From contig NW_027362765.1 in the NCBI RefSeq assembly GCF_046119375.1, positions 223,510,001-223,574,000 on the forward strand: a DNA stretch of 64,000 nt, read 5' to 3'. How positions within the stretch are numbered: the first letter of the stretch is position 1; every line of letters begins with the position of its first letter. Positions 1 to 64,000 of this stretch are shown piece after piece. This DNA is from Phyllobates terribilis (Eukaryota). The position numbers were made by a program, and so were the translations under genes. The notes below the pieces were generated by a model. That model did no database searches. It was given only the letters and a program-made list of their open reading frames with translations, and was not told the origin of the DNA.

Positions 1-592
1 AATTGGATTATTTTTTTATGCACTAATCTGAACCTGGCTAAAAAATGAAACATGGATTGATATTTACTACTTAATTTTTCCATCCAGGTTTCATGCATTT
101 TAACTGATCATTTAGTGTCAGTGGATAAATAAAAGTTCAGACAGCTTATCTCCTTCATCATTTTAAAAAAAGACACGGACGAGAAGAAAAACGTGTCTTT
201 TCCAGATGTCCCAGATATAGTAATGTAGTGAGGTTAGGACTCCTCAGCAAGTCTAGGACAAGTCGGCTGCTGAACACATTTGTGCAACCGGTCTGCGCTT
301 CAGCGGTACTGAAGCAGCTGCCGTCACATGCAAGTTACATTGAGGTTTATGGCAGCAGAGTCATGAGCAACTTGCATTGTATAATGATGAATCTAACCCA
401 GAGTGGATTCCTTGCCGCCCTCTTGTTAGATACCATGCGACCCCATTGACTATCATTGGATGCGGTTCTGCCTGGCTGCAGTCTCCCTCTTCTGTATACT
501 CCTGCATTATAATTTCATATATTCCCTCCTCGCTGCTCTGTGTGTTTTGTGGCTGCCAACACACTAATTCCTGAGTTTTTCCTGGCGTGTAG

Positions 593-665
593 GCCAAGCT
601 GCCATTTGATGCCAACAAGCTGTACTGCAGTGAAATTCTGGCCATTCTTCTCCAGAATAACGATG
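593..665 (+). CDS. CTNNBL1: CTNNBL1 coding exon ([24 protein letters not shown])
   Basis: tgtag|GCC acceptor, G|gtaag donor; 73 bp, ends in phase 1. Confidence 0.95.
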
Positions 666-3600
666 GTAAGAGGATTAGGGTTTTACTGTATTGTTTCTGC
701 CTTCTGTTATTTGTGGATTGGATTTAGTGTTCAGCTGACTGCGCTGAAGCATTCCATCACCTTCCTCGCATCCAGTCCTCTCCTCGTCCTGACACCACTC
801 TCCCTCTCTCCTTTCCTCTTCTCCCTCCTCAGCCTCATGTACCATCTTGCCCTGTGTCACTGTGTATTGATCCTCTCTGCTGATGGATTTATTCTTCTGT
901 GCTGACATTATCTTCCTTTCTCTCAGACACTCGGGAACTCCTGGGGGAGCTGGATGGAATAGACGTGCTGCTTCAGCAGTTATCGGTGAGCGCCTCCTAC
1001 TCCCTGCCCGCTTACACCTTGGCACCTCTCCGAGCATACGGTGGTAGACTGCTGTCTCAGCTTTTACAAGAGAATGTCACTGCGCACCTGCCTGAGATAC
1101 TGTCTAATGCCAAGCCCCATGCCACCCAGACTCTGCTAAAATATTGATTATTGCTATTCTTCACATCATTTTCTCATGTCTAGCTTTTATCTTTCTGCCA
1201 ATTCCCAGTGTGGCATACACCCATTTCACAGCAATCACTTTTAATGTGGTTTACAGCTTTGATCAGGAGCCATACATTCATTAGGATCTATACAGGTATA
1301 TACTATATACATTTAAATGAACATATTCCAGCTCAAGTATCTGCTACATATTTTTTGCAGTGCTCTTTATATAATTGGTAGTTTTCTCGACGCCTCTTTG
1401 TCATCTGCAAGGGTTGTCATATAGCCTATAAGCAAAATCGCATTCTCTTTAGGTACTGGGAGAAGGCCATCTATATTGCTTAGAGCTGGCATTGAGATTT
1501 TCTACAGATTATCGTAATCTGTGTGGACCGTTTCAAAATTGAGAACATCAGCCTACCCACTCTGGTGCCAGCTAAATACAGATCCCAGTTTTTTGCCATA
1601 TAATCTGAGATCAGTATAATGTAGGGACAGAGACCCTGACTCTAGTGATATGTCACTTAGCTGCTTGTTTGAGTTTCATTAAAATCCTTGTTTTATCGGC
1701 AGGAGATCATTTCTAGAGGACTAGTAAACCTGCTGCCATGTAGTCCTCCATATTCATGCGCTCTGTATAACCCCACCCCCAGCACAGATTGGCAGCTTTC
1801 TGCCTATGCAGAGTGTACTCAGAAAGCTGCCATTCAATAGTGTGGTTAAGTTATACAAAGAACTGGTAGGTCTGTGCAGATAAAACAGTGATTTTTATCA
1901 AAACTACAGCAAGCAGCTCAGTAAGTGACACATTGCTGTAATCAGGACCTCTGACTCTACATCATGCAGCTCTCAGATTACACAACAAAAACCTGATGAC
2001 AGATTCCCTTTTAAAGACATCTCGTCTCTTCCTTTCACATAATACAGATGCCAGATCTAGTACCAGTACGATGTGTATGGCTCTTGGCGTATACGCCTTT
2101 GGGGATACTCTTAGGTTTATGTATTTTGGGTGAACTTATGCATTGAACATAGTGTGTCGCTGAGTATTTTGCTTCCTCTTAGGTGTTTAAGCGGCATGAT
2201 CCTAGCACCGCAGAGGAGCAGGAAATGATGGAAAACCTGTTTGATGCCCTTTGCTCATGCCTAATGTTGAGCAGTAACAGAGACCGATTCCTGAAAGGTG
2301 AAGGACTGCAGCTCATGAACCTTATGCTTAGGTGAGGTGCTCCCAATTTTAAAGACTTCTGAAAGCAAGCAGTGTAATAAATGTGCTGCTTTATGAACAT
2401 GTATTACTGATATTAGCCCGCGTGTGTTAGTTGCACCAATGTCCTGTAATCCTTGGTCCTTTGCAGAGAGAAGAAAATGTCCCGCTGTAGCGCTCTTCGG
2501 GTGCTGGACCACGCCATGATTGGCCCTGAAGGCAGTGACAACTGCCACAAGTTTGTAGACATCCTCGGTCTCAGGACCATCTTTCCACTCTTCATGAAAT
2601 CGCCCAAAAAGATGAAGAAAAGCGGTGTTTCCGAGAAGGAACACGAGGGTGAGGACGCAAAGAAACTGGCGCTGTGCATTGCAGGATGATTTGTGGCATT
2701 GCCACCGGCACCAACAATGCTCCGCGCCTCAGCAGTGCAGTCCGCCACGGCTCAGAGAGCACAAGGTTATAAGTAGGGCATAAATGCTGTCAATGACACG
2801 TCTTGTCTTATCCAGCTTAGCATCCCAGAGACGTTATTCTTACTGCATATCTATTCTCTTCTGCAGGAAGTCCTTGTAGACTTTCAGAGGAGTAGTTTCC
2901 CGAGGTTGGACTAATCCATCTGATTACCCAGGAGCACACAGCACGCATTGCTTTTAGACCGTGTTCCCATGTGACGCTGTTAGTCACTTTGTGATGGCAG
3001 GAAACTAAAGCCCTGAATGCTGCTGTTATTTTCCCAGTAGCAAATGTCACTGTCATTCCTGCTCTGACCTTTATCACAGGCTCCTCTGACTTGGCTTTTA
3101 TGTGGATAAAGTTGCCATTCGTTTTTTTGTGAGATTTTCCACACTGCGGTCTAAATACGAAAAAAAAATAAAAGGCTATATTTTATTTTAGTGATGCAGA
3201 AATAGTTTCCCAGTAAGTGTAAAGAAATCACCAATAAATGACTTGTTTCCATCCAGCTTTACTGGCATACTGAAGGGTAATATTGGCTAACGATGTAACA
3301 ACTGGCATAGTTTCTTGGCACAAGCAAGCAGACATGCTGTTCATAAGTCTGGAAATCAGACTTATTATAATGGGAAATAATTAAATGGTGGTTATATTGG
3401 TTAAGTAAGCACACAAATGAAAAGGGGAAACTGATTTGTAATGAGTCCCACATGTCTGCTGGGCTGTGCCTGCTAGTGCAGCTCAGTCCTATTCACTTAC
3501 ATGGGTATGGTCTATTATACCAGGCCCAGACCATGGATAAGAGTTTCACTGTTTGAAGAAACTTGCCAACCCCTTTAATTCCTTTGTATAAAATGACGCA

Positions 3601-6600
3601 CATGTTTGTACATGCGGGGGTTACAGTCAGTAGATGTCGGCTATATAACACAGCTGGTATCTGTGTTTAACAGCAGATACCGGAGCTCTGATCACTGCTG
3701 TTAACCATTTAGATGCTGCTGTCAAACGGACATATACTACATAGTCTAATGGGTATATAACCCCCTGACTCCCCCTACATACCCCACAAAAACCTTTTGA
3801 AACTCACCCACGCTCTGTAAATCCTGCCGGATCGTTCTGATAGGCGTCCTTGCTGAGGCGTCTATGCCTCCTTCTGATTGCTGTCCTCCTGCTCTGATTG
3901 ATGTGGATGATGCCTCCTGCATCATCCACATAGCCGGGCAAAATCTCGTCTGTGCATTAACATCGGCGGCTCATGCCTGTGCACTTTGCTCTGCCCTGCT
4001 CCGGGCAGAGGACGGAACATAAGGGCGCACGCGTAGTTATGTTTTAGGCTCTGCTCGCAATAGGGCAGAGCAGAGTGCGCAAGTGAAAGCTGGCGATGTC
4101 TCTCCGCAAGCGAGAATTTGCCTGGTTGTGGATGATGCAGGAGGCGTCATCCACGTTAATCAGAGCAGGAGGACGGCGATCAGAAGGAAGCAAGGACGCC
4201 TGGATGCCTATCGGACCGGTCCGGCAGGATTTACAGGTTTTTGGGGGAGTATACAACAGGGCTGTTGATTTGGTAACCCAATCCACCAACTAAGACACCT
4301 CAATTTCCCTGACATCTGACTCCACCGCGCTGCCTCCACTACTGAGCGTGTACATAAAGTGCTGCACAGATTCATCTCAACTAAAAGTCTAGATCCTTAG
4401 ATCAGGAACAGAACAGACATTTATAGGACATTTCATAACTTTCCCAAATTCTTATGAAAACATTTACTGCACATTCTGCATTGTACTACTGTACTCAATT
4501 TATTATATATTTTAGGAGACGGTCCGTTACATACCGACTCCACCAAAATGGACACCGACTCAGTCTCCACAGCCCTGGTACAGGGGGAGTCAGGGGGTTA
4601 TATACCCCTTTATGGAATGCAGCACAGCCGCTGATTTAATGTGCTTGTCTTCGTTCAGATATGAAAAAACTGATGATGGGTTTACTTTAAGACAAACCAT
4701 AGGGATCACTTGTATGTCATTAAAGAAGCACTCTATACATTTTCATATCAGCGTTTCTATTGTAACTGGTCATTTTTACTATACAGAACATATCTGTTCC
4801 ATCTTGGCTTCATTACTGCGGAATCTGAAAGGGCAGCAGAGAACCAGACTACTCAACAAGTTCACCGAGAATGACAGCGAGAAGGTGAGTGTCGGTCAGA
4901 AAGGCTTGTCCCCATAGCATGTTATACTGAGATTTGCTGTGTGTCTTAGGAACCGTCTGCTCCTTATCTGAAGCATTTCCATTTACCAGGTGGACCGCCT
5001 TATGGAGCTGTATTTCAAGTATTTAGAAGCTGTGCGGGTGGCTGACAAGAAGATTGAAGGCGAGAAACACGTTAGTATCGTGCAGTCCCACATTTCCTAA
5101 GGCACTTAATGTTGTGTGTAGGACACATTGTCCAGTCTACCTCTACCATGCAAATCAGAAATTATAGTATGTCTACCTCTATGTGAGGCCGCTCTTCTAG
5201 TTGCCCACCATTGACAGGGGCTGTGTAGTCATCAGCACCCTGCAAATGGAGGAGAATCTATTTTGCAGTGATTCTGTTGATGGAGGAGCTATTCCTGCAC
5301 CGCTCAAAATCCTTTCAAAATCTACATTAATAATAAAAGAAATCTCTGATTATAGCTGAACATGTCTGGCCATTGACTGAAAAGTCTAAGCTAATCATTT
5401 GAGTCCATCATTGGGCATCTGCAATCATGAAAATCTCAATTATTTGTTTTTTTTTCAAATATCTATTTTTGTTTCTCAAAAGGCAAAGAATGTGATAAAA
5501 CTGCAATAATCAATACCTGAATTTAAAGGTGTTGTCGACTAAGGGACAATCCCTTGTTAATGATATCAGGGAGGTGGGGAAAAAACTCACCTGCTGGACC
5601 AGTGCTCACATGACACTGAATGGCTTTAAAGGGCTACATTGATTGTACTGAACAGGCATGCCAGTGACACACTCCTTGTTACTGTTTCTCTGCTTTGGAT
5701 GGTAAATGAGGGTCCTGAACTTGGTTTTACCTCCTCTATGGACTCAGAATTGCTTAATGGTGTTTGAGAACTGGTCTCCTAAACCAGGCTAACCTTTTTC
5801 CTGCCAAGGATATATCTTCTACGTCATTGCAGGGTAACAGCTTGGAAGCCAAGGACAAAATGAGATCCATCCTGGCTACTACTGGCCATATCATAGCAGC
5901 CATCCCGCTAATATTCTCAGCTTTAGGCTACGGCCCCACTATCAGTATTCGGTCAGTATTTTTTCTCAGGAATGGGAGCCAAAACCAGGAGTGGGTGATA
6001 AATGCAGAATTGGTGACTTGTTTCTATTATACTTTTCCTCTGATTGTTCCACACCTGGTTTTTGCTCCCACTCCTGAGAAAAAATACTGACCGAATACTG
6101 ACCAAATACTGATATCGGGGCCGTCGTCTTATACTGAGAACTTTATGACCGTTACCTCTGACTTCCTTAACTTATAAATAGGGATGAGCGAACCCAAACA
6201 TGTTCCGGTACCGAATCCCAAACACGGACTTCTTATTGTACGCCCGGTTTACTCTTCGGGTTCGGCAGATTAATAAAGCTTGTTGAAAGGCTGCTGCATA
6301 GCCTATCAACAAGCTTTTCCGATGTGGGCACTTCCGGCACCATCACAGCTATGGCAAGTATTGGCATTGGTGTGATTGGCCGGCGGACCATGTTAAAAAA
6401 AAAAATAATAAAAGAAACGTGGGGTCTCCTCTATTTTTGATAACAAGCGCAGGTAAAGCCGATAGCTGCAGCCCTCAGCTGTCTGCTTTATCTTGGCTGT
6501 GTATCAAAAATAGAGGGGCCCCCACGCCAATTTCTTCTTTAATTGTATAAATAATTGAAAAAAAAAAACGCCGTGGGGTCCCCCTTCATTTTTTGATAAC

Positions 6601-9600
6601 CAGCCAAGGTAAAGCTGGGGGGCTGGTATTCTCGGGCTGGGAATTTCCATGGATATTTGGTCCTCACCAGCCTAAATATAGCAACCCGCAGCTGCCCCAG
6701 AAAAAGCGCATCCATTAGATGTGCCAATTTTGGCGCTCTGACCAGCTCTTCCCGCTTGCCCTGGTGCGTTGGCAATCGGGTTAATATTTGAGGTTGATGT
6801 CAGGTGTGTAATGTCCGCTGATATCACGCCCATAGGTTAGTAATGGGACGGCGTCTATCAGATACCCCCATTACTAACTTACTAACCCGGTAAGCGAGAG
6901 GGTTAAAAAAAAAAAAAAAAAAGACAGACACGCAAGTAAAAAAAAAATACTTTATTTGAATAAAGATTACCCCACACTCCCTCATTTACCCATTTATTAA
7001 AAATAAATCCAGGAAGTTCCTACGGTAATTCAATAGATGGTGAAATGTCCCATGATGCCCATCAAATCCTATGGAGTGGAGTCTTGTGAGAAAGTTCTCA
7101 GAACGAGACTTCATAGTTCTCTCCCGTTCAGCAGCAGGCACGTAAATTCTCACGCTCCTGCCTGCCACTGACTCTGAGTAACCCTATGGAATCTCATTCT
7201 GAGAGCTGTTCTGTCTGCTTTGCCTTAGCTGGTTATTAAAAATAGGGGGGGCCCCACTTCATTTTTTTAAGGGTCCCCTTATTTTCAATAACCAGCAATG
7301 GCAAAGCAGACAGCTGGGGGCTGATATTAATAGGTTGGGAAGGTCCATGGATATTTTCCCATTCCCAGAATAAGAAGACCAGCTCACTGCTGTCTGCTTT
7401 CGCTTGGCTGGTTATTAAAAGTAGGGGGGGCCCCACTTCGTTTTTTTATTAGTATTTATTTATTAGTAATGAATGAAAAACCCGACATGGGGGTCCCCCC
7501 TATTTTTAATAACCAGCTAAGGGAAAGCAGACAGCTGCGGGCTGATGTTAATAGGCTGGAAATGCCCATGTTTGTTGGGCCATTCCCAACCTACAAATAT
7601 CAGCCTACAGCCACCCCAGAAGTGGCCAATCATATTTGATGCGCCAATTCTGTCACTTGGCCCCATCTCTTCCCAATTGCCTTAGTGCAGTGGCAATCGG
7701 GTAATTGTTTTTGGGATTAGTAATGGAGATATGTCTGTCAGACACCCCCACGGCAAAAACGGGGAGAACCTAAAAACTCCTTGTAGAAGCTGTACTTGGT
7801 GGCATTTGATCCCAGGACCCCAGCACTGAAAAGCAAAAGTGCTAACCACTGAGCTGCCTTGCTGCCCATTCAGTGGCCGGAAGTTTTGTGAAGCGGAACT
7901 GCACAGCTCTGTCAACTGTATAATGGCCTTATCGGGGTACTACAGATCTACCTTTATTCAAATGAATAGTCATGGATGTGAAGTACCTGGCTGCGGCCGT
8001 TAAACAGTTGTCGGAGCTGTGTAGTTCCATTCCACAGCTGATCGGCGGGAGTGCTGGATGTCAAACCCCACCGATCTCGTATTGAGGACAGACCATTAAT
8101 ATAAAAATACCGGATTACCCCTTTAAATATGTGTGGCGTACCTAATCTGTTTGTTCATGCTTTTAGGCAATAATACCAATATTTCTGCTCTTTATTTTCG
8201 TAAAAAAAAAACATGAACGCAAAATTGCATCAAGGTGCCTGTGTTTATAAAGTGCTGAGTGGCGTTTTGACAGTGTTAGATGTCTACATTCAGGAAATAT
8301 ATTATATATTTATAATTTATAAATATAATATATTATTATATATGTATTGAGGGGTTAATAGCAATTTTTTGAATTTAGTAATTTAAGTTATTTGTACAGA
8401 TCAAAAGTGCAAAAATTGTCCTGGCTACGAGATGTGCAAAACAGTTAAAGGGTGTCTGTCATGCCCCCAAACGCTATTAACCTGCAGTTATAGCACTAAC
8501 CAGTAGATTAAGAGCATTGCAATGGTGTCCGGCCACTGCACTGAAAGAGCTGCTACCGGGAGAAAATGAATTTTTGTTCCTCCCTGGAGCTGCCAGCTTT
8601 CAGTCCTAGAGGTGTGCACAGAGCAGGTACAGTCACTGCTCAGTACACTGCGAGCTGCAGCTGTAAGCACGCCTCGGCACTGACTGACAGCCAGCTGTAC
8701 AGCTCTATCTGTGCAGAACGAGCGGTCAATCACAGTGCCGGGACATGCTTACAGCCTCTACTCACTAATGTGTTGACTGATGACTACCCTTTCCGTGCAC
8801 ACCTCTATGACTGAAAGCTGGCGGTTCCCTTGAGGAATAAATTATATTTTCTCCCAGTAGCAACACTTTCAGTACAGTGGCCAGACACCCTTGTAACGCT
8901 ATTAATCTGCAGGTTAATAGTTTGGGGACATGACAGCATCCCTTTAAGGGCTCTCTTGAAATTTCATATTAAAGTTTACAGGGTAACAAGCCTTATTGAT
9001 TTTTAGTTGTTTTTTTTATGAAAAAAATCTGACATTAAAGTTTTGTAAAAAGAGTAATAGCCCATCCTCTGAACTGGGAAAACAGTGTGCTGTTGTCGAG
9101 CTACCATTCATCACTTTTTCTTTCTCTAACTAGGACATGGTGCGGCGTGGTGAAATACTAGATGATGATTTGGAAGACGAATTTTACCTGCGCAGACTTG
9201 ATGCTGGGCTGTTCCTCCTTCAGCTGCTGTGTTACATCACTGCAGAGCTCTGCAACAGTAGCATGCCACAGGTGACTGCAGCGCCGCCTGATAGATCATC
9301 TATTGGGGAATGCAGCATGACTTGTCTTCAGTACAAAGTTATTAACCCGTGCACCTTTTACATAAACCAGAACGATGGTTCTTTCCTTTATTGTCCGTCG
9401 CAGTGATTTTCTAGACTGACTTTTATGATTGAAGCTTGTATTGTGTGCTCTCTGCCTTCATACTCTGTCCTATCTGCTTTGCTGTAGGTACGACAGAGAG
9501 TAATGCAGATTTTGAACATGAGGGGCAGCTCCATCAAAATCATTCGACATATATTGAAGGGTGAGTATTAAACAGTGTTTCAGCTTGTCATATTCATTCA

Positions 9601-12036
9601 AGGTGGAAACACTTTTGTCCATGTGCCCTATTGTAAAGGGCCCCCTTACAGTAACCATTAATTAGGGTCACACTTTTTAACTTGATTTCGTCACTAGTTC
9701 ATTCATACGGCTATTTGCAGCTTTCTCTGGCAATAGGTTATAGCTAGAAATGTCTGCAACCCCTTTAACAGACTGTAATAAACTATGCAGGTAAAGGGCA
9801 TTTTCTTAGAATAATATTATATTCTTTTGGGTGGAATTGTCCTGAAAATGAAATGTTACTGAATTTAATCAAAGAAAATAGTACAGATACAGTGGGGAAA
9901 ATAAGTATTTGATACACTGCCGATTTTGCAAGTTTTCCCACCTACAAAGAAAGGAGAGGTCTGTAATTTCTATCATCAGGTACAGTTCAACTGTGAGAGA
10001 CAACCTAAAAAAAAAATCCAGAAAATGACATTGTATGATTTTTTACATAATTCATTAACATTTTATTGCATGAAATAAGTATTTGATACAATAGAAAAAT
10101 GAAAACTTAATATTTGGTATTGAAACGTTTGTTTGCAATTAGAGGTCAGACGTTTCCTGTAGTTCTTGACCAAGTTTGCACACACTGCAGCAGGGATTTT
10201 GGACCGCTCCTACATACAGATCTTCTCCAGATCTTTCAGGTTTTGGGGCTGTCGCTGGGTAACATTGAGTTTCAGCTCCCTCCAAAGATTTTCTATTGGG
10301 TTCTTGTCTGGAGACTGGTTAGGCGACTCCAGAACCTTGAAATGCTTCGTACGGAGCCACTCCTTAGTTACCCTGGCTGTCTGTTTCGGGTTATTGCCAT
10401 GCTGGAAGACCCAGCTACAACCCATCTTCAATGCTCTTACTGAGGGAAGGACATTGTTGGCCAAAATCTTGCAATACATGACCCCATCCATCCTCCCTTC
10501 AATACAATTCATTCGTCCTGTCCCTTTTGCAGAAAAGCACCCCCAAAGTATGATGTTTCCCCCACCATGCTTCATGGTTGGGACAGTGTTCTTTGGGTTG
10601 TGCTCATCCTTCTTCCTCCAAGTCGGCGAGTGGAGTTGATACCAAAAAGTTCTATTTTGGTCTCATCTGACCACATGACTTTCTCCCATGCCTCCTCTGG
10701 ATCATCCAGATGGTCATTGGCTAACTTCAAATGGTCCTGGATATGTGCTGTCGTGAGCAGGGGGGGACCTTGCGTGCCCTGCAGGATTTTAATGCATGAC
10801 GGCGTAGTGTGTTACTAACTGTAATGTTTGAGACTGTGGTCCCAGCTCTCTTCAGGTCATTGACCAGGTCCTCCCATATAGTTCTGGGCTGATTCCTGAC
10901 CTTTCTCAGAATTATCCTTACCCCATGAGGCGAGATCTTGCATGGAGTCGCAGACCGAGGAAGATTGACAGTCATCTTGTGTTTCTTCCATTTTCTAATA
11001 ATTGTGCCAATGGTTGTTGCCTTCTCACCAAGCTGTTTGCCTATTGTCCTGTAGCCCATCCCAGGCTTGTGTAAGGTCTACAATTTTGTCCCTGGTGTTC
11101 TTAGACATCTCTTTGATCTTGGCCATGGTGGAGAGGATGGAATGTGATTGAGTGTATGGACAGGTGTCTTTTATAGAGGTAGCGAGTTCAAACAGGTGAA
11201 ATTAATACAGGTAATGAGTGCAGAGTAGGAGGGTTTGTTAAAGAGAAACTAACAGGTCTGAGAGCCAGAATTCTTGCTGGTTGGTAGGTGATCAAATACT
11301 TATTTCGTGCAATAAAATGCTATTTAATTATTTAAAAATCATGCAATGTGATTGTCTGTGTTTTTATTTTTAGATTCTGTCTATCACAGTTGAGGTGTAC
11401 CTACGATAAAAATTACAGACCTCTCCATTCTTTATAGGTGGGAAAACTTGCAAAATTGGCAGTGTATCAAATACTTATTTTCTCCACTGTACATGTAATA
11501 TTATGGATCTGAAAGTCCCACAAGGAGGCAAAATTATGGAGAATATAGTGTATACTCAATATATATCTACACAACAGATCATTAATGGTGTGTTGGACCG
11601 CAGGTGCTGATAGGCTATGTATTAACTGGTCACTTACTGGCCTGTTAAACCTAAAAGGCCTTGCATACAGAATCATTTGGTACACATGTTTTCATGGGGC
11701 GATGTCCTGCCAAGAGCGATGATTTTGATGCCCGCATAAAAATCATTGCACCCGATGAACAAGCTTCTTGGTTGTTAAACTGGTGCTTGCCATCTTCTTT
11801 AGCTGGGCTGATTTAGATGGGAACGACTATTCCTACAAACACCAGTTCTCCGATTATTGACCATTACTGTTTATTAGATGTGGCTGCCAAAAACCCAGTT
11901 ATGCTGTGTAACAATTAATATTTGTTAAAATGTTTTATCTGTTGCAGAATATTCTGAGAACATCGGTGACGGGAAGAGTGCAGATTTCCGGGAGAGTGAG
12001 CAAAAGCGAATCCTGGAGCTGATAGAGACATTGTAA
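593..12036 (+). CDS. CTNNBL1: Beta-catenin-like protein 1, 3' portion of gene (9 coding exons, equivalent to about human exons 8-16; 5' exons lie upstream of the window)
   Basis: Spliced translation [64 protein letters not shown]...[10 protein letters not shown] is colinear with the human CTNNBL1 C-terminal half as I recall it. All introns are GT-AG with compatible phases. Confidence 0.97.
927..985 (+). CDS. CTNNBL1: CTNNBL1 coding exon ([20 protein letters not shown])
   Basis: ctctcag|AC acceptor, TCG|gtgagc donor; 59 bp. Confidence 0.95.
1572..2012. mobile_element. Fold-back MITE, T2/Kolobok-like (degenerate left end)
   Basis: Arms gtcacttagctgcttg...ttttatcggcag and gcagataaaacag...caagcagctcagtaagtgac are reverse complements; right end reads tgacagattccctt-TTAA. 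Confidence 0.65.
2183..2331 (+). CDS. CTNNBL1: CTNNBL1 coding exon ([49 protein letters not shown])
   Basis: ctcttag|GTG acceptor, AG|gtgagg donor; 149 bp. Confidence 0.96.
2467..2648 (+). CDS. CTNNBL1: CTNNBL1 coding exon ([23 protein letters not shown]...SEKEHE)
   Basis: ttgcag|A acceptor, G|gtgagg donor; 182 bp; overlaps ORF 2453..2689. Confidence 0.96.
3749..4612. mobile_element. Fold-back MITE, T2/Kolobok-like, with nested insertion
   Basis: gggtatataaccccctgactccccct (~3751) is the exact reverse complement of agggggagtcagggggttatataccc (~4582-4607); long internal inverted arms ~3810-4250. Confidence 0.75.
4257..4577. mobile_element. Small non-autonomous element with CAGGGCTG...CAGCCCTG termini (hAT-like MITE) nested in the previous MITE
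   Basis: 8-bp terminal inverted repeat and ccgactcc-type subterminal motifs; splits the right arm of the host MITE; TSD degenerate (gtatacaa / gtacaggg). Confidence 0.6.
4787..4884 (+). CDS. CTNNBL1: CTNNBL1 coding exon ([33 protein letters not shown])
   Basis: atacag|AA acceptor, AAG|gtgagt donor; 98 bp. Confidence 0.96.
4990..5070 (+). CDS. CTNNBL1: CTNNBL1 coding exon ([27 protein letters not shown])
   Basis: accag|GTG acceptor, CAC|gttagt donor; 81 bp. Confidence 0.95.
5926..6128. mobile_element. Harbinger/Tourist-like MITE
   Basis: TTA on both sides (5923-25, 6129-31); ends ggctacggcccc / ggggccgtcgtc; arms cagtattcggtcagtatt / aatactgaccgaatactg. Confidence 0.75.
6179..7740 (+). mobile_element. 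hAT-like left end (TAGGGATGAGCGAA) followed by an interspersed repeat related to 41180-41900
   Basis: Terminus resembles 17757 and 43216; the block ccccagaaa...gctcttccc...ggttagtaatgg...ccattactaac recurs at ~41490-41680; internal partial duplications 7200-7740. Confidence 0.55.
8449..8943. mobile_element. T2/Kolobok-type MITE
   Basis: TTAA at 8445-48 and 8944-47; TIRs agggtgtctgtcatgcccccaaacgctattaacctgcag / ctgcaggttaatagtttggggacatgacagcatccct; internal palindrome. Confidence 0.85.
9134..9271 (+). CDS. CTNNBL1: CTNNBL1 coding exon ([30 protein letters not shown]...SSMPQ)
   Basis: aactag|GAC acceptor, CAG|gtgact donor; 138 bp. Confidence 0.96.
9488..9560 (+). CDS. CTNNBL1: CTNNBL1 coding exon ([24 protein letters not shown])
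   Basis: ctgtag|GTA acceptor, G|gtgagt donor; 73 bp. Confidence 0.96.
9890..11489 (-). mobile_element. Full-length (1600 bp) decayed Tc1 DD34E element in the last CTNNBL1 intron
   Basis: TA TSD at both ends; ~200-bp IR/DR TIRs (cagtggggaaaataagtatttgatacac); broken transposase 11126->10107 ([34 protein letters not shown]); 34 residues between second D position (here G) and E. Confidence 0.92.
11948..12036 (+). CDS. CTNNBL1: CTNNBL1 last coding exon ([29 protein letters not shown])
   Basis: ttgcag|AA acceptor, TAA stop at 12034-12036; 29 aa, same length as the human last-exon peptide. Confidence 0.96.
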
Positions 12037-12247
12037 AAGATTAGCCGTAATTCATTCCTAGAACAATACAGAGTTTGCAGAGCATTGCACAATTCCAGGA
12101 CTTCGGATATCTGTTTTTTTTGTATATACTGATTTGGGATCAGATGTATTAGACATCGGGTTTCTGCCTACTCTCTGTGATTAGTGGGAAGTTTATTGAA
12201 AATCACTTTTATGTGTGTCCTATTTTTATAAAAAAAAAAAAAAAATC

Positions 12248-12253
12248 ATTAAA
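12248..12253 (+). terminator. Candidate poly(A) signal ATTAAA of CTNNBL1
   Basis: ATTAAA about 210 nt after the stop, following a genomic A16 run (12230-12245) and followed by T-rich sequence. Confidence 0.5.
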
Positions 12254-12642
12254 TATTCGACTGTCTATTCTTAGTTATTTAAGGTTATCGGAGGTCATGT
12301 GATCATATTGAGGCTGATTGTTTACATTTTTAAAGGGAAATTCCATTCTAAAGGTGGCCATCCACATCAGATAATCGTCAGCCAATGGCTATCCTTTTTG
12401 ATCCCCTAATCTTTATTGGGGAGAAGAGCCTAAGCCAATGCCGGACACTTCTATCACGTGATACCCCTGTGATAGATCATGTGATAGTTCACATGAAATT
12501 AATTTGGCACAATTTTAATATGTTAATTATAATAATTTTTTTGCATTAATTGTATAACTTAATATTGAGCACAATTAAGTATGCTGACATCACCTATGTA
12601 CAGTATGAGACCCTACACGCAATATGAGCTGCCATAATCCTC

Positions 12643-15600
12643 CTATACACAGCAGGAGGCCGCACGGTGCCATCTATACACAGCAGGAGGCCGCACGGTG
12701 CCATCTATACACAGCAGGAGGCCGCACGTAGCCATCTATACACAACAGGAGGCCGCACGCAGCCATCTATACACAGCAGGAGGCCGCACATAGCCATCTA
12801 TGCACAGCAGGAGGCCGCACGTAGCCATCTATACACAGCGGGAGGCCGCAAGTAGCCATCTATACACAGCAGGAGGCCGCACGTAGCCATCTATATACAG
12901 CGGGAGGCCGCACGTGGCCATCTATACACAGCGGAAGGCCGCACATAGCCATCAATACACAGCAGGAGGCCGCACGTAGCCATCTATACACAGCGGGAGG
13001 CCGCACGTAGCCATCTATACACAGCGGGAGGCCGCACGTAGCCATCTATACACAGCGGGAGGCCGCACGTAGCCATCTATACACAGCGGGAGGCCGCACG
13101 TAGCCATCTATACACAGCGGGAGGCCGCACGTAGCCATCTATACACAGCGGGAGGCCGCACGTAGCCATCTATACACAGCGGGAGGCCTCACGTAGCCAT
13201 CTATACACAGCGGGAGGCCGCACGTAGCCATCTATACACAGCGGGAGGCCGCACGTAGCCATCTATACACGGCGGGAGGCCGCACGGTGCCATCTATACA
13301 CGGCGGTAGACCGCATGTAGCCATCTATACATGGTGGTAGACCGCATGTAGCCATCTATAAACAGCAGGAGGCAGCAAAGCGCCATTTATGCACAGCAGG
13401 AGGCCGCACATAGCCATCAATACACAGTAGGAGGCCGCACGCAGCCATCTATACACAGCAGGAGGCCGCACGCAGCCATCTGTACACAGCAGGAGGCCGC
13501 AGGTAGCCATCTGTACACAGCAGGAGGCTGCACGTAGCCATCTATACACAGCAGGAGGCCGCACGGCGCCTTCTATACACAGCAGGAGGCCGCACGTAGC
13601 CATCTATACACAGCAGGAGGCCGCACGTTGCCATCTATACACAGCAGGATGCCGCACGTAGCCATCTATACACAGCGGGAGGCCGCACGGCGCCATCTAT
13701 ACACAGCGGGAGGCCGCACGGCGCCATCTATACACAGCGGGAGGCCGCACGGTGCCATCTATACAAAGCGTAAGGCCGCACCTAGCCATCTATACACAGC
13801 AGTAGTCCTCACGTATCCATCTATACACAGCAGGAGGCAGCACGGCGCCATTTATACACAGCGGGAGGCCGCACGGTGCCATCAATACACAGCGGGAGGC
13901 CGCACGTAGCCATCTATACACAGTGGGAGGCCACACGCAGCTAGCTATACACAGCGGGAGGCCGCACGTAGCCATCTATACACAGCGGGAGGCCGCACGT
14001 AGCCATCTATACACAGCGGGAGACGGGAACGTAGCCATCTATACACAGCGGGAGGCCGCACGTAGCCATCTACTGTATACACAGCGGAAGGCTGCACTGC
14101 ACCATCTATACACGGCGGGGGGGCGCACGTAGCCATCTATACACAGCAGGAGCCCGCAAGTAGTCATCTATACACAGCGGGAGGCCGCACGTAGCCATCT
14201 ATACACAGCGGGAGGCCGCACGTAACCATCTATACACAGCGGGAGGCCGCACGTAGCCATCTATACACAGCGGGAGGCCGCACGTAGCCATCTATACACA
14301 GCGGGAGGCCGCACGTAGCCATCTATACACAGCGGGAGGCTGCACGTAGCCATCTATACACAGCGGGAGGCCGCACGTAGCCATCTATACACAGCGGAAG
14401 GCCGCACGTAGCCATCTATACACAGCGGAAGGCCGCACGTAGCCATCTATACACAGCGGGAGGCCGCACGTAGCCATCTATACACAGCGGGAGGCCGCAC
14501 GTAGCCATCTATACACAGCGGGAGGCCGCACGTAGCCATCTATACACAGCGGGAGGCCGCACGTAGCCATCTATACACGGCGGGAGGCCGCACGTAGCCA
14601 TCTATACACAGCGGGAGGCCGCACGGTGCCATCTATACACGGCGGTAGACCGCATGTAGCCATCTATACATGGTGGTAGACCGCATGTAGCCATCTATAA
14701 ACAGCAGGAGGCATCACAGCGCCATTTATGCACAGCAGGAGGCCGCACATAGCCATCAATACACAGCAGGAGGCCGCACGCAGCCATCTATACACAGCAG
14801 GAGGCCGCACGCAGCCATCTGTACACAGCAGGAGGCCGCAGGTAGCCATCTGTACACAGCAGGAGGCCGCACGTAGCCATCTATACACAGCAGGAGGCCG
14901 CACGGCGCCTTCTATACACAGCAGGAGGCCGCACGTAGCCATCTATACACAGCAGGAGGCCGCACGTTGCCATCTATACACAGCAGGATGCCGCACGTAG
15001 CCATCTATACACAGCGGGAGGCCGCACGGCGCCATCTATACACAGCGGGAGGCCGCACGGCGCCATCTATACACAGCGGGAGGCCGCACGGTGCCATCTA
15101 TACAAAGCGTAAGGCCGCACCTAGCCATCTATACACAGCAGTAGTCCTCACGTATCCATCTATACACAGCAGGAGGCAGCACGGCGCCATTTATACACAG
15201 CGGGAGGCCGCACGGTGCCATCAATACACAGCGGGAGGCCGCACGTAGCCATCTATACACAGTGGGAGGCCACACGCAGCTAGCTATACACAGTGGGAGG
15301 CCGCATGTAGCCATCTATACATAGCGGGAGGCCACACGACGCCCCCAGATACAGCGGGAGACCGCACGTAGACATCTATACACAGCAGGAGGCCACATGT
15401 AGCCATCTATACACAGCAGGAGGCCGCATGTAGCCATCTATAAACAGCAGGAGGCAGCATGGCGCCATCTATACACAGCGGGAGGCCACATGTAGCCTTC
15501 TATAAACAGCGGGAGGCAGCACGGTGCCTTCTATACACAGCAGGGGGCCGTACGTAGCCATCTATACACAGCGGGAGGCCGCACAAAATCATCCATACAC

Positions 15601-15712
15601 AACAGGAGGCCACACGTAGCCATCTATTCACAGCAGGAGGCCGCACGGCGCCCCCCAGGTACAGCAGGAGGCCGCACGGTGCCCCCCCTTAGACAGCGGG
15701 AGGCCGCACGCA
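12643..15712. repeat. 31-bp minisatellite, ~99 units (gccatctatacacagcgggaggccgcacgta)
   Basis: Period 31 read directly (13021/13052); variant blocks recur 1339 bp apart (ORFs 13325/14664, 13628/14967, 13790/15129). Confidence 0.95.
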
Positions 15713-15773
15713 GTCACGCACATACAAACATACAGACATACGCATAAACACATTTGAAACACAAAAATACATA

Positions 15774-17133
15774 TACTCTGTTCCAAATTGTTATGCAAAT
15801 AATATTTTCTCAGATTTTCCCAAATTACCTATATGAATTGCAGTCATTGTAATTTTCCAGTCAAATAACTATTAGAGTACAATTGAAAGGTTTTTGTACA
15901 AACTGCCTATGATAACAGTATATTTTTTAAAAAATTAAAAACTCAAACTGCACTCAAAATGCATGTTCCAAATTATTATGCACATCAGAGTTTTCAACCT
16001 TTTCATTTTAATAAAGAACAAAAAAATGGTCATTTTTGAAATTATAAGCATTAGCAGGTTATTACAAACTGAAATCAAACAGTTTTCAACTCAAAACTTT
16101 ATTCTAGGTGATGTTACATTTGCACATAGGACCCCTTGTTCGAAAGGAGCTTCTGAACTCTCTCGTCCATTGAATTTGTCAGGTTTTGGATGATTTCTGC
16201 TTCAATTGTTTTGCATAAGGACAGAGTACCCTCCCAGAGCTGTTGCTTAGATGTGAACTGCCTCCCGCCATCATAGACACTACTTTTGATGATGCTCCAG
16301 AGGTTCTCAATGGGGTTGAGGTCAGGGGAGCATGGGTGCCACACCATAAGTTTGTCCCCTTTTATGCCCATACAGCGAGAGATGCAGATGTGTTATGTGC
16401 AGCATGAGACGGGGCATTATCATGCATGAAATGATCTCGATGGTTCAGATGGATGGAGTGGAGGATGGCTGGTTGATGGACACCCCATGCAAACACGGCT
16501 ACGCGCTAACGAGGAGGTGGAGTAATGTTTTGGGCTGGAATCATTTTGGAGAGATTGTCGGCCCATTTAGGATCCCTGAAGGGGTAAAGATGAACTCCAT
16601 AATGTATGTTGAGTTTCTCAAACAGCACTTCCTTCCATGGTTCAAGAAGAAGAACCGTGCATTCCGCAGCAAGATCATTTTCGTGCATGATAATGCCCCG
16701 TCTCATGCTGCACATAACACATCTGCATCTCTGGCTGCTATGGGCATAAAAGGGGACAAACTTATGGTGTGGAACCCATGCTCCCCTGACCTCAACCCCA
16801 TTGAGAACCTCTGGAGCATCATCAAAAGGAGTGTCTATGATGGCGGGAGGCAGTTCACATCTAAGCAACAGCTTAGACCATTTTTTTGTTCTTTATTAAA
16901 ATGAAAAGGTTGAAAACTCTGCTGTGCATAATAATTTGGAACATGCATTTTGAGTGCAGTTTGAGTTTTTTATTTTTTTAAAAATATACTGTTATCATAG
17001 GCAGTTTGTACAAAAACCTTTCAATTGTACTCTAATAGTTATTTGACTGGAAAATTACAATGACTGCAATTCATATAGGTAATTTGGGAAAATCTGAGAA
17101 AATATTATTTGCATAATAATTTGGAACACAGTG
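15774..17133. mobile_element. Rearranged Tc1-like DD37E (TRT-type) element made of two inverted 3' halves
   Basis: TA flanks; ends (c)actgtgttccaaatt; C-terminal [24 protein letters not shown] is present on - (16114-16371) and + (16740-16870); 37 residues between HD and PIE. Confidence 0.88.
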
Positions 17134-17164
17134 TATAAACAGACATTACACAATGATTTCTGCC

Positions 17165-17243
17165 TGCACACACAGACACACTCACTCACACACTCACACA
17201 CTCACTCACTCATATACACACACACCCTCACACACACACTCAC
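17165..17243. repeat. Imperfect (CA)n/(CT) microsatellite
   Basis: cacacacagacacactcactcacacac... tract. Confidence 0.85.
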
Positions 17244-17756
17244 CATCCCCCAGCTCGGCTCCAGTCATCCAGCTCCTCTCCGATGCAGCAGTACAGGGCC
17301 CACACTGCGTGACGTCATGCTAGCAGACAGGGCCGTGTCTGCTAGATGTGACGCGGCCGCGCCAGCACAAGCACACAGGGAAGTTAACAGGTGCAGTGCT
17401 GGCCCGGCCAAAGAAGCAGCGGCCGTGCGCAGCTGCTGTGGGAGCGGTCCGGGCCCCCCCGCCTCTGCCTGCCGCCAGTATGTGCCGCATTGGCTTCCAC
17501 ATATTATAATGAGAGCAATCTGGCCATGGGCCCCCCGGAGCCACGGGCATCGGGCGGTAGCCCAGATTGCCCTCATTATAATCCGCCTATGTGTAAACCT
17601 ATAAACAACAACCTATAAACCTGTAACAAGACCAATCTCACCCCATAACAGTAGAGATATGTAATGTCCACAAGAGACCAGTTTGCAGACAGTTTGTAAC
17701 TAATATTAATTTCAGAACAATTAGAAGAGAAATTCTACCCTAAACATGGACATGTT

Positions 17757-17831
17757 TAGGGATGAGCGAACCCAAACTGTAAAGTTCGGGGTTCGTACCG
17801 GACACCTGGTGATTTTTTTCTGGATGTCCGG
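17757..17831 (+). mobile_element. hAT-like left-end fragment (TAGGGATGAGCGAACC) interrupted by a solo LTR
   Basis: Same terminus type as 6179 and 43216, with gttcg motifs; resumes for ~12 bp (tttactgttcg) after the LTR TSD. Confidence 0.6.
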
Positions 17832-20800
17832 TGTAATGCACACGCCCGGACTGACTGGCGTGTGCGTGATTTGTGATTCCACTGTGCTATGAACCGAAGA
17901 GTGCCTGGAGGGGCGTAACTAAGTATCTGCCCGATCCGACCAAGGTCGCACTACTGCATACGACGCCAGTGCACCAGGGAGGAACCGAACAGAGGGACCA
18001 GGTGCCACTCCAGGTCAGACCCCGGACACGGCTGTTGACCCACACTGGGGAATACAGGAACAGGCAGGCTAGAGTGCAGGCTGGGTAGGGTCCAGTACAG
18101 ACTGGGAGACGGGATCAGAGCCGCAGATGCGGTAATCAAGCAGAGCAAAGCGAAATAGCAGGTGCGGTAGACAAGGCCGAGCAGAGCAAAACCGCAGACG
18201 CAGTGGACAAGGCCGAGCAGAGCAAAACCACAGACATGGTGGACAAGGCTGAGCAGAGCAAAATCGCAGACGCGGTGGACAGGGCTGAGTAGAGCAAAAC
18301 TGCAGACGCGGTAGACAAGGCTGAGCAGAGCGAAACCGCAGGCGCGGTAGACAAGGCTGAGCAGAGCGAAACCGCAGGCGCGGTAGACAAGGCTGAGCAG
18401 AGCGAAACCGCAGACGCGGTGGACAGGGCTGAGCAGAGCAAAACCGCAGACGCGGCAGACAAGGCTGAGCAGAGCGAAACCGCAGACGCGGTAGACAAGA
18501 CTGTGCAGAGCGAAACCGCCGACGTGGTAGACAAGGCTGAGCAGAGCGAAACCGCAGACGCGGTGGACAAGGCCGAGCAGAGCAAAACTACAGACGCGGT
18601 GGACAAGGCCGAGCAGAGCAAAACAGCAGACGCAGTAGACAAGGCTGAGCAGAGCAAAACCGCAGACGCGATAGACAAGGCTGAACAGAGCGAAACCGCA
18701 GATGCGGTAGACAAGGCTGAGCAGAGCGTAACCGCAGACGCGGTAGACAAGGCTGAGCAGAGCGAAACCGCAGACGTGGTAGACAAGGCCTGAGCAGAGC
18801 GAAACCGCAGACGCGGTGGACAAGGCTGAGCAGAGCAAAACCGCAGACGCGGCGGACAGGGCTGAGCAGAGCAAAACCGCAGACGCGGTAGACAAGGCTG
18901 AGCAGAGCGAAACCGCAGACGCGGTAGACAAGGCTGAGCAGAGCGAAACCGCAGACGTGGTGGACAAGGCTGAGCAGAGCGAAACCGCAGACGCGGTAGA
19001 CAAGGCTGAGCAGAGCGAAACCGCAGATGCGGTAGACATGGCTGAGCAGAGCGAAACCGCAGACGCGGTGGACAAGGCCGAGCAGAGCAAAACTGCAGAC
19101 GCGGTGGACAAGGCCGAGCAGAGCAAAACCGCAGACGCGGTAGACAAGGCTGAGCAGAGCGAAACCGCAGACGCGGTAGACAAGGCTGAGCAGAGCGAAA
19201 CCGCAGACGCGATAGACAAGGCTGAACAGAGCGAAACCGCAGATGCGGTAGACAAGGCTGAGCAGAGCGAAACCGCAGACGCGGTAGACAAGGCTGAGCA
19301 GAGAGAAACCGCAGACGTGGTAGACAAGGCCTGAGCAGAGCGAAACCGCAGACGCGGTGGACAAAGCTGAGCAGAGCAAAACCGCAGACGCGGTGGACAA
19401 GGCTGAGCAGAGCAAAACCGCAGACGCGGCGGACAGGGCTGAGCAGAACAAAACCGCAGACGCGGTAGACAAGGCTGAGCAGAGCGAAACTGCAGACGCG
19501 GTAGACAAGGCTGAGCAGAGCGAAACCGCAGACGTGGTGGACAAGGCTGAGCAGAGCGAAACCGCAGACGCGGTAGACAAGGCTGAGCAGAGCGAAACCG
19601 CAGATGCGGTAGACAAGGCTGAGCAGAGCGAAACCGCAGACGCGGTAGACAAGGCTGAGCAGAGCGAAACCGCAGACGCGGTAGACAAGGCTGAGCAGAG
19701 CGAAACCGCAGATGCGGTAGACAAGGCTGAGCAGAGCGAAACCGCAGATGCGGTAGACAAGGCTGAGCAGAGCGAAACCGCAGACGCGGTAGACAAAGCT
19801 AAGCAGAGCGAAACCGCAGATGTGGTGGACAAGGCCGAGCAGAGCGAAACCGCAGACGCGGTGAACAAAGCTGAGCAGAGCAAAACCGCAGACGCGGTGG
19901 ACAAGGCTGAGCAGAGCAAAACCGCAGACGCGGTGGACAGGGCTGAGCAGAGCGAAACCGCAGACGCGGTAGACAAGGCTGAGCAGAGCGAAACCGCAGA
20001 CGCGGTAGACAAGGCTGAGCAGAGCGAAACCGCAGACGCAGAAGACAAGGCTGAGCAGAGCGAAACTGCAGACGCGGTAGACAAGGCTGAGCAGAGCGAA
20101 ACCGCAGACGCGGTAGACAAGGCTGAGCAGAGCGAAACCGCAGACGCGGTAGACAAAGCTGAGCAGAGCGAAACCGCAGACGCGGTAGACAAAGCCGAGC
20201 AGAGCGAAACCGCAGACGCGGTGGACAAGGCCGAGCAGAGCGAAACCGCAGACGCGGTGGACAAGGCTGAGAAGAGCGAAACCGCAGACGCGGTAGACAA
20301 GGCTGAGCAGAGCGAAACCGCAGACGCGGTGAACAAAGCTGAGCAGAGCAAAACCGCAGACGCGGTGGACAAGGCTGAGCAGAGCAAAACCGCAGACGCG
20401 GTGGACAGGGCTGAGCAGAGCGAAACCGCAGACTCGGTAGACAAGGCTGAGCAGAGCGAAACCGCAGACGCGGTAGACAAGGCTGAGCAGAGCGAAACCG
20501 CAGACGCGGAAGACAAGGCTGAGCAGAGCGAAACCGCAGACGCGGTAGACAAGGCTGAGCAGAGTGAAACCGCAGACGCTGTAGACAAGGCTGAGCAGAG
20601 CGAAACCGCAGACGCGGTAGACAAGGCTGAGCAGAGCGAAACCGCAGACGCGGTGGACAAAGCTGAGCAGAGCAAAACCGCAGACGCGGTGGACAAGGCC
20701 AAGCAGAGCAAAACCACAGACGCGGTGGACAGGGCTGAGCAGAGCAAAACTGCAAGTGCGGTAGACAAGACTGAGCGGACAGGAACTGCCGAAGCGGTAA

Positions 20801-21699
20801 GTAAGACAGGACAGAGATAAATCGCCGAAGCGGTAAACAAAGATAAAGCAAAGGGTACAGGGCTCTGTTCACACTGAACAGACTGGAAAAGAAAGGCAGA
20901 ACCAGAAACACACAAGGTACTTGCAAAGAAGTAGCGAAAGGACTCCAACTCACAAACAGAAGTACAATGACAACGAATAGAAGTTAGGTGCAGGTTTAGA
21001 CTCTACAGAAAAAGGGAGCAAACGGACATAAAGACAAAACAGGTAAGAAGCTAGGAGACAGTTCAAACAAGAACAGAAACTGCAACAAAATGCAGGAGCG
21101 AGCCTAGGTAAAGCCAAGTGCTGGTTCAGACACTGCAGAAAAAGGGAACAAATGGACATAAAGACAAAACAGGTAGGAAGCTAGGAGACAGTTCAGACAG
21201 GAACTGTACTGCAACAAATACAGGAGCGAGTCTGAGTGTGCGGCCCCCAGAGGGCGAGACGAACAGGCTAGGAGCGTGTTCAGACAGGCCTGGAAATACG
21301 GCCTCCAGGAAGGCAGACAGATAGCTGGCTAGAGCACACAGACAGGACACAGTTCAGACACGGGAACTTATACCGCAAGGCAGAAAACATAGACAGGACC
21401 TGGCACATCAGTGACAAGAAGCCAACTGACAGAACAAGATGCTCAGGCATGGATTCCAAGGAGGAGCTGGTTTAAATATCAGGTGACAGACAGCAATAGG
21501 CTGAGGACGCATTAGGGGTGTGTCTGCAGCAGCTACAAGAAACAGGAAGTTCAGCGGGCGTCGCCCTAAGCAGCCAGAACAGAGCAAAGCAGAGAGTATG
21601 GAAAGAAGCCAAAGTGGCAGTCTGGACTGGAAATCAAGTGCGCGCTCTTGCACAGTGGGAGATGGACCACTATGCAAGGACGCCGCCAGGTATGTTACA
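17832..21699 (-). mobile_element. Solo LTR (3868 bp) inflated by an internal minisatellite
   Basis: TG...CA termini, 5-bp TSD TCCGG at 17827-31 and 21700-04; TATTTAAA on - at 21471-78; its 3' end resembles the LTR end at 42680-42759. Confidence 0.9.
18140..20780. repeat. 36-bp minisatellite, ~73 units (gcagagcgaaaccgcagacgcggtagacaaggctga)
   Basis: 12-aa periodicity AEQSETADAVDK in the ORF track; the same 1-bp insertion (aaggcctgag) occurs at ~18790 and ~19331, 541 bp apart. Confidence 0.97.
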
Positions 21700-21715
21700 T
21701 CCGGTTTACTGTTCG

Positions 21716-22070
21716 AAAGTTCAATGGCTGTGCGAAGTTCTTGTATGGCCAGCATACTCACCGGACATGTCACCCATTGAGCATGTTTGGGATGCTCTTG
21801 ATCGACGTATATGACAGCTTGTTCAAGTTCCCCCAATATCCAGCAACTTTGCACAGCCATTGAAGAGGAGTGGACCAACATTCCACAGGCCACAATCAAC
21901 AGCCTTATCAACTCTATGCGAAGGAGATTTGACCACCATTTGCATCACGCAGTTCAGCACACCAGATACTGATTGGTTTTCTGACCCCTGCAATACAGTA
22001 AAACTGCACATTTTAGAGTGGCCTTTTATTGTGGGCAACACAAGGCACACCTGTGCAATAGTCATGTGTC
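21716..22070 (+). mobile_element. Tc1 3' fragment
   Basis: WPAYSPDMSPIEHVWDALDRRI, followed by actgcacattttagagtggccttttattgtgg, typical of Tc1 3' regions. Confidence 0.8.
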
Positions 22071-22649
22071 TTAGATTTTTGGTCACTATAGTGGGTGCAG
22101 CGGTTGCAGTTGCATCTTTTTCCAGGAGCCTAGGGAAGGCGGGGGACCAAATGGTCTGTTTAGCCCATCTGAAAAATCAATTCTAATATAGAGATTCTCT
22201 GAGAATATGATAAAAATGTCCCCCAACACATATTTCAAGCTACAATCTGTTCTAGTCATGTTAGGATGGGCTACATCCTAAACAAACACCATCTGAGACA
22301 TGTCAACTGTCAGAGGAGTAACACTGTAAGCGAACACATCTGATCTTCCCACTCAAATCTGATCTACCCCCTGTCAGTCTGACAGCTTTACAGCAGGGCA
22401 CAGAGACTGACTGAGCACACAGTCAGACTGAAAGTGGACAAAAAAAACAAACATTGTGCTGTTAGCTGAGGGGGAAGTTTTTTTGTTTTTTTTCCATTCG
22501 TGTTACAGCCCTGCTCTGTGGCTTAGTGAGCAGATGAAGTATGTTTGTTCACAATGCTGCATCTCTGACACTTGGGACATGTCTCGAGTGGTATTTATTC
22601 ACCCTGAAAGCCGTCCTGACAAGTAACTAGGAAGGGTTGCAGCTTGATA

Positions 22650-24224
22650 CAGTGAAGGAAATAAGTATTTGATCCCTTGCTGTTTTTGTAAGTTTGCCCC
22701 CTGACAAAGGCATGAACAGTCTATAATTTTAAGGGTAGGTTAATTTTAACATTGAGAGATAGAATATCCCCCAAAAAATTAAGAAAATCACATTGTATAA
22801 ATTAGATAAATTATTTTGCGTTTTGTAGTGAGAAATAAGTATTTGATCCCCTACAAGCCATTATGAGTTCTGGCTCCAACAGACCAGTTAGATGCTCCTA
22901 ATCAACTCATTACCTGCATTAAAGACAGCTATCTTACATAGTCACCTGTATAAAAGACTCCTGTCCACAGACTCAATTAATCAGTCAGACTGTAACCTCT
23001 ACAACATGGGCAAGACCAAAGAGCTTTCTAAGGATGTCACGGACAAGATCATAGGCCTGCACAAAGTTGGAATGGGCTACAAAACCATAAGTAAGACGCT
23101 GGGTGAGAATGAGACAACTGTTGGTGCAATAGTAAGAAATAAAAAATGACTGTCAATCGACATCGATCTGGGGCACCATGCAAAATCTCACCTCCTGGGG
23201 TATCCTTGATCATGAGGAAGGTAAGAGATCAGCCTAAAACTACACGGGGGAACTTGTTAATGATCTCAAGGCATCTGGGACCACAGACACCAAGAAAACC
23301 ATTGGTAACACATTACACCTTAAAGGTTTAAAACCCTGCAGTGCCCGCAAGGTACCCCTGCTCAAAAAGACACATGTGCAGAACCGTCTGAAGTTTGCCA
23401 ATGAACACCTGATGATTCTGTGAGTTACTGTGAGAAGGTGCTGTGGTCAGATGAGACAAAAATTGAGCTCTTTGGCATTAACTCAACTCACCATGTTTGG
23501 AGCAAGAGAAATGCTGCCTATGACCCAAAGAACACCGTTCCCACTGTCAAGCATGGAGGTGGAAACATTATGTTTTGAGGGTGTTTCTCTGCTAAGGGCA
23601 CAGGACTAGTTCACCGCATCAATGGGATAATGGATGAAGCCATGTACAGTAAAATCCTGAGTGACAACCTCCTTCACTCCACCAGGACATTAAAAATGAG
23701 TCGTGGCTGGGTCTTCCAGCAAGACAATGACCCAAAACATACAGCCAAGGCAACAAAGTGGCTCAAAAAGAAGCACATTAAGGTCATAGAGTGGCTTAGC
23801 CAGTCTCCAGACCTTAATCCCATAGAAAGTTTATGGAGGAAGTTGAAGCTCCGAGTTGCCAAGCGACAGCCTCAAAATCTTAATGATTTAGAGATGATCT
23901 GCAAAGAGGAGTGAACCAAAATTCCTCCTGACACATGCGCAAACCTCATCATCAACTACAAAAAACGTCTGACTGCTGTGTTTGCCAACAAGGGTTTTGC
24001 CACCAAGTATTAAGTGTTGTTTGCCAGAGGGATCAAATACTTATTTCTCACTGCAAAATGCAAATAAATTTATCTAATTTATACAATGTGATTTTCTTGA
24101 TTTTTTTGGGATATTCTCTCAATGTTAAAATTAACCTACCCTTAAAATTATAGACTGTTCATGTCTTTGTCAGTGGGCAAACTTACAAAAACAGCTAGGG
24201 ATCAAATAATTATTTCCTTCACTG
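22650..24224 (+). mobile_element. Full-length (1575 bp) decayed Tc1 (DD34E-type), related to 9890-11489
   Basis: TA TSD; IR/DR TIRs cagtgaaggaaataagtatttgatccc; transposase 23006-24013 ([10 protein letters not shown]...QQDNDPKH...NPIE) with frameshifts and stops; one codon is missing in the D-E spacer. Confidence 0.92.
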
Positions 24225-25333
24225 TACATTGCAAACTTTTTAATTTCGCATTTCTACACTTGGGGTTTCCAAATCCAGAATTCATGTTTTGAATAATAAT
24301 CTTTTTATTTGGGGATTTTTACAATTAGGGGAAAGGGAAAATAAAATGTAATATATTGTTACATCAACCTCAAGAAAACAAACTTGTAACATAGAAGAAA
24401 CAAAGAAGAAAACAGGGAAAGAGATTCGGAGGGTAAGGAAAAGGGGAAAGGAAAAGGGGAAAGGAAAAGGTGGACAAAAAAGGGGGGGGAGGTAAATTTA
24501 AATATGGAAAGAGGGATAAAGGGAAATAAAAGAGAGATCATACATATTATAATCATAGTTATAATTTCACAGGTTTTCAATTTATATGTATTGAAATAAA
24601 GAAATCTATATACTTTCTGGCTAAAAATAATAACACATTTATGTAGAGAGGTTATTCCTGCTTGGGGAGAAGTACTTATTCCAGGAAGATCATCTAGAAT
24701 AATATTTTTTAGGAGAGTTGTTTCTTAAAGCAAAAGAGTATTCAAAAGAATTATGAGTGGACATTTTTTTTATAATATCTTAAATAGTAGGAACATCAGT
24801 AGACTTCCATTTAGATGCAATAAGTAGTTTCGTTATAGCAAATATGTGAATTGAAATATATTTTATCTTCTGGGGGAGCAAGTTTGAATTGAGAGAAAGA
24901 AGAAATAGTTGAGGAGGGATTTTAACTGTAGTTATTGATTTTATTTAGTAATTTAGAGATTTCTTTCCATATTGTTATAATTTTAGGACATATTCAGAAG
25001 ATATGTAGAAGATTTGCTTTATGTTCCATGAAAGCTTTAAGTGTTACTGGTGTGAAAAACCAGCTCGATAGTATTTTAAAGTAATTTTCATGGAGATTAG
25101 CATTGACATTGAATTTGTATATTACGTCAATCGCTTCCCTCCATATTTCAGGAGAGAAATTAAGGTTTAAGTCGTTTTCCCATTTTAACATGGGTTTTGA
25201 TTTTTCAAAAACTATGAGAATTGAAAAAAGCATATATATACAGTACAGACCAAAAGTTTGGACACACCTTCTCATTTAAAGATTTTTCTGTATTTTCATG
25301 ACTATGAAAATTGCACATTCACACTGAAGGCAT

Positions 25334-25858
25334 TGTGACAGTGTCACTGGTTTTATATGTGAGGGGAGGTATGTGTCACTCAGGATGCTCTCCTGTGTGA
25401 ACTAAGACCTACTTTATTTTTCTGCCAGCATGTTATATGCTGGTAGGCTTACTCTGTTAAAGGGTGTGCGGTTTTATGGGAATGGCAAAGAGGGCGGGAC
25501 GCCATTCCCCCTACCTCCCCTCAGGGTGTGGCTGAGCAATGTGTTAAAGCTCAGGCCTGTTTTTTTTTCTCTGGAGTGTGTTCTGGAGCGGGAAGTCTGC
25601 AGACAGTATTGTGGAAGCTGCAGAGCTTTTCACATGGACTTTAGCAGTGCAGTTTATGCTACCGAGAGCGGGCGGAACCCGCTCATCTATGGACTGAGTT
25701 ATACTTTGTTTTTTTCCGTTTAACCCAGAGGGGTCATGTTTGTTTTTCCTGTGAAACCTGCATGAGTTTATGGCTGATAATAAACCAGCAGAAAGGAAAC
25801 CTGAGAACGTGTGTCCTGAGTCTGCCTCCAGGAGAGCCGAGCGAGTCGTCTTGCCACA
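25334..25858 (+). mobile_element. Solo LTR (525 bp) nested in the DD38E element
   Basis: TGTGACA...GCCACA termini, 4-bp TSD GCAT on both sides, AATAAA at 25779-84. Confidence 0.88.
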
Positions 25859-26183
25859 GCATCAAAACTATGAATTAACACATGTAGAATTATATACTTA
25901 ACAAAAAGGTGTGAAACAACTAAAAATATGTCTTATATTCTAGGTTCTTCAAAGTAGCCACATTTTGCTTTGATGACTGCTTTGCACACTCTTGGCATTC
26001 TCTTGATGAGCTTCAAGAGGTAGTCACCGGAAATGGTTTTCACTTCACAGGTGTGCCCTGTCAGGTTTAATAAGTGGGATTTCTTGCCTTATAAATGGGG
26101 TTGGGACCATCAGTTGTGTTGTGCAGAAGTCTGGTGGATACACAGCTGATAGTCCTACTGAATAGACTGTTAGAATTTGTATT

Positions 26184-27236
26184 ATGGCAAGAAAAAAGCA
26201 GTTAAGTAAAAAAAAACGAGTGGCCATCATTACTTTAAGAAATGAAGGTCAGTCAGTCCGAAAAATTGGGAAAACTTTGAAAGTGTCCCCAAGTGCAGTT
26301 GCAAAAACAATCAAGCGCTACAAAGAAACTGGCTCACATGAGGACCGCTCCAGGAAAGGAAGACCCAGAGTCACCTCTGCTTCTGAGGATAAGTTTATCC
26401 GAGTCACCAGCCTCAGAAATCGCAGGTTAACAGCAGCTCAGATTAGAGACCAGGTCAATGCCACACACAGTTCTAGCAGCAGACCCATCTCCTCAATAAC
26501 TGTTAAGAGGAGACTTTGTGCAGCAGTCCTTCATGGTAAAATAGCTGCTAGGAAACCACTGCTAAGGACAGGCAACAAGCAGAAGAGACTTGTTTGGGCT
26601 AAAGAACACAAGGAATGGACATTAGATCAGTGGAAATCTGTGCTTTGGTCTGATGAGTCCAAATTTGAGATCTTTGGTTCCAACCACCGTGTCTTTGTGC
26701 GACGCTGAAAAGGTGAACGGATGGACTCTACATGCCTGGTTCCCAACGTGAAGCATGAAGGAGGAGGTGTGATGGTGTGGGGGTGCTTTGCTGGTGACAC
26801 TGTTGGGGATTTATTCAAAATTGAAGGCATACTGAGCCAGCATGGCTACCACAGCATCTTGCAGTGGCATGCTATTCCATCCGGTTTGTGTTCAGTTGGA
26901 CCATGATTTATTTTTCAACAGGACAATGACCCCAAACACACCTCCAGGCTGTGTAAGGGCTATTTGACCAAGAAGGAGAGTGATGGGGTGCTACGCCAGA
27001 TGACCTGGCCTCCACAGTCACCAGACCTGAACCCAATCGAGATGGTTTGGGGTGAGCTGGACCGCAGAGTGAAGGCAAAAGGGCCAACAAGTGCTAAGTA
27101 TCTCTGGGAACTTCTTCAAGATTGTTGGAAGACCATTTTCGGTGACTACCTCTTGAAGCTCATCAAGAGAATGCCAAGAGTGTGCAAAGCAGTCATCAAA
27201 GCAAAAGGTGGCTACTTTGAAGAACCTAGAATATAA
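26184..27236 (+). pseudogene. DD38E transposase, one frame with two premature TGA stops
   Basis: ORFs 26184, 26721 and 26964 share one frame; GRPR, WSDE, QQDND and NPIE motifs; 38 residues between second D and E; stops at 26706-08 and 26904-06. Confidence 0.9.
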
Positions 27237-30200
27237 GACATATTTTCAGTTGTTTCACACTCTTTTGTTAAGTATATAATTCCACATGTGTTAATTCATA
27301 GTTTTGATGCCTTCAGTGTGAATGTACAAGAAAATACAGAAAAATCTTTAAATGAGAAGGTGTGTCCAAACTTTTGGTCTGTACTGTATATTTCTTGTAT
27401 TCCAAATATTAGCGTTTGTAAAGTTTTTGAAAAGGGAAATAATAACTCTAGGAAGAAGTATAGGGAGATTACATTTTTTTCTAATATATTTCCTAAGCTC
27501 TAGAAAATTAAAAAATTTCCTCCTCTGAAAGATTGTATAGAATTTTTATGGCTTGAAAGTTAATAATTGCATCTTTTTTAAGACCTGTAATTAAAGCAGA
27601 GCAATTTACAATTCAAAATTTTTCCCATTTATCAATCGTAAAATTAGGAAAGGCAGTGTGGAAAAAAGATATAGGAAGTTTCTCTAATGCGTAGTTATGT
27701 TGTTTATTTTTTGTGATCTTAAATAATTTCCTCCATAATGTAATAGTTCATTTTATTAGTGTATGTTAGGGTAATAGAAGAGTTTGGCCTAATAAATGTG
27801 AAATAGTGAGTGCTAACAAAGAAAAATTTCCATTGTACAGCCTTTCCATTGCTGTCCAATTATTTTTCCCTTCATCTAGAAACCAGTGTCTGCTTTGGAG
27901 AATGATGTTGGTTTCAGAATAGGCCTGAATATTTGGGAGGCCCATGCCACCTTTTCTTTTCTTTTTGAATAATAATAATTTTGCGATTCTTGGGTTTTTT
28001 GTTTGCCATATGTAGTTAGAAATCTGTTTATGAAGTTTTTTAGTCCATAGATCTGGTATTTGAATAGGGATTGATCTGAAAATATACTGCAATTTAGGCA
28101 AGATAATCATTTTTATAAAAAAACAATTCTGCCTAACCATGAAGTGTTGATTTTATCAAAATTGTTCATACTAGTTTGAATATGTTTTTGTAAGCAATTT
28201 AAGTTTTCATTCAAGATTTTGTTTAAGGGGTTCATAATTTTAATTCCTAAGTAAGGAATTTGGGATGTTTCCCAGGTGTAGGGAACTTCCCTTTCCATTG
28301 CTTTTTTTAATTGAGAGTCTAAAAAAACTTAAAATTTTTGAGTTTTTTAGATTAATTTTGTAATAGGATACCGACGAGAACTCCCTAATTATTAAAGAAA
28401 CAGCTCTTAAAGAGTTAATAGGTTCCATAATAGACATTAAAATGACGTCCGCAAATAGTCCAATTTTATATTTTCTATATTGTATACTGTCTATATTGTG
28501 ATTGAATGGAATGCCCTTTATGAGATTGCTGGTTCTAATGGTTTCAGCGAAAGGTTCCATTATAAGATCAAAAAGAAGCTTGGCTAATGGGCAACCTTAG
28601 CGTGTGCCGTTTGAGATAAAAAAGGAATAAGAAAGTAGATTTTTGACTTGGACCCTTGCTGAAAGGCAAGAATATAGGGAAAAGATGCCCTTAAGAATTT
28701 GTCCCTGAAAGCCAAATTTATTTAAAATGACGCGCATAAAATCCCAATTGATCCTATCAAACGCCTTTTCTGCATCTAGAGAAATCAGAATGAAGGGGAT
28801 TTTCCCCTTTTCCACATATGTAAGTAAATTCAAAATTCTCCTGGTTACATTTGAAGCCTGTCTCCCCTTAAAAAACCTACTTGATCAGACTAAATTAATA
28901 AGGGTAAGATTTTCAGAAATTAGTTTAGCAAAAATTTTTATGTCTGTTTTTAAGAGGGATATGGGTCTATCATTCGAAATCGCCTCAAGAGCACTGTTTG
29001 GTTTGGTATAACAACGATAGTCACTTCTAAGGATTCTTTTGGAAGAAGGCCTTCGTTATTAGCTTGATTAAACATGGAGGTCAAGGGGCTGGATACTTTA
29101 TGCTTAAATAATTTGTAATATTCATTGGGGAATCCATCAGGTCCAAGAGATTTATTTTCTTGTAGTTTTTTAATGGCAATTTCTGTTTTGTCTATGGAGA
29201 AAGGGGAATTTAGCGAGTTAATTTGTTCAGAATTTAGTTGCCGTAGGTTGACTTTAGAAAGGAATTGATTTATTTCTTTGATGTTTGGTTGGGTGGTATT
29301 CACATCCTCTTTCAGGTTATATAAAGAGGAATAGAATGCTGCAAATTGCTCAGGCTCCAATTTTTTTTAATAGAAATTACCCTTGATCTTATACGTGGTT
29401 TTCTAACTTTATTTGCCATACGTTTGGTCATTTTGTTAATAGGACAAATAATAATTAAGTTTGATAGAGTTCATTAATTTATCGTAATTATTCCATAAGA
29501 ATGAATTTAAGTTCTGCTCTAAGACTCTGTATAACTGAGTGGGTTTTATCTGTCGGGTTTTGTTGTTGTTTTTCAACGTCATCATTAATCTTTTGAATTA
29601 TATTTTTGATACTTTCTCTAGTTTTTCTTTTATGTTGTGAGTTTAATTGTATGACAACTCCTCTAAGTACTGCCTTATGGGCGTTCCATATAGTAGCGGG
29701 GGAAATGTCTTGTGAGATATTTTCTTGGAAGTATAATTTAATTGTTATCAATTTTTGTTTTATACATTGGAAAATACAGTAGAAAAGAATTGCATTTCCA
29801 CATTTTAGAGTAATTATTTGATTGTGTGGGTTTCAAAGACAATTTGATACGAGCATGGTCTGAACAAGTGATGGTACCTATTTGAATATCCTTACATTTT
29901 TGTAGGGTATGTAAATTAGTCAGAACCATGTCTATTCTCGAAAAGGTTTTATGTTTAGCCGAATAATAGGTGTATTCCCTTGAGGTAAATTTTAAATTTC
30001 TGAATACATCAAATAACTGTTCCTTTATTAACCAATTTTTTAAAGTAAACATTTTACATCTCGGAGAAGCCGAAGTATCCAAATTTTGCTTGGGGATAAT
30101 ATTAAAATCACCAAAAATAAATACATTTCTTTTTTGGTGTCTATACCTTTTTCATTAATTTATTGAGTAAGGAAATTTGGCTCTGTTAGGGGCATACACA

Positions 30201-31418
30201 TTTACCAAAGTGTACGTTATTGTATCATTAATGCAGACAAGAATATGGTAGCGACCATTGTTATCTATAATCTCTTCTAATAAATGAAAAGACACGGTGT
30301 TTCTTATGGTTGTAATCACACCGGTCTTTTTTTCCTCCAAAGAGGATCTAAAAATATGGAGAAAATTCTGGTGGGTTAATTTGAGAGAATTTAGGTTCTT
30401 GGAATGCCACTATATCAGTATTAGAGCTCTTGGCTTCCCTCCAGGCGGAATACATCTTAAACCGACTATTTAGTCCTTTGACATCCAGTGATAAAATTTT
30501 TAGCACCATTAGGATTTAAACAAGAAAAATATGTATAATAGCCAGAAAAAAACATATGTAGTGTTTTGTACAATATTTAAAAGCATATACCAATGGTGAA
30601 GGTGGTAAAATGAAATGCAATTCTGTAGAAAACCAATCATAAAACAAAACAAAAAACAAAAGAAAGACAGATTCTGATACTCCTTAGATGATCTGGGGGA
30701 AAAGGTTGAGAACAAAAATATACCAGTTCTCGAACACCTCATGCTATATCTGGGAAAAGAAAGTTCAGCGAACTCTGTGTGCGAGTCCTGGAGTTAAAGC
30801 AATTTTAAGTAGAAGAAGAGAACTCAAATCAGAAGATTGCTTATAATCAGCTGTAAAATAAAATAGAACATGAACAAGGAAACTGTATAGCAAGTTTTAC
30901 TTTAAAACCTTCAACTACCATTACTCCGCAGTGTCTTCTTTTCCTTCATGGTCGCAGTTGTATCTATTTCCGGGTATTTTGCATTGTTTTAAACAGTTCC
31001 ACCTCGTCTCTGGATCCTGTAACGTGTTTGTCCTTCCATTAAAAAATACTGTGAGTTTAGTGGGGAAACCCCACTTAAAGGAAATGTTGTTTGATCTTAA
31101 AATGGAAGTAATACCTGCAAAAGATTTTCTGGTGTCTAAAGTTTCTTTCAAGAAATCAGGAAAAACTTTAATCGACTCATAGGGGGGAGGTGGGTTCTTG
31201 CGTTTTCTTAGATAGTCTCTTAAATTGATCTTTTGCAATCACTTCTCTTGGTGTTTCTTTTGGAAGAAAGCTAGGGTTTTGTAACCTATGTGCTCTGTCG
31301 ATTTTAAATCTACAGTAGGAAAGGAAGGCAAGGATTTGTGCAATATATATTTAATATGGAACAAGATCTGCTGGTGGTACATTTTCCGGGATACCTCTGA
31401 ATTTTATATTGTTCCGCC

Positions 31419-32676
31419 CAGTAGCATAGCTACCGGGGTGACAGAGGGGGCGGCAGAGGGGCTGCGCTCTGAGGGGGACCACAACGGAGGTACCCCAGTG
31501 TAACTGTATCAGCGTGCACAACACGCCGATACAGTTACATGTTGGGCCAGAGCAGGGAGACTCGATGTCCCTGCACCGCCAGGTGCCCACTATCGGGCCC
31601 TTGAGCAAAAGGGGGGCCCCCAGTGCCAGCATCGGGCCCCCCATCAGTCACCCCAAGATAGTTTAATGATGAGAGAGGAAACGTGACGCTCCCTCTCCCT
31701 TCAGTCCCCCCTGCGCCTGACGTTGCTGAACGGGCGCGATGACGTTACACTTGGTGCCTGCTGTTCTGTAGATCTACGGGCACTCGGAGCAGTGGGGGAA
31801 TGAGGAGGAAAGCTGAGTATTGTATTTATTTATTTTTATGGGGGTGCATTGCTATATAAACTGCTTCTAGGGCTGCATTATACTATATACTCTGCCTATG
31901 GGGGTGCATTATACTATATAGAAGCCTATGGGGGTGCATAATACTGTATAGACTGCCTATACGGGTGCATTATACTATACAGACTGCCTATGGGGGTGCA
32001 TCATACTATATAGACTGCCTATGGGGGTGTATTATACTATATAAACTGCCTATGGGGATGTATTATACTATATACTCTGCCTATGGGGGTGAATTATACT
32101 ATATACTCTGCCTATAGGGCTGCATTATACTATAGACTCTGCATATGGGTGTGCGTTATACTATATGCTCTGCTTATGGGGGTGCATTATTCTATATACT
32201 CTGCCAATGAGGGTGCATTATACTATATACTCTGCCTATGGGGGTGCATTATACTATATAAACTCTGCCTAAGGGGAGTGCATTATACTATATACTCTGC
32301 CTATGGGAGTGCATTATAGTATAGACTCTGCATATGGGGTGCATTATACTATATACTCTGCCTATAGGGGTGAATCATACTATATAGACTGCCTATGGGG
32401 GTGCATTATACTATATACACTGCCTATGGGGATGCATTATACCATAGACTCTGCATATGGGGATGTATTATACTATATACTATGCCTATGGTAAGTGTAT
32501 TATACTATAGACTCTGCCTATGGGGGTGCATTATACTATATTGAGGCCTATGGGGGTGCAGTATACTATAGAGGCCTATGGCATGCATTTTACTATATAG
32601 AGTCTGCCTATGGGGAGTGTATTACACTATAGTGGCCTATGGGGAGCGCATTATACTATATTGGGGACTATCTGGT
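31419..32676 (+). mobile_element. Non-autonomous element (CAGTAGCATAGCTAC end) carrying a ~31-bp minisatellite; truncates L1 ORF1
   Basis: Abrupt switch from L1 ORF1 at 31418; gggcccc motifs; 18-bp hairpin at 31499-31539; no partner end found. Confidence 0.55.
31830..32665. repeat. ~30-31-bp minisatellite (tatgggggtgcattatactatatactctgcc), ~27 degenerate units
   Basis: Periodicity read directly; gtgcattatact reappears right after the Gypsy element at ~39155. Confidence 0.9.
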
Positions 32677-33807
32677 TGTAGCGCCGGCGTCCCTGCCCTC
32701 TGCTAGGCAGGGACGCTGTTCCCCTCACCTCTCTGCTCCGTGCCCGGCGTCCTCCTCCCGCTCTGCTGGCAGCGCGCGCTCCTTCCCGGCCACTGTGCTT
32801 AGGGCGCGCGCGCTCTCCCTCCCTCTTAAAGGGGCCGCGCGCGCCGTCCTAAGGAGTCCCCGGCCAATGGCCGGAGGACTTCACCATATATAAGGCACCT
32901 CCTCCAAAATGGAGGTGCCCGAGCAATGTTGTTGCACTGTTCACTACTCTGCTTCAGCCCTCAGGTCCCGTTGCCAGTTACCTGCCAGTTACCTGCCAGA
33001 TTCCTGCCAGATTCCTGCCTGATTATCTGCTACCTGCCTGCTAGTCTGAGGTCCGACGGTCTGCCTTCCAACTCCTGTCAGTCTGTCTATGGACCAGCTT
33101 GCCTGCTCACCTGGGAGCACACACCTGTTACCTGCCTGCTAGCCTACCTGGAGGCTCCGCCGTCACGTGCTGTGACCACCTGCCTGTCCAGTGACTCCTG
33201 CCCGCTCACCTGGGAGCGCTCATCTGCTGCCTGTCTGCTAGCCTACCTGGAGGCTCTGCCGTCACGTGCTGTGACCACCCGCCTGTCCAGAGACTTCTGC
33301 CCGCTCACCTGGGAGCGCTCATCTGCCGCCTGTCTGTTGGTCTTCCTGGAGGCTCCGCCGTCACATGCTGTGACCACCCGTTCATCCAGAGACTCTCGCC
33401 TGCTCACCTGGGAGCTCACGTCTATCATCAGCAGCCACAGGTCGTACCAACCCTTTACCCAGAGACTGCCCCGGTCACTTGCCGTGACCATCTGCCCGTT
33501 CATCCAGAGACTGCCCCGGTCACTTGCCGTGACCATCTGCCCGTTCATTCAGAGACTGCCCCGGTCACTTGCCGTGACCATCTGCCCGTTCATTCAGAGA
33601 CTGCCCCGGTCACTTGCCGTAACCATCTGCCCGTTCATCCAGAGACTGCCCCGGTCACTTGCCGTGACCTCCAGCCCGTTCACTCAGAGACTGTCCCTGT
33701 CACCTGCTGTGACTTCCTGCCCGTCTTCCCTGGTCGCCACCCGCTCCCTTACAAGGACCGCCCCCTTGTATAGTAGCTCAGAGGTTTCGCCTTCCAGACC
33801 CGTTACA
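32677..33807 (+). repeat. 5' LTR (1131 bp) with 99-bp x3+ and 45-bp x6 internal repeats
   Basis: Near-identical to 38022-39145; ctcacctggg at 33106/33205/33304/33403; cagagactg every 45 bp from 33460. Confidence 0.97.
32887..32893 (+). promoter_or_regulatory. LTR TATA box (TATATAA)
   Basis: GC-rich U3 upstream; 30 nt before the predicted transcript 5' end at 32917. Confidence 0.75.
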
Positions 33808-33809
33808 GT

Positions 33810-33819
33810 TTGCTCGGGC
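33810..33819 (+). other. Primer-binding site, self-priming type (TTGCTCGGGC)
   Basis: Starts 3 nt after the LTR end; perfect reverse complement of GCCCGAGCAA at 32917-32926; lacks the TGG start of a tRNA-type PBS. Confidence 0.8.
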
Positions 33820-33820
33820 C

Positions 33821-34771
33821 ATGGAACCCGGTGGCACCCAAGCTCTCTCGCTCTCGGACCTGTGTCATGAACTGTCCCGTCAAAGGTCCCAACAGGAGTC
33901 CATCCTGGGTCACCTGCGGAATGTCAATACTCGCCTGGACACTCTGACTGCTCCACCAGCAACCTCCGCCAGTGCCATGCCTCGCAATCCGGCAGCTCCG
34001 CTGCCCAGTAATACCATGGTATCCTACCCCGGACCCCGGCTTTCTGCACCTCCTCGCTTCGGAGGCGACTCCGCCCAGGCTCGGGGCTTCATAAATCAGT
34101 GCACCCTGCACTTTGAACTATTGTCCCACCAGTTTAACTCCGACCGAGCCAAAATTGCATTCATCATGTCCCATCTCACCGGGGAGGCCCTGGCCTGGCT
34201 AAATCCTCTATGGGAGAGAGGAGACCCCCTGGTGTCCAACTTGCCTGCTTTTCTCACGGCTTTCCGGAAAGTCTTCGACGAACCCGGACGGAAGACCTCA
34301 TCCGCATCATCACTGCTACGCCTCCGTCAGGGAAGTCTCACCGTGGGCCAATATGCCATACGGTTCCGTACCCTTGCCTCGGAGCTGGCCTGGGATAACG
34401 ACGCTCTGGTATCCGTCTTCTGGGAGGGTCTGTCCGGCCGTATTAAAGATGAACTTGCCGGTCGGGACATCCCTACCACTCTCGATGACCTAATAACTCT
34501 TGCCACCCGGATTGACCTACGGTTCCAGGAGCGTGCCAAAGAGGTCACCCGTGAGAGGAGGTTACCACGTCTAGCTCCTACTTTTCAGAAACCCGTCACT
34601 CCCTCCGTCTCTACCCAGGTACACTCTCCTGAGCCTATGCAGGTCGACCAGACCAAGATGGTCAAAACCCGTCAGGACTTACGCCGTGCCGAGGGGAGCT
34701 GCTTCTACTGTGGCAGTAAGGAGCACCGGATCCGTACCTGCCCGGAGAGGTCGGGAAACGCCTGTGTCTAG
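33821..34771 (+). CDS. gag: Gag (capsid-like domain plus CCHC zinc knuckle), 316 aa
   Basis: PPRFGGDSAQARGFINQC, EPMQVD, CFYCGSKEHRIRTC. Confidence 0.95.
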   Translation: MEPGGTQALSLSDLCHELSRQRSQQESILGHLRNVNTRLDTLTAPPATSASAMPRNPAAPLPSNTMVSYPGPRLSAPPRFGGDSAQARGFINQCTLHFELLSHQFNSDRAKIAFIMSHLTGEALAWLNPLWERGDPLVSNLPAFLTAFRKVFDEPGRKTSSASSLLRLRQGSLTVGQYAIRFRTLASELAWDNDALVSVFWEGLSGRIKDELAGRDIPTTLDDLITLATRIDLRFQERAKEVTRERRLPRLAPTFQKPVTPSVSTQVHSPEPMQVDQTKMVKTRQDLRRAEGSCFYCGSKEHRIRTCPERSGNACV

Positions 34772-34813
34772 GTTCGCTCAGAGAGGTCGACCTAGACAAG
34801 AATAAATCCTCTC
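34753..34813 (+). promoter_or_regulatory. -1 ribosomal frameshift signal: G_GGA_AAC plus downstream stem/pseudoknot
   Basis: Heptamer is in the gag frame; 5-nt spacer; 9-bp stem tgtctaggt/acctagaca; -1 frame is open into pol. Confidence 0.85.
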
Positions 34814-37800
34814 CATCTCTGCTGTTGTCAGTCTCAATCGTCTGCGGGGAGAACCGTTATTTCGAACTAGCCCAACTTGACTCTGGAGCAGCCGGGAATC
34901 TTATTTCACAGTCCCTGGTAGAGAAATACCGCATCCCCACCAAACCTCTGGCTGTACCCTTGTCTGTTGCTGCCGTGGATGGGGGTCTCTTACCACGCCC
35001 CATCCAACTCATCACCGAATCCATTACTCTGCAGGTGGGAATGCTGCATTCTGAGAGTATCTCCTTTCATGTTCTGCCTGGACTCTCCCACGCCCTCTTG
35101 CTAGGCCTACCTTGGCTCCAGAGACATGCACCCGTGCTTGACTGGCAGACCGGAGAAGTCCTTCCCTGGGGACAGGACTGCCATAAGACCTGTCTGGTTC
35201 CCGTCCATCCCGTCCGTCCTTCTCCTACCCCAGCTAATCTACCTGGACTTCCGATTCCTTATTGGTCTTATGCTGATGTCTTTAATAAAAAGGAAGCAGA
35301 GACACTACCCCCTCATAGACCATACGACTGCCCTATCGACCTGTTACCTGGTACTACTCCTCCCCGTGGGCGTATTTATCCATTATCCGCTGCTGAGACC
35401 CGGTCGATGTCCGAATATATTGAGGAGAATCTGGCCAGGGGATTCATCCGGAAATCTACCTCCCCGGCGGGAGCAGGCTTCTTTTTCGTCAAAAAGAAGG
35501 ACGGCTCTCTCCGTCCCTGTATAGACTATAGAGGCCTTAACCAGATCACGGTGAAGAATAAGTACCCCCTTCCGCTCATTCCGGAGTTATTTGATCGTCT
35601 GAGGGGGGCTAGAATCTTCACCAAACTGGACCTCCGTGGGGCGTACAACCTGGTTCGTATCCGTCAGGGGGATGAATGGAAGACGGCATTCAACACCCGG
35701 GACGGCCACTATGAATATCTGGTAATGCCCTTTGGTCTCTGTAACGCTCCTGCCGTCTTTCAAGAGTTGGTCAATGACATCTTCCGGGACCTTCTCTACT
35801 CCTGCGTAGTGGTGTACCTGGACGACATCTTGGTCTTCTCTCCGGATCTCCAGACTCACCGGAGGGACGTTCGTCAGGTCCTGCTCAGGCTCAGGCAGAA
35901 TCACCTCTTCGCTAAATACGAGAAGTGCCTCTTTGAGCAGACCTCGCTTCCGTTTTTGGGCTACATTATTTCTCAGACCGGCCTACGAATGGATCCAGAG
36001 AAGCTGTCTGCCATCGAGAAATGGCCTCGACCGGAGGGGTTGAAGGCCATTCAGCGATTCCTGGGCTTCGCTAACTACTACCGCCTCTTCATACCACACT
36101 TCTCTTCCCGGACTGCCCCAATTTCCGCGCTCACCCGTAAGGGTACTAATCCCAAAGAGTGGCCGCCCGAAGCTGAGGAAGCCTTTCTTTCCCTAAAACA
36201 GGCCTTCTCTTCCGCCCCGGTGCTGCATCGCCCGGACGGCAACAAGCAGTTCTTCCTGGAAGTTGACGCCTCCTCCTCTGGAGCCGGAGCGGTACTTACT
36301 CAAAAATCATCTTCCGGGAGAATGGTAACTTGTGGCTTCTTCTCCAAACTCTTCTCCTCTTCTGAGCGCAACTATTCCATAGGAGACCGAGAGTTATTGG
36401 CCATCAAGCTGGCGTTGGAGGAGTGGCGTTACCTACTCGAGGGGGCTCTTCACCCGGTAATAATTTACACTGACCACAAGAACTTGGCTTACCTCCAGCA
36501 TGCCCAGAGACTTAACCCGCGCCAAGCCCGGTGGTCCTTGTTTTTTGCTCGCTTTGATTTTGTTCTTCATTTTCGCCCGGCTGACAAAAACGTCAAAGCA
36601 GACGCCTTGTCCCGATCCTTTCTGGTGTCCGATCTCGAGGAAGAACCTAAACATATCATCGATCCCGCCAGAGTAATGCAGGTGGCTCCCGTGAGTCTAA
36701 ATCGTCTCCCTCCCGGTAAGACGTTTGTTTCAGTACCTGATCGGAAGAAGATCCTACACTGGGGCCATTCGTCTAAACTAGCTGGCCACGCCGGTCAGAA
36801 AAAGACCCTCCAGCTTATTGCCCGGCACTACTGGTGGCCTACCCTGCACAAGGACGTAATAGACTTTGTTTCTGCCTGTGTGTCCTGCGCCCGCAACAAA
36901 GTCCCGAGACACCTGCCAGCCGATCGCCTCCTTCCGCTTCCTGTGCCTGCTGCCCCCTGGCAGCATATTGCTATGGACTTCATAACTGATCTCCCCGTCT
37001 CCGCCGGTTGTACGGTCATTTGGGTGGTCGCTGATCGCTTTTCCAAGATGGCTCACTTTATTCCCCTGCCAGCCCTCCCGTCTGCACCCGAGCTGGCTAA
37101 AGACTTTATCCGCCACATCTTCCGTCTTCATGGCCTGCCCCTCCACATCGTGTCGGATCGTGGGGTACAGTTCACCTCACGTTTCTGGAGAGCCACTTGT
37201 AAACTGCTAGACGTCACCCTGGACTTCTCTTCCGCTTACCACCCACAGTCCAATGGTCAAGTGGAGCGGATCAATCAGAACCTGACCAGTTACCTCCGGC
37301 ACTTCGTTAATGCCCATCATTCAGACTGGGTGGATCTCCTACCATGGGCCGAGTTCTCTTATAACAATCACGAGAGCGAATCCTCCTCCAAATCCCCGTT
37401 TTTTGTAGTCTTCGGTCAGCATCCTCGGATTCCTTTTCCTGTCTCCACCTCTGTGGACAACCCGGCTGCGGAATCTCTCGTTAGCAAATTTTCCTCCATT
37501 TGGGAGAGTACCCGATCCGCACTCCTTCAGTCGTCCGAACGGATGAAAAGACACGCTGATAAAAAACGCCTGGATCCTCCACAATTTCGTCCTGGAGATA
37601 AAGTCTGGCTCTCATCTAAATATGTCCGACTCAAGATACCTTCTTACAAGTTAGGGCCTCGGTTCATCGATCCTCTGGAGGTCATCAGTCAGATCAACCC
37701 GGTGGCCTATAAATTGAAACTCCCGGCCAACTTACGGATCCCTAACTCCTTCCATGTATCTCTCCTCAAACCTGTGGTACTTAACTCTTTTTCCAAGTCT

Positions 37801-38178
37801 ACAGGTACGCCTCCTGCTCCGGTTTCTGCTGAGGACGAGTTTGAGGTAGAGAACATTCTTGCCACCAAAAGGGTAAGAGGAAAGACCTTTTTTCTAGTAG
37901 ATTGGAAGGGGTTTGGTCCTGAGGAGAGAACGTGGGAGCCCCGGGAGAACATCCATGCCCCTCTTATCCTAGCTAAAATTCTGTCTGGCCTAAAAAAGGG
38001 GGGGCCTAAAGGGGGGGGTACTGTACCGCCGGCGTCCCTGCCCTCTGCTAGGCAGGGACGCTGTTCCCCTCACCTCTCTGCTCCGTGCCCGGCGTCCTCC
38101 TCCCGCTCTGCTGGCAGCGCGCGCTCCTTCCCGGCCACTGTGCTTAGGGCGCGCGCGCGCGCTCTCCCTCCCTCTTAA
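34753..38178 (+). CDS. pol: Pol (protease, RT, RNase H, integrase, chromodomain), expressed as Gag-Pol by -1 frameshift; the frame ends inside the 3' LTR
   Basis: LDSGA; LRPCIDYRGLN and YLDDIL; DASS, TDHKNL, ADALSR; HHCC, MDF, SDRG, GQVE; chromodomain FEVENILA...FLVDWKGFGPEERTWEP; no internal stop. Confidence 0.96.
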   Translation, partial: GKRLCLGSLREVDLDKNKSSPSLLLSVSIVCGENRYFELAQLDSGAAGNLISQSLVEKYRIPTKPLAVPLSVAAVDGGLLPRPIQLITESITLQVGMLHSESISFHVLPGLSHALLLGLPWLQRHAPVLDWQTGEVLPWGQDCHKTCLVPVHPVRPSPTPANLPGLPIPYWSYADVFNKKEAETLPPHRPYDCPIDLLPGTTPPRGRIYPLSAAETRSMSEYIEENLARGFIRKSTSPAGAGFFFVKKKDGSLRPCIDYRGLNQITVKNKYPLPLIPELFDRLRGARIFTKLDLRGAYNLVRIRQGDEWKTAFNTRDGHYEYLVMPFGLCNAPAVFQELVNDIFRDLLYSCVVVYLDDILVFSPDLQTHRRDVRQVLLRLRQNHLFAKYEKCLFEQTSLPFLGYIISQTGLRMDPEKLSAIEKWPRPEGLKAIQRFLGFANYYRLFIPHFSSRTAPISALTRKGTNPKEWPPEAEEAFLSLKQAFSSAPVLHRPDGNKQFFLEVDASSSGAGAVLTQKSSSGRMVTCGFFSKLFSSSERNYSIGDRELLAIKLALEEWRYLLEGALHPVIIYTDHKNLAYLQHAQRLNPRQARWSLFFARFDFVLHFRPADKNVKADALSRSFLVSDLEEEPKHIIDPARVMQVAPVSLNRLPPGKTFVSVPDRKKILHWGHSSKLAGHAGQKKTLQLIARHYWWPTLHKDVIDFVSACVSCARNKVPRHLPADRLLPLPVPAAPWQHIAMDFITDLPVSAGCTVIWVVADRFSKMAHFIPLPALPSAPELAKDFIRHIFRLHGLPLHIVSDRGVQFTSRFWRATCKLLDVTLDFSSAYHPQSNGQVERINQNLTSYLRHFVNAHHSDWVDLLPWAEFSYNNHESESSSKSPFFVVFGQHPRIPFPVSTSVDNPAAESLVSKFSSIWESTRSALLQSSERMKRHADKKRLDPPQFRPGDKVWLSSKYVRLKIPSYKLGPRFIDPLEVISQINPVAYKLKLPANLRIPNSFHVSLLKPVVLNSFSKSTGTPPAPVSAEDEFEVENILATKRVRGKTFFLVDWKGFGPEERTWEPRENIHAPLILAKILSGLKKGGPKGGGTVPPASLPSARQGRCSPHLSAPCPASSSRSAGSARSFPATVLRARARALPPS
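37992..38021 (+). other. Polypurine tract
   Basis: aaaaaagggggggcctaaaggggggggtac directly before the 3' LTR. Confidence 0.85.
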
Positions 38179-39145
38179 AGGGGCCGCGCGCGCCGTCCTA
38201 AGGAGTCCCCGGCCAATGGCCGGAGGACTTCACCATATATAAGGCACCTCCTCCAAAATGGAGGTGCCCGAGCAATGTTGTTGCACTGTTCACTACTCTG
38301 CTTCAGCCCTCAGGTCCCGTTGCCAGTTACCTGCCAGATTCCTGCCAGATTCCTGCCTGATTATCTGCTACCTGCCTGCTAGTCTGAGGTCCGACGGTCT
38401 GCCTTCCAACTCCTGTCAGTCTGTCTATGGACCAGCTTGCCTGCTCACCTGGGAGCACACACCTGTTACCTGCCTGCTAGCCTACCTGGAGGCTCCGCCG
38501 TCACGTGCTGTGACCACCTGCCTGTCCAGTGACTCCTGCCCGCTCACCTGGGAGCGCTCATCTGCTGCCTGTCTGCTAGCCTACCTGGAGGCTCTGCCGT
38601 CACGTGCTGTGACCACCCGCCTGTCCAGAGACTTCTGCCCGCTCACCTGGGAGCGCTCATCTGCCGCCTGTCTGTTGGTCTTCCTGGAGGCTCCGCCGTC
38701 ACATGCTGTGACCATCCGTTCATCCAGAGACTCTCGCCTGCTCACCTGGGAGCTCACGTCTATCATCAGCAGCCACAGGTCGTACCAACCCTTTACCCAG
38801 AGACTGCCCCGGTCACTTGCCGTGACCATCTGCCCGTTCATCCAGAGACTGCCCCGGTCACTTGCCGTGACCATCTGCCCGTTCATTCAGAGACTGCCCC
38901 GGTCACTTGCCGTGACCATCTGCCCGTTCATTCAGAGACTGCCCCGGTCACTTGCCGTAACCATCTGCCCGTTCATCCAGAGACTGCCCTGGTCACTTGC
39001 CGTGACCTCCAGCCCGTTCACTCAGAGACTGTCCCGGTCACCTGCTGTGACTTCCTGCCCGTCTTCCCTGGTCGCCACCCGCTCCCTTACAAGGACCGCC
39101 CCCTTGTATAGTAGCTCAGAGGTTCCGCCTCCCAGACCCGTTACA
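38022..39145 (+). repeat. 3' LTR (1124 bp)
   Basis: Differs from the 5' LTR by an 11-bp indel, a 4-bp (GC)n indel and about six substitutions seen by eye. Confidence 0.97.
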
Positions 39146-39176
39146 CTGGTGTTGTGCATTATACTTTATGTAGGCT

Positions 39177-39240
39177 ACAGTGGGTACGAAAAGTATTCAG
39201 ACCCCTTTAAATTTTTACTCTTTGTTTCATTGCAGCCAAT
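39177..39240 (+). mobile_element. Tc1 terminal fragment
   Basis: ta-cagtgggtacgaaaagtattcagaccccttta, a Tc1-type TIR start. Confidence 0.6.
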
Positions 39241-39499
39241 GAATTCCCAGATTTTTCTGGGAATTCAAATTGATAAGGCTATTCAGTTCCTTATCAACAG
39301 GACGCAACCTAACACCTGGATTTATGACTCACTACATGGACACAATTCATACCTCCAGATAACTAAACATCCCCACTGCATCTCCACTTGCAACAAAAAA
39401 AAAACTAATTTGATCTCCTTGACTTATCAGTAGGAAGCATCACCCCCTCCACCTCATGAACAAATGTCATACTGTAACATCTCTTAAATGTTGTGCATT

Positions 39500-39612
39500 G
39501 TGTTTTATGTATTCATTTGTAATATTGCCTGAAGAAGGAGCCTCTGTGCTCTGAAAGCTTACATATACAGTATATTTTTTTCTGGTTAGCCAATAAAGGA
39601 ATCACTCCTAGA
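39500..39612 (+). mobile_element. Penelope-like element terminal remnant with a degenerate hammerhead-like motif
   Basis: cCTGAAGA-aggagc-ctctgt-gctct-GAAAGCTT ... ttagccaataaagg. Confidence 0.55.
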
Positions 39613-40058
39613 ATACTTTTGTCATTTTTGGACTTAAAAGTATTTACATAGATTGTCAGTTTCAATAATTTTGTGATTTATATCATCCAGTGATGTTTGT
39701 AAACTGTTAAACCTTTTGATCATATTGACATTCAATTGCTGTATTGTAGATGTCAGAAGGTCTAGTAAACACTTCTGTGATGCTGAAAGGTTTACACAGT
39801 GTTTAGTTGTTGGGAATGTTTGGGAAATATCACTAGGAATATTTTTAGGTAGGAACAGCAAGTGTGGAAGAGGGACTAGTACAGTCCATTTTAGGTCGTT
39901 GTTTATAAGGTGTCACTTTTGGTGAGTAGTCCTCTGAATCCTTATCTGTTTCTACTGAAGGTGATTTCTATTATCATTCTTCCCATTGGCAAGCTCTTTC
40001 CTTTTATTTCTTGACAGTGAAACCCCTGCAAGAAATGTCATGTCCAGATAAACTATTT

Positions 40059-41175
40059 GGCTATGTGCGCAAGATGCGTATTTGAAGCAGAAATTTTTTG
40101 TGCGTTTCTGCTTCTCCTTGGCAGGGAAAATACATGCGATTTTACATGCATTTTTGAAACGTTTTTTGATGCATTTTTTTGAAGCGTTTTTGTACATCAA
40201 TGAATGATTTTTGGAGCTAAATAAATTAATTTGGTGGGACAATGCTTAAACCTTGGATTACCATCAGAACTGGGGTGAGAATATTGGTTAATTTGAATGA
40301 TTAAATAATGTGTTTGTTGTAATTCAAATAAAGTGTTTGCTCTATTTCTGTGTGTTTATTTAACTCTTTACTTTACTTTAATTAAGTTTGGTAATGAAAA
40401 GGTCTGATTGACACCTTGTCATAACCAAACAAAAGAGCAAGATGTCAGCTAGTCCCATTCACCCAATCTTCATTAGCATTTCTATTCACGTAATGTATGC
40501 AGCTACTGTGAGCTACTATTTTTAGCCTGGGAAGGTGCCATTAGGCAAACATGGTCAGTGGCTATTAATAACATCTCACAGCTGGTTCGCTAGCCACTAC
40601 GTCCCCCGATCAGCACTCAGCAGTGCTTTGGACACAGCTTATTTTTGCTGCGTCCAAAATGTGGTGATCTAATGCCGCACTTTTGTTGTCGGTAAATGGG
40701 AATCCAGCTCATATAATGACACTTCAATCGGTCAAAATCTGCAGCGAAGACTGGCGTGTCCGCTACTGAAATTGACATGCTGCGGGTGAGTTTGGGTACG
40801 TGGCCACGATCGGGAGCCGCTGCAGGTTTGACTCTGCGTGTTTATACAGCGTCAAACCTGCAGCATCCAGATGATACAGCATAGTGGATGGGATCTCTAG
40901 AAATCCCATGACCATTATGCATGCATCAGAGGCTGTGAATCACCCATGGACACTGGCATGCGGCGCGTCTTTCAGGACCGCAGCATGTCAAACTCTATTG
41001 CGGAGTCGCTATTCTCCGTAACAGAAATTTGACCATTAGAAAGTATTGAATGCGGTAAATCTACATGGTTGAGTGAACACATGTGGATTTACCTGCGTTC
41101 AATAGAATGCAACGTTTTGGATGCAGCAAAAAATATGCATCCAAAGCGCTGCTACCGGATCGTTTGCACATAGCC
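40059..41175. mobile_element. Harbinger-like fold-back non-autonomous element, probably with nested repeat
   Basis: Ends ggctatgtgcgcaa / ttgcacatagcc; many tgcg/cgca motifs; TSD degenerate. Confidence 0.5.
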
Positions 41176-41179
41176 AAAC

Positions 41180-41960
41180 ATTTAAAAAAAAAATGACGTG
41201 GGCTCCCGCGTCATTTTTATAACTAGCAAAAGGAAAGCCGACCACTGGCGGCTGATATTAGTAGCCGGAGAAGGGGCCATTAGCCAACAATGTTCCCTGG
41301 CTATTAATATTTGCCCACAGCTGTTTGTTTAGCTTTTACTGGCTGGATTACAGGGGGACCCCAGATAAAATTGACGTAGGGTCCCCCTATAAAATCTAAC
41401 CAGCAAAGGCTAAACTAGACAGCTTCGGGCTGATATTAATAGCCAGGGAAGGGGCCATGGATACTAGCCCCCTCTGTGGCTATTAATATCACCCCTCAGC
41501 AGTCCCAGAAATTACACATCCATAAGATGTGGCAAATCTGGCGCTTAGCCTCCGCTCTTCCCACTGCCCTGTAGCGGTGGCGAGTGGGGTAATGGGGTTG
41601 GGGTTCACATCAGCTTTGTATTGGTGGCTGACGTGACGCCCAGGTTAGTAATGGAGGGCGTCTCCATTACTAACTGCGTAGTAAAATGGTCGCCGCTTTT
41701 TCAATAAAAGACATGACCAGAATAAAGTATTATGATGCAATAAAACACACAATTTTTTTTATTACACGCCTCTGCGAAGCCGTCGATCTCCTGAAAAAAA
41801 CGTAAAATTAAAAGCAACCATATTCCTAACCTGTCTGCCGTCAACGACGCAGTCCTCGTACCACCAAGTGTCCCACGACAGTTCGTGTCACTTCTACAGC
41901 AGTGACATCAGCCATCACTTAGGTCACTGCTGTAGAAGACAGCAATGTATACTGACAGGG
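41180..41960 (+). repeat. Interspersed repeat related to 6400-7000
   Basis: Shared ordered blocks (gctgatattaatag, gctcttcccactgccct, ggttagtaatgg...ccattactaac). Confidence 0.6.
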
Positions 41961-42036
41961 GTGTAAAATCACCCCCTGACAGTGTACATTGCTGTGCAGG
42001 ATACTGACGTCACCGCTCAGTTGATGGTCACGTGAC

Positions 42037-42759
42037 CAGCCATGCCCACCAACACCTGCCTGTCTGTAAACCAGCCGTGCCCACCAGCACCTACCCAGTC
42101 TGTCTGTTTACTAGCCATGCCTGCCTGCACCTGTCTGTCTGTATACCAGTCGTGCCTGCCAGTACCTACCTACCTGTCTGCATACCTGACGAATTTGCCC
42201 GCACCTGCCAGTGCTTATCCAGTCTGTCCTGGGCCCTACTCGTTCCTGTATTTCAGTCAGTCCTGGGCCCTACCCAGCCTGGCTTTGTATCAGCTGTGCC
42301 CGCCAGCACCTACCGTACCTGTCTGTATACCAGCTGTGCCCGCCAACACCTGCCTATCTGTATACCAGCCGTGCCTGCCAGCAACTACCCAGCCTATCTG
42401 TAAACCAGCCGTGCCCGCCAGCACCTACCCAGCCTGTCTGTATACCAGCCGTGCCTGCCAGCACCTACCTGCCTGTCTGTATACCAGTCGGATCTGCCCG
42501 CACCTGGTAGTGCTTATCTGCATACCAGCCGAACCGGCCAGTGCCTGCATACCTCGCTGAGGGTCACAACCGTACAGCCGTGTGTCCAAGGTCTGGTCCA
42601 CCTCCCTCGTCGCTCTTCGGACGGCGGAGTAATAAAGGCATCGTACATCTGTGTTCGGATTTGCTGAGGTCCCTAGTTACGCCCCTCCAGGCACTCCTTG
42701 GTCCCTGGCACAGTGGGACCACAATCCATGCTTGCGCTAAACTGAGCGCGAGCATAACA
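42037..42759 (+). mobile_element. 5'-truncated LTR related to the solo LTR at 17832-21699, with ~36-40-bp internal repeats
   Basis: ctagttacgcccctccaggcactc...cacagtgg matches the reverse complement of 17880-17920; AATAAA at ~42630; ends ...ataaca. Confidence 0.75.
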
Positions 42760-42869
42760 ACATCTAATGATGTTTGAAATAAATCAAATTTCTGATCTGG
42801 GACAAAATTTAATCCCTTGGATAAAACTTCTCTCTGTTCATTACTTGGTACTTTTGTTAGTAAGAAGTG

Positions 42870-43215
42870 TGTCACCCCAGGCCTGGATGGCACAAATATT
42901 AAAGGCTGTGTCTGAGAGCAGGAGGGAGGTTCCCTGGTCAGGGACAATTAGCATACAGCACCTCCTGTCCCAGGCCAGTAGGGGGAGCTGGCTGCCCCTA
43001 TAAAAGCTGGTACTGGGGGCAGGGTTAGAGAGAACTGGACGACCTAGCTCAGGACTGAGACTAGTCCCAGAGAAGGAGGGACAGTTCAGCTGCAGCCGAG
43101 GAGTCCGTGAGGCAGAGGAGAAGCTGCGAGCCAGGGACAGAGGTGACGAGAGCCGGTCCTGGCTGAGAGAACTACACTACCGGACATTGGGGTCCGAGGC
43201 TGTGAGGGTTGCAAG
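42870..43215 (+). mobile_element. LTR 5' portion interrupted by the hAT element
   Basis: Starts TGTCAC; TATAAAA at 42999-43005; sequence switches abruptly at 43216. Confidence 0.55.
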
Positions 43216-43590
43216 TAGAGATGAGCGTTGTTCGACTCGAACTGTTCGCCAATCTCAAATTCGAGCTGTTTTGGGCGGTGTTCGAGCCGTTCGGCGAACA
43301 CGAACGATTTGAGAAAAATTCGGCTGTTCGAGGTTATGTTCGATAACTGTTCGTGCACCAAAATCATAACTGGATTTTTTCTCAGTAATGATGAAAATTA
43401 ATGTTAACACGCAGTTTGAGTGTACAGCGGGGTGGGGGGAGGGGCAGGGGATGGATCTCTGCAGGAATAATGAAGATCTCCATTTTTTTTCTCTTTCCCG
43501 CATTTACAGTGGGGAGGTGCAATCTGTCAGCCTATCAGCAGCGCACACACGGAGCGAAGTGCTTTTTTTCACACAAGCAAGGGCATGTGT

Positions 43591-43660
43591 CATTGGCAGT
43601 GTATGTCACATGTCCTTGCCCTATAAGACCAAGCCATTTTCCCCGTCGCCACCATTTTCT
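43591..43660 (+). promoter_or_regulatory. Putative Pol II promoter of the hAT element
   Basis: Reverse CCAAT (cattgg, 43591), TATAAG at 43622, two CCATTTT (YY1-like) motifs just downstream; motif-level evidence only. Confidence 0.4.
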
Positions 43661-44130
43661 CACTGCTGCAGCTGCGTGTTAGACGGCACCGCTGTTGCTG
43701 TGTGCGCTATACCTTGTTAATTTCAAGCCAATTTTCGCACAAATCTACAGATAGCTTGGGAGTAGGGAATAGTTGTGATTGCAGTCCTTTTAAGGACTAG
43801 GTTACAGCATTTCCTACGACTTTTATCAGGCAGGTCTGTGCTCTTAAATAGATAGATTGTGGGAGTAAAGACTAATTGTAATTGCAGTCCTTTTCAGGAC
43901 TAGGTTACATCAGTTCCTATCAGTTTTTGCCAGGCAGGTCTGTGCCAGTGCTGTGCAAGTTTTTTTCACAGCATTTGGCTGAATCTAGCAAAGCTAATCC
44001 TTTTTGGCCTATTGCAGAGTGTGTTAGTCAGTGGAGTAGCCTATCTGTGTTGCAAGATATACCACCTGTGTATAGAATACCAATTTTTTTACTGCACCTA
44101 GTGAAGTAAAATCTTTTGGGCATAGCATCA

Positions 44131-47100
44131 TTCTATTAGTCCATCTATACTGACCTCCATCAGGTTGCAAATTGAATATAATTTTTTTCTGCATCTAGCT
44201 CTGAAAAAATATTTGGGCTTCTAGCAGTGTGTGGGACTTGTTCTATTAGTCCATCTATACTGACCTCCATCAGGTTGCAAACTGAATATATTTTTTTCTG
44301 CATCTACCTCTGAAAAAATATTTGGCCTTCTAGCAGTGTGTGGGACTTGTTCTATTAGTCCATCTATACTGACCTCCATCACGCTGCAAATTCAAAATAA
44401 TTTTTTGTCTGCATCTAGCTCTGAAAAAATATTTGACCTTCTAGCAGTGTGTGGGACTTTCTCTATTAGTCCATCTATACTGACCTCCATCAGGTTGCAA
44501 ATTAAAAATAATTTATATCTGCATCTAGCTCTGAAAAAATATTTGGCCTTCTAGCAGTGTGTGGGACTTTCTCTATTAGTCCATCTATACTGACCTCCAT
44601 CAGGCTGCAAATTAAAAATAATTTTTTGTCTGCATCTAGCTCTGAAAAAATATTTGGCCTTCTAGCAGTGTGTGGGACTTTCTCTATTAGTCCATCTATA
44701 CTGACCTCCATCAGGTTGCAAACTGAATATATTTTTTTTCTGCATCTACCTCTGAAAAAATATTGGGCTTCTAGCTGTGTGTGGGACTTGTTCTATTAAT
44801 CCATCTATACAGACCTCCATCAGGTTGCAAACTGAATATAATTTTTTTCTGCATCTACCTCTGAAAAAATATTTGGGCTTCTAGCTGTGTGTGGTACTTG
44901 TTCTATTAATCCATCTATACAGACCTCCATCAGGTTGCAAACTGAATATAATTTTTTTCTGCATCTACCTCTGAAAAAATATTTGGGCTTCTAGCTGTGT
45001 GTGGGACTTGTTCTATTAGTCCATCTATACTGACCTCCATCAGGTTGCAAACTGAATATAATTTTTTTCTGCATCTAGCTCTGAAAAAATATTTGACCTT
45101 CTAGCAGTGTGTGGGACTTTCTCTATTAGTCCATCTATACTGACCTCCATCAGGCTGCAAATTAAAAATAATTTTTATCTGCATCTAGCTCTGAAAAAAT
45201 ATTTGGCCTTCTAGCAGTGTGTGGGACTTTCTCTATTAGTCCATCTATACTGACCTCCATCAGGTTGCAAATTAAAAATAATTTTTTGTCTGCATCTAGC
45301 TCTGAAAAAATATTTGGCCTTCTAGCAATGTGTGGGACTTTCTCTATTAGTCCATCTATACTGACCTCCATCAGGTTGCAAATTCAAAATAATTTTTTGT
45401 CTGCATCTAGCTCTGAAAAAATATTTGGCCTTCTAGCAGTGTGTGGGACTTTCTCTATTAGTCCATCTATACTGACCTCCATCAGGCTGCAAATTAAAAA
45501 TAATTTTTATCTGCATCTACCTCTGAAAAAATATTTGGGCTTCTAGCTGTGTGTGGGACTTGTTCTATTAGTCCATCTATACTGACCTCCATCAGGTTGC
45601 AAACTGAATATAATTTTTTTCTGCATCTAGCTCTGAAAAAATATTTGACCTTCTAGCAGTGTGTGGGACTTTCTCTATTAGTCCATCTATACTGACCTCC
45701 ATCAGGCTGCAAATTAAAAATAATTTTTATCTGCATCTAGCTCTGAAAAAATATTTGGCCTTCTAGCAGTGTGTGGGACTTTCTCTATTAGTCCATCTAT
45801 ACTGACCTCCATCAGGTTGCAAACTGAATATATTTTTTTTCTGCATCTACCTCTGAAAAAATATTGGGCTTCTAGCTGTGTGTGGGACTTGTTCTATTAA
45901 TCCATCTATACAGACCTCCATCAGGTTGCAAACTGAATATAATTTTTTTCTGCATCTACCTCTGAAAAAATATTTGGGCTTCTAGCTGTGTGTGGTACTT
46001 GTTCTTTTAATCCATCTATACAGACCTCCATCAGGTTGCAAACTGAATATAATTTTTTTCTGCATCTACCTGTGAAAAAATATTTGGGCTTCTAGCTGTG
46101 TGTGGGACTTGTTCTATTAGTCCATCTATACTGACCTCCATCAGGTTGCAAACTGAATATAATTTTTTTCTGCATCTAGCTCTGAAAAAATATTTGACCT
46201 TCTAGCAGTGTGTGGGACTTTCTCTATTAGTCCATCTATACTGACCTCCATCAGGCTGCAAATTAAAAATAATTTTTATCTGCATCTAGCTCTGAAAAAA
46301 TATTTGGCCTTCTAGCAGTGTGTGGGACTTTCTCTATTAGTCCATCTATACTGACCTCCATCAGGTTGCAAATTAAAAATAATTTTTTGTCTGCATCTAG
46401 CTCTGAAAAAATATTTGGCCTTCTAGCAATGTGTGGGACTTTCTCTATTAGTCCATCTATACTGACCTCCATCAGTTTGCAAATTCAAAATAATTTTTTG
46501 TCTGCATCTAGCTCTGAAAAAATATTTGGCCTTCTAGCAGTGTGTGGGACTTTCTCTATTAGTCCATCTATACTGACCTCCATCAGGCTGCAAATTAAAA
46601 ATAATTTTTATCTGCATCTACCTCTGAAAAAATATTTGGCCTTCTAGCTGTGTGTGGGACTTGTTGTATTAGTCCATCTATACTGACCTCCATCAGGTTG
46701 CAAACTGAATATAATTTTTTTCTGCATCTAGCTCTGAAAAAATATTTGGCCTTCTAGCAGTGTGTGGGACTTTCTCTATTAGTCCATCTATACTGACCTC
46801 CATCAGGTTGCAAATTAAAAATAATTTATATCTGCATCTAGCTCTGAAAAAATATTTGGCCTTCTAGCAGTGTGTGGGACTTTCTCTATTAGTCCATCTA
46901 TACTGACCTCCATCAGGTTGCAAATGAAAAATAATTTTTTGTCTGCATCTAGCTCTGAAAAAATATTTGGCCTTCTAGCAGTGTGTGGGACTTTCTCTAT
47001 TAGTCCATCTATACTGACCTCCATCAGGTTGCAAACTGAATATATTTTTTTTCTGCATCTACCTCTGAAAAAATATTTGGGCTTCTAGCTGTTTGTAGGA

Positions 47101-50100
47101 CTTGTTCTATTAGTCCATCTATACTGACCTCCATCAGGTTGCAAACTGAATACAATTTTTTTCTGCATCTACCTCTGAAAAAATATTTGGGTTTCTAGCT
47201 GTGTGTGGGACTTGTTCTATTAGTCCATCTATACTGACCTCCATCAGGTTGCAAACTGAATATAATTTTTTTCTGCATCTAGCTCTGAAAAAATATTTGG
47301 CCTTCTAGCAGTGTGTGGGACTTTCTCTATTAGTCCATCTATACTGACCTCCATCAGGTTGCAAATTAAAAATAATTTTTTGTCTGCATGTAGCTCTGAA
47401 AAAATATTTGGCCTTATAGCAGTGTGTGGGACTTTCTCTATTAGTCCATCTATACTGACCTACATCAGGTTGCAAACTGAATATATTTTTTTTCTGCATC
47501 TACCTCTGAAAAAATATTGGGCTTCTAGCTGTGTGTGGGACTTGTTCTATTAATCCATCTATACAGACCTCCATCAGGTTGCAAACTGAATACAATTTTT
47601 TTCTGCATCTACCTCTGAAAAAATATTTGGGCTTCTAGCTGTGTGTGGTACTTGTTCTATTAATCCATCTATACAGACCTCCATCAGGTTGCAAACTGAA
47701 TATAATTTTTTTCTGCATCTACCTCTGAAAAAATATTTGGGCTTCTAGCTGTGTGTGGGACTTGTTCTATTAGTCCATCTATACTGACCTCCATCAGGTT
47801 GCAAACTGAATATAATTTTTTTCTGCATCTAGCTCTGAAAAAATATTTGGCCTTCTAGCAGTGTGTGGGACTTTCTCTATTAGTCCATCTATACTGACCT
47901 CCATCAGGCTGCAAATTAAAAATAATTTTTATCTGCATCTAGCTCTGAAAAAATATTTGGCCTTCTAGCAGTGTGTGGGACTTTCTCTATTAGTCCATCT
48001 ATACTGACCTCGATCAGGTTGCAAATTAAAAATAATTTTTTGTCTGCATCTAGCTCTGAAAAAATATTTGGCCTTCTAGCAGTGTGTGGGACTTTCTCTA
48101 TTAGTCCATCTATACTGACCTCCATCAGGTTGCAAATTCAAAATAATTTTTTGTCTGCATCTAGCTCTGAAAAAATATTTGGCCTTCTAGCAGTGTGTGG
48201 GACTTTCTCTATTAGTCCATCTATACTGACCTCCATCAGGCTGCAAATTAAAAATAATTTTTATCTGCATCTACCTCTGAAAAAATATTTGGCCTTCTAG
48301 CTGTGTGTGGGACTTGTTCTATTAGTCCATCTATACTGACCTCCATCAGGTTGCAAACTGAATATAATTTTTTTCTGCATCTAGCTGTGAAAAAATATTT
48401 GGCCTTCTAGCAGTGTGTGGGACTTTCTCTATTAGTCCATGTATACTGACCTCCATCAGGTTGCAAATTAAAAATAATTTATATCTGCATCTAGCTCTGA
48501 AAAAATATTTGGCCTTCTAGCAGTGTGTGGGACTTTCTCTATTAGTCCATCTATACTGACCTCCATCAGGTTGCAAATGAAAAATAATTTTTTGTCTGCA
48601 TCTAGCTCTGAAAACATATTTGGCCTTCTAGCAGTGTGTGGGACTTTCTCTATTAGTCCATCTATACTGACCTCCATCAGGTTGCAAACTGAATATATTT
48701 TTTTCTGCATCTACATCTGAAAAAATATTTGGGCTTCTAGCTGTTTGTAGGACTTGTTCTATTAGTCCATCTATACTGACCTCCATCAGGTTGCAAACTG
48801 AATATAATTTTTTTCTGCATCTAGCTCTGAAAAAATATTTGACCTTCTAGCAGTGTGTGGGACTTTCTCTATTAGTCCATCTATACTGACCTCCATCAGG
48901 CTGCAAATTAAAAATAATTTTTATCTGCATCTAGCTCTGAAAAAATATTTGGCCTTCTAGCAGTGTGTGGGACTTTCTCTATTAGTCCATCTATACTGAC
49001 CTCCATCAGGTTGCAAATTAAAAATAATTTTTTGTCTGCATCTAGCTCTGAAAAAATATTTGGCCTTCTAGCAATGTGTGGGACTTTCTCTATTAGTCCA
49101 TCTATACTGACCTCCATCAGGTTGCAAATTCAAAATAATTTTTTGTCTGCATCTAGCTCTGAAAAAATATTTGGCCTTCTAGCAGTGTGTGGGACTTTCT
49201 CTATTAGTCCATCTATACTGACCTCCATCAGGCTACAAATTAAAAATAATTTTTATCTGCATCTACCTCTGAAAAAATATTTGGCCTTCTAGCTGTGTGT
49301 GGGACTTGTTGTATTAGTCCATCTATACTGACCTCCATCAGGTTGCAAACTGAATATAATTTTTTTCTGCATCTAGCTCTGAAAAAATATTTGGCCTTCT
49401 AGCAGTGTGTGGGACTTTCTCTATTAGTCCATCTATACTGACCTCCATCAGGTTGCAAATTAAAAATAATTTATATCTGCATCTAGCTCTGAAAAAATAT
49501 TTGGCCTTCTAGCAGTGTGTGGGACTTTCTCTATTAGTCCATCTATACTGACCTCCATCAGGTTGCAAATGAAAAATAATTTTTTGTCTGCATCTAGCTC
49601 TGAAAAAATATTTGGCCTTCTAGCAGTGTGTGGGACTTTCTCTATTAGTCCATCTATACTGACCTCCATCAGGTTGCAAACTGAATATATTTTTTTTCTG
49701 CATCTACCTCTGAAAAAATATTTGGGCTTCTAGCTGTTTGTAGGACTTGTTCTATTAGTCCATCTATACTGACCTCCATCAGGTTGCAAACTGAATACAA
49801 TTTTTTTCTGCATCTACCTCTGAAAAAATATTTGGGTTTCTAGCTGTGTGTGGGACTTGTTCTATTAGTCCATCTATACTGACCTCCATCAGGTTGCAAA
49901 CTGAATATAATTTTTTTCTGCATCTAGCTCTGAAAAAATATTTGGCCTTCTAGCAGTGTGTGGGACTTTCTCTATTAGTCCATCTATACTGACCTCCATC
50001 AGGTTGCAAATTAAAAATAATTTTTTGTCTGCATGTAGCTCTGAAAAAATATTTGGCCTTATAGCAGTGTGTGGGACTTTCTCTATTAGTCCATCTATAC

Positions 50101-53100
50101 TGACCTACATCAGGTTGCAAACTGAATATATTTTTTTTCTGCATCTACCTCTGAAAAAATATTGGGCTTCTAGCTGTGTGTGGGACTTGTTCTATTAATC
50201 CATCTATACAGACCTCCATCAGGTTGCAAACTGAATACAATTTTTTTCTGCATCTACCTCTGAAAAAATATTTGGGCTTCTAGCTGTGTGTGGTACTTGT
50301 TCTATTAATCCATCTATACAGACCTCCATCAGGTTGCAAACTGAATATAATTTTTTTCTGCATCTACCTCTGAAAAAATATTTGGGCTTCTAGCTGTGTG
50401 TGGGACTTGTTCTATTAGTCCATCTATACTGACCTCCATCAGGTTGCAAACTGAATATAATTTTTTTCTGCATCTAGCTCTGAAAAAATATTTGGCCTTC
50501 TAGCAGTGTGTGGGACTTTCTCTATTAGTCCATCTATACTGACCTCCATCAGGTTGCAAATTAAAAATAATTTATATCTGCATCTAGCTCTGAAAAAATA
50601 TTTGGCCTTCTAGCAGTGTGTGGGACTTTCTCTATTAGTCCATCTATACTGACCTCCATCAGGTTGCAAATGAAAAATAATTTTTTGTCTGCATCTAGCT
50701 CTGAAAACATATTTGGCCTTCTAGCAGTGTGTGGGACTTTCTCTATTAGTCCATCTATACTGACCTCCATCAGGTTGCAAACTGAATATATTTTTTTCTG
50801 CATCTACATCTGAAAAAATATTTGGGCTTCTAGCTGTTTGTAGGACTTGTTCTATTAGTCCATCTATACTGACCTCCATCAGGTTGCAAACTGAATATAA
50901 TTTTTTTCTGCATCTAGCTCTGAAAAAATATTTGACCTTCTAGCAGTGTGTGGGACTTTCTCTATTAGTCCATCTATACTGACCTCCATCAGGCTGCAAA
51001 TTAAAAATAATTTTTATCTGCATCTAGCTCTGAAAAAATATTTGGCCTTCTAGCAGTGTGTGGGACTTTCTCTATTAGTCCATCTATACTGACCTCCATC
51101 AGGTTGCAAATTAAAAATAATTTTTTGTCTGCATCTAGCTCTGAAAAAATATTTGGCCTTCTAGCAATGTGTGGGACTTTCTCTATTAGTCCATCTATAC
51201 TGACCTCCATCAGGTTGCAAATTCAAAATAATTTTTTGTCTGCATCTAGCTCTGAAAAAATATTTGGCCTTCTAGCAGTGTGTGGGACTTTCTCTATTAG
51301 TCCATCTATACTGACCTCCATCAGGCTACAAATTAAAAATAATTTTTATCTGCATCTACCTCTGAAAAAATATTTGGCCTTCTAGCTGTGTGTGGGACTT
51401 GTTGTATTAGTCCATCTATACTGACCTCCATCAGGTTGCAAACTGAATATAATTTTTTTCTGCATCTAGCTCTGAAAAAATATTTGGCCTTCTAGCAGTG
51501 TGTGGGACTTTCTCTATTAGTCCATCTATACTGACCTTCATCAGGTTGCAAATTAAAAATAATTTATATCTGCATCTAGCTCTGAAAAAATATTTGGCCT
51601 TCTAGCAGTGTGTGGGACTTTCTCTATTAGTCCATCTATACTGACCTCCATCAGGTTGCAAATGAAAAATAATTTATTGTCTGCATCTAGCTCTGAAAAA
51701 ATATTTGGCCTTCTAGCAGTGTGTGGGACTTTCTCTATTAGTCCATCTATACTGACCTCCATCAGGTTGCAAACTGAATATATTTTTTTTCTGCATCTAC
51801 CTCTGAAAAAATATTTGGGCTTCTAGCTGTTTGTAGGACTTGTTCTATTAGTCCATCTATACTGACCTCCATCAGGTTGCAAACTGAATACAATTTTTTT
51901 CTGCATCTACCTCTGAAAAAATATTTGGGTTTCTAGCTGTGTGTGGGACTTGTTCTATTAGTCCATCTATACTGACCTCCATCAGGTTGCAAACTGAATA
52001 TAATTTTTTTCTGCATCTAGCTCTGAAAAAATATTTGGCCTTCTAGCAGTGTGTGGGACTTTCTCTATTAGTCCATCTATACTGACCTCCATCAGGTTGC
52101 AAATTAAAAATAATTTTTTGTCTGCATGTAGCTCTGAAAAAATATTTGGCCTTATAGCAGTGTGTGGGACTTTCTCTATTAGTCCATCTATACTGACCTA
52201 CATCAGGTTGCAAACTAAATATATTTTTTTTCTGCATCTACCTCTGAAAAAATATTGGGCTTCTAGCTGTGTGTGGGACTTGTTCTATTAATCCATCTAT
52301 ACAGACCTCCATCAGGTTGCAAACTGAATACAATTTTTTTCTGCATCTACCTCTGAAAAAATATTTGGGCTTCTAGCTGTGTGTGGTACTTGTTCTATTA
52401 ATCCATCTATACAGACCTCCATCAGGTTGCAAACTGAATATAATTTTTTTCTGCATCTACCTCTGAAAAAATATTTGGGCTTCTAGCTGTGTGTGGGACT
52501 TGTTCTATTAGTCCATCTATACTGACCTCCATCAGGTTGCAAACTGAATATAATTTTTTTCTGCATCTAGCTCTGAAAAAATATTTGGCCTTCTAGCAGT
52601 GTGTGGGACTTTCTCTATTAGTCCATCTATACTGACCTCCATCAGGCTGCAAATTAAAAATAATTTTTATCTGCATCTAGCTCTGAAAAAATATTTGGCC
52701 TTCTAGCAGTGTGTGGGACTTTCTCTATTAGTCCATCTATACTGACCTCGATCAGGTTGCAAATTAAAAATAATTTTTTGTCTGCATCTAGCTCTGAAAA
52801 AATATTTGGCCTTCTAGCAGTGTGTGGGACTTTCTCTATTAGTCCATCTATACTGACCTCCATCAGGTTGCAAATTCAAAATAATTTTTTGTCTGCATCT
52901 AGCTCTGAAAAAATATTTGGCCTTCTAGCAGTGTGTGGGACTTTCTCTATTAGTCCATCTATACTGACCTCCATCAGGCTGCAAATTAAAAATAATTTTT
53001 ATCTGCATCTACCTCTGAAAAAATATTTGGCCTTCTAGCTGTGTGTGGGACTTGTTCTATTAGTCCATCTATACTGACCTCCATCAGGTTGCAAACTGAA

Positions 53101-56100
53101 TATAATTTTTTTCTGCATCTAGCTCTGAAAAAATATTTGGCCTTCTAGCAGTGTGTGGGACTTTCTCTATTAGTCCATCTATACTGACCTCCATCAGGTT
53201 GCAAATTAAAAATAATTTTTTGTCTGCATGTAGCTCTGAAAAAATATTTGGCCTTATAGCAGTGTGTGGGACTTTCTCTATTAGTCCATCTATACTGACC
53301 TACATCAGGTTGCAAACTGAATATATTTTTTTTCTGCATCTACCTCTGAAAAAATATTGGGCTTCTAGCTGTGTGTGGGACTTGTTCTATTAATCCATCT
53401 ATACAGACCTCCATCAGGTTGCAAACTGAATACAATTTTTTTCTGCATCTACCTCTGAAAAAATATTTGGGCTTCTAGCTGTGTGTGGTACTTGTTCTAT
53501 TAATCCATCTATACAGACCTCCATCAGGTTGCAAACTGAATATAATTTTTTTCTGCATCTACCTCTGAAAAAATATTTGGGCTTCTAGCTGTGTGTGGGA
53601 CTTGTTCTATTAGTCCATCTATACTGACCTCCATCAGGTTGCAAACTGAATATAATTTTTTTCTGCATCTAGCTCTGAAAAAATATTTGGCCTTCTAGCA
53701 GTGTGTGGGACTTTCTCTATTAGTCCATCTATACTGACCTCCATCAGGTTGCAAATTAAAAATAATTTATATCTGCATCTAGCTCTGAAAAAATATTTGG
53801 CCTTCTAGCAGTGTGTGGGACTTTCTCTATTAGTCCATCTATACTGACCTCCATCAGGTTGCAAATGAAAAATAATTTTTTGTCTGCATCTAGCTCTGAA
53901 AACATATTTGGCCTTCTAGCAGTGTGTGGGACTTTCTCTATTAGTCCATCTATACTGACCTCCATCAGGTTGCAAACTGAATATATTTTTTTCTGCATCT
54001 ACATCTGAAAAAATATTTGGGCTTCTAGCTGTTTGTAGGACTTGTTCTATTAGTCCATCTATACTGACCTCCATCAGGTTGCAAACTGAATATAATTTTT
54101 TTCTGCATCTAGCTCTGAAAAAATATTTGACCTTCTAGCAGTGTGTGGGACTTTCTCTATTAGTCCATCTATACTGACCTCCATCAGGCTGCAAATTAAA
54201 AATAATTTTTATCTGCATCTAGCTCTGAAAAAATATTTGGCCTTCTAGCAGTGTGTGGGACTTTCTCTATTAGTCCATCTATACTGACCTCCATCAGGTT
54301 GCAAATTAAAAATAATTTTTTGTCTGCATCTAGCTCTGAAAAAATATTTGGCCTTCTAGCAATGTGTGGGACTTTCTCTATTAGTCCATCTATACTGACC
54401 TCCATCAGGTTGCAAATTCAAAATAATTTTTTGTCTGCATCTAGCTCTGAAAAAATATTTGGCCTTCTAGCAGTGTGTGGGACTTTCTCTATTAGTCCAT
54501 CTATACTGACCTCCATCAGGCTACAAATTAAAAATAATTTTTATCTGCATCTACCTCTGAAAAAATATTTGGCCTTCTAGCTGTGTGTGGGACTTGTTGT
54601 ATTAGTCCATCTATACTGACCTCCATCAGGTTGCAAACTGAATATAATTTTTTTCTGCATCTAGCTCTGAAAAAATATTTGGCCTTCTAGCAGTGTGTGG
54701 GACTTTCTCTATTAGTCCATCTATACTGACCTTCATCAGGTTGCAAATTAAAAATAATTTATATCTGCATCTAGCTCTGAAAAAATATTTGGCCTTCTAG
54801 CAGTGTGTGGGACTTTCTCTATTAGTCCATCTATACTGACCTCCATCAGGTTGCAAATGAAAAATAATTTATTGTCTGCATCTAGCTCTGAAAAAATATT
54901 TGGCCTTCTAGCAGTGTGTGGGACTTTCTCTATTAGTCCATCTATACTGACCTCCATCAGGTTGCAAACTGAATATATTTTTTTTCTGCATCTACCTCTG
55001 AAAAAATATTTGGGCTTCTAGCTGTTTGTAGGACTTGTTCTATTAGTCCATCTATACTGACCTCCATCAGGTTGCAAACTGAATACAATTTTTTTCTGCA
55101 TCTACCTCTGAAAAAATATTTGGGTTTCTAGCTGTGTGTGGGACTTGTTCTATTAGTCCATCTATACTGACCTCCATCAGGTTGCAAACTGAATATAATT
55201 TTTTTCTGCATCTAGCTCTGAAAAAATATTTGGCCTTCTAGCAGTGTGTGGGACTTTCTCTATTAGTCCATCTATACTGACCTCCATCAGGTTGCAAATT
55301 AAAAATAATTTTTTGTCTGCATGTAGCTCTGAAAAAATATTTGGCCTTATAGCAGTGTGTGGGACTTTCTCTATTAGTCCATCTATACTGACCTACATCA
55401 GGTTGCAAACTAAATATATTTTTTTTCTGCATCTACCTCTGAAAAAATATTGGGCTTCTAGCTGTGTGTGGGACTTGTTCTATTAATCCATCTATACAGA
55501 CCTCCATCAGGTTGCAAACTGAATACAATTTTTTTCTGCATCTACCTCTGAAAAAATATTTGGGCTTCTAGCTGTGTGTGGTACTTGTTCTATTAATCCA
55601 TCTATACAGACCTCCATCAGGTTGCAAACTGAATATAATTTTTTTCTGCATCTACCTCTGAAAAAATATTTGGGCTTCTAGCTGTGTGTGGGACTTGTTC
55701 TATTAGTCCATCTATACTGACCTCCATCAGGTTGCAAACTGAATATAATTTTTTTCTGCATCTAGCTCTGAAAAAATATTTGGCCTTCTAGCAGTGTGTG
55801 GGACTTTCTCTATTAGTCCATCTATACTGACCTCCATCAGGCTGCAAATTAAAAATAATTTTTATCTGCATCTAGCTCTGAAAAAATATTTGGCCTTCTA
55901 GCAGTGTGTGGGACTTTCTCTATTAGTCCATCTATACTGACCTCGATCAGGTTGCAAATTAAAAATAATTTTTTGTCTGCATCTAGCTCTGAAAAAATAT
56001 TTGGCCTTCTAGCAGTGTGTGGGACTTTCTCTATTAGTCCATCTATACTGACCTCCATCAGGTTGCAAATTCAAAATAATTTTTTGTCTGCATCTAGCTC

Positions 56101-59100
56101 TGAAAAAATATTTGGCCTTCTAGCAGTGTGTGGGACTTTCTCTATTAGTCCATCTATACTGACCTCCATCAGGCTGCAAATTAAAAATAATTTTTATCTG
56201 CATCTACCTCTGAAAAAATATTTGGCCTTCTAGCTGTGTGTGGGACTTGTTCTATTAGTCCATCTATACTGACCTCCATCAGGTTGCAAACTGAATATAA
56301 TTTTTTTCTGCATCTAGCTCTGAAAAAATATTTGGCCTTCTAGCAGTGTGTGGGACTTTCTCTATTAGTCCATCTATACTGACCTCCATCAGGTTGCAAA
56401 TTAAAAATAATTTATATCTGCATCTAGCTCTGAAAAAATATTTGGCCTTCTAGCAGTGTGTGGGACTTTCTCTATTAGTCCATCTATACTGACCTCCATC
56501 AGGTTGCAAATGAAAAATAATTTTTTGTCTGCATCTAGCTCTGAAAACATATTTGGCCTTCTAGCAGTGTGTGGGACTTTCTCTATTAGTCCATCTATAC
56601 TGACCTCCATCAGGTTGCAAACTGAATATATTTTTTTCTGCATCTACCTCTGAAAAAATATTTGGGCTTCTAGCTGTTTGTAGGACTTGTTCTATTAGTC
56701 CATCTATACTGACCTCCATCAGGTTGCAAACTGAATAAATTTTTTTTCTGCATCTACCTCTGAAAAAATATTTGGGCTTCTAGCTGTGTGTGGGACTTGT
56801 TCTATTAGTCCATCTATACTGACCTCCATCAGGTTGCAAACTGAATATAATTTTTTTCTGCATCTAGCTCTGAAAAAATATTTGGCCTTCTAGCAGTGTG
56901 TGGGACTTTCTCTATTAGTCCATCTATACTGACCTCCATCAGGCTGCAAATTAAAAATAATTTTTATCTGCATCTAGCTCTGAAAAAATATTTGGCCTTC
57001 TAGCAGTGTGTGGGACTTTCTCTATTAGTCCATCTATACTGACCTCCATCAGGTTGCAAATTAAAAATAATTTTTTGTCTGCATCTAGCTCTGAAAAAAT
57101 ATTTGGCCTTCTAGCAATGTGTGGGACTTTCTCTATTAGTCCATCTATACTGACCTCCATCAGGTTGCAAATTCAAAATAATTTTTTGTCTGCATCTAGC
57201 TCTGAAAAAATATTTGGCCTTCTAGCAGTGTGTGGGACTTTCTCTATTAGTCCATCTATACTGACCTCCATCAGGCTGCAAATTAAAAATAATTTTTATC
57301 TGCATCTACCTCTGAAAAAATATTTGGCCTTCTAGCTGTGTGTGGGACTTGTTGTATTAGTCCATCTATACTGACCTCCATCAGGTTGCAAACTGAATAT
57401 AATTTTTTTCTGCATCTAGCTCTGAAAAAATATTTGGCCTTCTAGCAGTGTGTGGGACTTTCTCTATTAGTCCATCTATACTGACCTCCATCAGGTTGCA
57501 AATTAAAAATAATTTATATCTGCATCTAGCTCTGAAAAAATATTTGGCCTTCTAGCAGTGTGTGGGACTTTCTCTATTAGTCCATCTATACTGACCTCCA
57601 TCAGGTTGCAAATGAAAAATAATTTTTTGTCTGCATCTAGCTCTGAAAAAATATTTGGCCTTCTAGCAGTGTGTGGGACTTTCTCTATTAGTCCATCTAT
57701 ACTGACCTCCATCAGGTTGCAAACTGAATATATTTTTTTTCTGCATCTACCTCTGAAAAAATATTTGGGCTTCTAGCTGTTTGTAGGACTTGTTCTATTA
57801 GTCCATCTATACTGACCTCCATCAGGTTGCAAACTGAATACAATTTTTTTCTGCATCTACCTCTGAAAAAATATTTGGGTTTCTAGCTGTGTGTGGGACT
57901 TGTTCTATTAGTCCATCTATACTGACCTCCATCAGGTTGCAAACTGAATATAATTTTTTTCTGCATCTAGCTCTGAAAAAATATTTGGCCTTCTAGCAGT
58001 GTGTGGGACTTTCTCTATTAGTCCATCTATACTGACCTCCATCAGGTTGCAAATTAAAAATAATTTTTTGTCTGCATGTAGCTCTGAAAAAATATTTGGC
58101 CTTATAGCAGTGTGTGGGACTTTCTCTATTAGTCCATCTATACTGACCTACATCAGGTTGCAAACTGAATATATTTTTTTTCTGCATCTACCTCTGAAAA
58201 AATATTGGGCTTCTAGCTGTGTGTGGGACTTGTTCTATTAATCCATCTATACAGACCTCCATCAGGTTGCAAACTGAATACAATTTTTTTCTGCATCTAC
58301 CTCTGAAAAAATATTTGGGCTTCTAGCTGTGTGTGGTACTTGTTCTATTAATCCATCTATACAGACCTCCATCAGGTTGCAAACTGAATATAATTTTTTT
58401 CTGCATCTACCTCTGAAAAAATATTTGGGCTTCTAGCTGTGTGTGGGACTTGTTCTATTAGTCCATCTATACTGACCTCCATCAGGTTGCAAACTGAATA
58501 TAATTTTTTTCTGCATCTAGCTCTGAAAAAATATTTGGCCTTCTAGCAGTGTGTGGGACTTTCTCTATTAGTCCATCTATACTGACCTCCATCAGGCTGC
58601 AAATTAAAAATAATTTTTATCTGCATCTAGCTCTGAAAAAATATTTGGCCTTCTAGCAGTGTGTGGGACTTTCTCTATTAGTCCATCTATACTGACCTCG
58701 ATCAGGTTGCAAATTAAAAATAATTTTTTGTTTGCATCTAGCTCTGAAAAAATATTTGGCCTTCTAGCAGTGTGTGGGACTTTCTCTATTAGTCCATCTA
58801 TACTGACCTCCATCAGGTTGCAAATTCAAAATAATTTTTTGTCTGCATCTAGCTCTGAAAAAATATTTGTCCTTCTAGCAGTGTGTGGGACTTTCTCTAT
58901 TAGTCCATCTATACTGACCTCCATCAGGCTGCAAATTAAAAATAATTTTTATCTGCATCTACCTCTGAAAAAATATTTGGCCTTCTAGCTGTGTGTGGGA
59001 CTTGTTCTATTAGTCCATCTATACTGACCTCCATCAGGTTGCAAACTGAATATAATTTTTTTCTGCATCTAGCTCTGAAAAAATATTTGGCCTTCTAGCA

Positions 59101-60723
59101 GTGTGTGGGACTTTCTCTATTAGTCCATCTATACTGACCTCCATCAGGTTGCAAATTAAAAATAATTTATATCTGCATCTAGCTCTGAAAAAATATTTGG
59201 CCTTCTAGCAGTGTGTGGGACTTTCTCTATTAGTCCATCTATACTGACCTCCATCAGGTTGCAAATGAAAAATAATTTTTTGTCTGCATCTAGCTCTGAA
59301 AACATATTTGGCCTTCTAGCAGTGTGTGGGACTTTCTCTATTAGTCCATCTATACTGACCTCCATCAGGTTGCAAACTGAATATATTTTTTTCTGCATCT
59401 ACCTCTGAAAAAATATTTGGGCTTCTAGCTGTTTGTAGGACTTGTTCTATTAGTCCATCTATACTGACCTCCATCAGGTTGCAAACTGAATAAATTTTTT
59501 TTCTGCATCTACCTCTGAAAAAATATTTGGGCTTCTAGCTGTGTGTGGGACTTGTTCTATTAGTCCATCTATACTGACCTCCATCAGGTTGCAAACTGAA
59601 TATAATTTTTTTCTGCATCTAGCTCTGAAAAAATATTTGGCCTTCTAGCAGTGTGTGGGACTTTCTCTATTAGTCCATCTATACTGACCTCCATCAGGCT
59701 GCAAATTAAAAATAATTTTTATTTGCATCTAGCTCTGAAAAAATATTTGGCCTTCTAGCAGTGTGTGGGACTTTCTCTATTAGTCCATCTATACTGACCT
59801 CCATCAGGTTGCAAATTAAAAATAATTTTTTGTCTGCATCTAGCTCTGAAAAAATATTTGGCCTTCTAGCAGTGTGTTGGACTTTCTCTATTAGTCCATC
59901 TATACTGACCTCCATCAGGTTGCAAATTCAAAATAATTTTTTGTCTGCATCTAGCTCTGAAAAAATATTTGGCCTTCTAGCAGTGTGTGGGACTTTCTCT
60001 ATTAGTCCATCTATACTGACCTCCATCAGGCTGCAAATTAAAAATAATTTTTATCTGCATCTACCTCTGAAAAAATATTTGGCCTTCTAGCTGTGTGTGG
60101 GACTTGTTCTATTAGTCCATCTATACTGACCTCCATCAGGTTGCAAACTGAATATAATTTTTTTCTGCATCTAGCTCTGAAAAAATATTTGGCCTTCTAG
60201 CAGTGTGTGGGACTTTCTCTATTAGTCCATCTATACTGACCTCCATCAGGTTGCAAATGAAAAATAATTTATATCTGCATCTAGCTCTGAAAAAATATTT
60301 GGCCTTCTAGCAGTGTGTGGGACTTTCTCTATTAGTCCATCTATACTGACCTCCATCAGGTTGCAAATGAAAAATAATTTTTTGTCTGCATCTACCTCTG
60401 AAAACATATTTGGCCTTCTAGCAGTGTGTGGGACTTTCTCTATTAGTCCATCTATACTGACCTCCATCAGGTTGCAAACTGAATATATTTTTTTCTGCAT
60501 CTACCTCTGAAAAAATATTTGGGCTTCTAGCTGTTTGTAGGACTTGTTCTATTAGTCCATCTATACTGACCTCCATCAGGTTGCAAACTGAATAAATTTT
60601 TTTTCTGCATCTACCTCTGAAAAAATATTTGGGCTTCTAGCTGTGTGGGGGACTTGTTCTATTAGTCCATCTATACTGACCTCCATCAGGTTGCAAATTG
60701 AATATAATTTTTTTCTGCATCTA
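44131..60723. repeat. 110-bp satellite array, ~150 units, with higher-order repeats
   Basis: Period 110 (44161/44271); diagnostic variants recur at 1101-1102, 2093, 2645, 2755 and 3195 bp. Confidence 0.98.
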
Positions 60724-60839
60724 ACCCAGCCAATAGTTTTGGCCTAATACCACAGTTTGGCCACTCAGCTCTGCTCGGTTCCCATCCATTGTTTTTTTGT
60801 GCAAACAACTCCAGAGTTGTGAATTAGTTAACCACCAAA

Positions 60840-63800
60840 ATGAGTGGAAAAAGGCCTGCTGCTGGTGGAAAGGGGAATAGACGTGTTGGGAAGGGGAAAA
60901 AAGGTTGTGTCCGTGGGGTAGGTGTTAAAGCAACAGTAACATCTGCAGAAAAAAGACCATCTTCCAGCCAAACTAAAATGTCTACTTCTTTTAGCGGACA
61001 ATGTGATAAGATCCCTTTCTTACGGCCACGCCAATCGCTACAAATTCCAGATGAGGCACAAAAACAGCAGGTGCTTCAACGGATATCAAGTGCTCCTTTA
61101 AGTGGGCTCTCCTCCACATCAACTTCAACATCACAAATACTCAGGTCCTCAAAGGTGTCACCCCAATCGCACTTGCTTCCTCACAGCTCCCAAATCTCCA
61201 GCTGCCCGTCTGAGTATGAGGTAGAACAGATGGTTGAGTCTGCAGAGCTGTTTACTCATACTATAGCCTGGGAATCAGAGGTCGACTCCAGCGCTTCTGT
61301 GAATCCAGACGAGGAAATGATCTGTACTGATGCCCAGAATCTTTATGAGTCGGATCCAGGACCAGACGCAGAAGGTTCTGACCATAATGTAGACCCTCAT
61401 TCCCAAACTGTAACTCCTGTTGGTGGAGACAATGAGGAAGACGATGATGAGACTCAAATACCTGATTGGAGCGACAACTTTAGTTTTTTGTCAGGGCAGG
61501 AACAGGTTGACTCTGAGGACGACGGGTGTGATAACGCACAGGGTGATGATGATGAGGTTGGAGATCCCACTTACTGTCAACCCACAGTCAGCCAAGAGAT
61601 GAGGTCAGCAGAGGAGGTGGAGGAAGATGCTAGTGACGACGAGGTCAGGTTGCGCCTTCCTGGACAGAGACGTAGTACTGGAAGCACGTCAACAACTGCA
61701 TCCTCAAACACAACTCTGCCTCTCACCACAAGTCGTGGTGGCTCTTCAGGTCGCATGGGTGCTAAGCCTTGCATAGCCTGGGCATTTTTTCAGATCGATA
61801 AAGATGACCCAACTCGTGTTATCTGTAACATTTGTCAGCAAAAGCTAAGTAGAGGCCAAAAAATACATAGTTTGAGTACTTCATGCATGAACCAGCACAT
61901 GGACATGAAGCATAAGTTGCAGTGGGAAGCTCAGTGTGCTACAATGCGGCCTAGCCGGCCGGGCCAACCACCGTCTGCCATATCTTGTGCATCCGCGGCC
62001 TCTTCATCCTCTGTGACTGGGGGGACAGCAGTCACACCTGTTTTGGGGCGCAGACCTGCCACCTCTTTACCCGCAACAGCCAGCGTGATTGGCAGGTCAT
62101 CATTTTCTTTGGAGGTGGTAACACCAGCTGGTGTTGAGCGCTGTCCGACATCGATAGCACCACCTTTGGATCAAGGCAACCTAACATGTCCGCCTGCATC
62201 TTCCTCACAGACCGGCAGTTTGCCGGGGACACCCTTATCAACCCCGTCTAAGCACAATAGCCAGCCCTCGGTCCCTCAGATGTGGACAAGTAAAAGACCA
62301 TTTCCTCCTAGCCATGAGAAAGCTAAGAGGTTGAATTTCACCATCTGCAAGCTCTTGGCTACAGAAATGCTGCCTTTCTGCCTGGTGGACACAGAGGATT
62401 TTTGAGACCTTATGTCCGTCGCAGTGCCCCAGTACCAGATGCCCAGTCGGCACTACTTCTCAAAGAAAGGTGTGCCTGCGCTCCACCAGCATGTCGCACA
62501 CAACATCACCGCTTCTTTGAGAAACTCTGTGTGTGACAGGGTGCATTTCACCACAGACACTTGGACGAGTAGGCATGGACAGGGGCGTTACATGTCGCTG
62601 ACTGAGCACTGGGTAACTATGGTGACAGCAGGACAAGGGGCTGCTGTCCAAGTCTTGCCGTCCCCACGAGTTGTGCGTCAATCCTCTTTATGTCAAAGTT
62701 CCTCCACTGCTTCTGCCTCCTCAACCTCCTCTCGGTCTTCCACCTGCACCCAAAGCCTGTCTGGTCATGCCACAAGCTTTCTAACTGCGCAGAAGGGATC
62801 CTGCACACCTCCTTACTATGCTGGCAGTAGGGCTCAACGTCATCAGGCGGTTTTTACTTTGAAATGTCTGGGAAATGTGAGTCACACAGCTGAGGAGTTG
62901 TGGTCAGCTCTGGAGAACCAATTTCATGAATGGTTGTCTCCACTGGATCTGAAACCAGGGAAGGCCGTGTGCGACAATGCTGCAAACCTGGGTGCGGCCC
63001 TTCGCCGGGGCAATGTCACACACGTGCCTTGTATGGCTCACGTGTTGAACCTGGTTGTCCAGCAATTTTTAGCCCACTATCCCAGACTAGATGGCCTTCT
63101 GCAGAGGGCACGGTCGCTGTGTGCTCACTTCCGCCGTTCGCATCCCGCAGCTCAGCTACTTACATCTCTACAGAAGTCGTTGGGCCTGCCACTTCACCGG
63201 CTAAAATGCGATGTACCTACCCGGTGGAATTCAACTCTGCACATGTTGCAGCGACTGTGGCAGCACCGACAAGCCCTGGTGCAATACGTTCTGACATATA
63301 GCCTGGGCCAACGAGATCCAGAGGTGGGGCAAATCACGCTGGAGGAGTGGTCTCAGATCAGGGACCTATGCACCCTTCTGCACAGTTTTGAAATGGCGAC
63401 GAAGATGTTTAGTGCTGACGATGCCATTATCAGCATGACTATTCCGGTGATTTACATGCTGGAGCACATGTTAAACAGAATTCGGAGTCAGGTGGTGGCA
63501 CAAGAGGAGGTGGAGGAAGTAGAGGAGGAGGAGTTGTATGCGGAAGGGCTAACATCTGCAAGGTCCAGACGGTCGGCAGCACCAAGGCGGCAGGCATGTG
63601 AGGGTGGGGGAGATGGTTTTACCAGGGCGCATGGTAGCAGCCAAACTAGTGAGGAAGGTGCAGGAGCCCAGGAAGAAGTGGAGGACGAACCGATGGAAGA
63701 CTCATCAGATGAGGGAGACCTTGATCACATTTCTGTTGTGCGAGGTTGGGGGGAGAGGACAGAGGAAGGAAGCATGATTGTTACCTCGCCACCAACACAA

Positions 63801-64000
63801 CAGGGACTTGGTGCTCCTGGATGCGCAACACACATGAGTGCCTTCTTGCTGCACTACCTGCAACATGACCCTCGAATTGTGAGAATTAGAAATAATCCTC
63901 ACTACTGGGTTGCCACACTGTTAGATCCCCGGTACAAAAGTAAATTTGCAGAAATTATTCCTGCCATAGAAAGGGATGCACGCATGCAGGAGTATCAGCA
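60840..64000 (+). pseudogene. hAT (BED zinc finger, ZBED/Ac-like) transposase, >1050 codons, with one in-frame TGA; 3' end beyond the window
   Basis: BED finger W-x-F-F...CNIC...HMDMKH; TGA at 62403-05; the frame is then open to 64000 with HFTTDTW (D at 62556), VCDNA (D at 62973), CMAH, TRWNS, LLDPRYK. Confidence 0.93.

What the first reader, a model, noticed from the sequence alone, without database searches (positions are those of the whole stretch)
43216..64000. Giant hAT transposon carrying a 16.6-kb satellite between its left end and its transposase
The order is: hAT-type terminus with TTCG-rich subterminal region (43216-43380), ~750 bp of unique sequence, ~150 copies of a 110-bp unit, 116 bp, then the transposase ATG. 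Autonomous hAT elements are usually a few kb; this one exceeds 20.8 kb. It looks like a satellite being born inside a transposon that was near-functional. Such an element could disperse arrays when it moves, and the array could tune or silence its own transposase. This is the best candidate in the window for an undescribed transposon-satellite system, and it may be relevant to very large anuran genomes.
Basis: partly seen in the sequence, partly recalled or inferred. Interest (0 to 1): 0.8.

Follow-up and report, generated by a model that had tools for sequence, protein, structure and literature searches.

The report
Satellite array inside frog hAT transposon
A poison-frog-type hAT "cut-and-paste" transposon family normally carries about ten 110-bp repeats between its left end and its transposase gene, and in this slightly damaged copy they have multiplied to about 150 repeats (16.6 kb), a clean but not unprecedented example of a transposon seeding satellite DNA.

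Summary
A 110-bp tandem array (44132-60723, 150.6 copies) lies between a hAT-type terminus (43216, GTTCG-rich subterminal region) and a BED-finger hAT transposase ORF. The ORF starts 116 bp after the array and runs off the window with one in-frame stop.

The reading that this is one element is well supported but not proven, because the right end and target-site duplication lie beyond the window.

Support for one element:
- Contigs from runs labelled as two other organisms begin inside the last monomer and continue into the ORF at about 99.5% identity.
- The junction from the 5' region to the first monomer also recurs in another organism.
- In those runs monomer depth is only about 10-20 times ORF depth, so the repeats travel with the element and are not an independent satellite.
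- About 1.5 degenerate monomers sit directly upstream of the array.

The stop codon is private to this copy. The array has higher-order structure, and multi-kb blocks are 99.2-99.9% identical. This points to recent local amplification by unequal exchange.

Transposon-borne repeats that grow into satellites are already known (Xmix/Xstir, miDNA4, FEDoR, Atenspm/ENSAT1, Ogre/PisTR-A). The scan also noted the same kind of thing on other pieces of this genome (s1-198884, s1-224837).

Verdict: new member of a known kind, moderate interest. Any effect of the array on transposase regulation is untested.

The parts
43208..43215 (+). Putative left copy of the 8-bp target-site duplication, GTTGCAAG
   Evidence: It directly precedes the terminus. 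It fits the Ac-type hAT target pattern nTnnnnAn as I recall it; that pattern is from memory and was not tested. The right-hand copy lies outside the window.
43216..43227 (+). Left terminal inverted-repeat sequence, TAGAGATGAGCG
   Evidence: It is of the YARNG type. Related termini TAGGGATGAGCGAAC occur at 6179 and 17757. There is no inverted mate in the window.
43216..43380 (+). Subterminal region rich in GTTCG/CGAAC motifs, presumed transposase-binding repeats
   Evidence: 7 of the window's 19 GTTCG and 3 of its 15 CGAAC lie within these 165 bp.
43381..43756 (+). 5' non-coding region of the element
   Evidence: Together with the rest of 43216-44131, its 31-letter words are held at 0.99-1.00 by DNA runs of organism A, at 0.84-0.87 by runs labelled as four other organisms, and at 0.74-0.79 by two RNA-type runs.
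43757..43945 (+). Two copies of an unrelated ~103-bp direct repeat
   Evidence: Found by the repeat finder as D1/D2, 84-90% identity. No significant similarity to the 110-bp unit.
43974..44127 (+). About 1.5 degenerate 110-bp monomers abutting the array
   Evidence: Local alignment to a dimer of the consensus scores 31 against 10.7 +/- 2.2 for shuffles, maximum 20.
44132..60723 (+). 110-bp tandem array: 150.6 copies with higher-order structure, nearly free of CpG
   Evidence: Monomers are on average 95.8% identical to the consensus. About 11 recurring monomer types are arranged in recurring blocks. Blocks of 3.4 kb and 4.1 kb are 99.91% and 99.19% identical. There are 5 CpG against 542 expected.
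60724..60839 (+). 116-bp leader between the array and the ATG; residual monomer similarity runs to about 60745
   Evidence: Contigs from organisms D and E run from 60694 across this leader into the ORF.
60840..62402 (+). Transposase ORF, first 521 codons, with the BED zinc finger at residues 313-359 (about 61776-61916)
   Evidence: Nearest proteins come from the dendrobatid frogs Ranitomeya and Phyllobates, at 60-82% identity over the parts they cover.
62403..62405 (+). In-frame TGA stop, private to this copy
   Evidence: At 62403 about 89% of the laid depth in organism A, and all contigs of organisms D and E and of the RNA-type run, read a different letter, which gives a sense codon. The homologue P0001 reads through this place.
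62406..64000 (+). Transposase ORF continued: 531 codons of hAT catalytic core, cut off by the window end
   Evidence: No stop in frame. Hermes transposase alignment E = 3e-7 with CDNAANL, CMAHVLNL and RWNS in register. 5796 relatives in the representative library. The homologue P0016 (70% identity) continues for 182 more residues, including PF05699.

Best explanation
This is one copy of an abundant, young, autonomous-type hAT DNA transposon of dendrobatid (poison) frogs.

Its family architecture is: left terminus, GTTCG-rich subterminal region, about 0.75 kb of 5' non-coding region, a short run (on the order of ten) of diverged 110-bp repeats, a 116-bp leader, then a transposase of about 1,230 aa with a BED finger.

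In this copy the built-in repeat run has been amplified to about 150 monomers (16.6 kb). The amplification went by repeated duplication of multi-monomer blocks, through unequal crossing-over or replication slippage between out-of-register repeats, and produced a higher-order satellite-like array.

The copy itself is disabled by one private stop codon, so if it moves at all it would need transposase from sister copies.

Shown: the anatomy, the hAT identity, the conservation of both array junctions in other organisms' data, the private nature of the stop, and the recent block duplications. Inferred: that the left end and the ORF are ends of a single insertion, that most of the amplification was local, and the recombination mechanism.
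For: 1. Anatomy and hAT identity.

2. The junction from array to ORF is a family feature. A 3,346-nt contig of organism D (17 differences) and a 1,390-nt contig of organism E (11 differences) both begin at 60694, 30 nt inside the last monomer, which is where a 31-mer assembly is expected to break. Both run on into the ORF (table 8).

3. The junction from the 5' region to the array is a family feature. Loose ends of 245 letters in organism D and in the RNA-type run read GTGAAGTAAAATCTTTTGGGCATAGCATCA in front of a monomer. That is the window's 44102-44131, directly before the first monomer.

4. The left end and the ORF start are held by the same set of organisms at similar word shares, 0.84-0.87 and 0.78-0.81.

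5. Monomer depth is about 11-13 times ORF depth in organism D, 10-20 times in E and 5-6 times in A. In D the individual monomer-variant contigs have depth 15.7-39.2 against 15.2 for the ORF, so each variant occurs about once or twice per element.

6. Degenerate monomers flank the array upstream.

7. Recurring blocks of about 8-11 monomer types, and block identities of 99.91% (3.4 kb) and 99.19% (4.1 kb) against about 90-94% between neighbouring monomers.

8. This copy differs from the family majority at 16 or more near-fixed sites in 3.2 kb (about 0.5%), including the stop.
Against: - The right terminus and the second copy of the target-site duplication lie outside the window, so a single insertion event is not demonstrated.
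- No single molecule from another copy was seen to span left end, repeats and ORF. Short-word contigs break in the repeats, and the DNA of the large frog assemblies could not be fetched.
- The depth ratios come from summed contig word depths, which the tool itself warns are not copy numbers.
- Some block pairs are only 98.1% identical. That is more divergence than this copy's own roughly 0.3-0.5% private divergence, so part of the expansion may predate this insertion, or may have come in by exchange with another copy.
- The array length rests on the assembly and was not checked with spanning reads.
Confidence: 0.78

Rival explanations
1. The locus is a composite. The left end with its repeats and the repeats with the ORF come from two different copies of the same family, either neighbouring or nested. 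They were joined by unequal or ectopic recombination through their 110-bp runs, so 43216-64000 is not one transposition unit.
For: Some array blocks differ by 1.9%, more than this copy's private divergence of about 0.3-0.5%, which is what imported blocks would look like. The family is very abundant in organism A, with 133,461 contigs laid, so ectopic partners are plentiful. The right end is unseen.
Against: All 151 monomers share one orientation and form one continuous recurring block pattern, with no foreign sequence or break. Both junctions are the canonical family junctions. Nothing requires two insertions.
Confidence: 0.1
2. The 110-bp unit is an independent genome-wide satellite, and a hAT element, or two fragments of one, merely lies at the borders of one of its arrays.
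For: The array is long, homogenised and has higher-order structure like a classical satellite. In organism A and in the RNA-type run the monomer words are more abundant than the ORF words.
Against: Monomer depth is only about 5-20 times ORF depth, and in organism D each monomer variant has about the ORF's depth. Both junctions are conserved in runs labelled as other organisms. Degenerate monomers form part of the element's 5' region. No monomer occurs elsewhere in the 64-kb window.
Confidence: 0.04
3. The array length is partly an assembly artefact. The true locus has far fewer or a different number of monomers, and near-identical multi-kb blocks were duplicated or mis-joined by the assembler.
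For: Blocks of 3.4 kb at 99.91% identity are the kind of repeat assemblers mishandle.
Against: The blocks are not identical, with 3-67 mismatches, and they form a graded series of divergences, as real successive duplications would. There are no N runs in the window. This rival would change the copy number but not the architecture.
Confidence: 0.08

Closest known systems
Atenspm (En/Spm-like autonomous DNA transposon) and the ENSAT1 satellite of Arabidopsis thaliana (table in PMC9659126)
   Same: An autonomous class II element whose 5' UTR region holds tandem repeats that gave rise to a satellite.
   Different: It belongs to a different superfamily (CACTA, not hAT) and is from a plant. Here the expanded array is still inside an element copy, next to a nearly intact ORF.
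miDNA4 MITE-borne satellite of Xenopus tropicalis, and Xmix MITE / Xstir of Xenopus laevis (PMC9659126)
   Same: These are anuran DNA transposons that carry a tandem-repeat motif internally. The array is amplified, and the element disperses the seeds.
   Different: They are small non-autonomous elements (Tc1/mariner-type or unclassified MITEs) without a transposase gene. Here the carrier is an autonomous-type hAT, and the array lies between the 5' end and the ORF.
FEDoR, a ~3.5-kb non-autonomous element with internal tandem-repeat arrays in Rana temporaria (PMC12054243)
   Same: A frog DNA-transposon-like element bounded by inverted repeats and target-site duplications, with tandem arrays inside.
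   Different: FEDoR has no ORF and no assigned superfamily, and its arrays are short. No sequence relation was tested.
Ogre/PisTR-A and other plant LTR-retrotransposon UTR repeats that became satellites (PMC7004042, PMC9659126)
   Same: A hypervariable tandem-repeat block in a non-coding part of an autonomous element expands into long arrays. The arrays found are a mixture of short ones inside elements and long expanded ones.
   Different: These are class I elements with the repeats in the 3' UTR, and they are from plants.
Earlier notes of this scan on the same genome: s1-198884 (149-bp repeats before a hAT transposase, more than 21 kb) and s1-224837 (110-bp satellite between a hAT 5' end and the transposase)
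   Same: The same architecture in the same genome. The second note appears to describe the same 110-bp family with a much shorter region (4.2 kb).
   Different: They lie on other loci. I could not read their DNA, so the relation is taken from their titles only.

Membership tests
hAT superfamily DNA transposon | Transposase with an RNase-H-like DDE core carrying the hAT signature motifs (first Asp in a D-x-W block, second Asp, C..H, RWNS) | tested here: met
   TTDTWTS, CDNAANL, CMAHVLNL and PTRWNST are present. phmmer to Hermes transposase gives E = 3e-7, with the second Asp, C..H and RWNS aligned. The third catalytic residue lies beyond the window.
hAT superfamily DNA transposon | N-terminal BED-type zinc finger DNA-binding domain | tested here: met
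   PF02892, E = 4.6e-10, 39.8 bits against a cut-off of 20.6, residues 313-359.
hAT superfamily DNA transposon | C-terminal hAT dimerisation domain (PF05699) | not testable with these tools
   The window ends about 180 codons before the expected C-terminus. Relatives do have the domain: P0016 (70% identity over the last 252 residues in the window) and the full-length P0011, P0012 and P0018.
hAT superfamily DNA transposon | Short terminal inverted repeats of the YARNG type at both ends | tested here: inconclusive
   The left end TAGAGATGAGCG fits. No inverted mate is in the window, because the right end lies beyond base 64000.
hAT superfamily DNA transposon | 8-bp target-site duplication | not testable with these tools
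   Only the left candidate GTTGCAAG (43208-43215) is visible. External frog assembly DNA could not be fetched.
Satellite DNA / higher-order tandem array | Long head-to-tail array of a unit of about 100-200 bp, homogenised, with higher-order periodicity | tested here: met
   150.6 copies of 110 bp over 16.6 kb. Monomer types recur in blocks, and multi-kb blocks are 98-99.9% identical against about 90-94% between neighbours.
Satellite DNA / higher-order tandem array | Large arrays at many loci, independent of a carrier element (a classical genome-wide satellite) | tested here: not met
   Monomer:ORF depth is about 5-20. In organism D the variant contigs have depth close to that of the ORF. This is a rough measure.
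Transposon-borne tandem repeats that seed satellites (the kind reviewed in PMC9659126) | The repeat unit is an integral, recurrent part of the element in many copies or species, and is expanded in some copies | tested here: met
   Both array junctions are conserved in runs labelled as other organisms. Degenerate monomers sit in the 5' region. This copy has about 150 monomers against a genome-wide average on the order of ten.

The most novel reading that the evidence does not exclude
The 110-bp repeat block is not just junk that slipped. In this reading it is a conserved working module of this hAT family, kept between the promoter region and the ATG across several frog species, strongly represented in RNA, and acting as a regulatory or small-RNA-producing 5' leader. 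Long versions would still transpose, so the family would act as a mobile seeder of satellite arrays and would contribute measurably to the very large dendrobatid genomes.
Probability: 0.15. Interest if true: 0.65.

Novelty: new member of a known kind. Interest (0 to 1): 0.4.

Why it matters
This locus catches a transposon-to-satellite transition in an unusually readable state. The carrier is still recognisable as a nearly intact autonomous-type hAT, the seed repeats are a conserved part of the family, and the expansion can be dated block by block.

In frogs with genomes of many gigabases this gives a concrete, countable route by which an abundant DNA transposon family can scatter expandable repeat seeds. 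It also gives a natural test of whether a long array upstream of a transposase gene attracts silencing.

It does not reveal a new mechanism.

Tried and rejected
- Fetching homologous loci from other frog assemblies, to see a complete copy with its right end. All five look-ups returned 'no DNA: the sample's file is too large'.
- Looking for the inverted terminus inside the window. There is none on the minus strand.
- Testing whether the ~103-bp repeats at 43757-43945, or the rest of the 5' region, are related to the 110-bp unit. No similarity above shuffles.
- The 116-bp leader shows only marginal similarity to the unit (score 13 against 9.1 +/- 1.7).
- Known RNA families in 43000-45000: no hit.
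- Special secondary structure of a monomer: z = -0.9, nothing.
- A sequence look-up in the scan's earlier notes was blank.
- The loose end at 60714 in the RNA-type run was considered as a splice acceptor that would remove the array. I rejected this: it rests on one contig and there is no AG at the joint.
- An independent genome-wide satellite was considered and rejected on depth ratios and conserved junctions.
Full report
**What is in the sequence**

Tandem Repeats Finder reports a single array at 44132-60723, with period 110, 150.6 copies and 93% matches. A 27-nt anchor finds 151 monomers. All are on the + strand and all lie inside 44138-60690, against zero expected by chance. The window has no N.

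Upstream, TAGAGATGAGCG begins at 43216. The next 165 bp contain 7 of the window's 19 GTTCG and 3 of its 15 CGAAC. That is the look of hAT subterminal binding repeats; this reading is an inference.

Downstream, 116 bp separate the array from an ATG at 60840. The ORF runs 521 codons to a TGA at 62403-62405, and the same frame continues open for 531 codons to the window end.

The one correction concerns the roughly 750 bp called 'unique'. It contains two ~103-bp direct repeats (43757-43945). Directly abutting the array it also holds about 1.5 degenerate 110-bp monomers (43974-44127; score 31 against 10.7 +/- 2.2 in shuffles).

**The protein is a hAT transposase**

- Piece 1 has a BED zinc finger (PF02892, E = 4.6e-10).
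- Piece 2 carries TTDTWTS, CDNAANL, CMAHVLNL and PTRWNST.
- Piece 2 aligns to the Hermes transposase structures at E = 3e-7, with the second catalytic Asp, the C..H pair and RWNS in register.
- An exhaustive HMMER search finds 5,796 relatives.
- The full-length relatives checked have zf-BED plus the hAT dimerisation domain.
- P0016 is 70% identical over the last 252 residues in the window. It goes on for 182 residues that include PF05699. The window therefore lacks about 180 codons and the 3' end of the element.
- The closest named proteins come from the dendrobatid frogs Ranitomeya variabilis, R. imitator and Phyllobates terribilis.

**Does the array belong to the element?**

This is the crux of the finding. 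The right end is outside the window, and the DNA of the large frog assemblies could not be fetched. I therefore used public runs.

The 5' region (43216-44131) and the junction plus ORF start (60724-61640) are held by the same set of organisms. Organism A holds 0.93-1.00 of the words. Runs labelled as other organisms hold 0.78-0.87. The same RNA-type run holds 0.73-0.79.

I laid contigs on 60540-64000, with these results:

- A 3,346-nt contig of organism D (17 differences) and a 1,390-nt contig of organism E (11 differences) both start at 60694. That is 30 nt inside the last monomer, where a 31-mer graph must break, and both run straight into the ORF.
- Loose ends of 245 letters in organism D and in the RNA-type run end in the 30 letters that stand at 44102-44131 of the window, directly before the first monomer.

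Both junctions of the array are therefore features of the family, not of this locus.

Depth over the monomers is about 11-13 times (D), 10-20 times (E) and 5-6 times (A) the depth over the ORF. In D the separate monomer-variant contigs have depth 15.7-39.2 against 15.2 for the ORF. The tool warns that summed word depth is not a copy number, so I take from this only the order of magnitude. A typical element carries about ten monomers, and the unit is not a large independent satellite.

**State and age of this copy**

At 62403 about 89% of the depth in organism A, and all contigs in D, E and the RNA-type run, read another letter that gives a sense codon. The stop is therefore private to this copy, and the homologue P0001 reads through that place.

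At least 16 sites in 3.2 kb show the family majority differing from this copy, about 0.5%. Six of them are at family CpG sites.

The run data also show joints 60734->61751/61762 with short filler. This is the signature of internally deleted derivatives, and they occur in both DNA and RNA-type runs.

**How the array grew**

Monomers are on average 95.8% identical to the consensus, but they fall into about 11 recurring types. The order of types recurs in blocks such as AFBGHAEB, DCCAFBGHAEB and DJAB. Mean identity peaks at lags of 23-24 monomers.

A self-comparison finds:

| Block length | Identity | Offset (monomers) |
|---|---|---|
| 3,420 bp | 99.91% | 29 |
| 4,088 bp | 99.19% | 25 |
| about 2.5-2.6 kb (several) | about 99.1% | various |
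| 3.6-3.75 kb | 98.1% | 72 and 97 |

Neighbouring monomers are only about 90-94% alike. This graded series is what successive duplications of multi-monomer blocks by unequal exchange produce.

A basic block of about 8-11 distinct monomers matches the roughly ten monomers per element inferred from depth. The simplest history is that the element's built-in run was multiplied block-wise.

The youngest duplications are younger than this copy's private divergence and are therefore local. The 98.1% pairs are more diverged than that. Part of the expansion may therefore predate this insertion or have come in by exchange with another copy, and this stays open.

The array is almost free of CpG (5 against 542 expected), whereas the ORF has an observed/expected ratio of 0.48.

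**What it does**

Nothing here shows a function for the array. The monomers contain none of the GTTCG motifs of the subterminal region, match no Rfam family and have no unusual fold.

The one hint comes from the RNA-type run of organism A, where monomer depth is about 70 times ORF depth, against 5-6 times in DNA of the same organism. The library type is guessed and DNA carry-over is possible, so array transcription is a lead and not a result.

**Comparison with what is known**

The review PMC9659126 lists transposon-derived tandem arrays:

- Xmix/Xstir and miDNA4 in Xenopus.
- The 5' UTR of the autonomous En/Spm-like Atenspm, which gave ENSAT1.
- Ogre/PisTR-A.
- Helentron central repeats.
- Tetris.

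PMC12054243 describes FEDoR, a frog element with internal arrays. PMC7004042 shows frequent origin of plant satellites from retrotransposon UTR repeats.

The poison-frog genome papers report abundant hAT elements but mention no satellites or tandem repeats in them (PMC6278860, PMC11152451). My searches found no description of a hAT-borne 5' array in frogs.

The scan itself has notes of the same architecture on other pieces of this genome. One is a 149-bp family that was followed up and judged 'clear but not unprecedented'. Another is a 110-bp case of 4.2 kb. I could not read those loci, so they are leads only.

**Verdict**

- Observation: confirmed.
- Interpretation: partly supported.
- Best explanation: one hAT copy whose family-typical 5' repeat run was locally amplified about 15-fold, confidence about 0.78.
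- Novelty: new member of a known kind.
- Interest: moderate.

Noticed in passing
window 17757-20776: A second hAT-like terminus (TAGGGATGAGCGAAC, also present at 6179) lies about 360 bp upstream of a 2.7-kb minisatellite of 36-bp units (18121-20776, 73.8 copies). No hAT ORF follows it. It may be another case of a hAT end next to an array.
   Followed up: partly
window 12643-15710: A 31-bp unit repeated 98.8 times (3.1 kb, 88% matches). Its context was not examined.
   Followed up: no
window 32926-39433: An LTR retrotransposon of chromovirus type. It has gag and a pol with protease, RT, RNase H, integrase and a chromodomain. The same 99-bp and 45-bp tandem repeats occur in both flanking repeats (33100-33724 and 38438-39062), so tandem repeats inside mobile elements look common in this genome.
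   Followed up: partly
window 16395-16904, 21700-22000, 26184-26708: Tc1/mariner-type transposase fragments (DDE_3 and HTH_Tnp_Tc3_2 hits). The window is a mosaic of mobile elements.
   Followed up: partly
window 60734-61762 (seen in runs X6 and X15): Contigs join 60734 to 61751 or 61762 with 27-38 filler letters, so internally deleted derivatives lacking the first roughly 1 kb of the ORF exist. They are present in both DNA and RNA-type data.
   Followed up: no
window 60694-64000 against runs X31 and X34: Contigs from runs labelled as two other organisms are about 99.2-99.5% identical to this copy over 1.4-3.3 kb. The organisms are coded, so I cannot tell whether this reflects very close species, very recent activity or transfer between species.
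   Followed up: no
window 44132-60723: The array has 5 CpG where 542 are expected, and in the RNA-type run its words are about 70 times as deep as the ORF's, against 5-6 times in DNA. This hints that the array is transcribed, but it is unconfirmed.
   Followed up: partly
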